The notes under the pieces: model-generated
Seen by the model: only the letters and a program-made list of their open reading frames with translations
What the model was told of the DNA's origin: nothing
Database searches by the model: none
IMG/VR virus record: IMGVR_UViG_3300045988_107526
Location: 1 to 64,000 of that record
Reading direction: 5' to 3' (one strand)
From: a virus
Length of the DNA stretch: 64,000 nt
Program-made: the position numbers and the translations under genes
Part shown: one piece after another, positions 1-64,000 of the stretch
Layout of the letters: each line of letters starts with the position of its first letter
How positions within the stretch are numbered: position 1 is the first letter of the stretch

Positions 1-3000
1 ACGTTAGTAGATAAAGGCATCATCGGTCAGAACGAGGTAGCACAGATGATGGATAGTCCTGAGCGACTTTCTGCACAAGGCAGGGAGTATGTGAAGAACC
101 TTCTTTTGGGTTCAATCTTCAAGCCTGAGACTATCAGAATGCTGGGCATCGACTCTACGGTGAAGAATAAGGCTATCAACGCTATCCGATCGGTGATGGA
201 CAACATGAAGTTGGGCGAGTTCTCTCTTCGTGATGAGATAGACCAAGCTATCCAGTTACTCTATGAGGCAAGACAGGGCGGCAATAAGGTTGATACGTTG
301 CTGAGAACACCGGACATGTTCGGTGAGGATGCAGCTAAGCGTTACTCTTCTATCTCTCAGATGATGGCTTTGGCTCTAGAAGGTAAGGTTTCTGATTTCA
401 GAGATTTGCTTGACGAATACAACCGCATCGCTAAGGCTAGAAATACTGGCGAGGGCAGTATCTTTGAGGAAGCTCCTACCAAGGAAGAGTTAGTAAAAGA
501 ATTTTTAGACTTTAAAAAATGGCAAGATTATGGAACAGGACATTCAGAAAATGAAGGAGTCAATGATGTTTCAGGCGTTGAAGAACCTAAACAGGAAGCA
601 TCAGGAGGAAATGAACCATCAGAAGCAGGAGAAGGAAGAGTAAAATCTGACCTTGACCGCATTACCGAGACTGACGAGGAATTTGAGGTTGAAGGTAAGT
701 ACGGAACCATTTATAAGAAGAAGTATCTGATTGATGGTGACAAGGAGGTGATGAAGGTGGATGAGCCAAACAAGAACGGCGATTACACCGGTTCATACTA
801 TGAGTATAACGGCAAGAAGTATGGAGACCTGAGGGGTGTCTTTGAGCATCTTGACGACAAGCCAGATACTGGTTCCGAAGAAATGCCGGAAGGTCCTATC
901 TACGACCGCAAGAAGGCTTTGATTGATGAGATAAATGAGAGCGACATCAAGAAGAAGGATGATGCTTTTCAGCTTCTCTACAAGGCAGAAGACTTACTTG
1001 ATGATTATCTGGGCATTCCTCATGATGAGTGGAAACCAGAACCTTCTCGTAGTAATACGATTTCTGGTATTCTCAGCATGGCAAGAAATGTGCTAGATAG
1101 AATCAAGAATGAGCCAGTTGAACCTGCTACAGAAAAGCAGTTGAGTTATCTTGAACGTCTGACCTCTGACGATCCTACAACAAGAAAACTTCTTGAAGGT
1201 GTGAAGCTGAATAAGAAACAGGCAACTTGGCTTATCGGAAATATCAAGGGATTGAACGATAATTTGATGCGTCTGCATCCTGACGATATTGCAGAAACCG
1301 AGAAGTTCATTCATGACGGAATTGAGTACATGAAGAAGCTGAATGGTGAAACGTCTGATGAAGGCGGTCTCCCACTCCTTCCAAGAGAAGAGAAGCCAGA
1401 CCATCAGTTTAACCCGATTGAGGCAGCTGCAGCAGAGTTCAAGAAGGAGCATCCTTTGACCGAGGATGAGATTATGAATGCAGACGTGGACGAATTATCA
1501 AAGGATATGGCTTTGGACTATCTGAACGGAGAAGTTACAGACGATTTGCACCGTGCTATCTACGAAAGCATCTATGCTAAACGCAAGGGATTGAAGGCTG
1601 AACCAAAGGTTGATACACCTAAAACGGAACCATCTGCTGACCCTATGGAAGGAATCAAGAATGCAGCAGAAGGATTCGAGAAGGAGAAGAAAACTAAGGC
1701 TGAGACAGAAAAGAAGCCTCAGCAAACTGCTGACGATGCAGCAGTAGCAGCTTCCAACAAGAAGGTTAATGGCCTTTGGAAAGAACTCATGAATGCCGGC
1801 AAGGATGAAATGTCTGCTTCGTTCATCGGTCTTAACTCTAAACAGCTGGAGGTATTGCCTAAGCTGGTGAGCGCCATGGCAGAGAATGCTTATCTGAGAA
1901 TCAAGAGAGGTATGCACAATCTTGAAGACGTGGTGAAGGAAATGCGAAAGGAGTTTGCCCCTGCTGCCAAGATTTTCAAGAAGGAAGATGTGGATGCCAT
2001 CTATGAACAGATGATGAATATCCGCTATCGTGATGGTGAGCAGCGCATGAGCTTGAAGGAGTGGGCTGACTACTACGAAAAGACTTCGCCTAAGCATCAG
2101 GAGAATCTGGTGGGCGACTCAAAGACTGCAGAGGAAAGAAAGCAGGCTGAGAAGAAGTTTATTGATACCGTGAACATAAAGTTGGCATTCAAAGATAAGT
2201 TTAACGGTATTGTTGAGCTGAGAAAGATAGCTGAGAGAGTTGGTTTGAAGGATATTAAGGATACAGACCTTCAGGAGCTTGCTGAAACTGCCATTGTTAA
2301 GTGTGCAAGAGGTATCGCTTCTTCGAATGCTACCGATAATGAAGGTAAGTTCAAACGCATCTTGAACCTCTATGAGAATCAGCCTTCACTCAACCAGCGT
2401 GATTCTGAGCGAGTGATGAAGCAGCAGTATTCTACCCCTGCACCTTACGCTTTCCTTGCGGATATGTATGTGAAGGGCAACGGTAAGGTGATTGAGAGTG
2501 CTCTGGAGCCTAGTGCCGGCAACGGTATGCTTACCATCGGCTTGCCAATGGATAAGGTACATGTTAACGATATTGATGCGCAGCGATTGGCGAACCTGAG
2601 AAGACAGGGTTTCAAGAACGTGACCAGTCAGGACGGAACTCAGCCTTTTGCAGACAAGGACGTTGACGTGGTGGTGACAAATCCACCATTCGGTAGTGCT
2701 ACCCCTAAGGAGTATGACGGCTATAAGATTTCTTCTTTGGAAGGACAGATGGCTATAAATGCCTTGGAGAGCATGAAGGACGATGGCCGTGCTGCCATTA
2801 TCATCGGCGGCAAGACGGAATACGCCAAGAACGGAAGTCTGAATCCAAAGGATAAGGCTTTCCTTGGTTATCTCTATAGCCACTATAATGTGGAGGACGT
2901 GATTAATGTGGATGGCAGTCTCTATGCAAAACAGGGAACCAGCTACCCTACACGTATTATATTAATAAACGGAAGACGCTTGAACGAGAATGCCTTTCCA

Positions 3001-6000
3001 CCAGTAAAGGATAAGGCTAGAGCTGAGACCGTGAAAGATTATGACGAACTTTATAAACGAATTGAAGATGATATACTACGAGGTGAACGGATGGATTCTT
3101 CCATCGGAAGAGAAACAAGAAGTGCTCAACCAGAACCTGATAAACAAGGCGCTGCTGGTACTCCTAAAGAGAGAGTACGAGCAGGAGAACGAGGAGGAAG
3201 CAAACCAAATGGTGAGCGAGAGCCTGACCTATTTGACTCCACTTCCGTATCAGGAACCCATGATGACTTGGAGAATCAACGAGGAACCGAGCCAAGACAA
3301 GATGGAGGACTTCCTAATGGAGATAGTAGAACAGACGGAACAGGGGCAGAGCCTTCTCCAAGCAAAGAACCAACCACTGGAACCAATGAGCAGCGAGGAA
3401 ATGGATCAGGAGGAGCTGGACGGAATGACGCTCAGCCAAGTACTGATGAATCTACCAACGCCGGGAGCGGAATCGGACCACGGGGACAATTACAGCGGGT
3501 GGACAAATCCGTACGTGGATTAAGTACAGAGAAAGTTACCTATACCCCTAAGAGTGGAAATCCATTCACTCTGAAAGCAGTTATGCCTGCCGATCAGCAG
3601 GATGCAGTAAACAAGAACCTCGAAAAGTTGGGCGATGCAGACCAGTTCCTTGTTGATGAACTGGGCTATAATGATAAGGATGATTTGTATTCTCATCTTG
3701 CCGCAGAGCAGGTTGACTCTGTAGCCCTTGCCTTGCAGCAGGCAAAGAAGGGCAACGCCTTCATTATTGGAGATATGACCGGTATCGGTAAGGGAAGACA
3801 GGCTGCTTCTCTTATCAGATACGCCAAGAAGCAGGGTCAGGTTCCTGTATATTTCACCAAGACAGCAGGATTGCTGAGTGATGTTTATCGTGACTTGGTG
3901 GATATTGGCAGCCCAGACCTAAGACCATTTGTATTCGGTAGTGCCAAGGAAGCTGCCATTACCGACTCAGACGGAAAAGTTGTATTTGCTTTGCCATCGA
4001 AGAGCGAGGTGAAGCGAGTGCTTGATTACATCGAAAAGAACGGAAAACTGCCAGACGAATACGACTACGTGCTGACTACTTACAGCCAAGTAAGCAATGG
4101 AGTCTACGAGTTTGACGAGAACGGTGCCCGAAAAGAGAAGAAACTTGCGAAGGGTAAGACATTCGGAGCTGCTGCCCTTAGCGGACAAAGAAGACGTGAT
4201 GCTATTGAAAAACTGATGGACAACGCCTATCTTATCCTTGACGAAAGCCACACGGCTGGTGGTAATAGCGGTCAGGGCAACTATTTCCAACACATTATTC
4301 AGAAGGCAAAGAACGTTACCTTCTTCTCTGCAACCTTTGCCAAGAGACCAGACAATATGCCTATCTACGCTTTGCGTACTGCTATGAACGAGGGCGGTAT
4401 GAAATCATCCGACTTGATTGATGCGGTAAAGCGTGGTGGTGCAACCTTGCAGGAGATTATGAGCCAGACCTTGACGCAATGCGGTCAGATGATTCGCCGT
4501 GAGCGAGATATGACTGGCGTAACCATCGACTGGAAGGCGATTGATGATCCTGAGCGAGTACAGGAACAGCGAGAACAGTATGATAGTATCATAGGATTGT
4601 TTAATGATATTATCAATTTCCAAAAGAAATATGTTACCGATTACGTTGACAAGCGCAACGACGAGCTGGCTGAAATACAGGCTAGTATTGGAATCAAGAA
4701 GGGAACGGCTGCCCTGGGTATCAAGAATCAGCCATTTGCCAGCAAGGCATTCAATACCGTTCAGCAGGTTCTTCTCTCTCTGAAAGCGAAGTCTGCTGCA
4801 GAACGTGCCATCGACTATTTGAAGCAGGGCATGAAGCCTGTGATTGCGTTAAACAATACCAACGAATCTCAGACTGGCAACCTTGCGCTTGGTGAGGAAA
4901 TGGACGCACCAGACTTGGGTACATCTTTGAAGAAGGGTCTGGAGGGTACACTTCGCTATACTCAGAAGGACGCAAAGGATAATAGCGAAAGCGGCTACAT
5001 CAAGCTTTCTGATTTGGGCGATGAGGCAGTTGAGGCTTATCACGAACTGGAAAAGAAGATTGAGCAGACAAGTACCGGTCTTTCACTCTCTCCTATTGAT
5101 GTTATCAAGAACGAGCTGCAGAAGGCAGGTTATAAGGTTGGCGAGCTGACCGGTAGACAGACCGAGTTCGTTTATAACGAAAACGGAACTGTTACCAAGG
5201 TGAAGCGTGCTGATACAGACAAGAAGAAACTCGCGCGCGACTTTAACGATGGTAAGATTGATGCGCTTATTCTCAACAAGAGTGCAGCAACCGGTATTTC
5301 CCTTCATGCTTCGAGCAAGTATAAGGACCAGAAGAAGCGTGTGATGATTGTGGCGCAGCAGCAGCTCGACGTAAACGATGAGGTTCAGATGCGTGGACGT
5401 ATAGACCGAACCGGTCAGGTGGCTAGAGGTGCATACGAGTATGTGGTTTCTCTTATCCCTGCCGAGCAGCGACTGCTGATGATGTTTAAGGCTAAATTGA
5501 AGTCACTTGATGCCAACACTACTTCTTCTCAGAAGAGTAAGTTCAACGAAATGGAAGTTTCCGACATTACCAATAAATATGGTGATAAGGTAGTTCGTGA
5601 GTATATGGCAGAGCATCTTGACCTTTATGCACGAATGGCTGATCCATTCGGATGGGAAAAGACTCATGGCGATGATTTGTCTAGAATCGACCCACAGACT
5701 CTTGTTGCAAGCGGTAGCGGTGTTGGCGATGGCGAAGCTGGTGCCGATGCAAGCAAGTTACTTGGTCGTATGGCTCTGCTGAGAGTTTCTGAGCAGGAGA
5801 AGATGTTGCAGGAGATTGGCGAGCTTTATGCAAACGAGATTCAGCGACTCAACGAAATGGGAGAGAATGATTTGGAGATTACCGAGCTTCCTTTGAAGGC
5901 TAAGACGCTCCACAAGGAAGTTTGGAAGCAGGGTGCAGAGCCGGGCGGCGATAACGCCTTTGCCGATAACACCTATATAGAAAAGGTGAACATGGCCATC

Positions 6001-9000
6001 TTGAAGAAGCCAATGAAGGCTTCTGAGGTGAAGGCTTCGCAGGAAGGCTTGACTGGTGGTAAGACTTGGGATGAATATAAGACCGAGAAGAAGGCTGCCG
6101 TGAAGGAGTACTTCGACCAGAAGATTGCGGACGAGACTCAGAAGTATGAGGAGCGTGCCGTGAAGGCTGCAACCAAGGCGAAGGAGAAGTATATCAAAGA
6201 TGCTAAGAAGGGTCAGAAGGATTCTGGTATGAGCGATGAGCAGATTGAGAAGATGGCTGGCTATCAGTATGAGAACATCTATAAGCAGGAGAAAGATAAG
6301 CTGAACGATGTGGAGAAGAACCTGAAAGCTAAGGCTGAAATGTTTGAGCGTGTGCTTGATACCTTCGATACTAACGGCGCTTTCGTTCTGCCTATGGATA
6401 TGAACAATCCAAACGAGTTGAGCGGATTTGGCAACAGTTACGGTAGACTTATTGACATCAAGATTACTGATAATTACTCGCCTAACGCCTCTTCGGTTTC
6501 CTTCGCTACCTTGGATGGCAGAAGAAAGATTACCTTCCCTATCGCAGGTAAGGTTGGTTCTGGTGAAAATAAGGTGGATATTATCGGTTCTATCGACCGC
6601 ATGACCAAGCAGGCTGCCGGTATGGGAGACAGTCATCTAAGAGTATTGAACCAAAACTTTGATAACTGGGATAGACTGACTAGCAATGAGAGCCGCAAGA
6701 ATGGCTATATTGTAACTGGCAATCTGATGCAGGCTTTGGTTGACAGCAAGGATCAGGGCTTGGGCGGTCAGCTGGTGAAATATACAACTGATACAGGCGA
6801 GGTGAAGACAGGTATCTTGATGCCGGACCGATTCGACCCTAAGGGTTTAACTACAGATGCTCCTATCAACAGCGTGACCGAGAAGTTTGAACTTTCTTCT
6901 TGGCATGGTGGTATTGACGAGGTTACTTCATCGGATGGTGAAGTGAAGGTGAAGCGCATAGACAACAATCGTGGTAACTTCTACGAGCTTCGTGTGCCGA
7001 AGAGCAAGGCGAAGGGCGGCAAGTACTTCATGGATGAAGATTTGCTGAAACTGGTTAATGGCAACAACTTCGAGACCAGAGGTAATAATATGCTTGCCGA
7101 GTTCAAGCCAGAGCAGTTGAAGCCAGTACTAGACCGCCTGTCTAAGATGGGCGTGAAGGTACAAGAGGAGCGCAAGACTTCTGAGGATGAAGGCACCCAC
7201 TTCCGTGAGGACCGAGGCTTGCAGTATTCTAAAACAGATACAAAAGATGTTAAGAATAGTAGAATCATTCCGGAAGATGTAGATAAAAACGTATCTTCGC
7301 AGATTGAAAAGAAGTTTGATTCTGCCATTGAAGACATTGTAGAGTATGCAGAAGACAGAGATAAGTCTAGACTTGTTGATGATGCAGGCTATGCCGTGGA
7401 GGAGTTTTCCAATCTTGGCAGAAGCGTTATAGAATATTACAAGAATGATTATGAACGAAAAGTTGAAAAGTTATCAGGACAGCATACCGGAGGACATCTT
7501 GGTGGTACGAATGACGGTAAGGGAAATAGAGGCTCTTATCTACTGCAATATTATAAGACCATTCTCGCCGTCGCTGACAGAGAACTTGCCTATAGAGACG
7601 CTAGAGCAAAGAATCTCAGAGAGACTTTGGGATTGCACCCAGGAGGAACGTTCACACTTGGAGCCGTTGAACGAATTTTTAAAGAAACAAATCGAGATAA
7701 AGAAAAGGCTAAACTCTTCCAAAGAGTTCTCGATATAAACAAGCGTCTTGGTGTAAGCATCAAGGTAAGTGCCGAGAGCCCGAAGAAGAGATCAGGAGAA
7801 GCAGACATCTACAGGAACATTGATTTGTATATTGATGGTCTGACAAAGACCAAGGCTCCAGACTACGCTGCCCCTACTGTTATGCTGCATGAAATGATTC
7901 ATGAGGTAACAATGGGTGCTATTAATCTCGTCAAGAAAGGCAAGGCTGAGGGCATGCTGACCCATAAACAGATAGAGGGCGTAAAGACTATCCTCGAAAT
8001 CTATGACAAGGTTAAGGACGATAAGGAACGCTTCAAAGAAGAGCCTTACGGTCTGACTGATGCTTACGAGTTGACTGCTCAGATGGCAGATTCTAGACAG
8101 AGAAAGGCGATGGACTTGTCTATCTGGGATAGAGTTATGAATGCAGCACACGAATTTGCAAGAAGGGGTGATCGCTCTATCTTGCAGAGAGTGAAGGATG
8201 CCATCAAGAAACTGTTTGAGGTTTCTGACAAGGATAAGATGGACAAGGCTATCAACGACATCATGGATGATTTCAATGAAACCATTGATGATATTTCCAT
8301 GAACGAGATTGAACAGGACGGATTCTCATATAAGGTCACAGATAAAGACGAGCTGGACCGACTCAACAATGAGAAGACTTTCAGAATGTATAGCGGAATG
8401 CAGGAGGTGGATGGTAAGCTCTACTCCCCTATGGCTGCTATCATTGACGGAAAGCGTACTGATGCTACAGAGATAGGTGCTTGGATGGGCGCAGACGAGC
8501 GACCTGACCTTGTGAAGAACGGCAAGTTCCAACTTGTGAAGACCGATAAGAACCCTGGGGCAGGTGAAGGACCAGTGCCAGCGGCTTATAACCCTTACAT
8601 GCACACTTCCACTTCGGTGATGAACGATCAGTTCTCTGGTGCTTACGCTAGAGGCAACATCAAGGTTGTGGAATGGGAGATTCCTGAGAGCGAGAAGACT
8701 AGCGGCTATCACGCCGAGGGCGCAAAGAACTCTGTGGGCTTGGTGCCTTGGACTTCTGGAACAGTAAACAGCCTCCTGCCAAAGGACAGACAGAGAAGCG
8801 TGATGCTCTCTAGATGGAGAAAGGCAGTAAGAATATTGCCTGACGAGGAGGTTGCTGAGAAAATCGCCGACCAACTGAGAGGAACAGGATTGGCTATCCC
8901 TTGGAATGTAGTTACCCCTAACCAGTTGAGAGAGCTTGTAAAACTTGGTGTTCCTATCACTACCGTAGAGCAAGGCAGACAGAACCCTGAAACAAAGGAG

Positions 9001-12000
9001 AAGTTCTTGAAGCAGATGGCTGAACTGGAACAGGAGTTTCCTCAGGCTAAGTTCGTAAACGTAAAAATGACAAAGGATGCCTACAAGGAATGGGGCAAGA
9101 ATGGCGGCACCAAGTTCCGCACAGATTACGGCGAAAGCAACTACCCTACTTCATCGGTTGAGAACCATGTTGAGAATGTTGCTCAGAAGACTGGCGCAAA
9201 GGTGAACATGGTTTCATCGGTTGATGAAATCACCAACAAGGCGGCTAGGGCTGCTATTGAGGAAGGCAGAAAGATAACTGGCTGGTATGACGAGAAGACT
9301 GGCGAGGTGCATCTTTACATGCCTAATATACACGATAGATATACTGCCGAGAAGACTATCTGGCATGAGGTGGTTGGACACAAGGGAATGAGAGAGTTGT
9401 TTGGTGACGAACGATTCGACAAGTTCCTTCGTGAAGTATGGTACGACTTGGATAAGCCTGAGAATGCAGCTTTGAAGAAGCTGGTGGATGAGGAGAGAAA
9501 GTTCAATCCTCTGAATATCTATGATGCCATTGAGGAAGGTATCGCCCGACTCGCCGAGGATGGAAAGGGCGAACCGGGTTTCTGGAATGGCATCAAGAAT
9601 AAGGTATCTGATTTCCTTCACGAAATCGGCTATCGTATTGCTCCTAATACTAAAGATGTGAAGTACTTGCTTTGGTTGAGCAAGAACTTGCAGAAAAATC
9701 CGAATGACCCTTATTGGAAGCTGAGAGCCGAGGCGGTGAAATACCGTCTCGACCATGAGCGTATGCCTGCTGTTGTGGCGCATGATGGTATGTTCTACGG
9801 AAATGACGGAAAGGTTAGAAGTATGGATAATCTTACCAAGGCTGAGTGGAATGAGGCTACAGATGGTGAGATTCACTTCCGCACTACCCCATCTGCCGGC
9901 ACGGCACTTGACAGATACCACAGTTCTCTTGACGAGCACGGCTATATGTTCACCGAGAGCTATATGGATAATATGCTTTCGTTGAAGAAGTTGATGAATG
10001 CGATTGTGCCTGACAAGAAGATTGAGGATATTGCCTCTTCTGAGAATCCTTATATGCTGCAGAACACCATGCAGGGTGCAATGAGTGATGCGGCTCAGAT
10101 GTTTGAGCGAAACGTGATGAAGCCTCTTGACAAGGCCATGGCCGATGTGCTTGATGCTTTCGATGGAAAAAAGGACGATGAGAAGATAAGAAACTTCAAT
10201 CTCTACATGATTACCAAGCATGGTTTGGAGAGAAACCGTATCTTGTATGTGCGTGATGCCTTGATGTATATGCGCATGAACGAGAAGACCAAGAAACTAG
10301 CTGATACTATTGAGTTCGATTGGAACAACGAGAAAGCTACCCTTGACGAGAAATTGGAGCGTGGAGACATCGACTTGAAGACTTATTATGAGCGCATGGA
10401 CGATTTCATCCGTACCTACGTGGATAGTGACAATAAGTTTGATGCTGGCGAACATGACTATTCGGGTATTCACGCTATACAGGAAGTGGCTAAGTCTTCT
10501 GATCCTTACGATGATGCTGAGGCTATCGCTAGCGTGATGGATTCAGAAGCAAAGATGGAGAGTATCAAGAAGGGGTCTGTTAAGGACTATTGGGATAAGG
10601 TGAAGGCTGCTACCCAGTATTCTATTGATAGTGACTATAAGAATGGTCTTATCAGCAGAGAGCTTTACGGTCATGTATCTGATATGTTCAACTGGTATGT
10701 GCCTTTGAGAAAGTATGATGAGGCTACTGCAGAAGATACCTACGGCTACATTACTGAGCAGGGCGACCCGAAGAGTTACATCGGAAGCACGATTATGAGA
10801 GCGAGAGGACACAAGTACCTGAGCGAAACAAACGTACTGGCGCAGATTGGTGCGATGGGTAACAGAGCTATCAAGAATGGCGGTATGAACGCTATCCGTC
10901 AGGCATTTGCAAGATTCGTAAGAAACAACTCGAACAATAATCTTGTGACGGAGACTAGGGTTTGGTACGCCGATGACCCTATCACTCACACCACCGTGGA
11001 GCGTTACCCAGACATTCCCGAGGACGCTACGGCTGATGAAATAAATCAGATAGTAGCAGACTTCAATATGGAAATGAAGGATTTGGAATCAAAGGGGTTG
11101 GCGACAAAGGTGTATCGAAGAGGAAGAATCGGCTATAAGTTCCAAAGAGCAGAGAACAAATCGCAGCATATCGTAGATGTGAAGATTGCCGGAAGGACCC
11201 ATACCTTTATTATCAACGGAAATCCTAGAGCGGCGCAGGCTCTGAATGGATTGCTGGAGAACTCTGGCGCAAAGGGAATCATGAAACCATTGAGTTCTAT
11301 ATCAAGAATGATGGCGCAGTTGTGTACATCTTATAACCCTGAGTTCGTGATGCGAAACATCATGCGTGATGCGGAGTTTGCATCGAGCAACGTTACTTCT
11401 AAGGAGGGTGCAAGATATGGTGCGCTCTGGGCGAAGTACTATGCGCAGTTGGGCTTGTATAAGGGTGCTTCAAATATCAGCTTCAAAGATTTTAGCGGAA
11501 CTACTGGCTTGGGCTTGTTTGCCAAGTATCGTAACGGAACACTTGATACTTCTGACAAGGTACAGCGATATTTCAAGGAGTTTATGGAGAACGGCGGCGA
11601 AACCGGTTGGGTTCAGATCAAGAACATGAAGGACTGGACCAAGGAGTATAAGAAAGATGTGAAGAGCGAAAGAAGCAAGATTGACAAGGGCGGTGCTGCC
11701 CTTCGTGACTTCTTCTTCGGAAATCTGGCGAACATCAACGAGGTGGCTGAGAATATCGCCCGATTTGCTACCTATTGTGCGAGCCGAGACAGTAACCGCT
11801 CTATCATCCGTTCTGTCTATGATGCGAAGGAGGTATCTACCAACTTCAACCGCCATGGTAGTGGTGATGCCATCAAGAGTTTCAAGAACGGAGAAATGAG
11901 CTGGGCAGAGGAGAAGAGAAGATGGGCTTATGGTTTTTCTGCTAGCTATCTCAGACATTGTTCTATGTTCTTCAATGCCGGTATTCAGAGTACAAATCTT

Positions 12001-13119
12001 CTTGTGAAGAACTTGAAGAATCATCCTGTAGGTACTTCTATCAATATGCTTGCCATTCCTTTTGCCCTAGGTGCTCTGGCTGCACTTGGAAACAATGTGC
12101 TGATTGCGAGTGAGGATGAGAAGGATAGAAAGGGCGTGAAGGATCCATACGGAGAGTTGCCTGACTACGTGAGAAGAAACAATCTCTGTATCTACAAGGG
12201 AGGTGGCGAGTTCGTAACTATTCCGCTTGCCATCGAATTGAGAGCCTTCTATGGATTGGGAGACTTGGCGGCTGGATTGACTTTCTCGCCTAACGTTAGC
12301 GGACAGAAGAATCCTGCCTTGGATGCCGTGGGATGTATGTCGCAGCTTGTGCCGGTGATGGACTATCTCGGCAACTCTTCGGCTGGCAAGGAGCCATTGA
12401 ACGAGACGATCAAGGCTTTCTCTCCTTCTGCCCTATCTCCTTTCGTGGAATGGGAGTTAAATACCGACTGGAAGGGTGCGCCGATTGAAAGACGTGGTGA
12501 CTGGAATGAAAATTCCCCTGCTTGGCAAAGAGCCTACAAGGGTGTGCCTGACGGATATATGGCTGTGAATAAGTTTGTGAATGCGCAGACGAATGATGTA
12601 GCCAAGGGTAATGAGGATATGCTTGGTAATAGTTTCCTGGATATGGTAACGAACCCTAGTATGCTAAATCATTACATCGGTGGTCTTGGCGGTGGTGCTG
12701 CTACCTTTACAGAGCGAGCTATTGGTGTTATTAAACACGGAGGCGACACAGAAACCAAGGATATTCCTTTCCTTCGCTCCCTACTCTATACGCCAAGTGA
12801 GCAGAGCAGCTTGCAGCGAACAAAGAGCAAGTGGTATAACTACAAGGACGAAATGGAAAAGACCATGGCAAACGTGGACCGACTGAAATCGAAGAACGTT
12901 CCGATTGATAAGAGAATCACGAATATCGGTGAGTATTTCCATTTTCAAAACTCCAAGGAGGCTGCCAAGGTGAGAGTAATCGAGCTGGCAGAGAAACAGA
13001 TGAATCGATGGAAGAAAATGAGGGACAAGGCTAGCGATACCGAATCTATTAACTTCGCCAACCAGAATATTGACAGGATCATGATGGATGCGGTGGATGA
13101 ACTAGATAGATTGGAATAA
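1..13119 (+). CDS. Giant polyvalent protein, 5' partial (at least 4372 aa): N6-adenine MTase + Strawberry-notch/SNF2-like helicase + two zincin-like motifs + C-terminal hydrophobic segments
   Basis: One uninterrupted ORF (track 46..13119). The same frame has no stop back to nt 1, so the true start lies outside the window. Motifs read directly: LEPSAGNG, NPPFG, GDMTGIGKGR, DESH, QMRGRIDRTGQ, HEMIH, HEVVGH. Confidence 0.85.
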   Translation, partial: TLVDKGIIGQNEVAQMMDSPERLSAQGREYVKNLLLGSIFKPETIRMLGIDSTVKNKAINAIRSVMDNMKLGEFSLRDEIDQAIQLLYEARQGGNKVDTLLRTPDMFGEDAAKRYSSISQMMALALEGKVSDFRDLLDEYNRIAKARNTGEGSIFEEAPTKEELVKEFLDFKKWQDYGTGHSENEGVNDVSGVEEPKQEASGGNEPSEAGEGRVKSDLDRITETDEEFEVEGKYGTIYKKKYLIDGDKEVMKVDEPNKNGDYTGSYYEYNGKKYGDLRGVFEHLDDKPDTGSEEMPEGPIYDRKKALIDEINESDIKKKDDAFQLLYKAEDLLDDYLGIPHDEWKPEPSRSNTISGILSMARNVLDRIKNEPVEPATEKQLSYLERLTSDDPTTRKLLEGVKLNKKQATWLIGNIKGLNDNLMRLHPDDIAETEKFIHDGIEYMKKLNGETSDEGGLPLLPREEKPDHQFNPIEAAAAEFKKEHPLTEDEIMNADVDELSKDMALDYLNGEVTDDLHRAIYESIYAKRKGLKAEPKVDTPKTEPSADPMEGIKNAAEGFEKEKKTKAETEKKPQQTADDAAVAASNKKVNGLWKELMNAGKDEMSASFIGLNSKQLEVLPKLVSAMAENAYLRIKRGMHNLEDVVKEMRKEFAPAAKIFKKEDVDAIYEQMMNIRYRDGEQRMSLKEWADYYEKTSPKHQENLVGDSKTAEERKQAEKKFIDTVNIKLAFKDKFNGIVELRKIAERVGLKDIKDTDLQELAETAIVKCARGIASSNATDNEGKFKRILNLYENQPSLNQRDSERVMKQQYSTPAPYAFLADMYVKGNGKVIESALEPSAGNGMLTIGLPMDKVHVNDIDAQRLANLRRQGFKNVTSQDGTQPFADKDVDVVVTNPPFGSATPKEYDGYKISSLEGQMAINALESMKDDGRAAIIIGGKTEYAKNGSLNPKDKAFLGYLYSHYNVEDVINVDGSLYAKQGTSYPTRIILINGRRLNENAFPPVKDKARAETVKDYDELYKRIEDDILRGERMDSSIGRETRSAQPEPDKQGAAGTPKERVRAGERGGSKPNGEREPDLFDSTSVSGTHDDLENQRGTEPRQDGGLPNGDSRTDGTGAEPSPSKEPTTGTNEQRGNGSGGAGRNDAQPSTDESTNAGSGIGPRGQLQRVDKSVRGLSTEKVTYTPKSGNPFTLKAVMPADQQDAVNKNLEKLGDADQFLVDELGYNDKDDLYSHLAAEQVDSVALALQQAKKGNAFIIGDMTGIGKGRQAASLIRYAKKQGQVPVYFTKTAGLLSDVYRDLVDIGSPDLRPFVFGSAKEAAITDSDGKVVFALPSKSEVKRVLDYIEKNGKLPDEYDYVLTTYSQVSNGVYEFDENGARKEKKLAKGKTFGAAALSGQRRRDAIEKLMDNAYLILDESHTAGGNSGQGNYFQHIIQKAKNVTFFSATFAKRPDNMPIYALRTAMNEGGMKSSDLIDAVKRGGATLQEIMSQTLTQCGQMIRRERDMTGVTIDWKAIDDPERVQEQREQYDSIIGLFNDIINFQKKYVTDYVDKRNDELAEIQASIGIKKGTAALGIKNQPFASKAFNTVQQVLLSLKAKSAAERAIDYLKQGMKPVIALNNTNESQTGNLALGEEMDAPDLGTSLKKGLEGTLRYTQKDAKDNSESGYIKLSDLGDEAVEAYHELEKKIEQTSTGLSLSPIDVIKNELQKAGYKVGELTGRQTEFVYNENGTVTKVKRADTDKKKLARDFNDGKIDALILNKSAATGISLHASSKYKDQKKRVMIVAQQQLDVNDEVQMRGRIDRTGQVARGAYEYVVSLIPAEQRLLMMFKAKLKSLDANTTSSQKSKFNEMEVSDITNKYGDKVVREYMAEHLDLYARMADPFGWEKTHGDDLSRIDPQTLVASGSGVGDGEAGADASKLLGRMALLRVSEQEKMLQEIGELYANEIQRLNEMGENDLEITELPLKAKTLHKEVWKQGAEPGGDNAFADNTYIEKVNMAILKKPMKASEVKASQEGLTGGKTWDEYKTEKKAAVKEYFDQKIADETQKYEERAVKAATKAKEKYIKDAKKGQKDSGMSDEQIEKMAGYQYENIYKQEKDKLNDVEKNLKAKAEMFERVLDTFDTNGAFVLPMDMNNPNELSGFGNSYGRLIDIKITDNYSPNASSVSFATLDGRRKITFPIAGKVGSGENKVDIIGSIDRMTKQAAGMGDSHLRVLNQNFDNWDRLTSNESRKNGYIVTGNLMQALVDSKDQGLGGQLVKYTTDTGEVKTGILMPDRFDPKGLTTDAPINSVTEKFELSSWHGGIDEVTSSDGEVKVKRIDNNRGNFYELRVPKSKAKGGKYFMDEDLLKLVNGNNFETRGNNMLAEFKPEQLKPVLDRLSKMGVKVQEERKTSEDEGTHFREDRGLQYSKTDTKDVKNSRIIPEDVDKNVSSQIEKKFDSAIEDIVEYAEDRDKSRLVDDAGYAVEEFSNLGRSVIEYYKNDYERKVEKLSGQHTGGHLGGTNDGKGNRGSYLLQYYKTILAVADRELAYRDARAKNLRETLGLHPGGTFTLGAVERIFKETNRDKEKAKLFQRVLDINKRLGVSIKVSAESPKKRSGEADIYRNIDLYIDGLTKTKAPDYAAPTVMLHEMIHEVTMGAINLVKKGKAEGMLTHKQIEGVKTILEIYDKVKDDKERFKEEPYGLTDAYELTAQMADSRQRKAMDLSIWDRVMNAAHEFARRGDRSILQRVKDAIKKLFEVSDKDKMDKAINDIMDDFNETIDDISMNEIEQDGFSYKVTDKDELDRLNNEKTFRMYSGMQEVDGKLYSPMAAIIDGKRTDATEIGAWMGADERPDLVKNGKFQLVKTDKNPGAGEGPVPAAYNPYMHTSTSVMNDQFSGAYARGNIKVVEWEIPESEKTSGYHAEGAKNSVGLVPWTSGTVNSLLPKDRQRSVMLSRWRKAVRILPDEEVAEKIADQLRGTGLAIPWNVVTPNQLRELVKLGVPITTVEQGRQNPETKEKFLKQMAELEQEFPQAKFVNVKMTKDAYKEWGKNGGTKFRTDYGESNYPTSSVENHVENVAQKTGAKVNMVSSVDEITNKAARAAIEEGRKITGWYDEKTGEVHLYMPNIHDRYTAEKTIWHEVVGHKGMRELFGDERFDKFLREVWYDLDKPENAALKKLVDEERKFNPLNIYDAIEEGIARLAEDGKGEPGFWNGIKNKVSDFLHEIGYRIAPNTKDVKYLLWLSKNLQKNPNDPYWKLRAEAVKYRLDHERMPAVVAHDGMFYGNDGKVRSMDNLTKAEWNEATDGEIHFRTTPSAGTALDRYHSSLDEHGYMFTESYMDNMLSLKKLMNAIVPDKKIEDIASSENPYMLQNTMQGAMSDAAQMFERNVMKPLDKAMADVLDAFDGKKDDEKIRNFNLYMITKHGLERNRILYVRDALMYMRMNEKTKKLADTIEFDWNNEKATLDEKLERGDIDLKTYYERMDDFIRTYVDSDNKFDAGEHDYSGIHAIQEVAKSSDPYDDAEAIASVMDSEAKMESIKKGSVKDYWDKVKAATQYSIDSDYKNGLISRELYGHVSDMFNWYVPLRKYDEATAEDTYGYITEQGDPKSYIGSTIMRARGHKYLSETNVLAQIGAMGNRAIKNGGMNAIRQAFARFVRNNSNNNLVTETRVWYADDPITHTTVERYPDIPEDATADEINQIVADFNMEMKDLESKGLATKVYRRGRIGYKFQRAENKSQHIVDVKIAGRTHTFIINGNPRAAQALNGLLENSGAKGIMKPLSSISRMMAQLCTSYNPEFVMRNIMRDAEFASSNVTSKEGARYGALWAKYYAQLGLYKGASNISFKDFSGTTGLGLFAKYRNGTLDTSDKVQRYFKEFMENGGETGWVQIKNMKDWTKEYKKDVKSERSKIDKGGAALRDFFFGNLANINEVAENIARFATYCASRDSNRSIIRSVYDAKEVSTNFNRHGSGDAIKSFKNGEMSWAEEKRRWAYGFSASYLRHCSMFFNAGIQSTNLLVKNLKNHPVGTSINMLAIPFALGALAALGNNVLIASEDEKDRKGVKDPYGELPDYVRRNNLCIYKGGGEFVTIPLAIELRAFYGLGDLAAGLTFSPNVSGQKNPALDAVGCMSQLVPVMDYLGNSSAGKEPLNETIKAFSPSALSPFVEWELNTDWKGAPIERRGDWNENSPAWQRAYKGVPDGYMAVNKFVNAQTNDVAKGNEDMLGNSFLDMVTNPSMLNHYIGGLGGGAATFTERAIGVIKHGGDTETKDIPFLRSLLYTPSEQSSLQRTKSKWYNYKDEMEKTMANVDRLKSKNVPIDKRITNIGEYFHFQNSKEAAKVRVIELAEKQMNRWKKMRDKASDTESINFANQNIDRIMMDAVDELDRLE
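2506..2694 (+). other. N6-adenine DNA methyltransferase motif block inside the giant ORF
   Basis: Motif I-like LEPSAGNG (2506-2526) followed about 55 aa later by the motif IV NPPFG tetrad (2680-2694). This order is typical of gamma-class amino-MTases. Confidence 0.75.
3079..3520 (+). other. Low-complexity G/E/R/P/T/N-rich linker between the MTase and helicase modules
   Basis: Translation RGERMDSSIGRETRS...GSGGAGRNDAQPSTDESTNAGSGIGPRGQ has no hydrophobic core pattern. It looks like a disordered spacer. Confidence 0.6.
3769..5418 (+). other. Strawberry-notch/SNF2-type helicase core inside the giant ORF
   Basis: Motif I GDMTGIGKGR (3769-3798), motif II DESH (4240-4251), motif VI QMRGRIDRTGQ (5386-5418). 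The G-x-GKGR P-loop is characteristic of Sno-type ATPases that occur fused to MTases. Confidence 0.7.
7888..7902 (+). other. HEXXH zincin-like motif 1 (HEMIH) in the giant ORF
   Basis: Context TVMLHEMIHEVTMGA, read codon by codon. Confidence 0.5.
9364..9381 (+). other. Second metallopeptidase-like motif (HEVVGH) in the giant ORF
   Basis: Context KTIWHEVVGHKGMRELFG. The spacing is H-E-x-x-x-H, not canonical HEXXH. Confidence 0.35.
12040..12285 (+). other. Two hydrophobic, TM-like segments near the C-terminus of the giant ORF
   Basis: INMLAIPFALGALAALGNNVLIA (12040-12108) and FVTIPLAIELRAFYGLGDLAAGLTF (12211-12285). Confidence 0.5.
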
Positions 13120-13129
13120 TATGAAATGA

Positions 13130-13159
13130 GGAGTGGGCGATGTGCTCACTCCCCTTTTT
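13130..13159 (+). terminator. Rho-independent terminator after the giant ORF
   Basis: GGAGTGGGC-gatgt-GCTCACTCC (9 bp, one G-U pair) followed by CCTTTTT. It lies between convergent genes. Confidence 0.7.
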
Positions 13160-14534
13160 AGCTAAATTTGAGATAACCTTCTTTTATATCTCTGTCACCT
13201 TTTACCACCTCTAGAACAAAACCATTATAAACCATTTCATCAAGGCTCTTATTGATAGCTTTTGCTATGCCTTTATCAATAATCACTTTATCGAATGGTT
13301 TTTGTATTTTTAATTTATCTTTGATTACATTCATTCTTTTTAGATGCAATATTCTTTTCGTTATTAACTGTCCAGTATTCTTTTCTATTAAATTCACCAA
13401 TATCGTGTCTTCGTTAGAGTTTGCCCAGCTTTCAAGATTCAAATGTATATCTTTGATACTCAAAGGAACTGCAAATCGCAACTTGGAAAATTCAAAAACC
13501 AAGAAGTATGCAAAGTCATAATGATACATATATAATATGACGCTATCTTTCCCGAAAGCCTCCCTTTCTTCATACGTAATATCGTCAAAATAAGCCATCA
13601 CGTAAAAGCTCCCTTTTGTATAAAATACGTTTGCGGTATCTACTGTATTGCTAATAATATTGGTTTTGAATGTTGCGTATTTTCTGCTATCTTTAGAATT
13701 TACAAAGTGTAAATGTTTTTTGCTATCAACAAAATCAAACCATTCCTGTAAGTCTCCAACTCTATCAATAGCAAATCGTATAGACGCTTTAGTTTCTAGG
13801 CTATTTAAACCGAATTTTTCAACTGCATTAAGAATCATATTATAGAATTCCGTAAACCTCCTATAGTCTAAATAAGAAATGTTCAGTAAATCAGCTTGCT
13901 TTGCATCATCGCTTTTCCCTCCATACTTATGAATACGATGCCTTTCAAAACGTATCTTTTCTTTTAGGAATTTAATTCTTTCTTCTGCAAATAAAGTTTC
14001 CCATTCGCTTAGGGTGCGAGTTACACCTTTATCTATGTAATCCATATCAGGAATAGCCTTTAATAGTAAACTAACATTGCTAGAAGATTGCTCATTCAAA
14101 TTAAAGTCTGAGTACCGATAATCTTTTATTGCCTCTGATAGGTTCATTCGGCTTAATCGCAAAAATACCTGTCCCGATGATATTCGTATTGACCTAGCCA
14201 TTAACTTCTTTTGTTTTCTAGTCATTTTACCGAAACGAAAATGAGATAAAAGATCCTTATCTTCATCTGTCGGCTTCCACTTTATGTACATATCCTTTAT
14301 TGAAGACATACACATAATAATAACAAGAATAGCTACAGAGATTACGAAAGTACACAGTTCTGTATGTTCTTGAAATATATCTAATAATCTCATATCTCCA
14401 AAACAGATTGAAATAATAGTAGTAAGAATAACGAGAATAAACAAAATAAATATATACCAATATAGGAATCCTATAATGGTCATCATGAATCTAAAGAACT
14501 TGTTGTCCCATACCCAATCGTTGTTGTATCCCAT
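13158..14534 (-). CDS. Hypothetical membrane protein (N-terminal TM helices plus a domain of about 370 aa); AT-rich moron
   Basis: 458-aa ORF. TM-like FFRFMMTIIGFLYWYIFILFILVILTTIISICF and CTFVISVAILVIIMCMSSI. Visibly lower GC than its neighbours, opposite strand to both neighbours, and its own -7 box. Confidence 0.7.
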   Translation of the reverse strand: MGYNNDWVWDNKFFRFMMTIIGFLYWYIFILFILVILTTIISICFGDMRLLDIFQEHTELCTFVISVAILVIIMCMSSIKDMYIKWKPTDEDKDLLSHFRFGKMTRKQKKLMARSIRISSGQVFLRLSRMNLSEAIKDYRYSDFNLNEQSSSNVSLLLKAIPDMDYIDKGVTRTLSEWETLFAEERIKFLKEKIRFERHRIHKYGGKSDDAKQADLLNISYLDYRRFTEFYNMILNAVEKFGLNSLETKASIRFAIDRVGDLQEWFDFVDSKKHLHFVNSKDSRKYATFKTNIISNTVDTANVFYTKGSFYVMAYFDDITYEEREAFGKDSVILYMYHYDFAYFLVFEFSKLRFAVPLSIKDIHLNLESWANSNEDTILVNLIEKNTGQLITKRILHLKRMNVIKDKLKIQKPFDKVIIDKGIAKAINKSLDEMVYNGFVLEVVKGDRDIKEGYLKFS

Positions 14535-14557
14535 ATTTGTTAAGCGTTATTTTCTTG

Positions 14558-14565
14558 CAAAAGTA
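14558..14565 (-). promoter_or_regulatory. Bacteroidota-type -7 box TACTTTTG (minus strand)
   Basis: Plus strand reads caaaagta, 24 nt upstream of the ATG at 14534. It matches TAnnTTTG. Confidence 0.5.
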
Positions 14566-14732
14566 GTGAAAATATTGATAGGTTGTATCGGTTTGATGGC
14601 GATTTCTGCACAGTTTAGATTTTTGCTAAATAAATGAGTAAAAGTTGACTCAGCATAAAATGCTGAGGAACAGTGGCTTTAGTGGCAAATAATTTATTTT
14701 GAGCATAGTTAGGCAGAGCCTCGTCTTCTTCG

Positions 14733-14740
14733 TAACTTTG
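14733..14740 (+). promoter_or_regulatory. Bacteroidota-type -7 box TAACTTTG
   Basis: Matches TAnnTTTG, 43 nt upstream of the ATG at 14783. Confidence 0.5.
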
Positions 14741-14782
14741 CACCAAGTTCAATAGTGAACGAAACGAATAAACTAATTTATT

Positions 14783-15733
14783 ATGTCAGAATCTAAGACA
14801 TACATCTTTGGTGAAAACCAAAACGGAGGTTCAAACGGAATGCTTGGACTTCTTGCTCCTCTGCTCCAGAAGCAGGGTGTAGATCCAAATGTGCTTCTCG
14901 CTATGAAGGGCAACAATGGCTTCGGCGGTGAAGGTGGTTGGTTCATGTGGGTTATCTTCCTCTTCTTCCTTATGGGTTGGGGCGGTAATGGCTGGGGTGG
15001 CTTCGGCAATAACGGTCGTGGCGGTCTTGCTAACGAGATTAACAATGACTACGGTCGTGGTCTCTTGATGGATGCCATCGGTGGAAACCGTAATGCGCTC
15101 AGCAATTTGGCTACTCAGCTCAACTGTACCGAAGGTCAGATTCAGAATGCCATTTCTGCCTTGACTTCTCAGGTTCAGAGTGTAGGTAATCAGGTTGGTA
15201 TGAGTGGCATGCAGACCATCAATGCTTTGCAGCAGGGTAACATGCAGATTGCTCAGCAGATTGCAAACTGCTGCTGCGAGAACCGCTTGGCTATCTGCCA
15301 GCAGACTGGTACCTTACAGAATGCCATCAACAACGTGGCTGTAGGTCAGGAGCGTGGCTTCTCTAACGTAGCTTACGAAACCCAGCGCCAGACTTGCGAT
15401 TTGCATAACGCCATCAAGGAAAGCACTCAGACCATCGTTGACGGTCAGAAGCAGGCTGAGATGCGCGAAATGCAGAACAAGATTGATTCTCTGCGTGAGG
15501 AGAACAGTACCTTCAAGGCTTCTGCAATGACTTCTCAGATTGTTGGTCAGGCGGTAGCTCCTATCAATGCGGTATTGGCTGGTCTGCAGAACGAGGTAGC
15601 TGGCATCAAATGTAAGCTGCCGGAGACAGTAACTACTCCTTACAGCCCCTTTACAGCGGTTCCTAACTGCGTGGCCTATCAAGCAGGTTTGTATGGTTTG
15701 AATGCTGCCAACAATGCAGGATTCTGGGGTTAA
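14783..15733 (+). CDS. Hypothetical Gly/Trp-rich membrane-anchored protein with a Gln/Asn-rich coiled-coil region
   Basis: 316-aa ORF. GGEGGWFMWVIFLFFLMGWGGNGWGGFGNNGRGG, then heptad-like Q/N-rich sequence containing a CCC triplet. Confidence 0.7.
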   Translation: MSESKTYIFGENQNGGSNGMLGLLAPLLQKQGVDPNVLLAMKGNNGFGGEGGWFMWVIFLFFLMGWGGNGWGGFGNNGRGGLANEINNDYGRGLLMDAIGGNRNALSNLATQLNCTEGQIQNAISALTSQVQSVGNQVGMSGMQTINALQQGNMQIAQQIANCCCENRLAICQQTGTLQNAINNVAVGQERGFSNVAYETQRQTCDLHNAIKESTQTIVDGQKQAEMREMQNKIDSLREENSTFKASAMTSQIVGQAVAPINAVLAGLQNEVAGIKCKLPETVTTPYSPFTAVPNCVAYQAGLYGLNAANNAGFWG

Positions 15734-15748
15734 AGAAAGGAGGCTGCT

Positions 15749-16093
15749 ATGTTATGGTTAAGACCTTTTACTTGGGTGAATCGTAACGGTTCGGCGGCTA
15801 TCGCTTCTACTGGCGTGAAGGTGAATACTGCCGATGTGGTGTTCACCTTTAAAAACCACGCCTTCGTGAATGCCAGCTACAGAGGAACGATTTTCGTAAA
15901 TCTGCGTCAGGCTATTCCGACTGGAACGACTGGTACGCTGCCTATCCTTTTCGAGACCAACGGCGTAACCCAAGCCGTAACCAAATTCAATGGTGAAGCA
16001 TTAACGGTTGCAGACGTGCCGGGAACTGGAGTTGTTCAGCTCTGGTTTGAGAGAGACACTAACACCCTTCAGCTGATGACGGGTATTGTTTAA
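15749..16093 (+). CDS. Hypothetical protein
   Basis: 114-aa ORF 16 nt after the upstream stop, preceded by AAGGAGG, in the same operon. Confidence 0.6.
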   Translation: MLWLRPFTWVNRNGSAAIASTGVKVNTADVVFTFKNHAFVNASYRGTIFVNLRQAIPTGTTGTLPILFETNGVTQAVTKFNGEALTVADVPGTGVVQLWFERDTNTLQLMTGIV

Positions 16094-16123
16094 CAAACAG
16101 AATAGATAATAGGAGATTACATT

Positions 16124-16624
16124 ATGTTTCAAGGTTTAAGATCAAATTCTTTATTCTATGTCCTAGATAAGGGCGAAAACCCGAACTTGCAGATTGGTCA
16201 GGTTGTTTCGGTAAGCAATCCTCAGACGAAATACCCTACCTTCAACAATGGCTTCACGCCTCAGCCTATGGAAACTGTGGTTGATGTGAAGGTGAAGCTG
16301 AACGATGAGGAGGTGGATTTCAAGCAGTTACCTGCAAACGGGCAGATAGCCAACGACAAGAACCTTGTGGTCAGCGACAACAAGGAAGCCATGAGTGCGG
16401 AGGTCGATGCGATGTTGAGACAATCCAAGGCGATACTGGAGAGCGTAGATTACCATGAGAGAGTCGTTAAATCTTGTGAGGGAATGCTACTGCAGCTCAA
16501 CCCCCAGATAGCCAAGGAGAAGGAACAGGCTGAGAAGATTTCCAAGCTGGAAGGTAAGGTTTCTGGCATGGAGGGCAAGCTTGACAGGATGATGGGATTG
16601 CTCGAACAGGCGATAAACAAGTAA
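16124..16624 (+). CDS. Hypothetical protein with a C-terminal coiled coil
   Basis: 166-aa ORF in the operon. C-terminus is KEKEQAEKISKLEGKVSGMEGKLDRMMGLLEQ. Confidence 0.6.
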   Translation: MFQGLRSNSLFYVLDKGENPNLQIGQVVSVSNPQTKYPTFNNGFTPQPMETVVDVKVKLNDEEVDFKQLPANGQIANDKNLVVSDNKEAMSAEVDAMLRQSKAILESVDYHERVVKSCEGMLLQLNPQIAKEKEQAEKISKLEGKVSGMEGKLDRMMGLLEQAINK

Positions 16625-16658
16625 TCTCCTATCTATTCACTTTAAAAATCTTAGAATT

Positions 16659-16934
16659 ATGATAATGGTTGAGATTACAGAAGACAAGTTTGATGGCTTG
16701 TATGAGAACGTGGAGAAGGGCTTGCGCTACTTTGGCAAGGCTATGAGCTGCCTTGATGAAATGAAGCGTGAAGGTAGACGTGAACGATACGGCGAGCGCA
16801 ACCGCATGCCCGATTACAGAGGTCGTGGAGGCAGAAGTGGTATGCGAGAGCATGAAGAGTATGACGACATGCGCCAACGTGACGACAGAGAACGTGGAGA
16901 ACGTGATTATCGAAGCTACGGCGACGAGTATTAA
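16659..16934 (+). CDS. Hypothetical highly charged (R/E/D/G-rich) small protein
   Basis: 91-aa ORF with tail RRERYGERNRMPDYRGRGGRSGMREHEEYDDMRQRDDRERGERDYRSYGDEY. A strong terminator follows. Confidence 0.5.
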   Translation: MIMVEITEDKFDGLYENVEKGLRYFGKAMSCLDEMKREGRRERYGERNRMPDYRGRGGRSGMREHEEYDDMRQRDDRERGERDYRSYGDEY

Positions 16935-16942
16935 CTAACTTG

Positions 16943-16983
16943 GGGTTTGGTAGTGAAACAGATTTCGTTACCAAACCCTTTTT
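16943..16983 (+). terminator. Rho-independent terminator
   Basis: GGGTTTGGTA...TACCAAACCC (10-bp stem) followed by TTTTT. Confidence 0.8.
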
Positions 16984-16998
16984 AATATCAGAAAGATT

Positions 16999-17412
16999 AT
17001 GGAAAGAAAATACAGACAATCTTTGAACGCCTACGATTATCAGCCGGAAGAAATGAGGGCATACCTGAGATACAATGGCTGGCACTTTAATAAGAAAATG
17101 TGTGAGTGGGCAGTAAAGCAGATGCGGAAGAATGGTAAGCCTATCCGCATGATGAGCAAGGATGATATTGAGGACATTCTGAAGAAGAACGATATTGTGT
17201 TAGATAATAATGTAGGCTATGATGCAGTTTATATCGCGCACATGTGTCTGGCAGACTTCTACGGCTCGTCTATCACAGAAGAAAAGCAGATGGCCCAGTT
17301 CATAAAAGACTACGTAGATGATGAGGATCAGCAGGACGGTTTCATCTTCAACCGATTCTATGCAGACACATCTTTCAATGGTGTGGGTATTCCTTGGGAA
17401 GAGATATTGTAG
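16999..17412 (+). CDS. Hypothetical protein
   Basis: 137-aa ORF. No motif recognised. Confidence 0.6.
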   Translation: MERKYRQSLNAYDYQPEEMRAYLRYNGWHFNKKMCEWAVKQMRKNGKPIRMMSKDDIEDILKKNDIVLDNNVGYDAVYIAHMCLADFYGSSITEEKQMAQFIKDYVDDEDQQDGFIFNRFYADTSFNGVGIPWEEIL

Positions 17413-17442
17413 TTTATAGTTGATAGTTTAAAGTTTATAGTT

Positions 17443-17823
17443 TTGACTGAGCAGGAGATTTACTTAGAAAGGTTTGATTGGACCGTACATGTAATGTACG
17501 ATGTTCACTCAAAGGATGCCATGAAGGTAAGAAGGTATCTTCGGGATTTGGGATGCGCCGGCATTCCTCTCGAAGATGCCTGTAATCTCGTGCTCGAAGG
17601 TGAAGCCAATAAAGGGATAACCTATTCCAATGTTGATATAAGAAAAACGGTGGTAGTAATCGGCTGGACCACTTCTAAAGCAGAATACATGAACAGCCTC
17701 AGCCACGAAATGCTGCATGTGGTTCAGCATATATCCGAGCAGTTCTTGATAAATATGTATGGAGAGGAGGCTTGCTACTTGCTTGGTGGATTGGTGCAGG
17801 CTTGCTGCATAAGAAAAGGGTGA
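17443..17823 (+). CDS. Hypothetical small zincin-like protein (HEMLH)
   Basis: 126-aa ORF with a TTG start in the track. HEXXH motif SLSHEMLHVVQH at 17704-17718. Confidence 0.5.
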   Translation: MTEQEIYLERFDWTVHVMYDVHSKDAMKVRRYLRDLGCAGIPLEDACNLVLEGEANKGITYSNVDIRKTVVVIGWTTSKAEYMNSLSHEMLHVVQHISEQFLINMYGEEACYLLGGLVQACCIRKG

Positions 17824-17859
17824 ATCTTTCGACTCACCCTTCTTCTTTATCTATACGGT

Positions 17860-18057
17860 TTACTCCCCATACTTTGGCTCCTCATACACCAAGTTATGCT
17901 CATCTACGTAATCCTTGGCTTCTGAGTATGTATCAAAATCTACTGCGGTGGTATTTACTGCTGGGAATACCTCAGCATTGTCACCTTCCTCTGTGAGAGG
18001 GAACATCATCTTAGTTCCCTCATGTACTACCTTGAACTTTTTTGTTAACTTATTCAT
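17860..18057 (-). CDS. Hypothetical protein
   Basis: 65-aa acidic ORF at the end of the minus-strand tail-fibre unit. Confidence 0.45.
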   Translation of the reverse strand: MNKLTKKFKVVHEGTKMMFPLTEEGDNAEVFPAVNTTAVDFDTYSEAKDYVDEHNLVYEEPKYGE

Positions 18058-18098
18058 ATCTTGTTTCCTTTCTTTACATTAATATTGAACTTGGTACA

Positions 18099-18983
18099 TT
18101 ATGCAGGAGTGATTGAGACTGTGTAGTCTTTCTGCTGCAATGTTGTTATAGCTGCATCTGATGCTGATGTACGAGTTCCTTTGCATATAATTTTCTTAAA
18201 CCAACTTTGACTTTGTGTATTTGCAACACATGCAGATTGGTCATTTAACATCTTATCAATGTCTGTTCCAAAATCAGCATATTGGATAGCCATAATCTGA
18301 TGTGTTGTTGGGCGAGTTTGCTTCCATGTGCATGGAACAAAACTTGCAGAATCAAACCCCAATTGGCATCCATTTATTTGAGAAACTTCACCTTTAACAG
18401 TTGCAGGAGGAAAAAATGAATTAAATTTCGAGAATTTTTTTAATACAGAAATATCTCCATACATAGATGAGTTGCTCAAATCCAGCGTGTCTGAAAGACC
18501 ATTTACTGAGTTTATACAAGAAATATCTTGCTTTTTTGTTCTATTCAGTTTTATATATCCAAAAGAACTTTCTTTAGAGAATCTTGCAAAATCAAAATTA
18601 TCTTCGGAATTAAAACTAAATCTAGACTTTTCTGGTGAAGCAAATGCAAAACGGTTATAATCTCCTATTCCTTTGATATTTATAAATATTCTTAATTTGT
18701 AAATCGGAACTTTCAAACCTCCATTATTTACAACCTTAACATAAATACGGTCTCCCCAACTACCACCATTATATGCTGTTAATTCTTTAGTTGTTCCTAA
18801 GTTTTGTGCATAATTTTCATCTGTAAAGTACGCATCACCGAAGGTTCTAATAGTAGTGCCTTCGGTAAAACCTAGAGATACATCAATTTTTCCTTCTTGA
18901 GGAAGAATAACTAATTCTCCTATTTTTGGCAATGAATCATCATCAATAACTCCTTGCAATTTTGTTACTAAACATTTTTCCAT
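18099..18983 (-). CDS. Hypothetical protein downstream of the tail fibre (possible fibre accessory or receptor-binding protein)
   Basis: 294-aa AT-rich ORF starting 11 nt after the fibre gene stop. The function is inferred from position only. Confidence 0.6.
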   Translation of the reverse strand: MEKCLVTKLQGVIDDDSLPKIGELVILPQEGKIDVSLGFTEGTTIRTFGDAYFTDENYAQNLGTTKELTAYNGGSWGDRIYVKVVNNGGLKVPIYKLRIFINIKGIGDYNRFAFASPEKSRFSFNSEDNFDFARFSKESSFGYIKLNRTKKQDISCINSVNGLSDTLDLSNSSMYGDISVLKKFSKFNSFFPPATVKGEVSQINGCQLGFDSASFVPCTWKQTRPTTHQIMAIQYADFGTDIDKMLNDQSACVANTQSQSWFKKIICKGTRTSASDAAITTLQQKDYTVSITPA

Positions 18984-18994
18984 AATTATATATT

Positions 18995-21900
18995 TTAATT
19001 GTTATACAATAGTTTCATATTCTTATAATCATATAATAAATTACCAATATGCCTTCCGTGAGAATCTGAATGACAACCAACTCTGTGTAATGAAATATAT
19101 TTATGTTCTGTATCTACAGCAAATATATCAAATAAATCATCACTATAAGTATTTTCGATTCTATCAAAATTCCCAGTAAAGTCAAATTGTGGATTGTTAG
19201 GATTGCGACTACATCCAGCTGTATCTATTAAAATCTTTAATTGTTTCGGATAATTGCTAGATAAGCCTATTGCGTCTGAATGATGATGACCACACAACCA
19301 ACATATAAATTTACCTGCTCCATACTCATCGTCATGGTCTGCCATGAATGCTTCTACCAAATCAGAATATTCTTTATTATTATTATCACCATAGTAAGAA
19401 CTACTTGGTCTGTCTAGATTTGTAAAAGTACAATCAATAAGAGTGTCTATTTTTTGTGTATGAATCATACATATTACATTAAATCCTTTTTGTCTTGAAT
19501 CTTCCAATATGTTCTTGAACCAATCAGCTTGCTCTCCTTTATCGACTGTATCACCATCAGGGAATGATTCAGAAGTATAGCTTTCCGTGTGTCCATCTGC
19601 ATATTCTTTCTTGCAATATATAACATCTCTCCAATGATATACATCCAATGCTATTATTCTAATCTTTGCACTTTCATAATCTTTGTAGAAGTAGCATTTA
19701 TTCTCGACAGAGTTTATTTTTGTTTCTGAAAGATATGGTTTAATAAACTTATCATAGCATTCTTTAGAAGAATATGTTGGGACATTATAAGCTACTATGT
19801 ATTTTTTCACAATATTGCTTTGATTGTCTTCTTCCGATAATTCATATTCTCTGCTCCCTCCAAACACCTCGTGATTACCCAAAGCATTCAATATACAACC
19901 TGCACCATTTTCTTTCCAAAATGAGAAATTAGTTGTAAAGAAATTATTAGCATCACCTGTTGAGACAATATCATCAATGTATTCTTTATATTGGTTATAA
20001 TACTTTATTATGCGCTCCAAACGTCTAGATACGCTATGAAGGTCAGAGAAATAAAGTAAAGTAAATTTTGGCTTAATGTAAGGACCACTCTCTACTGTAT
20101 GGTATTTGAAATTAGCCAAAACTGGTTTTTCAGAGCGGATTGGATATAATGAAAGTATATCACCACATGCTATTTTATCAGACAATTCTTTGCTTCCAAC
20201 AACTGTAGATATAATATCTTTATTTGTTGGTATAGAATTGCTTTCAAACTTATTAATAACTCTAGTTCCATCCTTTCTAAGACCTTCAATTACTTTACCA
20301 TCTTTATCAGTCTTGACATATATGAACTCTGGGTTATCTACATATTCACTGGACATGCCTAAAGCCTTGATGTTACCACTAAACTCAGTATATCCATTAA
20401 GTACTCTAGTTCCATCCTTTCTAAGACCTTCAATTACTTTACCATCTGCATCAGTCTTGGCATATATGAACTCTGGGTTATCCTGCAAAGAGAAAACGTC
20501 AAGAAGTTCTTTGAGGTTGGTATCTATTGTACCTACATTTTCCTTCAATGACGCAAGGTCTGATTGAAGCTGAGATATAACTTGCTTCAAGGCATTGACT
20601 GCATGGATTTCACCAATAATTTGTCCGTCTCTTCTGATACCAAGGAGTATATGATTAGCAGCATCAAGCCAAACAGCGAAGAACTCTTCATTCTGCTCAA
20701 CGTGATACATTTCATTGAGAGGATAATATGGCTTGCCAGTTGCTCTGTAGAAACCAAAGAGTACCTTGTCTTCTGAATCTACTATTGCTTTAAGAAACTC
20801 CTCATTTTCGATTACTCTAAAGCATTCCTTTACTTCATTTTCAATTAGAGACTTGCCTTCTTCTTTATCTACCTTTGTATCTTGAAGATTTTTAATATCT
20901 TCTCCTAACTTGGTGCTAACACTATTGAGATTTGTAAGGATGCTTGTAAGTGTCTGAGTATTATCAATACTAGCAAAGAAGTCCTTCAACTCCTTCAATG
21001 TGTCAATAGCACTTGTAGTATCATCATCACCCAATATAGTGGTAACCTTATCTGACAAAAGAGTTACTTGTGACTGCAATCTGTCCTCTACTGCACTTGT
21101 CTTGCCAAATACAGGAGTACCATCCCACTGAATACCGAAGAGAAGTTTGTCTTCTACATCTACCTTTGCAAAGATGAACTCTTCATTCTGAATGTAGCGG
21201 AAAGGAGTTTCTACTACCAATCCTTCCTCATCTTTTATAGCTGTCTTTTCAACAATCTCATCTACTGCACTCTGTATGTTAATTGCAGTAAGTTTTGACT
21301 TCTCATTATTATAAGTAACAGCAGTAGCTTGACTTGCACCACCAGTAGCAGCTATAGACTTAATAGTTTCTTCTATCTGAGTGCTGCGAGTCTGCAATAA
21401 TGAAATATCTTCATCATTGGCAGTGATTTGTTGCTGCTTATCGTCAATCTGCGATTGCTTATCATCTAGCTGTTTCTGATGGTCTTTCAGTGTATCATCT
21501 ACGTTTTGAATGGTTTCTACCAAATTCTCAGGAAGACCAGTAGCTGCATTGATAGTCTGACGAAGCTCTGGGTCTAACTTCTCTACACCGATGGTGTTGT
21601 CTTTCAACTTGTCTTTGGTGATGGAGTTCTCTGCTAACTTCTCATTGGTGATACTGTCATCCTGTAGCTTCTCGTTGCTGACAGAACCATCAGCCATTTT
21701 TTCTGTAGTAACCGACTTATCGTCTAACTTCTCGGTCGTAACATTCAGGTCGGCAATCTTTTCCGTAGTAACACCAGAATCTTGAAGCTTCCCTGTTGTT
21801 ACATTTTGGTCTGCAATCTTCTGAGTAGTAACATTCCCGTCCGCAATCTTTGCTGTTGTTACAGAACAATCAGCCAGCTTTCGGGTGGTGATATTACCAT

Positions 21901-22000
21901 CCTTCAACTTTTTTTCGGTGACAGACTGGTCATTGTAATCGTCAGTCTTCATCAACGGCACCATCGTACCGAGTTTCGGATCTTGTCTAAATGTAGGCAT
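18995..22000 (-). CDS. Tail fibre protein with decapeptide repeats, NxEF repeats and a C-terminal metallophosphoesterase-like domain
   Basis: The track ORF runs to 22135. The internal ATG at 21998-22000 (MPTFRQDP) removes most of the overlap with the upstream gene. About 12 copies of x-S/N-V-T-T-x-K-I/L-A-D, and five repeats of the form N-E/P-E-F-x(3)-K/V-x-D-x(2)-D/G-K-x-L/I-x-G. Confidence 0.7.
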   Translation of the reverse strand: MPTFRQDPKLGTMVPLMKTDDYNDQSVTEKKLKDGNITTRKLADCSVTTAKIADGNVTTQKIADQNVTTGKLQDSGVTTEKIADLNVTTEKLDDKSVTTEKMADGSVSNEKLQDDSITNEKLAENSITKDKLKDNTIGVEKLDPELRQTINAATGLPENLVETIQNVDDTLKDHQKQLDDKQSQIDDKQQQITANDEDISLLQTRSTQIEETIKSIAATGGASQATAVTYNNEKSKLTAINIQSAVDEIVEKTAIKDEEGLVVETPFRYIQNEEFIFAKVDVEDKLLFGIQWDGTPVFGKTSAVEDRLQSQVTLLSDKVTTILGDDDTTSAIDTLKELKDFFASIDNTQTLTSILTNLNSVSTKLGEDIKNLQDTKVDKEEGKSLIENEVKECFRVIENEEFLKAIVDSEDKVLFGFYRATGKPYYPLNEMYHVEQNEEFFAVWLDAANHILLGIRRDGQIIGEIHAVNALKQVISQLQSDLASLKENVGTIDTNLKELLDVFSLQDNPEFIYAKTDADGKVIEGLRKDGTRVLNGYTEFSGNIKALGMSSEYVDNPEFIYVKTDKDGKVIEGLRKDGTRVINKFESNSIPTNKDIISTVVGSKELSDKIACGDILSLYPIRSEKPVLANFKYHTVESGPYIKPKFTLLYFSDLHSVSRRLERIIKYYNQYKEYIDDIVSTGDANNFFTTNFSFWKENGAGCILNALGNHEVFGGSREYELSEEDNQSNIVKKYIVAYNVPTYSSKECYDKFIKPYLSETKINSVENKCYFYKDYESAKIRIIALDVYHWRDVIYCKKEYADGHTESYTSESFPDGDTVDKGEQADWFKNILEDSRQKGFNVICMIHTQKIDTLIDCTFTNLDRPSSSYYGDNNNKEYSDLVEAFMADHDDEYGAGKFICWLCGHHHSDAIGLSSNYPKQLKILIDTAGCSRNPNNPQFDFTGNFDRIENTYSDDLFDIFAVDTEHKYISLHRVGCHSDSHGRHIGNLLYDYKNMKLLYNN
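19270..20070 (-). other. Calcineurin-like metallophosphoesterase motif set in the tail fibre C-terminus
   Basis: YFSDLH (about 20036-20046), STGDANN, LGNHE (GNHE at 19868-19879) and CGHHHSD (about 19273-19302), in the canonical order D-x-H / GD / GNHE / GHxH. Confidence 0.6.
20259..20488 (-). repeat. Near-identical duplication of about 85 nt with a 144-nt period inside the tail fibre gene
   Basis: actctagttccatcctttctaagaccttcaattactttaccatct... occurs at 20259 and again at 20403. It encodes DNPEFIY(A/V)KTD(A/K)DGKVIEGLRKDGTRV twice. Confidence 0.8.
21572..21928 (-). repeat. About 12 tandem 30-nt (10-aa) repeats in the tail fibre N-terminal region
   Basis: SVTEKKLKDG NITTRKLADC SVTTAKIADG NVTTQKIADQ NVTTGKLQDS GVTTEKIADL NVTTEKLDDK SVTTEKMADG SVSNEKLQDD SITNEKLAEN SITKDKLKDN TIGVEKLD. 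Confidence 0.8.
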
Positions 22001-22265
22001 ATTTAATTTGTTTTGGTTCTGTAGAAGTGAATATTTGAATTTGGACGGTATCGGGAATAACCGATATACGGAACTCGAAGGACTGGGTGTCCTTGTGGCG
22101 ACGTATCGGGATGCTAGGGAAATTTCCCTTATCATCTGACTGACGGATAACCACCTTTCCTTTTTCCCTTAGCGTGATTCTTAGGAAAATATCACGGCGA
22201 AGAGTAAGGATTGGAGTTACCCACGCAAGTTCATTGGCATCGTATGTGGCTGTTACATTCTCCAT
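21987..22265 (-). CDS. Hypothetical protein
   Basis: 92-aa ORF whose stop overlaps the fibre start by 14 nt. Confidence 0.55.
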   Translation of the reverse strand: MENVTATYDANELAWVTPILTLRRDIFLRITLREKGKVVIRQSDDKGNFPSIPIRRHKDTQSFEFRISVIPDTVQIQIFTSTEPKQIKYAYI

Positions 22266-22272
22266 ATCGTCT

Positions 22273-22932
22273 TTATTTTGAGGTTTGATTTACGCCTAGC
22301 TGTTGCAGGGCGATGGTGTACATCTGGCTAGCTTTGGTATCATCGTAGGCTGAGAGGAGCAGAAAGGCGATATAATAGATGAAGGCATTCTTTAGTTTGT
22401 CTGGAATGGAAACATCTGTTGTGGAAACGTCTGTGCTCACAGACTTAGGTACACCTACATAGGTAATGACCGCCGTTGAAGTCTTTGGCTGCATGAGGAT
22501 CTTGATTGGATTCTCTCGCATGATTGCAGCCTGTGGGCGATCAATGGTACCCTTGGCGGTATCGTCGTACATCATAAGAGCTTCATCATTGGTGTCCTCT
22601 ACTGGTGTGACTGCCTTATACCAAGAAGCGCCACGAATGCGGTTGATTGTAATAATCTCCATATCGGAAGGCATGGTGATAACACCGATGTTGTGATTAG
22701 AATCAAAATCTGACACTTGAATTGTGTCGGAAGTCGATCCTATGCTCTTGGAATCGGACAGGACAGGCGAAGATGCAGCAGTAATAGCTATCCAATGCAG
22801 CGCATCGTTTATCTTCGACTTGATGATGTTGTCCATATACAAATCATCCTTCTCATCGGTGATTTCCGATGTGTTGTTGGATTCCTCGTCTATACACCAA
22901 CGTACTGCCTTTATGATGTCTTCTACCTTCAT
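22273..22932 (-). CDS. Hypothetical virion-module protein
   Basis: 219-aa ORF between the capsid and fibre genes. No motif recognised. Confidence 0.6.
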   Translation of the reverse strand: MKVEDIIKAVRWCIDEESNNTSEITDEKDDLYMDNIIKSKINDALHWIAITAASSPVLSDSKSIGSTSDTIQVSDFDSNHNIGVITMPSDMEIITINRIRGASWYKAVTPVEDTNDEALMMYDDTAKGTIDRPQAAIMRENPIKILMQPKTSTAVITYVGVPKSVSTDVSTTDVSIPDKLKNAFIYYIAFLLLSAYDDTKASQMYTIALQQLGVNQTSK

Positions 22933-22948
22933 TTCACCTTATTATATA

Positions 22949-23389
22949 TTATGGCTTGTGATTTGGGAAAACAAAGTTGTGTTTTGTTGCCCATTCCAAA
23001 GCACTTGTCAAAGTCTTGAACTGTCGGGAACCCTCACGCTTGTCTTCCTCGTTGACAAAAGCTATCAAGTCTTCATCAGAAACGACAGAAGCAACCTCAA
23101 TAGGTCCCTTTTTATTTTCTTCGGAAGATTTCTCTTCCAGTTCTGCAGCCTTCTTCAATTTATCCTCCAGAGTTTCCTCTGAACGGATGAGCTTAACGAG
23201 ACCCTGTTTGAAGAGATCGCTGCTTTCAAGCAAATTCTGAGCGTACTCATTCTTCAAGATGATTTCCGGCTTCTGCTTGGTAATCACATTACCACGCTCG
23301 AAGTTGTAGCGAACTGTTACGCCATTCTTGCCTTGAAGAATATGGCTTACAGAATTTCTATTTGCATTATATCTATATACTTTAATCAT
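22949..23389 (-). CDS. Hypothetical protein
   Basis: 146-aa ORF in the same unit. Confidence 0.6.
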   Translation of the reverse strand: MIKVYRYNANRNSVSHILQGKNGVTVRYNFERGNVITKQKPEIILKNEYAQNLLESSDLFKQGLVKLIRSEETLEDKLKKAAELEEKSSEENKKGPIEVASVVSDEDLIAFVNEEDKREGSRQFKTLTSALEWATKHNFVFPNHKP

Positions 23390-23410
23390 ATTTGCTAATA
23401 ATTTATTTAG

Positions 23411-23446
23411 AACAACATGTGACCGGCACGAAGCCAGTCACTTGTT
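23411..23446 (-). terminator. Stem-loop downstream of the capsid gene (possible terminator or attenuator)
   Basis: Minus strand AACAaGTGAC-TGGCTTCGTGCCG-GTCACaTGTT followed by GTTCT. The U-tract is weak. Confidence 0.35.
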
Positions 23447-23461
23447 ATTCGGTGTATTACA

Positions 23462-25168
23462 CTAGGCTGCAATAAGCTGACCTGAGAAGAGTTCCCATTT
23501 GCCGCCCTTGTAGATGTAAACATTCTCCTTCTCGTACTTGGTTGGACCACTACCCTCGTAATCGGCTGTCAAAGCGACAATCATACCCTCACGAGGAGTC
23601 TCAGGCAACTTGCTCATGGAGATAATGTTGTTGATGACACCCGATGCACCAAGTGTAGAAATCTTATTCTCTGGACCAACAAGAATGCTGTTGTAGCCAC
23701 GGAGAGCAACACAATCAGCCTCCCAGTGCATGTAACGCTTCGCCAGACGTGGATCGTAAGCATCCTTTGACAAATCGTTGGTGCGCTCCTTGCTCTTCTC
23801 CTTGACGTAGTGACGAGCACCCTTGAAGTCAGCACCAATCATGCAGTCTTCCAAATCCATGTAGTCGAGCGTGCTATCCCAAGCGAAGTTGAGAGTACCA
23901 TAGCTACACTTGAACTGGTTGAAGGTGATGTCGAACTCCTTAACTGTAGAGAACATGACATCGCGACCCTTAGGAAGTTCAATCTTCATCAGGCGCTCAA
24001 CAGCGTTCTTACCACAGAAGAGATACATGGTATCAGACTCAGCGAAGTCAGTGAACATCAGCTTAGCAATAGCGATAAGGTCAGCGAAGGTGTAGGTGTC
24101 GCCAATACCGTAAGAGTTGGTAAGCTGGTTGATGATACCCTCAGCAGAGTAAGCATATTCCTGAGCACCGTCCTTGGTTTCCATGAGGAACTTCAACTTA
24201 GTACCATAGAGGTAACTGCGCTCCTGACGAAGCAAGAACTTGGTGAGAGCATCTTCCTTCATGTCGGCAACGGTATGAGGCGCCTTCTTCTTGATTTTCT
24301 CGAACTCCTCGGTGAAGATGATAGAGAATGCACGCTTCTGCAAATAAACCTCCTCTGAGCGAGGCTGGTAGTTCTCAGGTGGAACGTTCATCTGACTCTC
24401 GGAGAGAATGGTAGAAGCACAGAGAATACGGCTGTTAGCTGGGATAGCTGGGCAGCCCATAGAGTCGAGGGTTTCACCAATAGTTCCTTCGGTCTCTGCC
24501 GGACCATTAAGCGCCTGCAAAGTAACCTCATCCTTCGTCTTATCAACAACCAAGAGATTCAATCGACCGCTAACCTTGGTCTTAGAACCACGCTCGTAAC
24601 CGGCAACAGAAGGAACGATAACTGTACTACCCTTGTAGAGAGGAAGCAGAGAACCCGAGAAGTTAGTCTTGGTAAGCTTGATAGTGCCACCAGCTTCGAC
24701 AGCTTCAATCTGCTTAGTAACAACACCATCGAGGGTATCACCACCGACACGGGCATGCTTCTTCTCGTAGCCATTACAAGGTACACTCTTTGTAATCTTA
24801 CGGATAATCTGGAGCAAAGGAGTTCGGAAAGGGCGATATTTCTCTACCTCACTATCCCAATCCTCCTCGGCAAGACCACCCTTGCGAATCTGGGTTGCAG
24901 AAGCCTGCGTACCGGTCAAGTCCTGACCTTCTACCTTACCGCCTGGAGCCAACCGGTCTGATTTATCAGGATCAACAGGCTCAGTTGCCGCATCAGCCTT
25001 GGTTGAAGGTTCGTGACCCTCATCGCCAATCTGAGTAGTTGGCTCTGCGGTATCAGCCATAGCGAGAACGCCGCCGCCAGTAACCACGGCAAGAAGCATC
25101 AGAATCATCTTCATGATGAACTGACCGCTCATAAAATTCTTAAAACAATCTTTCTTCATTTTATACAT
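23462..25168 (-). CDS. Putative major capsid protein (start uncertain)
   Basis: 568-aa ORF directly after an acidic scaffold-like gene. It has an ERSYLYG-type motif and a size compatible with HK97-fold capsid proteins. The N-terminal 36 aa are hydrophobic (MKMILMLLAVVTGGGVLAMA). An alternative start MADTAEP lies at 25060. Confidence 0.5.
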   Translation of the reverse strand: MYKMKKDCFKNFMSGQFIMKMILMLLAVVTGGGVLAMADTAEPTTQIGDEGHEPSTKADAATEPVDPDKSDRLAPGGKVEGQDLTGTQASATQIRKGGLAEEDWDSEVEKYRPFRTPLLQIIRKITKSVPCNGYEKKHARVGGDTLDGVVTKQIEAVEAGGTIKLTKTNFSGSLLPLYKGSTVIVPSVAGYERGSKTKVSGRLNLLVVDKTKDEVTLQALNGPAETEGTIGETLDSMGCPAIPANSRILCASTILSESQMNVPPENYQPRSEEVYLQKRAFSIIFTEEFEKIKKKAPHTVADMKEDALTKFLLRQERSYLYGTKLKFLMETKDGAQEYAYSAEGIINQLTNSYGIGDTYTFADLIAIAKLMFTDFAESDTMYLFCGKNAVERLMKIELPKGRDVMFSTVKEFDITFNQFKCSYGTLNFAWDSTLDYMDLEDCMIGADFKGARHYVKEKSKERTNDLSKDAYDPRLAKRYMHWEADCVALRGYNSILVGPENKISTLGASGVINNIISMSKLPETPREGMIVALTADYEGSGPTKYEKENVYIYKGGKWELFSGQLIAA

Positions 25169-25185
25169 ATATTTATGGATTAATA

Positions 25186-25977
25186 TTAATAAGTGAGACC
25201 TTCGAAGAATCCGCTCTTCGGCTCATTCTTCTTTTTGGCAGGCTTGTTTCCAGCGCCAGAACTAGAAAGAGAAGGAGGAATACCTTCGGTGCTAGAAGAG
25301 CGAACCTTATTCTGAATCTTCTCGTTTCTGGCTTGCATAGCCGCCTCTTCGCGCGCCGAAGTGATGTCGGAATCGTAGTTGTTGGCATTATGGAGCATCT
25401 TCCAAATATCATCTGAAATATCGCCACTCTCTACCTTGTCGTGAATCTCGTAAATCTGTGACCACATATCATGTGCTTCATCGGGATATAGATTCATCAG
25501 GCGTTCAAGCGACTTGCGCATGTTGGCAGTAACCTTCTCTGTAGCTTCGTTCTGTTCAGCCACGTCCTCATTGTGCTTGGCGAGAATCTCAGCGAGTTTC
25601 TTGCCGCCTTCAGGATCATCAAGCAACGTCTTTACATCAATGCCCAAGCGAGCCATCGCATCAAACGGATTGTCGTCCGGATTTTTCTCCATATCCATCG
25701 CCAGAGCAGCGAGCCACTTGTGCTTATCGAATACTTTAGACAACGCCTTACCGCTCTCCTCGTATCGTCCGAGCAAATCAGCATCATCATTCATTGCCGC
25801 ATAACGAGCTTCCTTGTCTTCGAAGTCTATGTCGGAGTGACGCTTGGAGAAACGCTTGGAGAAAGCTGTACGATTAGGGCGCTCATCTACAGACGTTTCA
25901 TCTGTAGCAGCCTCAGCAGGTGGAGCCTGTTGTGCGCCACCTTCCTCATTCATCTGTGCTAATTCTTCTTTTGTCAT
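25186..25977 (-). CDS. Putative scaffolding protein
   Basis: The track ORF runs to 26166. The ATG at 25975-25977 (MTKEELAQMNEEGG) is the plausible start. The protein is acidic and helical and lies immediately upstream of the capsid gene. Confidence 0.4.
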   Translation of the reverse strand: MTKEELAQMNEEGGAQQAPPAEAATDETSVDERPNRTAFSKRFSKRHSDIDFEDKEARYAAMNDDADLLGRYEESGKALSKVFDKHKWLAALAMDMEKNPDDNPFDAMARLGIDVKTLLDDPEGGKKLAEILAKHNEDVAEQNEATEKVTANMRKSLERLMNLYPDEAHDMWSQIYEIHDKVESGDISDDIWKMLHNANNYDSDITSAREEAAMQARNEKIQNKVRSSSTEGIPPSLSSSGAGNKPAKKKNEPKSGFFEGLTY

Positions 25978-26099
25978 ATCTCTATAATACTGTTTGAAAC
26001 TTTCTGCAAAAATGCAAATAATTTGAAGAAGTTTTGCCGTGCTCCAACCTTGCGCTTGGCGGTTGGTTGGAACACGGCAAAGAAAGCCATGTTTTTGCC

Positions 26100-26107
26100 T
26101 ATTTTTG
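26100..26107 (+). promoter_or_regulatory. -7 box TATTTTTG upstream of the portal gene
   Basis: Matches TAnnTTTG in the divergent intergenic region 25978-26122. Confidence 0.4.
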
Positions 26108-26122
26108 CGCCTATAATTAATA

Positions 26123-28156
26123 ATGTATAAGAAAATGGTAAAGGCAAGAATACTGACACTTAGCAAAGTGATGCCTCAACATAACAAGTATGACTCTGTT
26201 AAGGCTCGCAAGCGAAGACAAGAACACGGCAAGGACGAGGAGTTACTCAGCCGATGCAGAAATGCTTGGAATAACCTGAGCTGTGTGCGAGAAACGAGGG
26301 CGAGAACGATGCGCTACTGCATGGGCGACCAATGGAGCGACACCATCAGAGTATACCATCATGGCTACTGGGAAGAAATGACGGAGCGCACCTATATGGA
26401 AAGGCGCAACCAGACACCTATGAGCAACAACATCATGGTGAGCATTCTTGAATCTATTGCCGGTCTTTATGCCAAGCAGGGAACGGAACCGGTCTGCTTT
26501 GCAAGAGACAGCGACTCCCGACAACTGAGTGACATGATGAGTGCCACGATGCAATGCAACTGGCAGACAACGTACATGCAAGATGTGCTGAACCACGCTA
26601 TTAAGGACTATCTTATGGGCGGCCAGATGTTTGTCAGAGAGAGTTGGGAGGCGAAGGAACTTGAAATGCCCGACTCATGGACAGACGCGATGGAACCCGA
26701 CCACATGTTTTTTGAATGCGGAAGCGACCCACGACACAATGACGTGAGTCTTATCGGTGTTCTGCATGACGTGAGCCGAGAAGACTTGTATCAGAAGTTT
26801 GCCAAAAAGGAATATGGGCTTACGGAAGATGATCTGAATGCTATATTTGATATTTATCCTTCTGACGATAACAGCTACGGCTATGAGTTTAACGAAGAGA
26901 AGGCGTTGGAGAATCTCTGTTTCGACCATAGCAACAAGGGAAGACATTACTCTAGAGTGATTGAGGTGTGGACCACGGAGACCAAGCCAAGACTGCAATG
27001 CTTTGACCCTATTGCGACCACAGGAACCGGCGCTTACTTCCGCATAGACTTGGATGATACTGCGATGATACAGAAGCTGCGCAACGATAACATGAAGCGC
27101 AAGCAGCAGTATGACGAAATGGGTATAGCGGAAGAAGACAGAGCTTATATTACAAGCGAGGAGATTGCCGATAAGTACTGGTACTATACTTATATGGCAC
27201 CAGACGGAACTATCCTCTGTCAGGGAGAAACACCATACGACTATAAAAGCCATCCATTTACAATGAAGCTCTATCCGTATATCAACGGAGAGATTCATCC
27301 ATTCCTTGCCAACATCATAGACCAGCAGCGATACATCAACCGACTGATTGTGATGAACGACATGGCTATCAGAAGCAGTTTCAAGGGATTCAAGATGATT
27401 CCTACAAATGTGCTTAATGGAAGAACGCCAGAGCAGTTTATGGAAGAGGCGGTAGAGTATGACGGATGGATATTCTACAAGCCATCGGTGAAGACGCCGA
27501 ATGCGAAGCCGGAGATTATTACATCGAATGCCGTGAACATCGGTACGAATGAACTGTTGCAGATAGAGCTGAACCTGATTAGAGAGGTTACCAACGTGAG
27601 CGGAGCTTTGCAGGGTAAGACCCCATCGGCAGGAACATCGGCAGCCAGATACGCACAGGAAAGCCAGAATGCAACTACGTCTCTGTATACCATCCTTGCC
27701 GACATGGACGTGTTTACGGAGAAACTGGCAACCAAGAAGTGCATGACTATCCAACAGTACTACGAAGACGGAAGAAAAGTTTACGACCGGAACTTCAACA
27801 CGGTTTACAAATACGACCGCCTTTCGGCAAGAGATATTCACTTCAAGATCAGCATCAAGAATGCAGCAGCTACGGCAGCATTCAATACGATGCAAAATGA
27901 TACGCTTGACAAGCTTCTTGAAATGGGCGGTATCAACATCATCCAGTATCTGCAGAACCTCAACGCACCATTTGCAGACAAGTTGCTTGCCAGCGTACAG
28001 GAGCAGCAGGCTCAGCTCGAACAGATGTATCAGCAGCAACAGGCAATGGCTATGCAGCAAGGTGGCGGTCAAGTAGAGAACGGAATTGTGCAGGGTGCAG
28101 ACCAGAATGCGGTAGCACAGGCACAGAGTGCATTAGGATATAACAGAGCAGCATAA
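26123..28156 (+). CDS. Putative portal protein
   Basis: 677-aa ORF. N-terminal KARKRRQ...NAWNNL...RYCMGDQWSD pattern and a Q-rich C-terminal tail. It is the first gene of the unit that contains TerL. The start could instead be 26135 or 26171. Confidence 0.5.
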   Translation: MYKKMVKARILTLSKVMPQHNKYDSVKARKRRQEHGKDEELLSRCRNAWNNLSCVRETRARTMRYCMGDQWSDTIRVYHHGYWEEMTERTYMERRNQTPMSNNIMVSILESIAGLYAKQGTEPVCFARDSDSRQLSDMMSATMQCNWQTTYMQDVLNHAIKDYLMGGQMFVRESWEAKELEMPDSWTDAMEPDHMFFECGSDPRHNDVSLIGVLHDVSREDLYQKFAKKEYGLTEDDLNAIFDIYPSDDNSYGYEFNEEKALENLCFDHSNKGRHYSRVIEVWTTETKPRLQCFDPIATTGTGAYFRIDLDDTAMIQKLRNDNMKRKQQYDEMGIAEEDRAYITSEEIADKYWYYTYMAPDGTILCQGETPYDYKSHPFTMKLYPYINGEIHPFLANIIDQQRYINRLIVMNDMAIRSSFKGFKMIPTNVLNGRTPEQFMEEAVEYDGWIFYKPSVKTPNAKPEIITSNAVNIGTNELLQIELNLIREVTNVSGALQGKTPSAGTSAARYAQESQNATTSLYTILADMDVFTEKLATKKCMTIQQYYEDGRKVYDRNFNTVYKYDRLSARDIHFKISIKNAAATAAFNTMQNDTLDKLLEMGGINIIQYLQNLNAPFADKLLASVQEQQAQLEQMYQQQQAMAMQQGGGQVENGIVQGADQNAVAQAQSALGYNRAA

Positions 28157-28159
28157 GGT

Positions 28160-28681
28160 ATGGCAGAAGAAACAAAATTAGTAACAATCAGCATGGAGTC
28201 CATCGAAGGTGATGTGACGAAGCAGGTTTCAGTTATTGCAAAGAGGCTGAAAGACAAGGATGGTGTTTCTCTGTTTGGAAGCACAACCCTATCATCTGTA
28301 GAGAAAATGGTGATAAGGCAATACATCGAATCAGCGGTTCGAAGTTTTGCCGGCGAAATGGCACCAGTAGTAAAAACCTATCTGGACTCTTCACTTCCTG
28401 CATCAGTAACTTTCAATGTGACCCGACTGAACGAAGGACATAAGAATGCTTTCGAAAGTTGCTTTATGGGATATGTAAGGGCGTACACAGCCTACATGGT
28501 GCTAACTTTGAGCAGTACAGAGCAAGCAAAAGTGTACTCAGAAGAAATGAATATGCACTTGAAGGCAGCAATACGGCTTGTATTCGACAAGATGCCACCT
28601 CATACATCAGTAAAGACATTGAAAGACATGACTGGTTCCATAGAGAACGAGCCACAGTTAGAAACCATTAAACAAGGATAA
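28160..28681 (+). CDS. Hypothetical head-module protein
   Basis: 173-aa ORF 3 nt after the portal stop. Confidence 0.6.
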   Translation: MAEETKLVTISMESIEGDVTKQVSVIAKRLKDKDGVSLFGSTTLSSVEKMVIRQYIESAVRSFAGEMAPVVKTYLDSSLPASVTFNVTRLNEGHKNAFESCFMGYVRAYTAYMVLTLSSTEQAKVYSEEMNMHLKAAIRLVFDKMPPHTSVKTLKDMTGSIENEPQLETIKQG

Positions 28682-28684
28682 GCT

Positions 28685-29476
28685 ATGATCATAAAATTTC
28701 AAATTATCAAATCGGTAGTGATTGAGGCAGTAAAGTCGACAACCTACCTGAAAGCAAAGATAGACAGTTCTACTGACGAAAGAAACATCAAAACTGGTTT
28801 TCAAGAGGCAGCAGGTGACGATGAGGTACATGAAAGAACGCTAACGCACGACTTTCAGACAGCCTTAGAAATGACAAAGACCATTCTTGCAGAATATATC
28901 GTTCCTACTGCACAAACAGTAGGAGATAACATCATCTACTACAACGACAAAGATGATGATATAGTAGAATTTGTTCTGAACGCCTCACGAAGATGCAACG
29001 GAACGCTGACCGATACTCTGGCACGACTGGTGGCAAAATACGTTGAGGACTACATGATTTATCAGTGGTGGTTGAAGACTACCAATCTGAAACAGGCAGA
29101 GCCATATCAGGCTACACTTGCACTGGACGAGCAGAGCATCAGAAGATGTTTCGTATTGAGTGGTCCGTCAGTTCCTACTGTTCCTTACACACAACATCTG
29201 ACCGCCAAGGTGGACGGAAGCGAAGAGGACGGAGAAGTAACCATACGTATTGACGATATGGAAGTTACCCTATCCTACTCTATTGACGAAGGAACCATTG
29301 ATGATATTGAGGCAAGAAGCAGCAACCCTAGTATACTGGAAGTACACAGAAGTCAGGAGCCACATGCTTTCTGGCTGAAACCTATCAATACAGGTGTAGC
29401 AATCATCACTCTGTTCTCCAGACACAGCGACAAGCTGAAAGTGGAAGTAGAAGCAACCGTAGCAAAGGAGGTATAA
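28685..29476 (+). CDS. Hypothetical protein with a possible C-terminal Ig-like (Big_2-like) domain
   Basis: 263-aa ORF. C-terminus is SNPSILEVHRSQEPHAFWLKPINTGVAIITLFSRHSDKLKVEVEATV. Confidence 0.55.
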   Translation: MIIKFQIIKSVVIEAVKSTTYLKAKIDSSTDERNIKTGFQEAAGDDEVHERTLTHDFQTALEMTKTILAEYIVPTAQTVGDNIIYYNDKDDDIVEFVLNASRRCNGTLTDTLARLVAKYVEDYMIYQWWLKTTNLKQAEPYQATLALDEQSIRRCFVLSGPSVPTVPYTQHLTAKVDGSEEDGEVTIRIDDMEVTLSYSIDEGTIDDIEARSSNPSILEVHRSQEPHAFWLKPINTGVAIITLFSRHSDKLKVEVEATVAKEV

Positions 29477-29477
29477 G

Positions 29478-30086
29478 ATGGAGTTTAACAAATTACACCC
29501 AACACATTTTATCCGAGAGAGAGGATGGAAGCCCGAGCCAAATCCTTTCTTGCCGAAGCCTCGAAGAGCAGGGCACGGCTATTGGGATAAACACATCTTT
29601 ATCTATGCCACCCAACTCTGGTATGATATAGATGCAAACACCAACATGGTAGGACGAGCAAGACGGAACATGAAGGACGCGCAAGGCGAAGATATTCCGA
29701 CAAGCGAGAACGATCAGGAACGTCCGCTCTTCTACCGATGGTTTGAAAAGTATATTAATAAGGTGGAAGCGAATCTGTCTGCCTATGTAATGAAACCAGA
29801 AGGAAGGGTAAGAGATAATGCCCTGAGAGAATGGGATGAGAAGGAGATATGGCTGAAATTTCCCGACTACTGGGATGATACCAAATATGATGCACTCGTC
29901 AAGCTGATACACGACTATATCGTGACCGGTGCGCTATACGAATACTTTATGCGCACTTTAACGAGCAAGGACCCTCTGACAATAGACCAGTTGAACCAAC
30001 TGGACGAACTGGAGATAGACATCATAGACTGCGCCAACTCAACCAAGCCGGGCAGCATGATTCACACGTTGAAACCCTTCGGATAA
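29478..30086 (+). CDS. Hypothetical protein
   Basis: 202-aa ORF, tightly spaced in the operon. Confidence 0.6.
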   Translation: MEFNKLHPTHFIRERGWKPEPNPFLPKPRRAGHGYWDKHIFIYATQLWYDIDANTNMVGRARRNMKDAQGEDIPTSENDQERPLFYRWFEKYINKVEANLSAYVMKPEGRVRDNALREWDEKEIWLKFPDYWDDTKYDALVKLIHDYIVTGALYEYFMRTLTSKDPLTIDQLNQLDELEIDIIDCANSTKPGSMIHTLKPFG

Positions 30087-30101
30087 TAAAACAGCGAGCG
30101 T

Positions 30102-30515
30102 ATGGAAGATTTTGAAATGGATGGATTTAAGTCTGTAAGGGAGATACAGAAAGAGAAGAAGGAGAAGGTAAAGAAACTTCTCCCTGCAAGAAAGAGTGCC
30201 CAAAAGGAATATATACGTGACTGGCTGGCAAGGAGCCAAGAGCAGTTTGAGGATTGTATGAACCAACTGGCAGAGTATGATCCTAAGACGTACGTCACCA
30301 TCTACAAAGACCTTACCAAGCACATGATACCAAAGCAGACAGAAGTAAGCGTTACCCACGGAATAGATGCAGACTTCAAGCAGCTTATGGCACTCGGTAT
30401 GACAACCGTAGAGGACGAAGACGAGGCAGACGTACTGGATATAAGCAAAGCACCCGAGATACAGGATGCAGATTTTGAGGAACTAAACGATTCAACGGAT
30501 GGCTCTAGTAACTGA
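30102..30515 (+). CDS. Hypothetical protein, possible small terminase subunit
   Basis: 137-aa ORF overlapping the TerL start by 17 nt. The call is by position only. Confidence 0.35.
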   Translation: MEDFEMDGFKSVREIQKEKKEKVKKLLPARKSAQKEYIRDWLARSQEQFEDCMNQLAEYDPKTYVTIYKDLTKHMIPKQTEVSVTHGIDADFKQLMALGMTTVEDEDEADVLDISKAPEIQDADFEELNDSTDGSSN

Positions 30516-32616
30516 ACAGGAAATAGATAATCTCGTAGCGGAAAATCAGGAGCGATACGATGAGATTTATGGCACCTACGACCCTATGACAGGAGAAGGT
30601 TGCTATAACTTTGAACATCGTGTGCTGATAGAACTATCCGATTTCTTCATTCCTAAGATGTGGGTTCCGAAGAAGACCGCCAAATCTGTTCTGTTCAGAG
30701 GTCTGAGAAAGATGGGCAGCCTAAAAGACTACATCAACTATGTGGCGCACCAGAAGGATGATGCCCAGCATTTCCAAATGCTTACCTTTGCCATCTGTAG
30801 GGTGAGGTTCATGGAAGACCCAGAGTTTGCCCTATTCGTGACCGATAAGATTGAGGATAAGAAGACCGGTAAGATGATTCCTTTCAAGCTGAACTATCCT
30901 CAAAGAAAGCTACTGAAGATTATGGAGGACCTGCGGAATGCCCACAAACCGGTGTTCGTGGTTATTCTGAAAGCACGTCAGTGGGGCGGCTCTACCCTAT
31001 CACAGCTTTACATCAAATGGATTCAGGACTATAGGCGCGATGGTTGGAATGCTATTGTGCTTGCCCAACAGAAGAATACTGCCAAGAAGATTAAGGCGAT
31101 GTACCGAAAAGCTTTGGAGCGTCAGCCGGGGTGGACCGTGGGGCATCCGGGCGCAAAACTCCAGTTCTCGCCATACGAAAATTCTCCTGACGATTTCCAA
31201 GTAACGGATGGTGTGAAGGCAATCAGACGAAGTACGCTGACGGTAGCATCCTTCGAGAACTTCGATTCTGTGCGTGGTAGCAACTTCCACTGTGCTCACT
31301 ATTCGGAGGTAGCCTATTGGAAGAAGACACCAGAGCATGATCCTGAGGGTGTGATTTCTTCTATATCCGGTGGTATCGACCCATTGGAAGACAACGTGGA
31401 GATATTCGAGAGTACCGGTAGAGGTAACTCTGGTTTCTTCTACGACAAGTGCCAGTTGGCAATGGACCCAAAGAATAATGATGCTTATTCGTTCCTCTTT
31501 ATTCCTTGTTTCTTCATCGAAAAGGATATGACTCCTGTAGAGAACAGAAGGGCATTTGCTAAGTGGCTTTTGCAGAACAGAGACCGAAGCACCTGTCCGA
31601 AGGGCTATCGTGAGACAGGAAAGTTCTTCTGGCGAATGTGGCAGAAGGGTGCTTGTTTTGAGGCGATAGAATGGTACAGAAACTACAGAAACAAGTTTAC
31701 CACACATGCGGCATGTGCTACCGAGGCTCCTATTGATGAGGAAGATGCGTTCAGAAACTCAGGTAGACTGGTATTCAATCCTTATTCTATAGACGACATG
31801 CAGGCTATGTATAAGCAAGACCCTAAGTTTACTGCCGACATCGTGGTGAACATCAGCGTGAAGGATGATAACACCATTCCGAACTCGAAGGTGAAACTGA
31901 GAGACGATGGCGATGGAGACTTGAAGATTTGGGCTGTTCCAAACTGCCTGCAAGTGGAGAACAGATATTTGGTGAGCGTGGACATTGGAGGTAAGAGTAC
32001 TACATCTGACTATACCGTTATGACCGTGATAGACCGATTCGGTATGATTCCTACGGTGAAGGGTAAACCAAAGGTGGTAGCGAGATACAGGGGACATGTT
32101 AGACATGATAAGCTGGCATGGATGGCTGCTGCCCTAGCCCATTATTATGATGATGCGCTGCTGGTAATAGAGAGTAATACGGCAGACCGAGAGAAGAACA
32201 ATAACACGGAGGGTGATCACTTTCTGACTATTCTGCAGGAGATAGCCGACTACTACGATAATCTGTATCAGAGAACGAGCAGTTCGGAGAATGTGGAAGA
32301 CAACGTACTGGCGAAATATGGTTTCCAAACCAACAAGCTGACGAAGCAACAGGTGATTGATAACTTGGAAGAGTTTATTGATGATAACCTGTATGAGGAG
32401 CCAGACAAGGAAATGTATCATGAGTTGCGCATCTATGAGCGACATGATGATGGAAGCTTGGGTAATATCGTGGGTAACGGAAACCATGATGATGTGGTAA
32501 TGAGTACCGGCATCGGTCTCTTTGTGAGTCTTACGGACATGGATAAGCCTAGCTGGAAGAAAGCGGAAAGAAGAAGCCGTGGTGGTGATGGTGTTCATAC
32601 GGCGGCGAAAATTTAG
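30499..32616 (+). CDS. terL: Terminase large subunit
   Basis: 705 aa. Walker-A-like VVILKARQWGGSTLSQ typical of TerL. C-terminal RNaseH-like nuclease signature LVSVDIGGKSTTSDYTVMTVIDR ... HDDVVMS. Confidence 0.85.
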   Translation: MALVTEQEIDNLVAENQERYDEIYGTYDPMTGEGCYNFEHRVLIELSDFFIPKMWVPKKTAKSVLFRGLRKMGSLKDYINYVAHQKDDAQHFQMLTFAICRVRFMEDPEFALFVTDKIEDKKTGKMIPFKLNYPQRKLLKIMEDLRNAHKPVFVVILKARQWGGSTLSQLYIKWIQDYRRDGWNAIVLAQQKNTAKKIKAMYRKALERQPGWTVGHPGAKLQFSPYENSPDDFQVTDGVKAIRRSTLTVASFENFDSVRGSNFHCAHYSEVAYWKKTPEHDPEGVISSISGGIDPLEDNVEIFESTGRGNSGFFYDKCQLAMDPKNNDAYSFLFIPCFFIEKDMTPVENRRAFAKWLLQNRDRSTCPKGYRETGKFFWRMWQKGACFEAIEWYRNYRNKFTTHAACATEAPIDEEDAFRNSGRLVFNPYSIDDMQAMYKQDPKFTADIVVNISVKDDNTIPNSKVKLRDDGDGDLKIWAVPNCLQVENRYLVSVDIGGKSTTSDYTVMTVIDRFGMIPTVKGKPKVVARYRGHVRHDKLAWMAAALAHYYDDALLVIESNTADREKNNNTEGDHFLTILQEIADYYDNLYQRTSSSENVEDNVLAKYGFQTNKLTKQQVIDNLEEFIDDNLYEEPDKEMYHELRIYERHDDGSLGNIVGNGNHDDVVMSTGIGLFVSLTDMDKPSWKKAERRSRGGDGVHTAAKI

Positions 32617-32654
32617 GGGAGTGTTGAATGTTGAATGTTAAATGTTGAATTATT

Positions 32655-35402
32655 ATGGAAAGAAACTTAGAAAGACAAACTTTGAGCTTTAGCAAGGGCA
32701 TGACGAATGTTCCTAGCGACTTGCTTTCAGATGATTCTGAACTGCTAGAGAGTGACGGATTTATCTTTAAGGATGGAGAAATGAAGGCGGTGCAGAATCC
32801 TGTAAAGATTGGTGAGATTGCGGGGCAGAATATCATGTACGTTCACAAGATGGCAGACTATGAGAATATCATTGCTTATGATGGTACGGAAAACATATAC
32901 TGGTATACCAAAAATGATAGTGGAAATATCGTAAGCCCACCCGATGGAGTAACGAAAAGTTTCAATGTAGGAACCGTTTATGATGTAAAAAGTATAGGTA
33001 ATACTTTGGTTTGCGCCACCAGCGAAGGTCTTCACTATTTGCTTTTCAAAGGAAACAAATACAAGAATCTGGGTAAAGATTTGCCTCGTTTAGATTACGA
33101 TTTTACTTTTGAACGACCAACAGGTAACTACAGACAGGAAGAAAGCGGAAGAACTTTATGTAATGCCGAGAATGCTGTTGAGACAAAAAAAGGAGAGAGC
33201 TATTTCAACCCCTTAAACCATAAGTTTATTCAGGCTGGCGGCGTAAAACCAGATGGTAGTGAAACCGATTCATATACAATGTTCAGCGTAAAGATATCAA
33301 CAGACTCAAAATATGAGAATGAGTTTCAAGAAACCATCCAGGGGCATGTAGCGCAAGCCATAAACTGGGTTAAGAGCAAGAACATGTTTGCCTTCCCATT
33401 TTTTCTAAGATGCGCTTTCCGTATGTTTGATGGCTCATACTGCAGAATAACCACGCCTATAATCTGCTATCCTACAGTGAATAAAAACTGCATGTTCAGT
33501 GCTGCTTTTTTTGACGATATATTCAAAACATATTATGATCTCCATGGGATGGATAGTGCACAAAGTATGTTCTACTTTATTGAATACAGAGAGCTACTGT
33601 TTCGGTTTGAGTCAATATCAAGTGACTGGAGTGATATAATCAAGGAGATTGTGGTTTTTGCGTCAGACCAAGTTGTGCCATTCTATATAGATAAAGGTTG
33701 GCATTTTGAAAGCCCGAATGGTATACATAATAAGTATGCTTATGCCAATTTCGGTTATAAAACTTACGATGAAAAGCTCTTTAATTACGACGTGGATGGC
33801 TTTACGGGTACATACAACTCATATACCAGATCGGTACATGACGAGCTTCTTCCGAAATACAAGAGTGATAATCAGATTATATCCGAATTACTCTCAAAAA
33901 CAGTTTTTTACAAATTATTCACAGTTCCAATAAGTGGCGGTTATATTGGTGGTAGCAATTATCATTACACCGTTACCGGCAAGGGTGGAGAACCGGCATT
34001 TATCAGTGATGGGACATTGGAGAACCTTCTGGAGCAGGAGCAACTGAATGTGGATGATTACTACGGATGGGCATCTTTGAGTGCAGAATCTATATACAAT
34101 TATAATGGCAGACTGAATCTTATTGGAACAACACGAACTCCTTTTGCAGGTTTCGCCAAATTTGTAGGAAAAGACAGGTTTGAGGATGACGCATTTCTTA
34201 TGTTTACGCACATCGTTTCAGATAAATGTGATACATGGGTTGAAAGAAGTGTTACTGCAGATAAAGATTTTCTGCAAGGATGGCTGTTTTACCCAGACCC
34301 GAATGCTACGGAGGTTATTTTTCACCATGCAGGGAAATATATCAGAATTAATCTAAATGCACATCCTAGATTAAATGGCGCTTATACGTTTCCTGTACTT
34401 CCACCAAATAAGCCGCAGAAGTTTACAGAAATCAGTGAAAGCGAATTGCTAAAGATTGTAACAAGCGTAAATGATAAAGAAGATTTGAATTCTCAGATTT
34501 TCACTTCTGTAGTCAACAACCCATTTGTATTTGAGGCATCTGGAGATAATACGGTTGGAACAGGAAAGATACTCGGAATTATTGCCAACACAGAGGCGGT
34601 AAGTCAAGGTCAGTTTGGTCAATATCCATTGATGGTATTTACGGACGAAGGTATCTACGGCTTGTCGGTTAACTCAGAAGGTCTCTATAGCAGAGCCTAT
34701 CCAATATCAAGAGAGGTATGTAATGAGGATTCTCCACTGGTGCCGACGGACAGGCTTGTGTTCTTTGCTTCAAAGAAAGGACTGATGGCGGCAATCGGTG
34801 GAAGCGTAGCCTGTATGAGCGAGCAGATGAGAGGAAGAGTACCGAGGAACTTTGCGACCTTCGGTGAAGGCAAATTCATGGATTTTCTGAAAGGATGCCT
34901 TATCGCCTACGATTACAGAGACTCCATATTGAGAATATTCAGCAAGGGGAAATCATACCAATACATATATAATATGGTGGATAAGACCTTCTCAATGGTG
35001 AATAGCGGCATAGAGGCACAGGCTGTAGTGAATGATTATCCGGATAATCTGATACAAGATACTAACGGAAACGTCTATTCACTTACGTCAAAGCCGGACA
35101 TCAACGAAGATACAGAAAGCTATAGCGGCTCATTTACTACCAGACCTTTAAAGCTTGGCGGCAGCATGACGTTGAAATCGCTGAGAGCGGTGAAGCATCT
35201 GTTTGATTCGGACGAAGGTACGGTAGGACTGGAGATATACGGAAGCAACGACTGCAAGCACTGGTGCAAGCTGCCAAGCTTGGCTGGTAAGCCTTGGAAG
35301 TACTTTACTTTTAAGTATACGCTGCAGAACTTCAAGGCTGCTGATGCCTTTGCTGGGAGTATAGTGGAGGTACAAAGCAGACGAGAAGACAAAATGAGAT
35401 AA
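32655..35402 (+). CDS. Large hypothetical virion-module protein
   Basis: 915-aa ORF following TerL. No motif recognised. Confidence 0.65.
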   Translation: MERNLERQTLSFSKGMTNVPSDLLSDDSELLESDGFIFKDGEMKAVQNPVKIGEIAGQNIMYVHKMADYENIIAYDGTENIYWYTKNDSGNIVSPPDGVTKSFNVGTVYDVKSIGNTLVCATSEGLHYLLFKGNKYKNLGKDLPRLDYDFTFERPTGNYRQEESGRTLCNAENAVETKKGESYFNPLNHKFIQAGGVKPDGSETDSYTMFSVKISTDSKYENEFQETIQGHVAQAINWVKSKNMFAFPFFLRCAFRMFDGSYCRITTPIICYPTVNKNCMFSAAFFDDIFKTYYDLHGMDSAQSMFYFIEYRELLFRFESISSDWSDIIKEIVVFASDQVVPFYIDKGWHFESPNGIHNKYAYANFGYKTYDEKLFNYDVDGFTGTYNSYTRSVHDELLPKYKSDNQIISELLSKTVFYKLFTVPISGGYIGGSNYHYTVTGKGGEPAFISDGTLENLLEQEQLNVDDYYGWASLSAESIYNYNGRLNLIGTTRTPFAGFAKFVGKDRFEDDAFLMFTHIVSDKCDTWVERSVTADKDFLQGWLFYPDPNATEVIFHHAGKYIRINLNAHPRLNGAYTFPVLPPNKPQKFTEISESELLKIVTSVNDKEDLNSQIFTSVVNNPFVFEASGDNTVGTGKILGIIANTEAVSQGQFGQYPLMVFTDEGIYGLSVNSEGLYSRAYPISREVCNEDSPLVPTDRLVFFASKKGLMAAIGGSVACMSEQMRGRVPRNFATFGEGKFMDFLKGCLIAYDYRDSILRIFSKGKSYQYIYNMVDKTFSMVNSGIEAQAVVNDYPDNLIQDTNGNVYSLTSKPDINEDTESYSGSFTTRPLKLGGSMTLKSLRAVKHLFDSDEGTVGLEIYGSNDCKHWCKLPSLAGKPWKYFTFKYTLQNFKAADAFAGSIVEVQSRREDKMR

Positions 35403-35434
35403 TTCTTTCATACGCGCTAATTTATGATAACATG

Positions 35435-35470
35435 AAAAAGGCGGCTGCTCATCACGAGTGGTCGCCTTTA
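35435..35470. terminator. Bidirectional terminator between convergent genes
   Basis: AAGGCG...CGCCTT stem flanked by AAAAA on the left and TTTAAAA on the right. The minus-strand reading is followed by TTTTT. Confidence 0.55.
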
Positions 35471-35520
35471 AAATGAGTTACGAAAAACATTTCGAAAACA
35501 TGATTCTCTTTATATGTGTA

Positions 35521-36003
35521 TTATCTGTTTTTGATATTATTTATGAAATACGATACGATGTAGCCTAATACGAAGCAGTAAAAATGCAGGAGTCCGTTGA
35601 CATTCGGCACGGCCATGGTGCAAATAATGAACGGCATCGCTTTCTTTAATGCCTCTTTCCATCGTCCTGTCCTACCCCACATTGAACCAAAGGATGCAAA
35701 TAAGAAACCGGAAAGCCCCATTGTAGGCTGACTAACATACATGGGCAGCAGACTAGCGACAGAGGCAACAGCCAGAGAAGTGACTGGTTTCATATCGTTC
35801 TTTATCTGCCAAAGCACCAGAAGGTTTACGGCAAGATGAAATCCGTTGACATGGAAGAAGCTATACAGGATATGGTTCTGCCAAGGACAACCAGGATAGA
35901 AACCGACGTGGCAAGTACACAGAACGAGGCAGATGATGCTAAGCACCAGCTTTGTTCGAAAGTTTCTTCTTACGAATGTCCATTTCTCTGTAATTTTTTC
36001 CAT
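35521..36003 (-). CDS. Rhomboid-like intramembrane serine protease (compact, about 160 aa, 6 predicted TM)
   Basis: NGFHLAVNLL (H-x3-N), MGLSGFLFASFG (GxSG) and GLLHFYCFVLG (H-x7-G), in the order and TM context of the rhomboid catalytic motifs. The start is taken at MEKITEKW (36003) because the longer track ORF overlaps the upstream gene. Confidence 0.55.
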   Translation of the reverse strand: MEKITEKWTFVRRNFRTKLVLSIICLVLCTCHVGFYPGCPWQNHILYSFFHVNGFHLAVNLLVLWQIKNDMKPVTSLAVASVASLLPMYVSQPTMGLSGFLFASFGSMWGRTGRWKEALKKAMPFIICTMAVPNVNGLLHFYCFVLGYIVSYFINNIKNR

Positions 36004-36394
36004 ACTTCTTATAGTAAGCGAAAATAAACTTGAGATTACTCGGCTGGATAAAGAACTCTGGTGCAGGCTCAGAAACAAGGAACTGGCAGATAAACCATAA
36101 AGATTTTCCCACAAACTCCTTTCGCTGCGTCATTTCGTTCATCCTGTTGAACAGCGTATAGTACAACTTCTGCCGAATCGGCTTCATGCTATCCACCTTT
36201 GAGAAATCGCCGACTGCCATTCTGCGGAGTATATCCCAAGCTCTTTTGGGAGAAACGTAGTATCTAGGAGCAGGAGAATGGACTACCTTTTCCCAAGCCT
36301 CCTGTTGGGAATGGCAATTAGGAGCTATCTCCCGATACGCCTTCATCAGATCATCCCTCTGTCTGTCAATCAATTCGTAATTTGCTCTTGCCAT
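35939..36394 (-). CDS. Hypothetical protein
   Basis: 151-aa ORF, the first gene of a short leftward unit. Confidence 0.55.
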   Translation of the reverse strand: MARANYELIDRQRDDLMKAYREIAPNCHSQQEAWEKVVHSPAPRYYVSPKRAWDILRRMAVGDFSKVDSMKPIRQKLYYTLFNRMNEMTQRKEFVGKSLWFICQFLVSEPAPEFFIQPSNLKFIFAYYKKYGKNYREMDIRKKKLSNKAGA

Positions 36395-36517
36395 ATAAAT
36401 GCTGCATTAAGATGTTGCAAATATACATATTATTTAGAATATAACCAAATAAGCGCATAAAGATTTAAATAAGTTTAATATTAGACTGGTTTTCATGGTG
36501 TTACGAAAGAAAAAGTT

Positions 36518-36525
36518 TAATTTTG
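36518..36525 (+). promoter_or_regulatory. -7 box TAATTTTG
   Basis: Matches TAnnTTTG, about 70 nt upstream of the ATG at 36596. Confidence 0.45.
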
Positions 36526-36595
36526 CAACGAAATAATATATATATACTAATAACTGTTAGTAAAAGGTGAAATCAAACTTAAATTCGTAACAAAA

Positions 36596-36766
36596 ATGAG
36601 AACAAAACAGGAATCGCCTCTCTCGGAAGAGGAGGAAGCATTAGTTATGGAAGGATTATTGAGTAGGAAGATTTGGAGGTTCTATGAACTTCTATCGAAG
36701 TGGGCACCCATCCCATTGATGCTAGGCCACTGGTACGGCGTATGGGACTATGGGCATTATCCCTAG
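36596..36766 (+). CDS. Small hypothetical protein (56 aa, below the track cut-off)
   Basis: Translated codon by codon: MRTKQESPLSEEEEALVMEGLLSRKIWRFYELLSKWAPIPLMLGHWYGVWDYGHYP, stop TAG at 36764-36766. Confidence 0.3.
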   Translation: MRTKQESPLSEEEEALVMEGLLSRKIWRFYELLSKWAPIPLMLGHWYGVWDYGHYP

Positions 36767-37082
36767 ACCAACAGTACTAGATACCGATTTCAACGGGAAC
36801 TGCATCATCTGGATTTATGTACTGGCATACATTTATATGCCACTGACCATGATACCGGTAAGTTTCTTCTTCAGATACTGCTGGATTTTCCGCATTCCGT
36901 TCTTCTATTTTTTCGGTATCAACGCTATCAGATTGTATTATCAGCACTGGCTCATCACTCCCGAGCAGTTGGAGATGCACCATGTGTTTATCATATTCAC
37001 TTTAATGCTTTACGCTTATGGATTTATCAAAATCGCTCTATCGAATAGCAGAATCTGCCTTCGGGATGCTAAGAAACGATGA
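36750..37082 (+). CDS. Hypothetical multi-TM protein
   Basis: 110-aa hydrophobic ORF. Confidence 0.45.
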   Translation: MGIIPRPTVLDTDFNGNCIIWIYVLAYIYMPLTMIPVSFFFRYCWIFRIPFFYFFGINAIRLYYQHWLITPEQLEMHHVFIIFTLMLYAYGFIKIALSNSRICLRDAKKR

Positions 37083-37479
37083 GTGCGGGTTTACAGAGGA
37101 AGAAGAGAGGATTGTGCAGAGAAATCTGCTTTACTGGATGGAAAGGAAGCATCACTTTGACGAGCAACTGGGCAGAGCCTGCATCGCCAACATCTATTAT
37201 TTTGATGATGATGTTCACAAGAAGTATGCTCCTTACTTCGGGTTTGATGAGTTGAAGGAGGATTATGACCGGCTATCTTGGAACATACCGGACTACAACT
37301 TCTGGGATTTTGCGGTAACGATGAACAAGATGTATGCTGACCATATAGACGTGGTGGGCAAATGGTCGAAGAATAAAGATACTACCAGAAAAAGGATTTC
37401 GGAACTGGCTATCAGTTTCCTCTGTGACGAATCGACAAACCACCCTACAGATAAAATCTGGTGGTACATGAATAGCTAA
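37066..37479 (+). CDS. Hypothetical protein
   Basis: Track ORF 37018..37479. The internal Met at 37066 reduces the overlap with the upstream ORF to 17 nt. Confidence 0.5.
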   Translation: MLRNDECGFTEEEERIVQRNLLYWMERKHHFDEQLGRACIANIYYFDDDVHKKYAPYFGFDELKEDYDRLSWNIPDYNFWDFAVTMNKMYADHIDVVGKWSKNKDTTRKRISELAISFLCDESTNHPTDKIWWYMNS

Positions 37480-37513
37480 GTTGGAACACGGCAAAAGCTA
37501 TTGAAAAGCCTTT

Positions 37514-37521
37514 TATCTTTG
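37514..37521 (+). promoter_or_regulatory. -7 box TATCTTTG upstream of the lysis cassette
   Basis: Exact TAnnTTTG, 27 nt before the holin ATG. Confidence 0.55.
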
Positions 37522-37547
37522 TAGCCATTAATCAAAAATAATGGTAT

Positions 37548-37991
37548 ATGGCAGAGATAGTACATACATTTTTACAAGAGCACCTGTACAGATCGGCATT
37601 GGTTATTGCCATCTGCATGGGTGCTCTTATCATTTCTATGGGCGTGGACCTGTTCTTCGGAATCAAGAAAGCGAAAGAGAACGGACTGGCTACGACAAGT
37701 ACAGGATTCAAGAAGACTTGCGACAAGGCGAGGAAATACTTCTCTCCCTTCATGGTGACGGTCTGCATAGACCTGATAGCCTGTACGGTTCTCCCCTTCC
37801 CTGTCTTCTCTATGATTTGGGCAGGCTATTGCGTGTTCTGTGAATTTGTAAGCGTAAGGGAAAAGAGCTGGCAGAAGGCCGAGATACGGAAGCAGGAGAA
37901 GACTGTAAGTATTCTTCTGGAGAACAAAGAAGACTTGGCTAGGGCTTTTGTTGAGATTATGAAGGAACAGGGAAAGGAGGAGAAGAAATGA
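37548..37991 (+). CDS. Holin
   Basis: 147 aa with TM helices, MGVDLFFGIKKAKENG...TSTGFKKT resembling the LL-H/TcdE holin family, and a charged C-terminal tail. It overlaps the endolysin start by 4 nt. Confidence 0.65.
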   Translation: MAEIVHTFLQEHLYRSALVIAICMGALIISMGVDLFFGIKKAKENGLATTSTGFKKTCDKARKYFSPFMVTVCIDLIACTVLPFPVFSMIWAGYCVFCEFVSVREKSWQKAEIRKQEKTVSILLENKEDLARAFVEIMKEQGKEEKK

Positions 37992-38431
37992 GACTGATTA
38001 AGAGAATTTTTGTTCATTGTTCTGCCTCTTCTCAGAAATGGGGCGTGAAGGAACTTTGGGATGAGTTTAAGCGCAAAGGCTGGAATAACCCCGGCTACCA
38101 TTATGTAATTACTGCTGATGGTGGGATTCACCAGATGCTTCCGGTAGAAATGGTTAGCAACGGCGTGAAGGGATATAATGCTACGGCTATCAATGTGGCT
38201 TATGTTGGCGGCATCAACAAGAAGGGAAAGGCGGTAGACAACAGAACAGAGGAACAGAAGAAATCGCTTATCACTCTGCTCACTCAGCTAAAGAAGAAAT
38301 ATCCGAATGCTGAAATCTTAGGGCACAGAGATATTTCTCCAGACAAGAACCATAACGGCGTAGTGGATCCTTGGGAGAGAATCAAGGAGTGCCCTTGTTT
38401 TGACGCTAAAGTTGAATACAAAGAGATATAG
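37988..38431 (+). CDS. N-acetylmuramoyl-L-alanine amidase endolysin (T7-lysozyme/PGRP type)
   Basis: IFVHCSAS, GYHYVITADGG, ILGHRDISPD and CPCFD match the zinc-amidase motifs of the Amidase_2 family. Confidence 0.85.
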   Translation: MRLIKRIFVHCSASSQKWGVKELWDEFKRKGWNNPGYHYVITADGGIHQMLPVEMVSNGVKGYNATAINVAYVGGINKKGKAVDNRTEEQKKSLITLLTQLKKKYPNAEILGHRDISPDKNHNGVVDPWERIKECPCFDAKVEYKEI

Positions 38432-38434
38432 CTT

Positions 38435-38875
38435 ATGAAATGGTACGACATAAGGTTTTGGAAATGGGCTTGCATCGGCTTGGTGGTTGGAATTATCCTA
38501 TTAGCGTTTACTGGATGCAAGACGAAGGAGTATATCAAAGTTCCTTCTGTTAGAACTGAATACGTATGCAGGACAGATACTTTTGCTAAGTTTGATAGTA
38601 TCTACATGAAGGATTCGGTGTATGTTTTTCAGAAGGGTGATACGGTTTTCCATAACAAGGTGGTTTATCGGGACCGGTATCATAATATATATAATGTGAA
38701 GACGGACACAATCATCAAGACGGATTCAGTAACCGTGCCTTATCCTATAGAGCGGCAACTGACGAAGAACGAGCAAAGGCTGATGTCGCTGGGCAGATGC
38801 TATATCGCATTTCTGTTCATACTGGCGGCTTGCGCGATAGGGTTTACTCTCTGGTACAGAAACAAAAAGTGCTAG
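38435..38875 (+). CDS. Putative unimolecular spanin
   Basis: N-terminal signal with lipobox-like LLAFTGC and a C-terminal TM helix CYIAFLFILAACAIGFTLWY. It lies directly after the endolysin. Confidence 0.45.
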   Translation: MKWYDIRFWKWACIGLVVGIILLAFTGCKTKEYIKVPSVRTEYVCRTDTFAKFDSIYMKDSVYVFQKGDTVFHNKVVYRDRYHNIYNVKTDTIIKTDSVTVPYPIERQLTKNEQRLMSLGRCYIAFLFILAACAIGFTLWYRNKKC

Positions 38876-38878
38876 CTT

Positions 38879-39190
38879 ATGGCGAAGATTAGCGAAGAAC
38901 TGCAGATGATTGATTCGCTCCTGATGGAATTTCATGAGCGGATTCAGAGCGGAAGATGTCTGACGAGTAGTCTTCAAAACAAAATGATGTTGAAGTTCTT
39001 GCACGAAATCGCCAATAAGGACGAGCCTATCAGCAAGGCTGAGGCATGTGGCTATGTTCATGTTTCGAGGGCTACCTTTGACCGGCTTGTGAAAGAAGGC
39101 AGGCTGCCAAAGGGTAAAAAACGGAAAGGATGGACCGAGCTAGTTTGGTACGAAAAAGATTTAGATGAATATATAGATAGATTGGTATAG
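38879..39190 (+). CDS. Excisionase/AlpA-like HTH DNA-binding protein
   Basis: ISKAEACGYVHVSRATFDRLVKEGRLPKGKKRKGWTELVWYEKDLDEYI resembles the Xis/MerR-type HTH_17 pattern. Confidence 0.55.
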   Translation: MAKISEELQMIDSLLMEFHERIQSGRCLTSSLQNKMMLKFLHEIANKDEPISKAEACGYVHVSRATFDRLVKEGRLPKGKKRKGWTELVWYEKDLDEYIDRLV

Positions 39191-39250
39191 ATTTTACTTT
39201 TTTTTCATTTTTGTTAGTTGTGTTAATTAGGTAGTAGATTGTTTCATTGC

Positions 39251-39291
39251 AAAAAGAAATCCCCACTCGGCTGTGATAGCTGGGTGGGGAT
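39251..39291 (-). terminator. Rho-independent terminator of the leftward operon
   Basis: Minus strand ATCCCCAC...GTGGGGAT (8 bp) followed by TTCTTTTT. Confidence 0.65.
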
Positions 39292-39301
39292 TGTGGGTTA
39301 T

Positions 39302-39769
39302 TTATTTCATAAACGCCATCCAAATTGTTTGGTTCTTGATGGTGGTACGATGTCCGAATATCGGTTTGTAATCGGTGATTGCCTTTAGCACATCACTAAC
39401 CTTTATCTGTTGCTCGTTCCACTTAAAAATGAGCGTTCCGTTTGTTTTCAGCACCCTCATGCCCTCATGGATAGAATCATTGATGAATGCTTGCCAATTT
39501 TCGGGCAGCTTACCATATTTCTTGCATAACCAAGAGTTCTTTCCTACTTTTAGCAGGTGAGGAGGGTCGAAAACAACCATATTAAATGTTTCATCTTCGA
39601 ATGGCAAATTAGTGCAATCGGCTATCATATCTGGTTGAACGTCTAATTTGCGTCCATCACATAATGTGTCGTGATATTCTCTTATGTCGGTAAAAAGTAC
39701 CTGTGGGTCCTGCTTGTCGAAATAAAACATACGAGATCCGCAACACATATCTAATATTCTTTGCTTCAT
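39302..39769 (-). CDS. Small putative DNA amino-methyltransferase (DPPH motif)
   Basis: 155 aa. Motif I-like ILDMCCGS and motif IV-like VVFDPPHL. Confidence 0.5.
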   Translation of the reverse strand: MKQRILDMCCGSRMFYFDKQDPQVLFTDIREYHDTLCDGRKLDVQPDMIADCTNLPFEDETFNMVVFDPPHLLKVGKNSWLCKKYGKLPENWQAFINDSIHEGMRVLKTNGTLIFKWNEQQIKVSDVLKAITDYKPIFGHRTTIKNQTIWMAFMK

Positions 39770-39948
39770 ACGCTACTTTTTTTAACTAAACTTATCGCCT
39801 TTGTGATGCGGTGGTCTATACTTTTATGTGTAAGCATCAAATTGTGTTTCATCTTCCAATAAGGAAGATTTATTACATGAAACCAATGACTGTTCTTTTT
39901 CATCAGTAGCCTTGCTTTCATTATCTTCTTTGCCAATCTAATCTTCAT
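39766..39948 (-). CDS. Small basic protein, RxAKKI...DHRIxKAI family (paralog of 57598-57756)
   Basis: MKIRLAKKIMKA...SIDHRITKAISLVKK. It overlaps the downstream gene by 4 nt. Confidence 0.5.
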   Translation of the reverse strand: MKIRLAKKIMKARLLMKKNSHWFHVINLPYWKMKHNLMLTHKSIDHRITKAISLVKKSSV

Positions 39949-40082
39949 ACGCTATTTATTTTTCAGTTCAACCTATTCGATAAGAATGTTACAATCATCC
40001 AATTCTATACAATCATGCATCCAATCTTGGATAAATGCGTGATGCGAACTATCTCTTTTTCTTTACTCATTGCTTATCCTAC

Positions 40083-40331
40083 TTAGTAATTGATAATCTT
40101 CTGTGTCTTGCGAACCTTGGCAAAGAAATCGGTGATTTCTTGTGAAGTTGCTTCTCTACAGCAGTCTCCTTTCATCCAATTACCAATACCATTGGATTTC
40201 CGAATCATTCCATCAGAATCCTCACCAATTATCACACCATATCCATCAGCGTTAACAAAACCATCATGGATAAACACTTTGCCATCACCATCAACTAAGA
40301 TAGCACCTGCTTTAAATTCACTTAATCTCAT
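40083..40331 (-). CDS. Hypothetical protein
   Basis: 82-aa ORF. Confidence 0.5.
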   Translation of the reverse strand: MRLSEFKAGAILVDGDGKVFIHDGFVNADGYGVIIGEDSDGMIRKSNGIGNWMKGDCCREATSQEITDFFAKVRKTQKIINY

Positions 40332-40748
40332 ATTCTATTCTTTTTTTACCCTCTCCCTTTTGCAGGAGAGGGTGGTTAGTTATTAAAAGCTCATCAAGCT
40401 ATTTTTTTGAATACTTCTTTATTCATAACATATCTGTTTAAGGTTAAAGGTAAACTAAATCAAACATTCCGGCTTGATCTCCAACTTTAAATATGATTTT
40501 GTTTGAATGGTTTATACTTCTGATAAACTCAACTTCAGCATCATCTGGCTGATTTCCAATTATTTCCTTTAAATGTTTTATTTTCATACTCTATCTATTT
40601 ATGCCCGAAGGCGTTAAACATCAAATCTTTCTGTCTTGATGAGTTATTATCTCACACTCATTTCCTCTACGATTCCAATAACCGCATTGGTAACATTTTC
40701 TTCCGTAGAAAGGACAATGATAATTTACTTGTGTTGCTACACTCATAC

Positions 40749-41186
40749 CTACACATCCATTTCTGAGTTAAGTCCTAGACCGAAGAGAAGGTGCTGCAAC
40801 TGATGAACATACTTAATGTATGCAATTGGTTTACATACATTATTGTCAGTAAACGGATATACATCAAACTCATCACCGATACCTTTTTCTATGTAGATAG
40901 GAAAATATCCATATTCTTCAATATCGGGTTTTGTATATACTAGATGACTATTCTTTACTCCTCTGCTCATCAATTCTTCCTTCCATCCATTCTTCTCTAG
41001 AATCTCAAGAGTGAGATTAATAGGTAATATATCTCTGTCTGCAACAAAAGCAGTTTTTGTACTATTAGTTGAAATCAAAGCATAACATATCTTGTTATGA
41101 AGAAAGTTTTCTTCAAAATTAACAATAGTATAAGTATTGGTTGCAAACTTTACCAAATCTCCTGGAATGTATTCTAATTTATCCAT
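40749..41186 (-). CDS. Hypothetical protein
   Basis: 145-aa AT-rich ORF. Confidence 0.55.
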   Translation of the reverse strand: MDKLEYIPGDLVKFATNTYTIVNFEENFLHNKICYALISTNSTKTAFVADRDILPINLTLEILEKNGWKEELMSRGVKNSHLVYTKPDIEEYGYFPIYIEKGIGDEFDVYPFTDNNVCKPIAYIKYVHQLQHLLFGLGLNSEMDV

Positions 41187-41552
41187 ACGCTTTACTTTTT
41201 AATTACTATCTAGTTCTGACATAAAAGTTACTATAAAACCACAAATAGTAATGAATGCAAATATGCCAATAACATCTTCCTTAAACAGAAAGTAACTGTA
41301 CACTTCTAACACTCCTATCAATAAATAAGTGATACTTACAAGAAGCAGTTTAAATACTTTCATATTATTATTCAATTAAAACGCAATTCTATAGTACTTT
41401 CCTTTCAGAGAAGGTTTCTTACTGATAATGAACTTCTCTAAATCTTCAAAATCTATTGGGAAGAGCGCACAATATTTATACTTTAATGTGCAGATGAATC
41501 TTCCGTCGAGCATAACATCAAAAATAAAAGTCTTCATATCTATCCCTCCTCA

Positions 41553-41999
41553 TTATTTTTTAAAGATTTCATCAAGAATACTTCTGAAATTTGGATTATC
41601 AATCACAGCTTGTGCATCTGCTTCTCTTCGAAAATAGACGCAGCCATAATTTGATTCTAATCTAGAATCCACAAACAAACGTTCAGGTCTGTCAGACTTT
41701 ATGATAAAGTATTTATTTTCTCCTATATTACCCCAGTCTGGCTTCCAATCACCGTTATAATAACTAGCGATGTTCATGAGCTTGTTTATTGCATCTAGCT
41801 TATTCTGATTCTTTTTCACTTCTGAATAATCAACTTTCGCAATTATAGAAGACCTTACATCATTAAAATTGATGAATTTCTTCTTGAACATTATAACACC
41901 AGTCTTCAAATCGCTGTTCTCAACATCTATCTCCATTCCTCTAGGAATATTAATAGTTAACTTATTACCTATGATTTCTACGATTTCCATACTTATCAC
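41553..41999 (-). CDS. Hypothetical protein
   Basis: 148-aa ORF with a 4-nt overlap with the upstream gene. Confidence 0.55.
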   Translation of the reverse strand: MISMEIVEIIGNKLTINIPRGMEIDVENSDLKTGVIMFKKKFINFNDVRSSIIAKVDYSEVKKNQNKLDAINKLMNIASYYNGDWKPDWGNIGENKYFIIKSDRPERLFVDSRLESNYGCVYFRREADAQAVIDNPNFRSILDEIFKK

Positions 42000-42382
42000 T
42001 CCTCTTTAGTTTCATACTCCTGTTGCAGATTCTTGACCTCGCTAACGAACTTACTGACATCAATATCACAATCAATTACCTCTTGATGGTTTTTGATAGC
42101 GTCTTCTATCAGATGGGTGCATTCTTCGGTAAAACCACAGATACGATCACCTTCGATGGTGTAGAGATACTTGTGTGTGTTATAGTAAGCACACTGGCAG
42201 AGAGATAATCCCTCTGAGTTGAGGCGGTCCCGTACATCGGGATTGTTGATGCGAAGGACCACCATCTTACATCTACTAGAATAGTACTTGCGGTATTTGA
42301 TGCGGTCTGCAACAATGATTGCTATAGCTACCAACCACAGGATAGATAGCACAATGATAACATCTATTTGAATTGTATTCAT
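41996..42382 (-). CDS. Hypothetical protein with an N-terminal TM anchor
   Basis: 128 aa. N-terminus IQIDVIIVLSILWLVAIAIIVA. Confidence 0.55.
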   Translation of the reverse strand: MNTIQIDVIIVLSILWLVAIAIIVADRIKYRKYYSSRCKMVVLRINNPDVRDRLNSEGLSLCQCAYYNTHKYLYTIEGDRICGFTEECTHLIEDAIKNHQEVIDCDIDVSKFVSEVKNLQQEYETKEE

Positions 42383-42405
42383 AACTTTAATTTTTTATTG
42401 TTTGT

Positions 42406-43047
42406 TTATCTTAAGTCGGTCATTCTTCCAGGATTTTGAATGTTCAGTTCCTTGTTGACATCATGTAGGCTGACGGATGGTAATGTATGCTTATCTGGGT
42501 CTAAACCATTCGACTTGCAGTAGTTTCTCCATGCCTCTATGCCATGAGGTTTCTTCGCATCCTCTATCGCTTTCAGTCGCTCTTCTTCTTCTCTGCGCTC
42601 GTCCTCTACCCTTCCACGCTCCTTCAGAAGGTCTGCCTCGTAAGCTATCAATCCTCTCATAATATCTTGAGGATTGATGGTTTTACCGTTGTTGATGAGC
42701 TTGTTGTATTCACCATTGGTGAAGGCTACGAAGAAGTAATCAAGTTCGGCAGGTGTAATGTAGAAATACTTTGTACAGATACGATGAGCAAGCAAGTGAA
42801 TCTGATAATCTGTCGCATTATCGTAGGCGCCCAGATAATATAGAAGGTCTATCAGTCGTCCTGTTACCCATCCTATGAGGTCTCTGAGTCCACCACGTTT
42901 CTGAATATCCAACATGGTTTCCTTATTCTTCTTTATAGCCTCAGTTAAGGTTGCAGGACGCTGATAGTTTGCCTTATCCCTGATGATAGGCACTCGCGAT
43001 GAGTCGGGCAGCGCGCTCTGAACGTTGGATATTCCGTTGTTGCTCAT
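42406..43047 (-). CDS. Hypothetical protein (start uncertain)
   Basis: The track ORF runs to 43089 and overlaps the upstream gene. Met15 (43047) or Met59 (42915) are alternative starts. Confidence 0.5.
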   Translation of the reverse strand: MSNNGISNVQSALPDSSRVPIIRDKANYQRPATLTEAIKKNKETMLDIQKRGGLRDLIGWVTGRLIDLLYYLGAYDNATDYQIHLLAHRICTKYFYITPAELDYFFVAFTNGEYNKLINNGKTINPQDIMRGLIAYEADLLKERGRVEDERREEEERLKAIEDAKKPHGIEAWRNYCKSNGLDPDKHTLPSVSLHDVNKELNIQNPGRMTDLR

Positions 43048-43465
43048 AATCTTGCTTTTGAATAATTTCGTCATTCCAGCACTCGCCATTAAGATAAGTG
43101 AGTGGGTCTTTTCTGTATACAGGGTCGGGCGTGGATGCTACATAGAGAGGAGTTGCTTTCATACAAGCTACCTTATCATTTAAGCTTAACTTCTTCCACT
43201 TAGCCTCTGCCTTCTTGCGGCCTCGTTTTTTATTGTATGCATTCCACCATTCCTCAAAAGGAGGCTCGAAGACCAACATCTGTTTTTGCTCTTCTTCAAC
43301 CTCAAAGTCTACCGTCTCCACTTCTGCATGATTGTTGAACAACTCAGAAGGCTTGTAATACTTACCAGTAAGCGCCCATCTTGCACCGGCTACAAAAGCA
43401 TCTTGAAGAGGTTCGCTTTCCGAATATTTATTTGCCTCCGAATGGATTTCCTTTAACGTTTTCAT
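42974..43465 (-). CDS. Hypothetical protein
   Basis: 163 aa. Contains FEEWWNAYNKKRGRKKAEAKWKKL...TYLNGECWNDE, a motif pattern common in phage replication-module proteins. The family is not assigned. Confidence 0.55.
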   Translation of the reverse strand: MKTLKEIHSEANKYSESEPLQDAFVAGARWALTGKYYKPSELFNNHAEVETVDFEVEEEQKQMLVFEPPFEEWWNAYNKKRGRKKAEAKWKKLSLNDKVACMKATPLYVASTPDPVYRKDPLTYLNGECWNDEIIQKQDYEQQRNIQRSERAARLIASAYHQG

Positions 43466-43486
43466 AAGCTATATGATTTTGATGAT

Positions 43487-43918
43487 TTATACCCAACCGG
43501 CACCCGAGTTCTCGAGTTCTCGCTTGCAATATTGCAAACCAACTTGGTCGTCGGGTTCCGGAATCATGATGCTGCGGATATTTGCATAATCTATCACGTT
43601 TCGGATAACGCTGCTAGCCTCTGCTGTATTGAGGGAAGTGAGAGGCTTGTATTTGCGGTTGCCAGTCTTGTCTACCTCATCGGTATAGAAGATGTAGCTG
43701 CAAACGTTGCGCTGAATATCACGAAGCGTTTCGTAGAAGGTCTGCCCTAGTTTTAGGGCGAGATAGCTAATCATGAAGTGAAGATAGCTTGACTGCTTGT
43801 CGGTCTGAATGGGGTGGAACTTCTTTAGTTCGATTTTATACCCACATTCTTTAGCTTTTTGGACTTCCTTCACGATTCTCAGATAGTCGCGAGGTTCATT
43901 AGGATTATATACACTCAT
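43487..43918 (-). CDS. Hypothetical protein
   Basis: 143-aa ORF. Confidence 0.55.
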   Translation of the reverse strand: MSVYNPNEPRDYLRIVKEVQKAKECGYKIELKKFHPIQTDKQSSYLHFMISYLALKLGQTFYETLRDIQRNVCSYIFYTDEVDKTGNRKYKPLTSLNTAEASSVIRNVIDYANIRSIMIPEPDDQVGLQYCKRELENSGAGWV

Positions 43919-43928
43919 ATTATTATAA

Positions 43929-44653
43929 TTACATTAGATTGATTACTAAACCCTTGCAAGCATAGTCGGTTGGAACACCGAGGACCTGCTGGAATTTGTT
44001 TACGGCAACATCGGGGTTAAGATGGCGTGCTGAACCATGAATGAGGACGATGCGCTTGGCGGTATTGGCTGCCTTGCATTCGTTGAGATACTCGATAGAG
44101 TGAGCCAGACTCATGTGGGAAAGACGGATGCGGTCGGCTTGGCTGACTATCGTCTTGCCTTCGTTTACGGCTTTCTCTAGGAGAGAATCATCATAGTTGC
44201 ATTCTGCCAAGAAGTACCGGCACCCTTGAACTACATTTTCCATATTGTAGCAATCGGTAAAGAACATCATGGTTCCCATTTCCGGATGATGAATGAGGAA
44301 AGAGAAACAAGGCACATCGTGTTCTACCTTCATCGGGGTGATACTGAAAGCACCAAGATGATAGGTCTGTTCTTTAATCATGCCTTTTACTCCCTTGCAT
44401 TTCTCGGATAGCTCTTCGGTAGAGTAAGCATCGATTCCTGCTTTGAGAAAGTCTTTGGCATTTTTTGCATGATCGCCTTTCAGCCGTGGGAGTGACTTAT
44501 AATCACTCCCACGCATTTTGATGTTTTGAGGTTTGCAACTTTCTTTACTTCCTGTAACGGACGACCTGCCTCTATACAGAGCTGCTGACCATTACTAGCC
44601 TCCAGTACGTAGGCATTGCCAAGACTATTGCTATTTACGACTATTAACTTCAT
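43929..44653 (-). pseudogene. Metallo-beta-lactamase-fold hydrolase split by a frameshift inside the HxHxDH motif
   Basis: A 57-codon ORF (44480-44653, MKLIVVNSNSLGNAYVLEASNGQQLCIEAGRPL...CVGVIISHSHG, then a stop) ends in H-S-H-G. The track ORF 43929-44516 in the adjacent frame continues ...LKGDHAKNAKDF. Both were checked codon by codon. Confidence 0.6.
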
Positions 44654-44654
44654 A

Positions 44655-45575
44655 TTAACTCAAACTAAACTTTTGAGCCTGTTGTGGCTGCTCATCATGT
44701 ACTTCTTCGGCATTCACGACTTCTCCTGTATCAGCATTGACCGTAATAACGTTCTTTACCTCGGCAAACTCTTCATCACGCTGAACGATGGCAGAAGGGT
44801 GCTCGTCAGCATCGAATATTTTTCCATCATCAACAGAAAATTCGCCCCACTTGTCGAGTAACTGGCGAAGAACCGTCTTTTCTGCCATATCTTTGAAACC
44901 GGTAAACCATCCATAGCCTCCAATTTCTCCATTTACAGATTGCTTAACCGCCATTTCTTTCAACTCTTGCCATGTTACCTTGCTGTACTTAACAGTTGGA
45001 GCGTACGATTTGGCAAATTTACATACAGCATCAATTGTCATATAGTAAATCTTCTCGAATCCTGACTTCATCTTGAAATATGCAAAATATCCAATAGGAA
45101 CATCGGATTTCTTTTCGCCACTGATGTCGAGTGCTCCGGTAACCTTGTCAAGACCTCTAAATTCACCTTCATATACCGTACCCTTATTGATGTTTTCGTA
45201 CTTATTTGTACGAAGAGCGAGTTCTACATAGCCTTTTACGCCAATAATAAGAGTAGGAGTCGAAATTGTTTGACCTGTTGTCTTATCTTTGTTTTTAAAG
45301 ACAGTTATGTATGCCCGTTTCAACTGCTTGTTGATAGGAAGGCGCAAACCTGCAGCCTTAACCGCCTCACACATAAGTGCATTTGGGTCACACTGGAGCA
45401 ACTGTGGGTCGGAAGTAAATAACTCCATCAAACTGGTTGTGAATGCTCCCTTACTCTCTTTTAATGTGTCCTCCAAAAGGGTCTGGTAATAACTATTGTT
45501 CATTACCGCCTGAAAATTCTTAACTGCTACTGCCTTCTGAGAAGGCTGTGCTTTTGCTACTGCTGTATCTGCCAT
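44655..45575 (-). CDS. recT: RecT-family single-strand annealing recombinase
   Basis: 306 aa. CDPNALMCEAVKAAGLRLPI..., IIGVKGYVELALRT and YFAYFKMKSGFEKIYYMT resemble the RecT family pattern. Confidence 0.7.
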   Translation of the reverse strand: MADTAVAKAQPSQKAVAVKNFQAVMNNSYYQTLLEDTLKESKGAFTTSLMELFTSDPQLLQCDPNALMCEAVKAAGLRLPINKQLKRAYITVFKNKDKTTGQTISTPTLIIGVKGYVELALRTNKYENINKGTVYEGEFRGLDKVTGALDISGEKKSDVPIGYFAYFKMKSGFEKIYYMTIDAVCKFAKSYAPTVKYSKVTWQELKEMAVKQSVNGEIGGYGWFTGFKDMAEKTVLRQLLDKWGEFSVDDGKIFDADEHPSAIVQRDEEFAEVKNVITVNADTGEVVNAEEVHDEQPQQAQKFSLS

Positions 45576-45577
45576 GA

Positions 45578-45829
45578 TTACTTCTCCTCTTCTTTATGAT
45601 TGATTAATACCTTAGTGATACCAGCCAAGGCTATTGTTCCCAAAGCAAGATTGATTTCACCACTTTCCGGAAAAAGTTCTTTCGGATCAACCTCTACTCG
45701 ATCGTGGTTATCTAACCACTTCTTTATCCGGCTCGAATCCGTTCCGTCCTTCATGCCTCCTCCTAACGCTAGAGTACCTTTGATAAGGTCTTTGTCAACC
45801 AACATTTCTAATTTTAAAGTTTCTGCCAT
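45578..45829 (-). CDS. Hypothetical protein
   Basis: 83-aa ORF between the ATPase and RecT. Confidence 0.5.
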   Translation of the reverse strand: MAETLKLEMLVDKDLIKGTLALGGGMKDGTDSSRIKKWLDNHDRVEVDPKELFPESGEINLALGTIALAGITKVLINHKEEEK

Positions 45830-45834
45830 GATTT

Positions 45835-46056
45835 TTATTTACTTATATGTTTGATTAATTCTTCTTTTGTCTTAAATACTTCGCTTTCTTTCCTTGTTGG
45901 GAAAACTGCGAACTTATACTGAATAGAGCAAGGTGCCTCACCTATCTGCTGAAAGAATACACCAACGATGTTTGCATGTCGGATTTTGTACCCATCGAGC
46001 AGATAGACTGCATCACCTATATCGAACTTCGTCTTGATTTGCATGATGCGTTTCAA
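45835..46056 (-). CDS. Hypothetical protein
   Basis: 73-aa ORF with a 4-nt overlap with the upstream ATPase gene. Confidence 0.5.
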   Translation of the reverse strand: MKRIMQIKTKFDIGDAVYLLDGYKIRHANIVGVFFQQIGEAPCSIQYKFAVFPTRKESEVFKTKEELIKHISK

Positions 46057-53898: not shown

Positions 53899-54204
53899 AT
53901 GAAGAATGAAACAAAATTAAACAGAGTAAAGGAGTTTCTTGATGGAAACAACATCAAGTACGTTACTCCTAAGAACGCCGGAAAGAAAGGTCATAGTGAC
54001 TTATTCCTGCCTTCATTCAGAATCTACATCAAACTTCAAGGTGAAGATGATGAGTTGTTCTATAAAACCCACCACATAGGTGTGCATCCTATCTTCATCC
54101 GTGATGGTGAAACTCCTAAGTTTATTCTTGAGAAGGTGCAAAACACCATCATCAAGATAATGCAGAAGAAACAGGCAGTATTTGAGAAACGTAAAAAGAA
54201 GTAG
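53899..54204 (+). CDS. Hypothetical protein
   Basis: The track ORF starts with GTG at 53845; the ATG is at 53899 (MKNETKLNRV). Confidence 0.5.
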   Translation: MKNETKLNRVKEFLDGNNIKYVTPKNAGKKGHSDLFLPSFRIYIKLQGEDDELFYKTHHIGVHPIFIRDGETPKFILEKVQNTIIKIMQKKQAVFEKRKKK

Positions 54205-54286
54205 AGTTATGTTCAAGGTATTCATTATAATCGCCTTTTTCGTAATCGTATTGGAACTGGACGAGATAAAAGATAAATTATAGCGT

Positions 54287-54535
54287 ATGAAAGAAGAAGA
54301 TTTAAAGAAAGCTATTGAGTTAAAGAAGAAACTCGATAGTGAAAGAGAACTTTTGAAGCTTGCAAATAGCCATTATGTGGATTTAAAAGTTAACCTTGAA
54401 GAAAGTTGGAACAACGAGATTCGCAATGTAGATTACCTTCTAGATAGGGATGTTACCAAAGGACTGAGAGCGATGGTTATCGCCAGCTTAGAGAAGAATA
54501 TTAATGACTTACAGGAAGAATTAGAAAAGTTGTAG
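54287..54535 (+). CDS. Hypothetical coiled-coil protein
   Basis: 82-aa ORF. Confidence 0.5.
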   Translation: MKEEDLKKAIELKKKLDSERELLKLANSHYVDLKVNLEESWNNEIRNVDYLLDRDVTKGLRAMVIASLEKNINDLQEELEKL

Positions 54536-54539
54536 GCTT

Positions 54540-54806
54540 ATGGAAGTTGAAAGATATTATTATGCAGTAGCATCCTTCATGCGTAAGGATGACAAGATTA
54601 GCGTTACTTCTGTTACGTGTAGCGTTAAAGGGGAAGAAAAGGATATTAAGTTCTATCCGCTCATGAACATTATCACTAGTACGGAAGAGAAGTTCAAGGA
54701 TGATATGGTTAGTGGAACAGTTATCGTACAGAGTGTTATTGAGATAAGTAAACAAGACTATGATGCTTACAAAGAACGCATCGCTAAATTACACAAGATA
54801 GTATGA
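54540..54806 (+). CDS. Hypothetical protein
   Basis: 88-aa ORF with a 4-nt overlap with the next gene. Confidence 0.5.
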   Translation: MEVERYYYAVASFMRKDDKISVTSVTCSVKGEEKDIKFYPLMNIITSTEEKFKDDMVSGTVIVQSVIEISKQDYDAYKERIAKLHKIV

Positions 54807-55294
54807 AATATACAGAAGATTATCCTCATAGACCTATCCTAGGTAAGGCTGGCGAGTTCGTTGATATTCTCAGCAGAGTTCCTGCTGATACGGAAATAGT
54901 ACTTGATGTAGACAACTGTTTTTCGAGAAATATCGGTCCTAGTGCTTTGAAAATTTCGTTAAGTAACTATAATCCGCTTGAACATATCATTCACTTCAAA
55001 GATGACGGAACGATAGAGAATACGTTGAAAGTAAATGTTTGTGCAGAGTGGAATAGAGATAAGAACATTGCAGAATGTGAGATTTTTACTGCGCTATTCA
55101 GTTCACTAAAATGCATCTTGTTTAAATACGGACAATATGATGCACGTAAGTTGACTAAGGATGCGTCTATCGCAAAAACCGCTGCTAATAATCCGTGTGC
55201 GTTCCTTGATGTACTCAACGAATTTCAGAAGAAATACAAAGGTAAGAAAGAAAATCATAAAGAAGATGGAAAGGTTGACAAAGGTAATGGATAA
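54803..55294 (+). CDS. Hypothetical protein
   Basis: 163-aa ORF. Confidence 0.55.
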   Translation: MKYTEDYPHRPILGKAGEFVDILSRVPADTEIVLDVDNCFSRNIGPSALKISLSNYNPLEHIIHFKDDGTIENTLKVNVCAEWNRDKNIAECEIFTALFSSLKCILFKYGQYDARKLTKDASIAKTAANNPCAFLDVLNEFQKKYKGKKENHKEDGKVDKGNG

Positions 55295-55673
55295 GTATTT
55301 GAAGGAAGCTGTCGCTGATTTGGATAAGAAGAAAGTTCTTACCCTCACCATCAGAAAACAATGGTTCGATAAAATCGTATCAGCCGAAAAGACTGAGGAG
55401 TATCGTGAAATCAAGAAGTATTGGGTGTCCCGACTAGTAAATCAGCAAGCCGAAAGCGGTGAGGTGCTTTTCGATGAGTTTGGCGGTTATTGTCGCGTGA
55501 TAGGAAAGCTTGAATACAAACCCTACACCCACGTCCTCTTCGTCAACGGATACCGCAAGGATAGTCCACGAATTGAGAAGAAGATTGAGAGTATCACCAT
55601 CGGAAAGCCTAACAAAGGCTTATGTCCCGACAAATGGCTTGATACTGAGTTTTTTATCATTAAATTTAAGTAG
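55287..55673 (+). CDS. ASCH-domain-like protein
   Basis: Start ATGGATAA overlaps the upstream stop. LTLTIRKQWFDKIVSAEKTEEYREIK resembles the ASCH N-terminal signature. Confidence 0.5.
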   Translation: MDKYLKEAVADLDKKKVLTLTIRKQWFDKIVSAEKTEEYREIKKYWVSRLVNQQAESGEVLFDEFGGYCRVIGKLEYKPYTHVLFVNGYRKDSPRIEKKIESITIGKPNKGLCPDKWLDTEFFIIKFK

Positions 55674-55676
55674 CGT

Positions 55677-55910
55677 ATGACAAACAAGGATTTTTATAAT
55701 GCTCATCTAGGTAAGCGAGTTCTTTATAAGTGCAAGGATATTGGCGCATATGTAGCAGGGTATATTGAAGATAAGTATATCATCTTAGGTTTTAATGATT
55801 ATTCTGGCTGCATTCTATACTTTACATCTAAAGTGTATAAAACGCTTGGCGAAACATATAACTCATACCGATTCGCAAAATTGAAGTATTTGAAAGTAAT
55901 AGAACAATAG
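55677..55910 (+). CDS. Hypothetical protein
   Basis: 77-aa ORF. Confidence 0.5.
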   Translation: MTNKDFYNAHLGKRVLYKCKDIGAYVAGYIEDKYIILGFNDYSGCILYFTSKVYKTLGETYNSYRFAKLKYLKVIEQ

Positions 55911-55912
55911 TT

Positions 55913-56605
55913 ATGAAAAAGGAAGATAGAATCAAGGTTTGGGAGAAGTACGGCCATCATTGCGCATACTGCGGAAAAGAAATAAAGTTCGAAGATATGC
56001 AAGTAGACCATTTCGTTCCTAAGAATCGTGGCGGTTACCCTCGTTGGAGTGATAAGGAAGGTAAGTATGTCGTTTCTCATGGTGAGGATAGTATGGAGAA
56101 TTACATGCCTTCTTGCCGAGCCTGTAACTTTAGAAAGCGGGATATGAATATCGAACAATTCCGTGAATCTATAAGAGAACAGGCTGAAGGTTTGCTTAAA
56201 GGTGCTGCAAAGTTCCAAGTAAGTATGAGTATCGCTTATGGTCTGCTTACTCCTTCTTTCGATAAGCCTATCGTATTCTATTTTGAGAAATGTATGAATT
56301 ACAAAGATAGACTTACGAAATATACTCAAGGAAGGCTGTCAGAATTATCAAATGTTGACGATTATGAACCAAACAAATTAGCGTTAACTAACCTGTTGTG
56401 GTTTCTTGACAAGGTAATCAGTAATGAAGTGATTGTCGCAAAGCTTAAAATCATGTCTGATGCAGACAGGAAACGAATGAAATACCTTTCTAGGTATGAT
56501 GGTAACGAATCGTTATACGATGATGAATATTCCAAGGCAGAAAGTACTATAGCCAAGGAGTGCTTGAAGTATTTACAGAACAAAAAAGAAGTAGTGTATG
56601 ACTAG
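55913..56605 (+). CDS. HNH endonuclease
   Basis: HHCAYCGKEIKFEDMQVDHFVPKNRGG...NYMPSCRACNFRK gives the C-x2-C...DH...N...C-x2-C HNH pattern. Confidence 0.8.
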   Translation: MKKEDRIKVWEKYGHHCAYCGKEIKFEDMQVDHFVPKNRGGYPRWSDKEGKYVVSHGEDSMENYMPSCRACNFRKRDMNIEQFRESIREQAEGLLKGAAKFQVSMSIAYGLLTPSFDKPIVFYFEKCMNYKDRLTKYTQGRLSELSNVDDYEPNKLALTNLLWFLDKVISNEVIVAKLKIMSDADRKRMKYLSRYDGNESLYDDEYSKAESTIAKECLKYLQNKKEVVYD

Positions 56606-56843
56606 TATTAGAAAAGCTAAAAAGAAAATGAAGAAGGCTCGTCCGTATTGGGAAAGTCAAGGTTACAGGTTTAGGCGCAAGGCTAAGATAATCAGGTATT
56701 CGTTGAAGTCTTTGCTTGGTGATTTTAGCACTAAATGGATGTGCTACTGCTTTGTTAATATGGATGGGCGATTACAAAATCACTTTCCTATACGGACAAA
56801 GTCAAGAAGAAAGCGAGGTAAGCATGAAAAGAAGATTCTTTAA
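56598..56843 (+). CDS. Small basic hypothetical protein
   Basis: 81-aa ORF, MTSIRKAKKKMKKARPYW. Confidence 0.4.
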   Translation: MTSIRKAKKKMKKARPYWESQGYRFRRKAKIIRYSLKSLLGDFSTKWMCYCFVNMDGRLQNHFPIRTKSRRKRGKHEKKIL

Positions 56844-57072
56844 ATTTGGATGTCGCATCCCTCGTAAGTTAAAGAAGGCTGCTAGGTATGGTATTGAAAG
56901 GCGTATATACCCAACGACACAAGAGACGGAAACCGCCTATGGTCATGTGTACTTCCATGATGAAAGGATTGAGTTTGCAATAATAGGGAGGCAAACCAAG
57001 TGGAAAGTAAAGGCACGTTTGGCTCGTATAAAAGAATTAAAGAGACAACTTGCCTATAATTGGTATGTATAA
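56824..57072 (+). CDS. Small basic hypothetical protein
   Basis: Internal Met (MKRRFFKFGCRIPRKLKKAARYG) of track ORF 56716..57072. Confidence 0.4.
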   Translation: MKRRFFKFGCRIPRKLKKAARYGIERRIYPTTQETETAYGHVYFHDERIEFAIIGRQTKWKVKARLARIKELKRQLAYNWYV

Positions 57073-57099
57073 AGTAACAGAACGATAACATGGTAACAG

Positions 57100-57128
57100 A
57101 AAAAGCAGAGCCTAGTGCCCTGCTTTTT
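57100..57128. terminator. Bidirectional terminator at the convergent junction
   Basis: AAAAA-GCAGAGC-ctagt-GCCCTGC-TTTTT. It overlaps the stop of the 57112 gene. Confidence 0.6.
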
Positions 57129-57528
57129 CCTTGTCTTCACGTTCTCGTTTCTCAGCTATAGCCTGTCTGATCCATTCTGCTTTATTTCGTCCTAGGGATT
57201 CGAAAAACTCAAACGTTTTTTCGTTTACATGCGTCACAACCCTGTAGATGAGGGCAGCTGCGCCCTTGCTAGGTGCTCCGGCTCGCTCTCTGCGACCACC
57301 CCACCCCGGATGCTGACTGACCTTGCATTGCTGAACCTTGCCCTTGCTATTGATGCGGAACTTCATTTTCAGCCGGTCCTTTACCCACACTTCAGCGATT
57401 ACCGCATCGGGCGTCTGCTGAAGGGTAGATTTGGCGATGCCGATAAGATAGGCTTTATCCTTGAAGAAGGTCTCTGTCTCATCGAGTATCGCCCAATCAT
57501 CGTATATTATGATTCTTGCCCTTTCCAT
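57112..57528 (-). CDS. Hypothetical protein with a C-terminal ribbon-helix-helix-like segment
   Basis: 138 aa. NEKTFEFFESLGRNKAEWIRQAIAEK. Confidence 0.5.
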   Translation of the reverse strand: MERARIIIYDDWAILDETETFFKDKAYLIGIAKSTLQQTPDAVIAEVWVKDRLKMKFRINSKGKVQQCKVSQHPGWGGRRERAGAPSKGAAALIYRVVTHVNEKTFEFFESLGRNKAEWIRQAIAEKREREDKEKAGH

Positions 57529-57597
57529 ATCCTCAACCTAATATTGCCATCAGTATCGTGAATAAGAAGATAAATAGTACAAACCATTCCTGTTTAC

Positions 57598-57756
57598 TCA
57601 TAGCTTACCTCCTTTCTTCTGATAGGCTCGAACCCTACGGATAGCCTTTCCGATTCTATGGTCTTCGCACAAGCCATAAGCGTAAAGCATGATTCGTGGT
57701 CTCCAAAAATAGTTTATCTTTCTGCAAAGTATCTTCTTCGCCTGTCGTAATCTCAT
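57598..57756 (-). CDS. Small basic protein (52 aa), paralog of 39766-39948
   Basis: Translated codon by codon: MRLRQAKKILCRKINYFWRPRIMLYAYGLCEDHRIGKAIRRVRAYQKKGGKL. ATGA overlaps at both ends. Confidence 0.45.
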   Translation of the reverse strand: MRLRQAKKILCRKINYFWRPRIMLYAYGLCEDHRIGKAIRRVRAYQKKGGKL

Positions 57757-58130
57757 TTCTCACCTCCTTTCTTGTCGAATTTATTGCCGATAACTTTTAG
57801 TTGCCTATTACGCAACATTCTCCCTAAAGTATTTGGGTAGAGAACAGGGTGTTCTGTATAGACCAAACTAAAACTAGTGTTGCCTTGATTCCAAACTACT
57901 TCAAAGATGCTACCTGTCTTTTCACATCTGAGCAAATCATGCTCATAGATAGGAAATCCGTTACAATCACATGCGCCTGTAAATTGGCAGATGGTGTTGA
58001 TATCAATCAAATATGAGTTTACTACGCCAAGTACTTTATGGTTAAAAACTTCGCTATTTCTGATAGTAGGGGAACAATCAACCCACGTACCTGTTCTTAC
58101 TCGTATTGCCTTGAAATTGATTTCGCTCAT
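57753..58130 (-). CDS. YopX-like protein
   Basis: ICQFTGACDCNGFPIYEHDLL...KVIGNKFD resembles the YopX family pattern. Confidence 0.5.
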   Translation of the reverse strand: MSEINFKAIRVRTGTWVDCSPTIRNSEVFNHKVLGVVNSYLIDINTICQFTGACDCNGFPIYEHDLLRCEKTGSIFEVVWNQGNTSFSLVYTEHPVLYPNTLGRMLRNRQLKVIGNKFDKKGGEK

Positions 58131-58414
58131 TTCTCCCCTCCTTCCTCGATTACTCCTATCGGTTTGATGTCGTTCACACTTTCATCCTCGGTGAAGAAGG
58201 AAACCTTCATCATGTCGCTCACGTAGGCCATTGCCACAACATCTTCATGTGCGTTCTTGATGATACAGATGTCTCCTCTTACCTCGTTCTGCATTTTCAG
58301 ATACTTTACGGCTGCATCCTTCACCGCCAAAGGATTCATTTTCTTTGTTATCGTCTCCCCCGACTGAGGGAATACGAAGATAAATTCTTGCTTGTTCATA
58401 TTCTTAAAACTCAA
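58127..58414 (-). CDS. Hypothetical protein
   Basis: 95-aa ORF with 4-nt overlaps. Confidence 0.5.
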   Translation of the reverse strand: MSFKNMNKQEFIFVFPQSGETITKKMNPLAVKDAAVKYLKMQNEVRGDICIIKNAHEDVVAMAYVSDMMKVSFFTEDESVNDIKPIGVIEEGGEK

Positions 58415-58778
58415 ATAATTCTAGTTGTACATATCTCTTCTTCGGGAGTAACTTTTCTATCTCCTTCATTATCTTAGCTGCGCTCTTACAAACAGAACTA
58501 TTCCGGTTGCGCTCTTGCTCTATCTGTACGTTAAGCCAATGCTTTGCCCAATTCAAAGCATGCTCAATGGCATCTTCCTGTGTCTTGAACCAATTCGTGT
58601 TGCTGAGGTTAGTTCCAAACGCCCCTCCTCTATCTGCTAGCATGTATGTCACACCATACGTCCACTTTCCTCTAACATAAGCTGTGGATATTTCGATATG
58701 TGGGATTCCGCTGCCGATTTCTGTCTTATCAGGATTCGTGCATACACCGAACTCGTTGAATATAAATTTCTTTATCAT
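58404..58778 (-). CDS. Hypothetical protein
   Basis: 124-aa ORF. Confidence 0.5.
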   Translation of the reverse strand: MIKKFIFNEFGVCTNPDKTEIGSGIPHIEISTAYVRGKWTYGVTYMLADRGGAFGTNLSNTNWFKTQEDAIEHALNWAKHWLNVQIEQERNRNSSVCKSAAKIMKEIEKLLPKKRYVQLELFEF

Positions 58779-59047
58779 GATTCCATTTCACTTTCTGTTA
58801 TCAACAACTCATCAAACATAATACTATCCTTGCATGAGCAGCTCCATGATGATTCGCCCTTGTCTTCAGACTCTTCATAGTTATCGGGATATTCCTCCTT
58901 GTAGAAGTCTAGGATATTATCCTCCTCTTCTGCCATCCGCTCCTTTGCTGCGGTCTTGGTTGAGTAAACTCCGATAACATTAACGGACGAATAGTCTTGG
59001 TTGTCTGCTCCGTGCTTAATCAACACAAATACTTTCTGTTTCTTCAT
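58775..59047 (-). CDS. Hypothetical acidic protein
   Basis: 90-aa ORF. Confidence 0.5.
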   Translation of the reverse strand: MKKQKVFVLIKHGADNQDYSSVNVIGVYSTKTAAKERMAEEEDNILDFYKEEYPDNYEESEDKGESSWSCSCKDSIMFDELLITESEMES

Positions 59048-59048
59048 C

Positions 59049-59219
59049 TTACACCTCCTTCTCTTCTACATCAAACGAAACACTATCCAAATCGCCATTC
59101 TCCAAACAACCCAAATCGTACAAACGTCTTGCGGCATTCTCTGCGTCTTCGGATGATGCTGCGTCTAGAGATACCTTGTAGGTGATTCTCTCCACGATTT
59201 CAACTTCATACCTTTTCAT
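59049..59219 (-). CDS. Hypothetical protein (56 aa)
   Basis: Internal Met MKRYEVEIV at 59219. The longer track ORF would read through the structured element at 59254-59306. Confidence 0.45.
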   Translation of the reverse strand: MKRYEVEIVERITYKVSLDAASSEDAENAARRLYDLGCLENGDLDSVSFDVEEKEV

Positions 59220-59253
59220 AATCAAATCCTTTCTTTTAAAAATTAATACTAGT

Positions 59254-59306
59254 GGGCGGATGGTACGTTGCAACCATCTGTAGCGGCTTGAATACCGCAT
59301 TCGCCC
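59254..59306 (-). other. GC-rich Y-shaped intergenic element B
   Basis: Outer stem GGGCG/CGCCC encloses the hairpins GATGGT-acgttgca-ACCATC and GCGG-cttgaata-CCGC (plus-strand reading). Confidence 0.45.
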
Positions 59307-59324
59307 TATATATAACAACAACAA

Positions 59325-59507
59325 CTATTTTCTCTTCTCGTTTATCTTCTCAATACAAGTGCTCTTGTCTACTTGCATTCCGTTCGGCAGAAAGAACCTC
59401 TCAGTAAATAAGTTCTGCTTGATGATGAACGTTGTACGTGCCCTGTATCTTCGTCCGAACTTGTCAACGTAGATGGCTCCCTTGAAACATTTGATGATTA
59501 TCGTCAT
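59325..59507 (-). CDS. Hypothetical protein
   Basis: 60-aa ORF. Confidence 0.4.
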   Translation of the reverse strand: MTIIIKCFKGAIYVDKFGRRYRARTTFIIKQNLFTERFFLPNGMQVDKSTCIEKINEKRK

Positions 59508-59512
59508 ATTTC

Positions 59513-59767
59513 TTACATATCCTCTACAATATCTTCAAAACTCTTCTTTTTAATCTCCATGGAAATCAGACTGCTTATGTCTAGAACTTTCGTTACCTCG
59601 TACTCTCTGGACGTATCGTCATGGATATATATATGGATATATATACAGAAACTATCTATCTCGTATCTGTCGCTATTGAACAGAGTATAGCTTGATGTAG
59701 GAAAGCGGAAAATGATTCTGCTCCAATCCTTTTTATCCAACAGATTTTTAACAACTGAATTAGTCAT
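59513..59767 (-). CDS. Hypothetical protein
   Basis: 84-aa ORF. Confidence 0.45.
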   Translation of the reverse strand: MTNSVVKNLLDKKDWSRIIFRFPTSSYTLFNSDRYEIDSFCIYIHIYIHDDTSREYEVTKVLDISSLISMEIKKKSFEDIVEDM

Positions 59768-59812
59768 ACTCGAAATGGTTTGTGAGGGAGATTTCTCTCC
59801 CTCGGGTTAAAC

Positions 59813-60307
59813 TTACTCCTTCAACAGACTTTCTACAAGTTCTTCCTTGGTGGAGAAGACGTCTGTTCCCTTGGTGTATGCACTATCACAACCTAACAAA
59901 AGCTTGCAGACTTCCTTATCTTCATTCTTCTCAAGGATGATGCGATGAATCTTCATTTCAGCTATCTTGTTATCACGCAATAGGAAAACCTGTTGACCAA
60001 CATAGAAGTTGGTTTTAAGATTTGTCTTTGCTCGTTCCTGTACTTCCCAATCAGGCGATAATTCCATACATGCGTACACTTCCTTGCCTTCTGAGAGGTC
60101 TTTGGTGATGTGCTCGAAGATTTCCTGTTCTGTAGGCTCTCGCACTTCTCCGGTCTCTTCATCTTCGATGGTGAAAATACTATATTCCCAACCTTCCTTG
60201 TCTACAAGTTTGAGTCCGGCTGCCTGTGCCTTTACTACGTCTTGTATGGTGTTAATCTCAACTCCTACAAAATTGTCACTCAATCTAACTGCCTTAGTTG
60301 TCTTCAT
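59813..60307 (-). CDS. Hypothetical protein
   Basis: 164-aa ORF. Confidence 0.55.
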   Translation of the reverse strand: MKTTKAVRLSDNFVGVEINTIQDVVKAQAAGLKLVDKEGWEYSIFTIEDEETGEVREPTEQEIFEHITKDLSEGKEVYACMELSPDWEVQERAKTNLKTNFYVGQQVFLLRDNKIAEMKIHRIILEKNEDKEVCKLLLGCDSAYTKGTDVFSTKEELVESLLKE

Positions 60308-60334
60308 AATTTTATCTCCTATAATTTAAATTTG

Positions 60335-60520
60335 TTACTTGTTATTGTTCATTTTCTTTATGGTTCCATGCTCTACCGAGTTTTCATAAAACTCTTGTGT
60401 GAGAAGATTTATTGAACCATAGTACCGAAATATTGTATCTAATGCCTGTTCTGTTGGCATTGCTAGCAATTCACTTTTCAAGTAGTTGTGTATTGCTAGT
60501 TTAAACTCCTTATCGTTCAT
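60335..60520 (-). CDS. Hypothetical protein
   Basis: 61-aa ORF. Confidence 0.4.
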   Translation of the reverse strand: MNDKEFKLAIHNYLKSELLAMPTEQALDTIFRYYGSINLLTQEFYENSVEHGTIKKMNNNK

Positions 60521-60830
60521 AAGTCATTCTTGCATCATAAGTTCTTCCGATAATCTCGTCTATCTTTGCTTGCTGCTGATAATCTGTGCAGTCGGCAAAA
60601 TTATCCTGTTCCTCGTAGAAACGTGCTGCATTCTTCAGTTCATGGAGAGTTGCTTTGGTGTAGTCCTTGTTAGGATCCACTTGCCTAAGGTTCTCACATG
60701 TCTTGCAATACTCGATGAAGTCTACAAGCAAAGATTTCTCCTCGCTCTTGCTCTGCTGCATTCCGGCTCCAATAAGAGGTAGGGCAACTATCGTTGCCAC
60801 TACCAAAGCTATCTTAATTCTCTTTTTCAT
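60510..60830 (-). CDS. Hypothetical secreted or membrane-anchored protein
   Basis: 106 aa with an N-terminal signal-like MKKRIKIALVVATIVALPLIGAG. Confidence 0.5.
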   Translation of the reverse strand: MKKRIKIALVVATIVALPLIGAGMQQSKSEEKSLLVDFIEYCKTCENLRQVDPNKDYTKATLHELKNAARFYEEQDNFADCTDYQQQAKIDEIIGRTYDARMTYER

Positions 60831-60834
60831 ATCT

Positions 60835-61014
60835 TTACGGATTTAATTTCTTGTTTATCTCTTTTAATGTCTTATAAGTCTCCGGAAACAACTCCAAATG
60901 TGCTTCCATGAAGACTTCGTAACCAACTGCCTTTGCATAGGCTGATGTTGTTGTTTGATAGAGTAACGCTCTAAGTGCGTCATACTCCTTGTCTGTAAGT
61001 TCTAACTTAACCAT
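60835..61014 (-). CDS. Hypothetical protein (59 aa, below the track cut-off)
   Basis: MVKLELTDKEYDALRALLYQTTTSAYAKAVGYEVFMEAHLELFPETYKTLKEINKKLNP. The first 18 codons and the stop were checked base by base; the remainder was read from the reverse complement. The stop lies 4 nt before the next start. Confidence 0.45.
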   Translation of the reverse strand: MVKLELTDKEYDALRALLYQTTTSAYAKAVGYEVFMEAHLELFPETYKTLKEINKKLNP

Positions 61015-61108
61015 ATTACTCGTCCTCCATGTCTTTTGCTGCTCTCAGTCTGTAGCCTGTAATACTGCCAACTAAGAAGATTAATACATAAATTGTGATG
61101 TCCATAAC

Positions 61109-61315
61109 TTAATCCTCCATAATCATTTGTTTAACTTCATCGTAAGTTTCCTTTGTGATTATTTTGCGCCCCTCTGTACAACGCTTTGTTGTGTGAATGA
61201 GGGTAATCATGCAAGACGGATTGCCGTTAAAATATTCGGTTGGTTCTACGCTAACTATCTCGTTGGTATTAATCAGCATCTTCGCTCTTGTTGTTACTTC
61301 AATAAATTTGCTCAT
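61109..61315 (-). CDS. Hypothetical protein
   Basis: 68-aa ORF. Confidence 0.45.
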   Translation of the reverse strand: MSKFIEVTTRAKMLINTNEIVSVEPTEYFNGNPSCMITLIHTTKRCTEGRKIITKETYDEVKQMIMED

Positions 61316-61327
61316 AACTTAATCGTT

Positions 61328-61558
61328 TTAATATCTTAAAATCTTTTTGATTACTGCGGCTGCGAGAACATCGTTAGCGGTTATAGGTCTCGGCTCTGTT
61401 ATGCTTTCTGCCCATGCTGCACCGCCAAAATACCAATGTTCTTTTCTCCACTCCTCACAAAACTTCTCGGCCTCCCAACATGTAGGAAACTCCTTTTCTC
61501 TCATTTCCGAGTGCGGTCTGCTGCCATACTCGTAATGTGCAATGTGATGTACTTTCAT
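61328..61558 (-). CDS. Hypothetical protein
   Basis: 76-aa ORF. Confidence 0.45.
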   Translation of the reverse strand: MKVHHIAHYEYGSRPHSEMREKEFPTCWEAEKFCEEWRKEHWYFGGAAWAESITEPRPITANDVLAAAVIKKILRY

Positions 61559-61644
61559 TTTCGTTCCTTTCTTTTAATTGTTATACTTGTGCGGTCTCAC
61601 GGCTTGAACGTGATGTGCTCCTCTATTCGCTGACCGCTCCATGG

Positions 61645-61890
61645 TTACTTCTTTCCAAAGTTGAAGATTCTGATGAACTTGTAGAAAGTTCTGAGTTCGC
61701 AAAGGTGGTAGAGGTCTTCTAAGATATACTCCTTACACTCCCTGTTGCACTCCCTGTAGGTCTCTTGCATCTGTGCTGCGGTCTCGTTGCCGCATTCGAG
61801 CCAATACAGGAAAATGGCTCCTAAACTCTCATACTCGTTATACTCGTCGTAATACTTCTTCTGCTGCTCGTAAGTTTTGTTCTTTCTCAT
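61645..61890 (-). CDS. Hypothetical protein
   Basis: 81-aa ORF. Confidence 0.45.
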   Translation of the reverse strand: MRKNKTYEQQKKYYDEYNEYESLGAIFLYWLECGNETAAQMQETYRECNRECKEYILEDLYHLCELRTFYKFIRIFNFGKK

Positions 61891-61907
61891 ATCCGTATCT
61901 CCTATAT

Positions 61908-62090
61908 TTAATATTCAACACCATTCAGTTTAAGGGCAATTGCCTTTAAGTTCTCGATTCTCTGTTGTGCATTCGGGGTGATTTCAGCACCACAAATGAT
62001 GACAGCCTGTGAAAGGTTCATTACTTTGTCGTATAAAGCGTTTGTGATGCTTGAAATCTCATCGCTCGTAAGCGTTATTGTCTTTTCCAT
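61908..62090 (-). CDS. Hypothetical protein, MEKTITLTS family copy 2
   Basis: 60 aa. Shares the N-terminus MEKTITLTS(D/E)EI with 62103-62270. Confidence 0.5.
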   Translation of the reverse strand: MEKTITLTSDEISSITNALYDKVMNLSQAVIICGAEITPNAQQRIENLKAIALKLNGVEY

Positions 62091-62102
62091 TACCTTAATT
62101 GT

Positions 62103-62270
62103 TTAATGGTTCAACTTTTCTTTAATCTCTTTGAACTCCTTCAATCGCTTGTGCGCTATGGGAGTGCCTTCGTTGGTTGAAAGATAATCCTCTAAAAGGA
62201 TTATTCTATCTTCAATAGCAGACTTGATGTTTGCTATCTCTTCGCTTGTAAGTGTTATTGTCTTTTCCAT
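62103..62270 (-). CDS. Hypothetical protein, MEKTITLTS family copy 1 (55 aa)
   Basis: Translated codon by codon: MEKTITLTSEEIANIKSAIEDRIILLEDYLSTNEGTPIAHKRLKEFKEIKEKLNH. Confidence 0.5.
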   Translation of the reverse strand: MEKTITLTSEEIANIKSAIEDRIILLEDYLSTNEGTPIAHKRLKEFKEIKEKLNH

Positions 62271-62276
62271 ATTCGT

Positions 62277-62534
62277 TTATTTTAATCTTGTTATTTGATA
62301 CTTATAGAATACTTTTTCCTCGGGAAGGATTTCACTTAGCTTTATATACTTCGTGAAAATGTTGTCGTACATATCCCTGTCACGTCCTTTGTACCTGTAA
62401 CCTAACTCCTTTATCTGTTTCTTGAGTTCCTTCACACGATTATCATCGCATATCTTACAGGAAATCGGTTCAACTTTTACTCCTCCTTCATCGGGTATTC
62501 TAACTATACTTAGCTCTACGATATTATCTGCCAT
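62277..62534 (-). CDS. Hypothetical protein, paralog of 62689-62955
   Basis: 85 aa. LKKQIKELGYRYKGR...ITRLK aligns with LKSDLKSFGYKCVGR...ITTLK in the paralog. Confidence 0.5.
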   Translation of the reverse strand: MADNIVELSIVRIPDEGGVKVEPISCKICDDNRVKELKKQIKELGYRYKGRDRDMYDNIFTKYIKLSEILPEEKVFYKYQITRLK

Positions 62535-62688
62535 AACTCTTAACTTTAATAATTATTCTTTCCACCAATCGGAAACGTCACTTCTCTTAAGGTGTCTCAT
62601 TTCCAAAAACTCTTTGAGGGTGCTGCAATAGGTGTTCATAGAATAGCAATCACCCTTCAATATTACGTGTACTTCCTTAGCCATAGTC

Positions 62689-64000: not shown

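Follow-up and report, generated by a model that had tools for sequence, protein, structure and literature searches.

The open reading frame (ORF) that fills the first 13,119 nucleotides of the window, i.e. positions 1 to 64,000 (64,000 nucleotides in total) of IMG/VR record IMGVR_UViG_3300045988_107526, almost certainly belongs to the gene of a phage-type polyvalent protein. Indeed, one product of 5,929 amino acids combines a ParB domain, an N6-adenine methyltransferase (MTase), a Strawberry-notch (SNO) helicase, two zincin-like domains, and an LPD38 domain (Table 1). Polyvalent proteins have been described as chains of 2 - 15 domains, often of more than 2,000 amino acids (Iyer et al. 2017; PMC5512222), and the domain set, the phage context, and the marker domains all fit the class as set out in the available part of that paper, so that the assignment proposed in the first-pass annotation, made from the sequence alone, could be retained. 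According to the same part of the paper, ddrB-ParB and LPD38 are restricted to phages, and the metallopeptidases (MPTases) may process the polyprotein.

The element itself is a probably temperate phage of gut Segatella (Prevotella) copri, with a genome of approximately 74 kb. Phage genes in the window comprised those for a P22-like portal, a SU10-type MCP and adaptor, a tail fibre, a terminase-like protein, an integrase, RecT, and NinG. A conjugative element was considered as well and rejected, as no T4SS genes were seen and phage structural genes were present. Downstream of the giant gene, a divergent gene and several small genes precede the tail-fibre and capsid cluster; head genes do not surround the giant gene here. 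At the far end of the window, the ORF at 63033 - 63455 encodes 140 amino acids, its database match having been obtained with the start that gives 132 amino acids.

Table 1. Predicted features of the giant gene and its product. Nucleotide positions are those of the window; amino acid (aa) n of the window corresponds to aa n+1557 of the full-length protein.
Feature	Position	Strand	Basis
3' 74% of polyvalent protein gene, stop codon included	1..13119	+	single open frame, identical scaffolds, relatives
C-terminal extension of DdrB-type ParB region	1..333	+	relative P0004, PF18763
Acidic low-complexity linker (aa 170-237), then variable insertion (aa 301-450)	508..1350	+	composition scan, gap fraction
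Conserved region before MTase (aa 451-716)	1351..2148	+	column identity, dN/dS
N6-adenine (amino) DNA methyltransferase module (aa 717-1023)	2149..3069	+	motifs, profile matches
Disordered G/S/E/P-rich linker (aa 1024-1180)	3070..3540	+	composition scan gives aa 1018-1181
SNO SF2 helicase/translocase module (aa 1181-2400)	3541..7200	+	Pfam, motifs
Insert sub-module A: helical domain and zincin-like domain (aa 2405-2780)	7213..8340	+	relatives, AF2 model
Insert sub-module B: beta-rich domain (aa 2781-3044)	8341..9132	+	other polyvalent proteins, AF2
Conserved C-terminal module (aa 3045-4372)	9133..13116	+	PHROG 14770, cluster search, BFVD
HEXXXH zincin-like domain at module start	9133..9780	+	HEVVGH (aa 3122), AF2
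Sole strongly hydrophobic TM-like segment of visible protein (aa 4010-4038)	12028..12114	+	Kyte-Doolittle, 19-residue mean >1.5
LPD38 domain (aa 4048-4257)	12142..12771	+	Pfam PF18857, 80.5 bits (cut-off 27)

Extent and intactness of the giant gene

Translation of frame 1 across nucleotides 1 - 13119 gave 4,372 sense codons with a sole stop at the end, the other five frames containing 53 - 439 stops each. With this base composition, some 262 stops would be expected by chance among 4,372 codons, and the probability of encountering none is about 1e-117. The frame is open at nucleotide 1, so the 5' end of the gene is missing from the window; the ORF was listed as 46..13119 only because the ORF listing begins at the first ATG. 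The window matched a 74,088-bp ENA scaffold at 100% identity (0 mismatches), and the identical sequence was retrieved from ENA, Logan, and NCBI assemblies, which give the gene a single product of 5,929 amino acids (about 662 kDa). The first-pass annotation had described one ORF of at least 4,372 amino acids that runs from nucleotide 1, occupies about 20% of the window, and encodes a protein larger than its visible part; all of this is borne out, the occupied fraction being 20.5% and the window covering residues 1558 - 5929 of the full-length protein encoded on the identical scaffold. Residues 1357 - 1557, which include the ParB core, were read from relatives that are 83 - 84% identical to the adjoining window sequence.

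Relatives of the phage (183 IMG/VR matches, typically 72 - 78 kb) indicate that the uninterrupted state is general. Of 80 related loci in IMG/VR, 78 showed no interruption between the edge of the locus and the stop codon, throughout the portion of the gene that each locus contains, which in most cases exceeds 4,650 codons. In addition, purifying selection acts on every module except one disordered linker (dN/dS 0.03 - 0.33). Hidden stops resulting from sequencing error, a caveat raised beforehand, are thus ruled out by the identical assemblies and the open relatives. Two related contigs, namely a S. copri isolate assembly (L001; GCA_003439165.1) and a Logan contig (L002; ERR4087274), carry 4 and 5 single-base deletions, respectively, that split the gene into 5 - 6 ORFs; that they were encountered at all reflects an ascertainment bias, as the protein search yielded only sequences of up to about 2,000 amino acids, so that only broken or shortened copies could be found in this way. 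An artefactual ORF, or a gene that truly consists of several genes, is therefore extremely improbable, given the chance expectation, the intact gene in identical assemblies from different pipelines, the intact relatives, and the purifying selection that continues across the break points; for the window itself, an artefact is refuted. Similarly, programmed frameshifting or several genes as the general state, suggested by the nine 1-nt deletions of these two contigs, was rejected in view of the 78 intact loci among 80 relatives free of that bias and of the length limit of the protein search.

With the 13 kb as query, megablast against GenBank phages gave no match, nor did an NCBIfam search of the protein or an exact search of IMG/VR with 52 nt from the start of the window. 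When PDB sequences were searched by phmmer with the whole protein, the insert, and the beginning of the C-terminal module, no meaningful match was obtained.

Enzymatic modules and the variable insert

The window opens directly downstream of the ParB core. Relative P0004, which is 84% identical to window aa 1-243 (BLASTP), aligns with P1 DdrB (E=1e-8) up to its residue 654, corresponding to window aa ~111, and PF18763 is assigned both to the exact 5,929-aa product and to relatives. The acidic linker is followed by an insertion that occurs in only about 15% of the relatives (gap fraction 0.83 - 0.85 among 73 aligned relatives). Further downstream, the region that precedes the MTase is well conserved (column identity 75 - 93% in relatives; dN/dS 0.10 - 0.19) and had no Pfam match.

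In the MTase module, the SAM-binding motif I (EPSAGNG; aa 836) precedes the catalytic motif IV (NPPFG; aa 894), the order of gamma-class N6-adenine (amino) DNA methyltransferases. No curated MTase model of Pfam or NCBIfam was matched above threshold, the best Pfam match being MTS (20.0 bits, under the cut-off of 23; E=5.7e-4). Yet a profile built from seven distant homologues, in which both motifs are invariant, matched the type I HsdM subunits of StySJI, EcoR124II, and EcoKI (E-values of 8e-6 to 1e-4, i.e. about 1e-5), and the motifs were present in 71 - 72 of 73 aligned sequences, which upholds the initial call of an N6-adenine MTase. The linker between MTase and helicase differs from all other modules in this respect, as only one of six comparisons gave a low dN/dS (0.34), the other five lying at approximately 1 or above.

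The SNO helicase, as proposed at the outset, is solid. Both Pfam domains scored above their gathering thresholds, namely AAA_34 (aa 1233-1528; 49.8 bits versus 27) and Helicase_C_4 (aa 1711-1961; 89.1 bits versus 30.5). The Walker A motif GIGKGR (aa 1261), DESH (aa 1414), and motif VI QMRGRIDR (aa 1796) were invariant or conservatively substituted in 72 of the 73 aligned sequences, one divergent sequence being without them, and the module is under strong constraint (dN/dS 0.04 - 0.15). Homologues align unbroken to about aa 2382-2406, indicating that a conserved C-terminal extension of about 440 amino acids belongs to the SNO module. This extension accounts for part of the 2,600 or so residues downstream of the helicase that had been regarded as functionally dark. 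That stretch is not uniform, as it consists of about 440 residues of SNO, a two-domain insert of about 640 residues, and a C-terminal module of about 1,330 residues.

The insert is swappable and comprises two sub-modules. Sub-module A, with the motif HEMIH at aa 2630, was missing from the close relatives P0012 - P0020 and from 17 of the 73 aligned sequences. Sub-module B (dN/dS 0.03 - 0.10) occurs independently of A in other polyvalent proteins bearing LPD3, PBECR, or ART domains; its AF2 model was confident and had no PDB match with Foldseek. In the AF2 model of sub-module A (pLDDT 78), a helix (model residues 183-199) and three strands (202-206, 215-217, and 222-226) are followed by the helix that carries HEMIH (239-261). 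The same arrangement is found at the start of the C-terminal module, where a helix (7-20) and three strands (23-27, 50-53, and 58-62) precede a helix (69-84) with HEVVGH. Hence, in both models the metallopeptidase-like signature noticed earlier sits on the helix that comes after a first helix and a sheet of three strands, which is the zincin topology. Such a topology has been described for polyvalent MPTases, including a HEXXXH clade (Iyer et al., in the available part of PMC5512222). The motifs named in the first-pass annotation were all found; HEVVGH is of the type HExxxH and not HExxH. It was present in 73 of 73 aligned sequences, its domain has a dN/dS of 0.04 - 0.12, and a conserved helix with the pattern A-x-E-E-x-x-A-x-L-A-E lies downstream of it (25-sequence alignment). 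Neither zincin-like domain had a significant structural match (best E=0.039); the top Foldseek matches of the HEMIH insert were weak, namely the Zn-peptidase 3c37 (E=0.039) and N4 vRNAP gp50 (9pnt; probability 0.89, E=0.048).

The C-terminal module and its relation to known systems

Within a very large family whose N-terminal domains vary, the C-terminal module is what stays constant. It matched PHROG 14770 (E=4e-256), was found in 4,248 representative clusters (E<=1e-3), and nearly always ends the proteins in which it occurs, which are 3,000 - 6,330 amino acids long. Structural matches in BFVD numbered 79 (best E=2e-39). Against the PDB, Foldseek of a 1,200-aa model of the module gave nothing significant, a result to be read knowing that a multi-domain query may mask small-domain matches, and a profile of the module gave only a spurious coiled-coil match. 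Relatives exchange MuF_C, LPD3, LPD13, LPD23, InPase, PBECR, ART, and C5-MTase domains. It had been suggested that the dark part of the protein may hold new counter-defence effectors; this does not seem to apply to the C-terminal module, which looks like a shared family core rather than a lineage-specific reservoir. The MuF_C domain of relative P0026 was considered as a marker of a packaging slot and discarded, MuF_C being an RNase-like PBECR effector and not the portal-binding part of MuF.

Compared with the polyvalent class as presented in the available part of PMC5512222, the protein shares the giant multidomain chain, a phage with portal-terminase packaging, DdrB-ParB, an N6A-MTase, a SWI2/SNF2-type ATPase (here SNO), a zincin MPTase including the HEXXXH form, LPD38, and domain shuffling. 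It differs in its length, 5,929 amino acids being far beyond the '>2,000 aa' given there, and in its SNO-type helicase, found 'in a few instances' only. Furthermore, LPD38 (a model of 189 positions) is here part of a unit of about 1,300 amino acids that starts with HEXXXH, an arrangement not found in that part of the paper.

The closest deposited homologue is gp3 of Bacteroides phage BS-TP4 (PQ571277.1; 5,391 aa), a cultured temperate phage (PMC12694917); the protein is annotated as 'hypothetical protein' and is not discussed in the paper on the phage. Alignments cover 98% of the MTase-SNO part at 39.6% identity and an equal share of the C-terminal module at 27.7%. Both phages have hosts of the order Bacteroidales, although of different genera, and distantly related capsid proteins; gp3 is about 540 amino acids shorter, only distantly related in sequence, and encoded next to the portal gene.

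The architecture also recalls phage P1, in which DarB (2,255 aa; MTase and helicase) and DdrB (995 aa; ParB and MPTase) are separate proteins, whereas here there is one chain. The order of the shared domain types (ParB, MTase, helicase, plus zincin) is kept, and darB, like the gene for gp3 of BS-TP4, adjoins the portal gene. The helicase, however, is of the SNO type, P1 is a myovirus, and a search with the LPD38-containing C-terminal module gave no match in P1. The earlier description of the protein as DarB-like thus holds for the succession of MTase and helicase in one chain, but the sequence likeness is marginal; BLASTP against P1 DarB aligned only 99 aa of the MTase (E=3e-3) and a helicase motif of 28 aa (E=6e-4), in collinear order, and P1 was not recovered by tblastn at 1e-5 with the MTase-SNO part as query. 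Both P1 DarB and DdrB are head proteins according to LC-MS/MS, and DarB blocks EcoK and EcoB (PMC9024508); located inside the head, the P1 proteins confer protection from type I restriction.

Other giants share only the C-terminal part. The DarB-like gp16 of BcepMigl (4,658 aa) matches aa 711-905 of the C-terminal module (about 195 aa, 25% identity, E=4e-6), and Stx phages (orf71 of VT2-Sakai, 2,806 aa) match its aa 682-1321 (E ~1e-25); for the Bcep22-like and Stx phages, whose hosts are proteobacterial, the homology is confined to this part at 24 - 25% identity, and none was retrieved with the MTase-SNO query at E<=1e-5. The giants of this group, gp69 of JC1 among them, are likewise encoded by a single gene that represents about 22% of the genome. 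For the DarB-like gp69 of the podovirus JC1 (4,515 aa), which is linked to the present protein only through BcepMigl, a relative of JC1, the analysis of purified virions yielded 51 unique peptides (PMC9144972), which proves that it is virion-associated. Finally, N4 vRNAP gp50 (3,500 aa) is also a giant polyvalent protein with an MPTase-type domain and is packaged in the virion and injected; the present protein has no RNA polymerase module and carries other effectors, and the structural match mentioned above is not significant.

Proposed role during infection

The domain architecture and the known systems together make the following course of events rather probable. Firstly, the protein would be produced late and loaded into the procapsid. 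Secondly, it would be expelled into the cell together with the DNA, where the ParB domain may hold it on the incoming genome. Thirdly, the MTase-helicase pair may shield that DNA in cis from restriction, mainly of type I, in the manner of P1 DarB. Fourthly, one or both zincin-like domains may cleave the polyprotein into working pieces, either before or after ejection. Lastly, the C-terminal module would most likely serve a purpose common to the family, namely incorporation into the capsid and/or ejection, and its conservation amid effector shuffling would follow from this. As the capsid-targeting signal of P1 DarB is N-terminal (PMC9024508), a capsid role of the C-terminal module is inferred here from conservation only. 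As to packaging, a cargo of 662 kDa is large for a capsid already filled with 74 kb of DNA.

It is rather unlikely, although compatible with the course of events just outlined, that the main task of the protein is structural, as an ejection or internal-core protein comparable with T7 gp14-16 or P22 gp7/16/20, in which the C-terminal module, with its hydrophobic segment, forms or controls a trans-envelope conduit for DNA together with the Gly/Ala-rich region at the N-terminus; the enzymes would then be secondary cargo, and the essential function would be infection itself, not counter-defence. The constancy of the C-terminal module in more than 4,200 clusters with varying effectors and its strong constraint (dN/dS 0.04 - 0.25) are in line with this, as are the only TM-like segment being located in it, the many BFVD matches from podovirus-type phages, some partners of which carry lytic transglycosylase domains, the podovirus type of the capsid, adaptor, and portal (SU10, P22), and a Gly/Ala/Ser/Thr-rich region within the N-terminal 1,356 amino acids. 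However, no structural or sequence match to known ejection proteins was obtained, just one segment exceeded the TM-like threshold and none did so in the N-terminal part, and the remainder of the C-terminal module appears as a soluble-looking helical body in the AF2 model.

Quite unlikely is an unpackaged intracellular enzyme, made after infection and acting on replicating phage DNA through methylation and remodelling or ParB partition, for example for self-protection of progeny DNA or for control of a prophage or episome. ParB, MTase, and translocase are all plausible for DNA maintenance, the phage is probably temperate, and head genes do not occupy both flanks of the gene. In addition, no integrated copy was found in one genome scan, and the same has been reported for BS-TP4 (PMC12694917), so that an episomal lifestyle is possible. 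Yet P1 DdrB, P1 DarB, and the DarB-like protein of JC1 are found in virions, and the fusion of many unrelated activities with protease-like domains best suits co-delivery, as argued in the available part of PMC5512222. Delivery with the phage DNA, followed by protection against restriction, is the preferred explanation.

The gene takes up 24% of the genome and thus represents a major fitness investment, which is probably aimed at host defences, in a lineage of Segatella (Prevotella) copri phages that is widespread in the human gut. The protein unites in one chain the domain types that P1 divides between DdrB and DarB. Publications going back to 2011 - 2017 already cover the class as well as its probable packaging and anti-restriction role, so that the present instance adds to what is known and leaves it standing. 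A tentative further possibility is that the C-terminal unit of about 1,300 amino acids is a self-contained capsid-loading and ejection device for polyproteins of up to about 700 kDa, to which a swappable N-terminal effector train is attached. If true, it would be a general phage protein-delivery platform, with a role like that of the N4 vRNAP terminal domains or the T4 capsid-targeting signals, to which it is structurally unrelated. With more than 4,200 clusters and no solved structure, an understanding of this module, to which the cultured relative BS-TP4 offers experimental access, may reveal the way in which a great number of phages deliver megadalton-scale protein cargo.

Integrity and full length of the giant gene

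Translation of window 1-13119 in frame 1 gave 4,372 sense codons followed by a sole stop, in agreement with the first-pass annotation of one ORF of at least 4372 aa, and the remaining five frames contained 53-439 stops. About 262 stops are expected in this frame from base composition, and the probability of finding none is about 1e-117. Since the frame is already open at nt 1, the window begins inside the gene. Look-ups of exact proteins together with their neighbouring genes led to ENA scaffold ERZ28595307 (LIJU14-1_SAMEA2338853 scaffold_314; 74,088 bp), which, like contigs from Logan, ENA and NCBI, was 100% identical to the window at every overlapping base; these assemblies may share one sample and indicate reproducibility across assemblers, not necessarily across samples. 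On the identical contigs, the gene is called as a single product of 5,929 aa carrying PF18763 (ddrB-ParB), AAA_34, Helicase_C_4 and LPD38, confirming that the protein is larger than its visible part. Its mass is about 662 kDa and its gene represents 24% of the genome. Full-length residue numbers equal window residue numbers plus 1557; residues 1-1356 were read from the comparison locus L006, and residues 1357-1557 were seen in relatives alone (homologous proteins P0003 and P0004; 83-84% identity where they overlap the adjoining part of the window). Outside the window, the N-terminal part contains a long Gly/Ala/Ser/Thr-rich, mildly hydrophobic stretch (full-length residues ~380-640; L006:1-4069, minus strand), without Pfam match and below the threshold for transmembrane-like hydrophobicity, which by eye presumably resembles regions of tape-measure or ejection proteins.

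A DNA-level scan of IMG/VR with the giant gene yielded 183 matches. In 78 of the 80 loci kept, the frame ran uninterrupted from the locus edge to its stop codon, mostly over more than 4,650 codons, and intact frames reached down to about 71% identity (C-terminal module). Because of these loci, the single giant ORF is the conserved state of the gene; together with the identical assemblies, they invalidate the alternative of hidden stops separating several genes. In the S. copri isolate assembly L001 and the Logan contig L002 (DNA identity of 84-94% across aligned blocks), both reached through a protein-level search, the region is called as 5-6 ORFs, due to four and five net single-base deletions, respectively, all in the same direction; neither nonsense substitutions nor net frame-shifting insertions were found there. 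Several of these deletions consist of a G missing between A runs (AAGAA to AAAA), and P0003, a third relative, has an apparent +1 insertion. That search surfaced nothing above ~1,970 aa despite the 5,929-aa product on record, and thus found only fragments or broken copies, biasing conclusions on gene integrity. Given this bias and the intact IMG/VR loci, a several-ORF state was rejected as the general one; L001 and L002 are exceptions, reflecting either assembly error or real decay.

Module organization and constraint

The module map was based on 75 homologues and on 73 aligned sequences, namely the window and 72 distinct IMG/VR relatives.

Features of the giant gene and its surroundings (aa, window residues; nt, window positions unless a locus is named)
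Feature	Coordinates	Strand	Remark
DdrB-type ParB region tail	aa 1-~150		
Acidic linker	aa 170-237		
Optional 150-aa insertion between ParB region and MTase	aa 301-450 (nt 901-1350)		in only ~15% of relatives (73 aligned)
Conserved region without assigned function	aa 451-716		
N6-adenine methyltransferase (MTase)	aa 717-1023		
Pfam MTS (methyltransferase)	aa 839-941		20.0 bits vs 23, below cut-off
Disordered linker	aa 1024-1180 (nt 3070-3540)		
Strawberry-notch (SNO) helicase	aa 1181-2400		part beyond Pfam boundary conserved along in all SNO-type homologues
Pfam AAA_34	aa 1233-1528		above gathering score
Pfam Helicase_C_4	aa 1711-1961		above gathering score
Insert A with HEM[IL]H	aa 2405-2780		
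Insert B	aa 2781-3044		beta-rich
Conserved C-terminal module	aa 3045-4372		
Pfam LPD38	aa 4048-4257		above gathering score
Split giant gene	L001:11630-22379; L002:9267-21560		matches nt 1-12779
Tail-fibre gene	nt 18995-22135	-	contains 87-bp direct repeat
87-bp direct repeat	nt 20252-20338 and 20396-20482		94% identical, 144 nt apart
Low-GC islands	nt 18001-20000; 40001-42000		31.6%; 32.4% (~45% elsewhere)
155-aa ORF	nt 39302-39769	-	weak N6_N4_Mtase match, E=9.6e-4, below cut-off
Lambdoid-style early and lysogeny block	nt 44655-52491		
RecT	nt 44655-45575		
SbcC-like ATPase	nt 46053-48053		
dUTPase	nt 48423-48944		
NinG	nt 48956-49528		
Integrase	nt 51310-52491		

All motifs cited at first pass were located in the window translation, namely EPSAGNG (residue 836), NPPFG (894), GIGKGR (1261), DESH (1414) and QMRGRIDR (1796). 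The helicase call holds, both Pfam helicase domains being significant. The MTase call lacks a Pfam match above cut-off, but a profile of the segment from seven homologues, in which motif I and NPPFG are invariant, matched the type I HsdM N6-adenine MTases StySJI, EcoR124II and EcoKI (E 8e-6 to 1e-4). Of the 73 aligned sequences, 65-72 have the MTase and helicase motifs unaltered, and a single divergent one lacks them entirely. Both metallopeptidase-like signatures are present (HEMIH, residue 2630; HEVVGH, residue 3122), although the latter, found in 73/73 sequences, is of the HExxxH and not the HExxH form. Inserts A and B occur independently of each other in other proteins; a number of close relatives lack them, as do 17 of the 73 sequences in the alignment. 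Relatives swap in or add further domains of polyvalent proteins, namely MuF_C, LPD3, LPD13, LPD23, InPase, PBECR1/3/5, ART-PolyVal and C5-MTase.

Pairwise dN/dS against six relatives was 0.03-0.33 in all modules but the disordered linker, where five comparisons gave about 1 or more (~1-3) and the sixth 0.34. Within one pair, dS differed up to ten-fold between modules, which shows mosaic recombination. In the linker, dS was 0.03-0.04 in four comparisons versus 0.2-0.4 in the flanking modules; its recent history seems unlike that of its flanks, perhaps as a recombination tract.

A HMMER scan with residues 3050-4249 against 1.84 billion representatives retrieved 4,248 proteins with the C-terminal module at E<=1e-3 (1,028 at E<=1e-30). 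The best 150 of the 4,248 matches had a median length of 4,543 aa and a maximum of 6,330 aa, 118 of them being at least 3,000 aa long, and the matched part was nearly always C-terminal; because of these lengths, giant size is normal for this family and the 5,929-aa protein is no record. Part of the module is matched by 332 records of deposited phages, including many Vibrio phages, Bacteroides phage BS-TP4 (gp3, 5,391 aa, adjoining the portal gene; 98% coverage of the module), Stx-converting phages (VT2-Sakai orf71, 2,806 aa), and Ralstonia and Burkholderia Bcep22-like podophages, with a gene annotated 'DarB-like antirestriction' (BcepMigl gp16, 4,658 aa). Of the deposited phages, only BS-TP4 and one Acinetobacter phage share the MTase-SNO pair.

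From 25 aligned sequences, AlphaFold2 produced a usable model of residues 3045-4244 (pLDDT 77.5, pTM 0.68), consisting of a helix, three strands, the HEVVGH helix and a large helical body that contains two small sheets. Neither a fold search (best E=0.056, TM below 0.1) nor a profile search of the PDB returned a significant match. Predicted viral structures yielded 79 significant matches (best E=2e-39, TM about 0.5-0.7); the matching part typically ended a giant phage protein with lytic transglycosylase, RelA/SpoT, MTase or helicase domains elsewhere in the chain. In the model of the inserts (residues 2385-3050; pLDDT 78.2), a helix and three strands precede the helix that bears HEMIH, and a separate beta-rich domain follows downstream. 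The best PDB matches of this model were weak (Zn-dependent peptidase 3c37, E=0.039; phage N4 virion RNA polymerase 9pnt, prob 0.89) but consistent with the kind of zincin seen in polyvalent proteins. Passages of Iyer et al. (PMC5512222) describe exactly such a helix/three-strand/motif-helix topology and an HEXXXH clade.

Phage, host and neighbouring genes

The window end matches a region ~10 kb upstream of the giant gene in a relative, which fits a circular or permuted genome of ~74 kb. Phage genes in the window comprise those for an SU10-type major capsid protein and adaptor, a P22-like portal, a tail fibre, a terminase-like protein and an integrase, besides RecT, NinG, dUTPase and HNH genes. 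Close homologues came from Segatella (Prevotella) copri assemblies; no deposited phage was close at the DNA level, and the capsid protein has a distant relative in cultured Bacteroides temperate phages. A scan of species-representative genomes retrieved two MAG contigs only and no clearly integrated copy; absence from chromosomes is also reported for the cultured relative BS-TP4 (PMC12694917), so the phage may have an episomal or pseudolysogenic mode of life. BS-TP4 also contains a second giant gene (gp14, 2,645 aa; L094, PQ571277.1 26961-34898), which is reported as a DGR target (PMC12694917).

The direct repeat in the tail-fibre gene is probably a repeated fibre domain. The first low-GC island spans the 3' end of this gene and the next gene (294 aa), and both islands may have been exchanged recently, as cassettes for host range or accessory functions. 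The 155-aa ORF could be a second, stand-alone DNA methylase fragment.

Relation to known systems and proposed function

The giant protein displays every testable feature that Iyer et al. 2017 (PMC5512222) ascribe to phage-type polyvalent proteins, which upholds its polyvalent identity. P1 DdrB aligns over 355 aa (E=1e-8) with the ParB region of a close relative, and the alignment reaches into the first ~110 window residues; to P1 DarB, the MTase-helicase part has only two short, collinear matches (E=3e-3 and 6e-4). Because of these alignments, the protein is built like, and is predicted to work like, a fusion of DdrB-type and DarB-type parts. The initial label 'DarB-like' thus suits the MTase-helicase build; with two short matches alone, the protein is not demonstrably a DarB orthologue.

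LC-MS/MS places P1 DarB and DdrB in the phage head; DarB blocks EcoK/EcoB, and DdrB aids DarB loading (PMC9024508). Similarly, purified virions of podovirus JC1 yielded 51 unique peptides of gp69, a DarB-like protein of 4,515 aa (PMC9144972); BcepMigl, the JC1 relative compared here, has only a ~195-aa stretch in common with the giant protein.

The giant protein is one polypeptide with identified domains, conserved and under constraint, with modular exchange between relatives and a constant C-terminal unit. It is proposed that it would be synthesized late, loaded in the capsid and ejected along with the DNA. It would then associate with the incoming genome through ParB, and its MTase/translocase would block restriction in cis; the zincin may mediate self-cleavage, and the C-terminal unit may have a packaging or ejection role. 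The main rival to this anti-restriction reading is that the protein is chiefly a component of an ejection conduit; that it is an unpackaged DNA-maintenance enzyme is the weaker one. BS-TP4 provides a cultured system to tell these readings apart.

The finding is real and its first interpretation essentially right: the protein adds a very large member to a known class, which itself is not new. New are the complete length, the conservation of the single ORF and the module map. So is the view of the 'dark' C-terminal ~1,330 aa, in which the first pass saw room for new counter-defence effectors, as a constant unit of very wide distribution and unsolved structure, not a lineage-specific effector store.

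Follow-up and report, generated by a model that had tools for sequence, protein, structure and literature searches.

Can the role of a rhomboid-like intramembrane protease in a bacteriophage be read from the genes around it, and if so, from which of them? Rhomboid proteases are ubiquitous, and to our knowledge few natural bacterial substrates are known and none has been studied in phage. The question is raised by a short gene in a 64,000-nt stretch of viral DNA (IMG/VR record IMGVR_UViG_3300045988_107526, positions 1 to 64,000; the window hereafter). A first-pass annotation, made from the sequence alone, described a protein of about 160 aa with three rhomboid signature elements in order (FHLAVN, GLSGFLFA and LLHFYCFVLG), considered such enzymes rare in phages, and took the nearby holin, amidase and spanin genes as a guide to function.

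A compact rhomboid-fold protein encoded by a gut phage

The gene and its predicted active-site elements lie at the following positions.

35521..36003, minus strand: mini-rhomboid gene, an ATG-started ORF of 160 aa with six predicted transmembrane (TM) helices, N-in/C-in
35824..35853, minus strand: TM2 motif H51-x4-H56-x3-N60, which includes FHLAVN (residues 55-60) and is invariant in 46 homologues
35707..35718, minus strand: G96-L-S98-G99, the GxSG at the start of TM4 with the predicted catalytic Ser (reverse complement GGG CTT TCC GGT)
35584..35586, minus strand: CAT codon of His140, the predicted catalytic His in TM6

All three elements are present in the stated order, and the ATG-started frame gives exactly 160 aa. 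A TTG-initiated alternative extends to 36114; M1 is conserved at 90% or more among the 46 homologues, which favours the ATG start. The protein scores 21.0 bits (E 4e-4) against the Pfam Rhomboid model PF01694, just below the gathering threshold of 22.6, and 41 of the 46 close homologues match the same model at E<=0.01 (best 1.5e-8). A HMMER search of the PDB with the family profile returned GlpG as the sole match, with the motifs aligned (best E 3.5e-3); a PDB search with the single sequence gave noise only, headed by an oligosaccharyltransferase at E 0.037. No NCBIfam model matched the window protein, and PHROGs contains no family for it. The AF2 model (pLDDT 88.6, pTM 0.83) was compared with known structures using Foldseek, and the best 33 PDB matches are all GlpG (probability 1.00, TM-score 0.57-0.64), followed by iRhom1/2. 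In BFVD the best matches are "GlpG-like" proteins of 155-160 aa from gut phage MAGs (TM-score 0.76).

Conservation and orientation of the predicted active site

Conservation was further evaluated in a distant set of 139 sequences, each representing one cluster at <=50% identity. H51 and N60 are each kept in 138 representatives and H56 in all 139; HMMER aligns these residues with GlpG H145, H150 and N154, which we take to form the oxyanion-hole and active-site support of rhomboids. Within GLSGFLFA (residues 96-103), G96 and S98 are kept in 139/139, and the GLSG aligns with the GLSG of GlpG that contains S201. His140, within LLHFYCFVLG (residues 138-147), is likewise kept in 139/139, and the downstream G147 in 124. 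The HMMER alignment to GlpG ends before TM6, so the equivalence of His140 with GlpG H254 is a prediction from the fold match and from position. The motifs are not chance occurrences, because the same residues are invariant in the 46 close homologues and in 138-139 of the 139 representatives. The median dN/dS of the gene is 0.15, which indicates purifying selection.

Lysine and arginine residues are confined to segments 1-17, 67-73, 111-121 and 155-160, giving 5, 2, 5 and 2 per alternate loop and none in the loops adjoining S98 and H140. This distribution therefore argues for six TM helices in an N-in/C-in arrangement that puts Ser98 and His140 close to the periplasmic side. The connections are short (about 9 residues between TM1 and TM2, about 6 in the L5 cap), and the L1 loop and WR motif, which are typical of the rhomboid family but not catalytic, are absent: W41 occurs in 23 of the 139 representatives, no conserved Arg stands beside it, and position 44 is His in 82 and Arg in 35. 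Profile, fold, topology and conservation thus agree on the identity first proposed. The gene very probably encodes a minimal (~160 aa) rhomboid-fold intramembrane serine protease that is predicted to be catalytically competent, its HxxxxHxxxN motif and Ser98-His140 dyad both being predicted to face the periplasmic leaflet.

Rhomboid genes in related phages

This identity is already annotated in three cultured phages and in IMG. The names "GlpG-like" or "rhomboid family" are attached to proteins of Podoviridae sp. ctzXp5 (A0A8S5TE03) and ctsfx1 (A0A8S5QAB7), and, in the Bacteroides phages BS-TP4 and BF1-TP2, to gp8 and gp59 respectively; these belong to the same family (155-172 aa, fold TM-score 0.76) and lie in the same neighbourhood, the names being automatic only. 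A 94% identical protein (P0002) carries the JGI/IMG name "membrane associated rhomboid family serine protease". The rhomboid goes unmentioned in the publication on the cultured phages, and no paper in our literature search discusses a phage-encoded one. Two database names call for correction: the rhomboid BKO1-TP3 gp50 is called a "glycoside hydrolase", and the terminases are called "tail spike protein".

The expected rarity holds for cultured phages, with rhomboids in 3 of 50,697 records and no PHROG, but not for the clade to which the window belongs, where the gene occurs on >350 IMG/VR contigs. The clade consists of phages of Bacteroidales (Segatella/Prevotella/Bacteroides) whose portal is P22-like and whose capsid is SU10-like. 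When the 6-kb region was compared with cultured phages by Megablast, no match was returned. Placement in the Quimbyviridae was considered and set aside, as the paper on that family contains neither a mention of a rhomboid nor a fitting description.

The gene belongs to the head-assembly and packaging module

The surrounding module was compared across related phages.

30499..32616, plus strand: large terminase subunit TerL, 705 aa (phrog_24361, terminase)
32655..35402, plus strand: 915-aa structural protein, convergent with the rhomboid (phrog_32516; homologue of BS-TP4 gp26, "putative structural protein")
25186..25977, minus strand: scaffold-like coiled-coil protein, 263 aa, kept beside the major capsid protein (phrog_22323; homologous to BS-TP4 gp10)
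35939..36394, minus strand: partner gene, here called up151, encoding a soluble, all-alpha protein of 151 aa with an internal PAPxxY/F repeat

Among 80 TerL-centred loci (TerL 37-99% identity), the rhomboid is present in every one with enough flanking sequence except L199, which was rejected as a counterexample: it is what remains of a degraded prophage, with bacterial genes and an IS element on its flanks. In all related lineages examined the gene lies within a few kb of TerL, and in most cases it immediately precedes TerL, the two reading frames overlapping; the window lineage differs in that the rhomboid operon has the reverse orientation with respect to TerL. The same module is found in three cultured phages and in divergent representatives, including a syntenic gene of 261-287 aa at the scaffold position in L211, L214 and L215. 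The window TerL is 35% identical to BS-TP4 gp7, and about 11 proteins are detectably common to the two phages: these include the rhomboid and up151 together with the major capsid protein, scaffold, portal, TerL, the 915-aa structural protein and a giant protein. The 915-aa protein is highly variable, at 58-92% identity between near-identical phages vs 99% for TerL. The rhomboid itself diverges faster than its neighbours (65% identity where the holin is at 96% and TerL at 80%).

The rhomboid is thus linked to TerL, to the capsid and scaffold genes and to a dedicated partner, and is present in every intact member of the clade; in all likelihood it is, with its partner, a core gene of the head-assembly and packaging module. 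The widespread gene order, with capsid and scaffold genes divergent from partner, rhomboid and TerL in overlapping frames, is probably ancestral. A moron or lysogenic-conversion gene was also considered, given the opposite orientation and a possible own promoter and terminator in the window, and was rejected since the gene is clade-universal and overlaps TerL elsewhere.

A probable dedicated partner protein

The 3' end of up151 overlaps the start of the rhomboid gene by 65 nt. The protein belongs to phrog_27246, whose function is unannotated in PHROGs, and is homologous to BS-TP4 gp9 (25% identity, E 3e-15). Its AF2 model is of high confidence (pLDDT 91) and found no fold match in the PDB (best E 2.2), and a profile search gave no meaningful match. 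In one lineage (P0313, 9 contigs) the partner is fused in frame to the mini-rhomboid (hhalign 96%, E 1.5e-9), attached to its cytoplasmic N-terminus. The overlapping frames suggest that the two genes are translationally coupled in the window and that the rhomboid works with up151 as a dedicated soluble partner; coupling here and fusion in one lineage therefore point to a two-part enzyme with a cytoplasmic accessory domain. From its position upstream of TerL, up151 was also considered as a small terminase and set aside as less likely, in view of the rhomboid fusion in P0313 and of undetectable similarity to TerS.

Three candidate signals flank the two genes.

36418..36425, minus strand: candidate -7 promoter box TATATTTG, Bacteroidetes-type (consensus TAnnTTTG), ~24 nt upstream of the up151 ATG
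36518-36525, plus strand: second candidate -7 box TAATTTTG, facing the divergent operon, a consensus match only
35435..35469, no strand assigned: hairpin GGCGGC ... GTCGCC bordered by an A-run and a T-run; it lies between the rhomboid gene and the convergent gene of the 915-aa protein

The -7 boxes near up151 are consensus matches that might mark promoters, and the hairpin might serve as a bidirectional terminator; the terminator scan did not call it, its loop exceeding 8 nt. A sigma-70 promoter scan of the region was uninformative.

An N-terminal anchor on the major capsid protein

The major capsid protein (MCP) has an unusual N-terminus that resembles a membrane anchor.

23462..25168, minus strand: MCP, with the SU10_MCP fold (Pfam) from about residue 91 and an N-terminal extension
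25055..25168, minus strand: MCP residues 1-38, MYKMKKDCFKNFMSGQFIMKMILMLLAVVTGGGVLAMA, in translation a basic N-terminus, a hydrophobic helix, TGGG and LAMA

The Pfam match covers residues 91-456 (SU10_MCP, E 6e-9, 36.2 bits against a cutoff of 24.1), and the protein is homologous to BS-TP4 gp11 and BF1-TP2 gp56. The first 38 residues are followed by an acidic, G/P/T-rich linker that runs to about residue 90. In every lineage examined the architecture recurs as a basic tip, a hydrophobic helix of ~18 residues, (T/S)GG, a small-Met-Ala element and a disordered acidic linker of 50-60 aa; the anchor is present in 115 of 115 full-length MCP clusters, 110 of which carry the motif, and it is better conserved than the MCP body (22-26% identical). 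The MCP is the only protein in the window that combines a TM segment with (T/S)GG. SU10, the founder of the capsid family and our sole negative control outside the clade, has an MCP without the anchor and a genome without a rhomboid. Searches for MCPs outside the clade returned in-clade MCPs only at the protein level, and three Bacteroides phages only by tblastn. Pfam and PHROG searches of the head-module genes matched no protease family.

These observations allow a mechanism to be proposed. The anchor would target the capsid precursor to the inner membrane, where the rhomboid would clip it within or beside the bilayer; clipping would remove the anchor or free the MCP for head assembly or maturation, and the rhomboid would take on head maturation as an intramembrane protease, no prohead protease being recognisable in the phage. 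Taken as a whole, the reading that joins a rhomboid protease, a morphogenesis core gene and processing of the MCP anchor is our best explanation, to which we give a probability of roughly 45%. Its parts differ in strength: the identity as a rhomboid protease and the status as a core gene of the module are well supported, and the choice of substrate is more doubtful. The anchor is the most likely substrate that we can name, and this choice is tentative; that the MCP is made as a membrane-anchored precursor from which the rhomboid and up151 together remove the anchor is a possibility that we hold more loosely still.

Several observations count against the MCP as substrate. Rhomboid and anchor co-occur within one clade and could simply share ancestry. 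The positive-inside rule gives the anchor an N-in/C-out orientation. The capsid domain would then end up at the wrong membrane face, and the anchor would be presented to the rhomboid in a type II orientation, which most characterised rhomboids disfavour. The N-terminus also resembles a Sec signal peptide, with a basic n-region, an h-region and an A-x-A-like c-region (a small-x-small site), so that signal peptidase I could cut at the same site, and an internal start at a conserved Met is possible.

Relation to known rhomboids and prohead proteases

The closest characterised relatives are the GlpG enzymes of E. coli and H. influenzae (2IC8, 2NR9; PF01694, MEROPS S54), with which the phage protein shares the six-helix N-in/C-in fold, the GxSG at the start of TM4, a TM6 His with a Gly seven residues on, and the HxxxxHxxxN of TM2. 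Unlike GlpG, which has a ~180-aa core and a 90-aa cytoplasmic domain, it is ~160 aa in total, it lacks the membrane-embedded L1 hairpin with the WR motif, its cytoplasmic domain would come from a separate gene, and it is encoded by a phage within a head and packaging module. Rhombosortase, which removes GlyGly-CTERM anchors, is similarly small (TIGR03902, a model of 154 positions) and the proposed substrate logic is alike, with a GG where a single TM anchor meets the periplasm and a basic cytoplasmic tip; the candidate MCP anchor is N-terminal, however, so that the chain direction is opposite. BS-TP4 gp8 reaches 27 bits against TIGR03902 (cutoff 84), the window protein is unmatched, and no protein with a GlyGly-CTERM arrangement (C-terminal GG-TM-basic) is encoded in the window.

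Two other bacterial rhomboids offer functional parallels. AarA of Providencia stuartii activates TatA by trimming a short N-terminal extension beside a TM helix, and in YqgP (GluP) of Bacillus subtilis a cytosolic N-terminal domain acts as regulator or adaptor, an arrangement that up151 and the fused form may resemble by analogy. Both are cellular enzymes with seven TM helices or extra domains, and their sequence relation to the phage protein is limited to the rhomboid core. The prohead proteases HK97 gp4 (S78) and T4 gp21 (U9), with a herpesvirus assemblin-like fold, would do the same job if the proposal holds: an MCP N-terminal extension of ~40-90 aa is removed by the product of a head-module gene. 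They differ in being soluble, packaged inside the procapsid and unrelated in fold, and we know of no precedent for an intramembrane protease as a head-maturation protease. Virus-encoded rhomboid folds also occur in giant viruses (Megaviridae, Aureococcus anophagefferens virus, Yasminevirus), where the proteins are longer (207-394 aa), belong to viruses of eukaryotes and match the structure less well (E 4e-3 to 7e-2).

Alternative roles for the rhomboid

The genes from which a role in lysis was originally read form a cassette at 37548..38875.

37548-37991, plus strand: holin-like gene
37988-38431, plus strand: Amidase_2 endolysin (Pfam E 3.8e-14)
38435-38875, plus strand: spanin-like protein; sequence features are a lipoprotein-type signal at the N-terminus and a C-terminal TM with basic residues after it

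The proximity is real in the window, where ~1.5 kb separates the cassette from the rhomboid, and recurs in L120 and L125; in L121 the gene directly upstream of the rhomboid encodes a DUF6549 protein that combines a coiled coil with an N-terminal TM. The spanin-like protein would moreover be a plausible target, as its C-terminal TM with basic residues implies the N-out/C-in orientation that rhomboids prefer, and a lysis regulator that cleaves this protein, a holin or an antiholin could be built on these facts. The proximity is lineage-specific, however: the cassette lies on the opposite strand in a separate operon, with the partner gene and three small ORFs in between, and endolysin and rhomboid are 16 kb apart in BS-TP4 and ~14 kb apart in BF1-TP2. 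The lysis proteins also vary, as the L125 endolysin is GH19-type rather than Amidase_2, the spanin-like anchor is C-terminal in the window, BS-TP4 has an N-terminal-TM protein (gp20) and no C-terminally anchored spanin, and the two phages have no holin or spanin homologues in common. For a protease so strictly conserved, one would expect the substrate to be conserved as well. Since the conserved linkage is with TerL, up151 and the MCP and not with lysis genes, the inference of a lysis role from adjacency is not supported; the rhomboid is not an accessory lysis gene, and regulation of lysis by cleavage is improbable.

A target in the host deserves more weight, though we still consider it unlikely. 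Late in infection the enzyme could cleave an inner-membrane protein conserved among Bacteroidales (a receptor, a component of transport, secretion or defence, an anti-sigma factor or a superinfection route) and so favour takeover, superinfection exclusion or the prevention of progeny loss. Known bacterial rhomboids do act on cellular membrane proteins, as AarA does on TatA, YqgP on MgtE and GlpG on orphan subunits. That phages of related hosts all keep the enzyme so strictly would follow if the target were a conserved host protein, and the comparatively fast divergence of the rhomboid might suit a protein at the host interface. On the other hand, PADLOC matched none of the rhomboid, up151 and the small ORFs nearby to a defence or anti-defence model, the overlapping and coupled placement between partner and TerL is more typical of morphogenesis, and the clade-wide MCP anchor is left unexplained. 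The signal-peptidase-like site of the MCP fits a different division of labour, in which host signal peptidase removes the MCP anchor or phage signal peptides and the rhomboid degrades leftover TM fragments or mis-inserted proteins, in keeping with the involvement of GlpG-type rhomboids in membrane-protein quality control; the indispensability of the gene and its dedicated partner are hard to reconcile with such housekeeping, for which the chances are slim. Least probable by far is an inactive fold of the iRhom or derlin kind, which would serve as a scaffold in the membrane or as the membrane receptor of the terminase or procapsid. The missing L1 loop and WR motif and the adjoining terminase gene would suit it, but pseudoproteases lose catalytic residues, and here the Ser, the His, and the TM2 His pair and Asn are kept in 138-139 of 139 clusters, a pattern typical of active enzymes; with the catalytic residues invariant, the pseudoprotease reading was rejected.

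Implications

Our preferred reading is of a rhomboid that belongs to phage morphogenesis and may process the MCP anchor. The phages present a defined puzzle: an intramembrane protease is kept beside the terminase in phages whose capsid protein starts with a signal-anchor-like segment. For the rhomboid field, the phage protein is a natural enzyme of minimal size for which there are few candidate substrates to consider. For phage biology, it stands among the core genes of a clade of human-gut Bacteroidales phages that is both large and prevalent, and three temperate members in culture (BS-TP4, BF1-TP2 and BKO1-TP3) are open to genetics. If rhomboid and MCP anchor prove to be unconnected, the enzyme is probably directed, as a conserved tool, at the host envelope; if the link between them is true, it would represent a new mode of capsid maturation, with membrane-coupled assembly and a new class of prohead protease.

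Identification of a minimal rhomboid protease

The candidate protease and its upstream partner are encoded by overlapping genes:

35521-36003, minus strand: mini-rhomboid ORF, ATG start, 160 aa
35939-36394, minus strand: partner ORF up151, 151 aa, whose 3′ end shares 65 nt with the rhomboid start

The first-pass annotation had named a rhomboid protease from three motifs, all of which are present in the correct order: H51-x4-H56-x3-N60 (with FHLAVN), G96-L-S98-G99 (GLSGFLFA), and H140 (LLHFYCFVLG). S98, H140, H56, and G96 are invariant in 139/139 sequences (138 full-length representatives plus the query), and H51 and N60 are found in 138 of the 139. The ATG start is supported by conservation of M1 in at least 90% of 46 homologues, and dN/dS relative to the window gene is at most 0.32, with a median of 0.15. 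Lysine and arginine are confined to alternate loops, indicating an N-in/C-in arrangement of six helices with Ser98 and His140 on the periplasmic side, as in GlpG. The L1 loop with its WR motif is missing from the window protein, whose TM1 and TM2 are joined by ~9 residues, and the L5 cap is largely absent.

Family searches with the window protein gave a score just under the Pfam Rhomboid threshold (21.0 bits vs. 22.6; E 4e-4) and no family in PHROG or NCBIfam. Homology searches retrieved 85 homologues, mostly 156–168 aa in length, and 41 of the 46 aligned match PF01694 (best E 1.5e-8). When the family profile was compared with the PDB, GlpG accounted for 16 of 17 matches at E ≤ 10, with the TM2 and GxSG motifs aligned correctly; the seventeenth is a GPCR (E 0.12). 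An alignment-based AlphaFold2 model is confident (pLDDT 88.6, pTM 0.83), and its top 33 Foldseek matches in the PDB are GlpG of E. coli or H. influenzae (probability 1.0, TM 0.57–0.64), followed by iRhom1/2. In predicted viral structures, the strongest similarity is to “GlpG-like” proteins of 155–160 aa from gut phage MAGs (TM 0.76) and to giant-virus rhomboids. HMMER run exhaustively against 1.84 billion cluster representatives yielded 803 clusters, of which 307 had E ≤ 1e-10; the median length is 164 aa for the 148 readable among the best 150 of the 803. Together these profile, fold, topology, and conservation results support a minimal rhomboid protease that is predicted to be active. The original identification thus stands, as the profile finds GlpG and the catalytic Ser and His do not vary.

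A JGI record annotates a 94%-identical protein as a rhomboid family serine protease, and homologues in cultured Bacteroides phages carry the GenBank names “rhomboid domain-containing protein” (BS-TP4) and “rhomboid family intramembrane serine protease” (BF1-TP2). GenBank mis-annotations (PQ571269.1 37361-37879; PQ571277.1 20340-22436; PQ571263.1 40117-42144) include the gp50 rhomboid of a third such phage, BKO1-TP3, named “glycoside hydrolase”, and TerLs (large terminases) named “tail spike protein”. The gene goes unmentioned in the paper describing these three phages, and a literature search found no paper on phage rhomboids. Automatic annotation has already labelled the protein a rhomboid in a few records, and it is otherwise unstudied.

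A soluble partner protein

The up151 product is a soluble, all-alpha protein containing an internal PAPxxY/F repeat. Its predicted model is confident (pLDDT 91) and has no fold match in the PDB, and its sole annotation is a PHROG of unknown function. The protein is homologous to BS-TP4 gp9, and in most cases its ORF overlaps the rhomboid start. In one lineage (P0313; L212 1980-2858; 292 aa; 9 contigs), a natural in-frame fusion places an up151-like domain (hhalign probability 96%, E 1.5e-9) on the mini-rhomboid N-terminus. That N-terminus lies in the cytoplasm, so the best reading of up151 is a detached accessory domain on the cytoplasmic side, an adaptor, or a regulator. GlpG and YqgP carry cytosolic domains, to which up151 is comparable in logic.

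Genome content and relatives

The window encodes a 4357-aa giant protein, an SU10-type major capsid protein (MCP) and adaptor, a P22-like portal, a large terminase, and a lysis cassette, and contains no tRNAs. IMG/VR supplies the relatives, as contigs of about 75 kb (321 matches); GTDB species-representative genomes gave only three matches, all short MAG contigs and two of them from Segatella. A contig of a window-type phage is binned in a MAG labelled “Bacilli bacterium” (CAAGQJ010000009.1), probably a binning error since the other matches are Segatella MAGs. The cultured temperate phages BS-TP4, BKO1-TP3, and BF1-TP2 are related more distantly, at 35% TerL identity. In BS-TP4, homologues could be detected for only about 11 window proteins: the giant protein, MCP, scaffold-like protein, portal, a 202-aa protein, TerL, a 915-aa structural protein, hits amounting to three replication/recombination proteins of which two are listed, the rhomboid, and up151.

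Two stretches, 18001-20000 and 40001-42000, have low GC (0.32 vs. about 0.42–0.47 elsewhere) and negative GC skew; they may have been acquired recently or differ from the rest in some other way. A 458-aa protein adjoining the giant gene (13158-14534, minus strand) has two strongly hydrophobic N-terminal helices and no family match.

The rhomboid is linked to the packaging module

In the window lineage, HTH, spanin-like, amidase, and holin-like genes and three small ORFs follow in order on one strand. The up151 and rhomboid genes diverge from these lysis-side genes, while the 915-aa structural gene and TerL converge on the rhomboid, an order kept in about 80 close relatives. In the three cultured phages, the up151-like gene, rhomboid, and TerL are co-directional with overlapping frames, with the capsid and scaffold genes pointing away on the opposite flank. 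The same module recurs in four family representatives that are very divergent.

We scanned 80 loci centred on TerL relatives (37–99% identity) with HMMs for the rhomboid and up151. The rhomboid was found in every locus with enough flank, immediately upstream of TerL in divergent lineages, with one exception (IMGVR_UViG_3300028591_008308). This apparently decayed prophage remnant lacks the rhomboid, up151, and MCP, while TerL, part of the portal, and a 981-aa structural gene are still present; its flanks hold a large 811-aa gene whose N-terminus resembles a signal peptide, a gene for a transporter-like membrane protein, and one resembling an IS transposase gene.

Conservation does not extend to the lysis proteins, among them the window spanin-like protein:

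38435-38875, plus strand: spanin-like protein, 146 aa, N-terminal lipoprotein-type signal (LLAFTGC), C-terminal TM then RNKKC

Its architecture is that of a unimolecular spanin, with no family in Pfam, PHROGs, or NCBIfam, and its anchor is C-terminal vs. N-terminal in the BS-TP4 spanin-like protein. No holin or spanin homologues common to the window phage and BS-TP4 were found, and one related lineage has a GH19 endolysin. Conserved linkage to TerL and its module, together with unconserved lysis proteins, makes the rhomboid a core gene of the head/packaging module.

The convergent 915-aa protein (32655-35402, plus strand) shows only 58–62% identity in many phages that match at 97–99% in TerL, holin, and up151, and 90–92% in others. 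These identities mark its gene as mosaic and exchangeable, and the product is possibly a receptor-binding or tail protein. Some close relatives (L048, L050-L052) carry about 700 bp of inserted sequence between the rhomboid end (~8456) and the 915-aa gene (~9179), and the last 8 residues of their rhomboids are divergent; in L126 the corresponding position holds an additional 153-aa ORF.

Bacteroidetes-type −7 boxes (TAnnTTTG) occur in both directions in the 200-bp divergent intergenic region as weak consensus matches, and a hairpin with flanking A and T runs, also a weak match, lies between the convergent rhomboid and 915-aa genes. A sigma-70 and terminator scan was uninformative.

A capsid anchor as candidate substrate

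MCP is the only conserved core protein with a TM-like N-terminal segment. Coordinates of MCP, its extension, and the giant protein are:

23462-25168, minus strand: MCP, SU10_MCP domain from about residue 91
25055-25168, minus strand: hydrophobic part of the MCP N-terminal extension, a signal-peptide/anchor-like helix; the whole extension (residues 1-90) also includes the disordered acidic linker
46-13119, plus strand: giant ORF, 4357 aa

The extension comprises a basic tip, hydrophobic helix, (T/S)GG motif, small-Met-Ala motif, and disordered acidic G/P/T-rich linker (window, MYKMKKDCFKNFMSGQFIMKMILMLLAVVTGGGVLAMADTAEP; BS-TP4, MKKTMSFFCRITLMILAFVTGASSGVMMAEASN). This architecture is kept in every lineage examined and in 115/115 full-length MCP clusters, and the extension is more conserved than the capsid domain (22–26% identical). 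Such a signal-peptide/anchor-like start is very unusual for a capsid protein. In contrast, E. coli phage SU10, founder of the MCP family, lacks both the extension and a rhomboid, and its protein upstream of TerL is hydrophilic. No prohead protease families were detected in the module. Rhomboid substrates typically have helix-destabilising glycines and small residues. The conserved anchor, the contrast with SU10, the lack of a detected prohead protease, and the substrate-like glycines suggest a working model in which the rhomboid, together with up151, would clip the MCP N-terminal anchor.

Several considerations weigh against clipping. In form the MCP segment resembles a standard Sec signal peptide and includes an A-x-A-like site; signal peptidase I could therefore cleave at that same position. 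The positive-inside rule predicts that the anchor would be N-in/C-out, with the capsid domain exported and a type II substrate presented, and the anchor and rhomboid could occur together through common descent in a single clade. The giant protein offers another, weaker candidate substrate: about 340 residues before its C-terminus lies a moderately hydrophobic segment that is conserved and followed by an acidic run. Relatives of this protein (5268–5391 aa), which are annotated as DarB-like antirestriction proteins, contain LPD13, AAA_34, Helicase_C_4, and LPD38 domains.

Other roles differ in plausibility. The first-pass annotation had drawn a possible role in lysis from proximity to the cassette, a reading that the comparative data weaken and do not support: the endolysin lies 16 kb from the rhomboid in BS-TP4 and about 14 kb in BF1-TP2, and the unconserved lysis proteins also argue against a lysis accessory. 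Presence across the TerL-centred loci likewise argues against a moron. A host-directed role in takeover, exclusion, or receptor removal is plausible; no defence-related model matched. Clearance or quality control is less likely, as is a pseudoprotease.

In sum, this rhomboid is minimal, lacks L1, comes in two parts, and is a fixture of the morphogenesis module in a gut phage clade that is prevalent, and its main interest is a testable link between a rhomboid and an anchor-bearing capsid protein.
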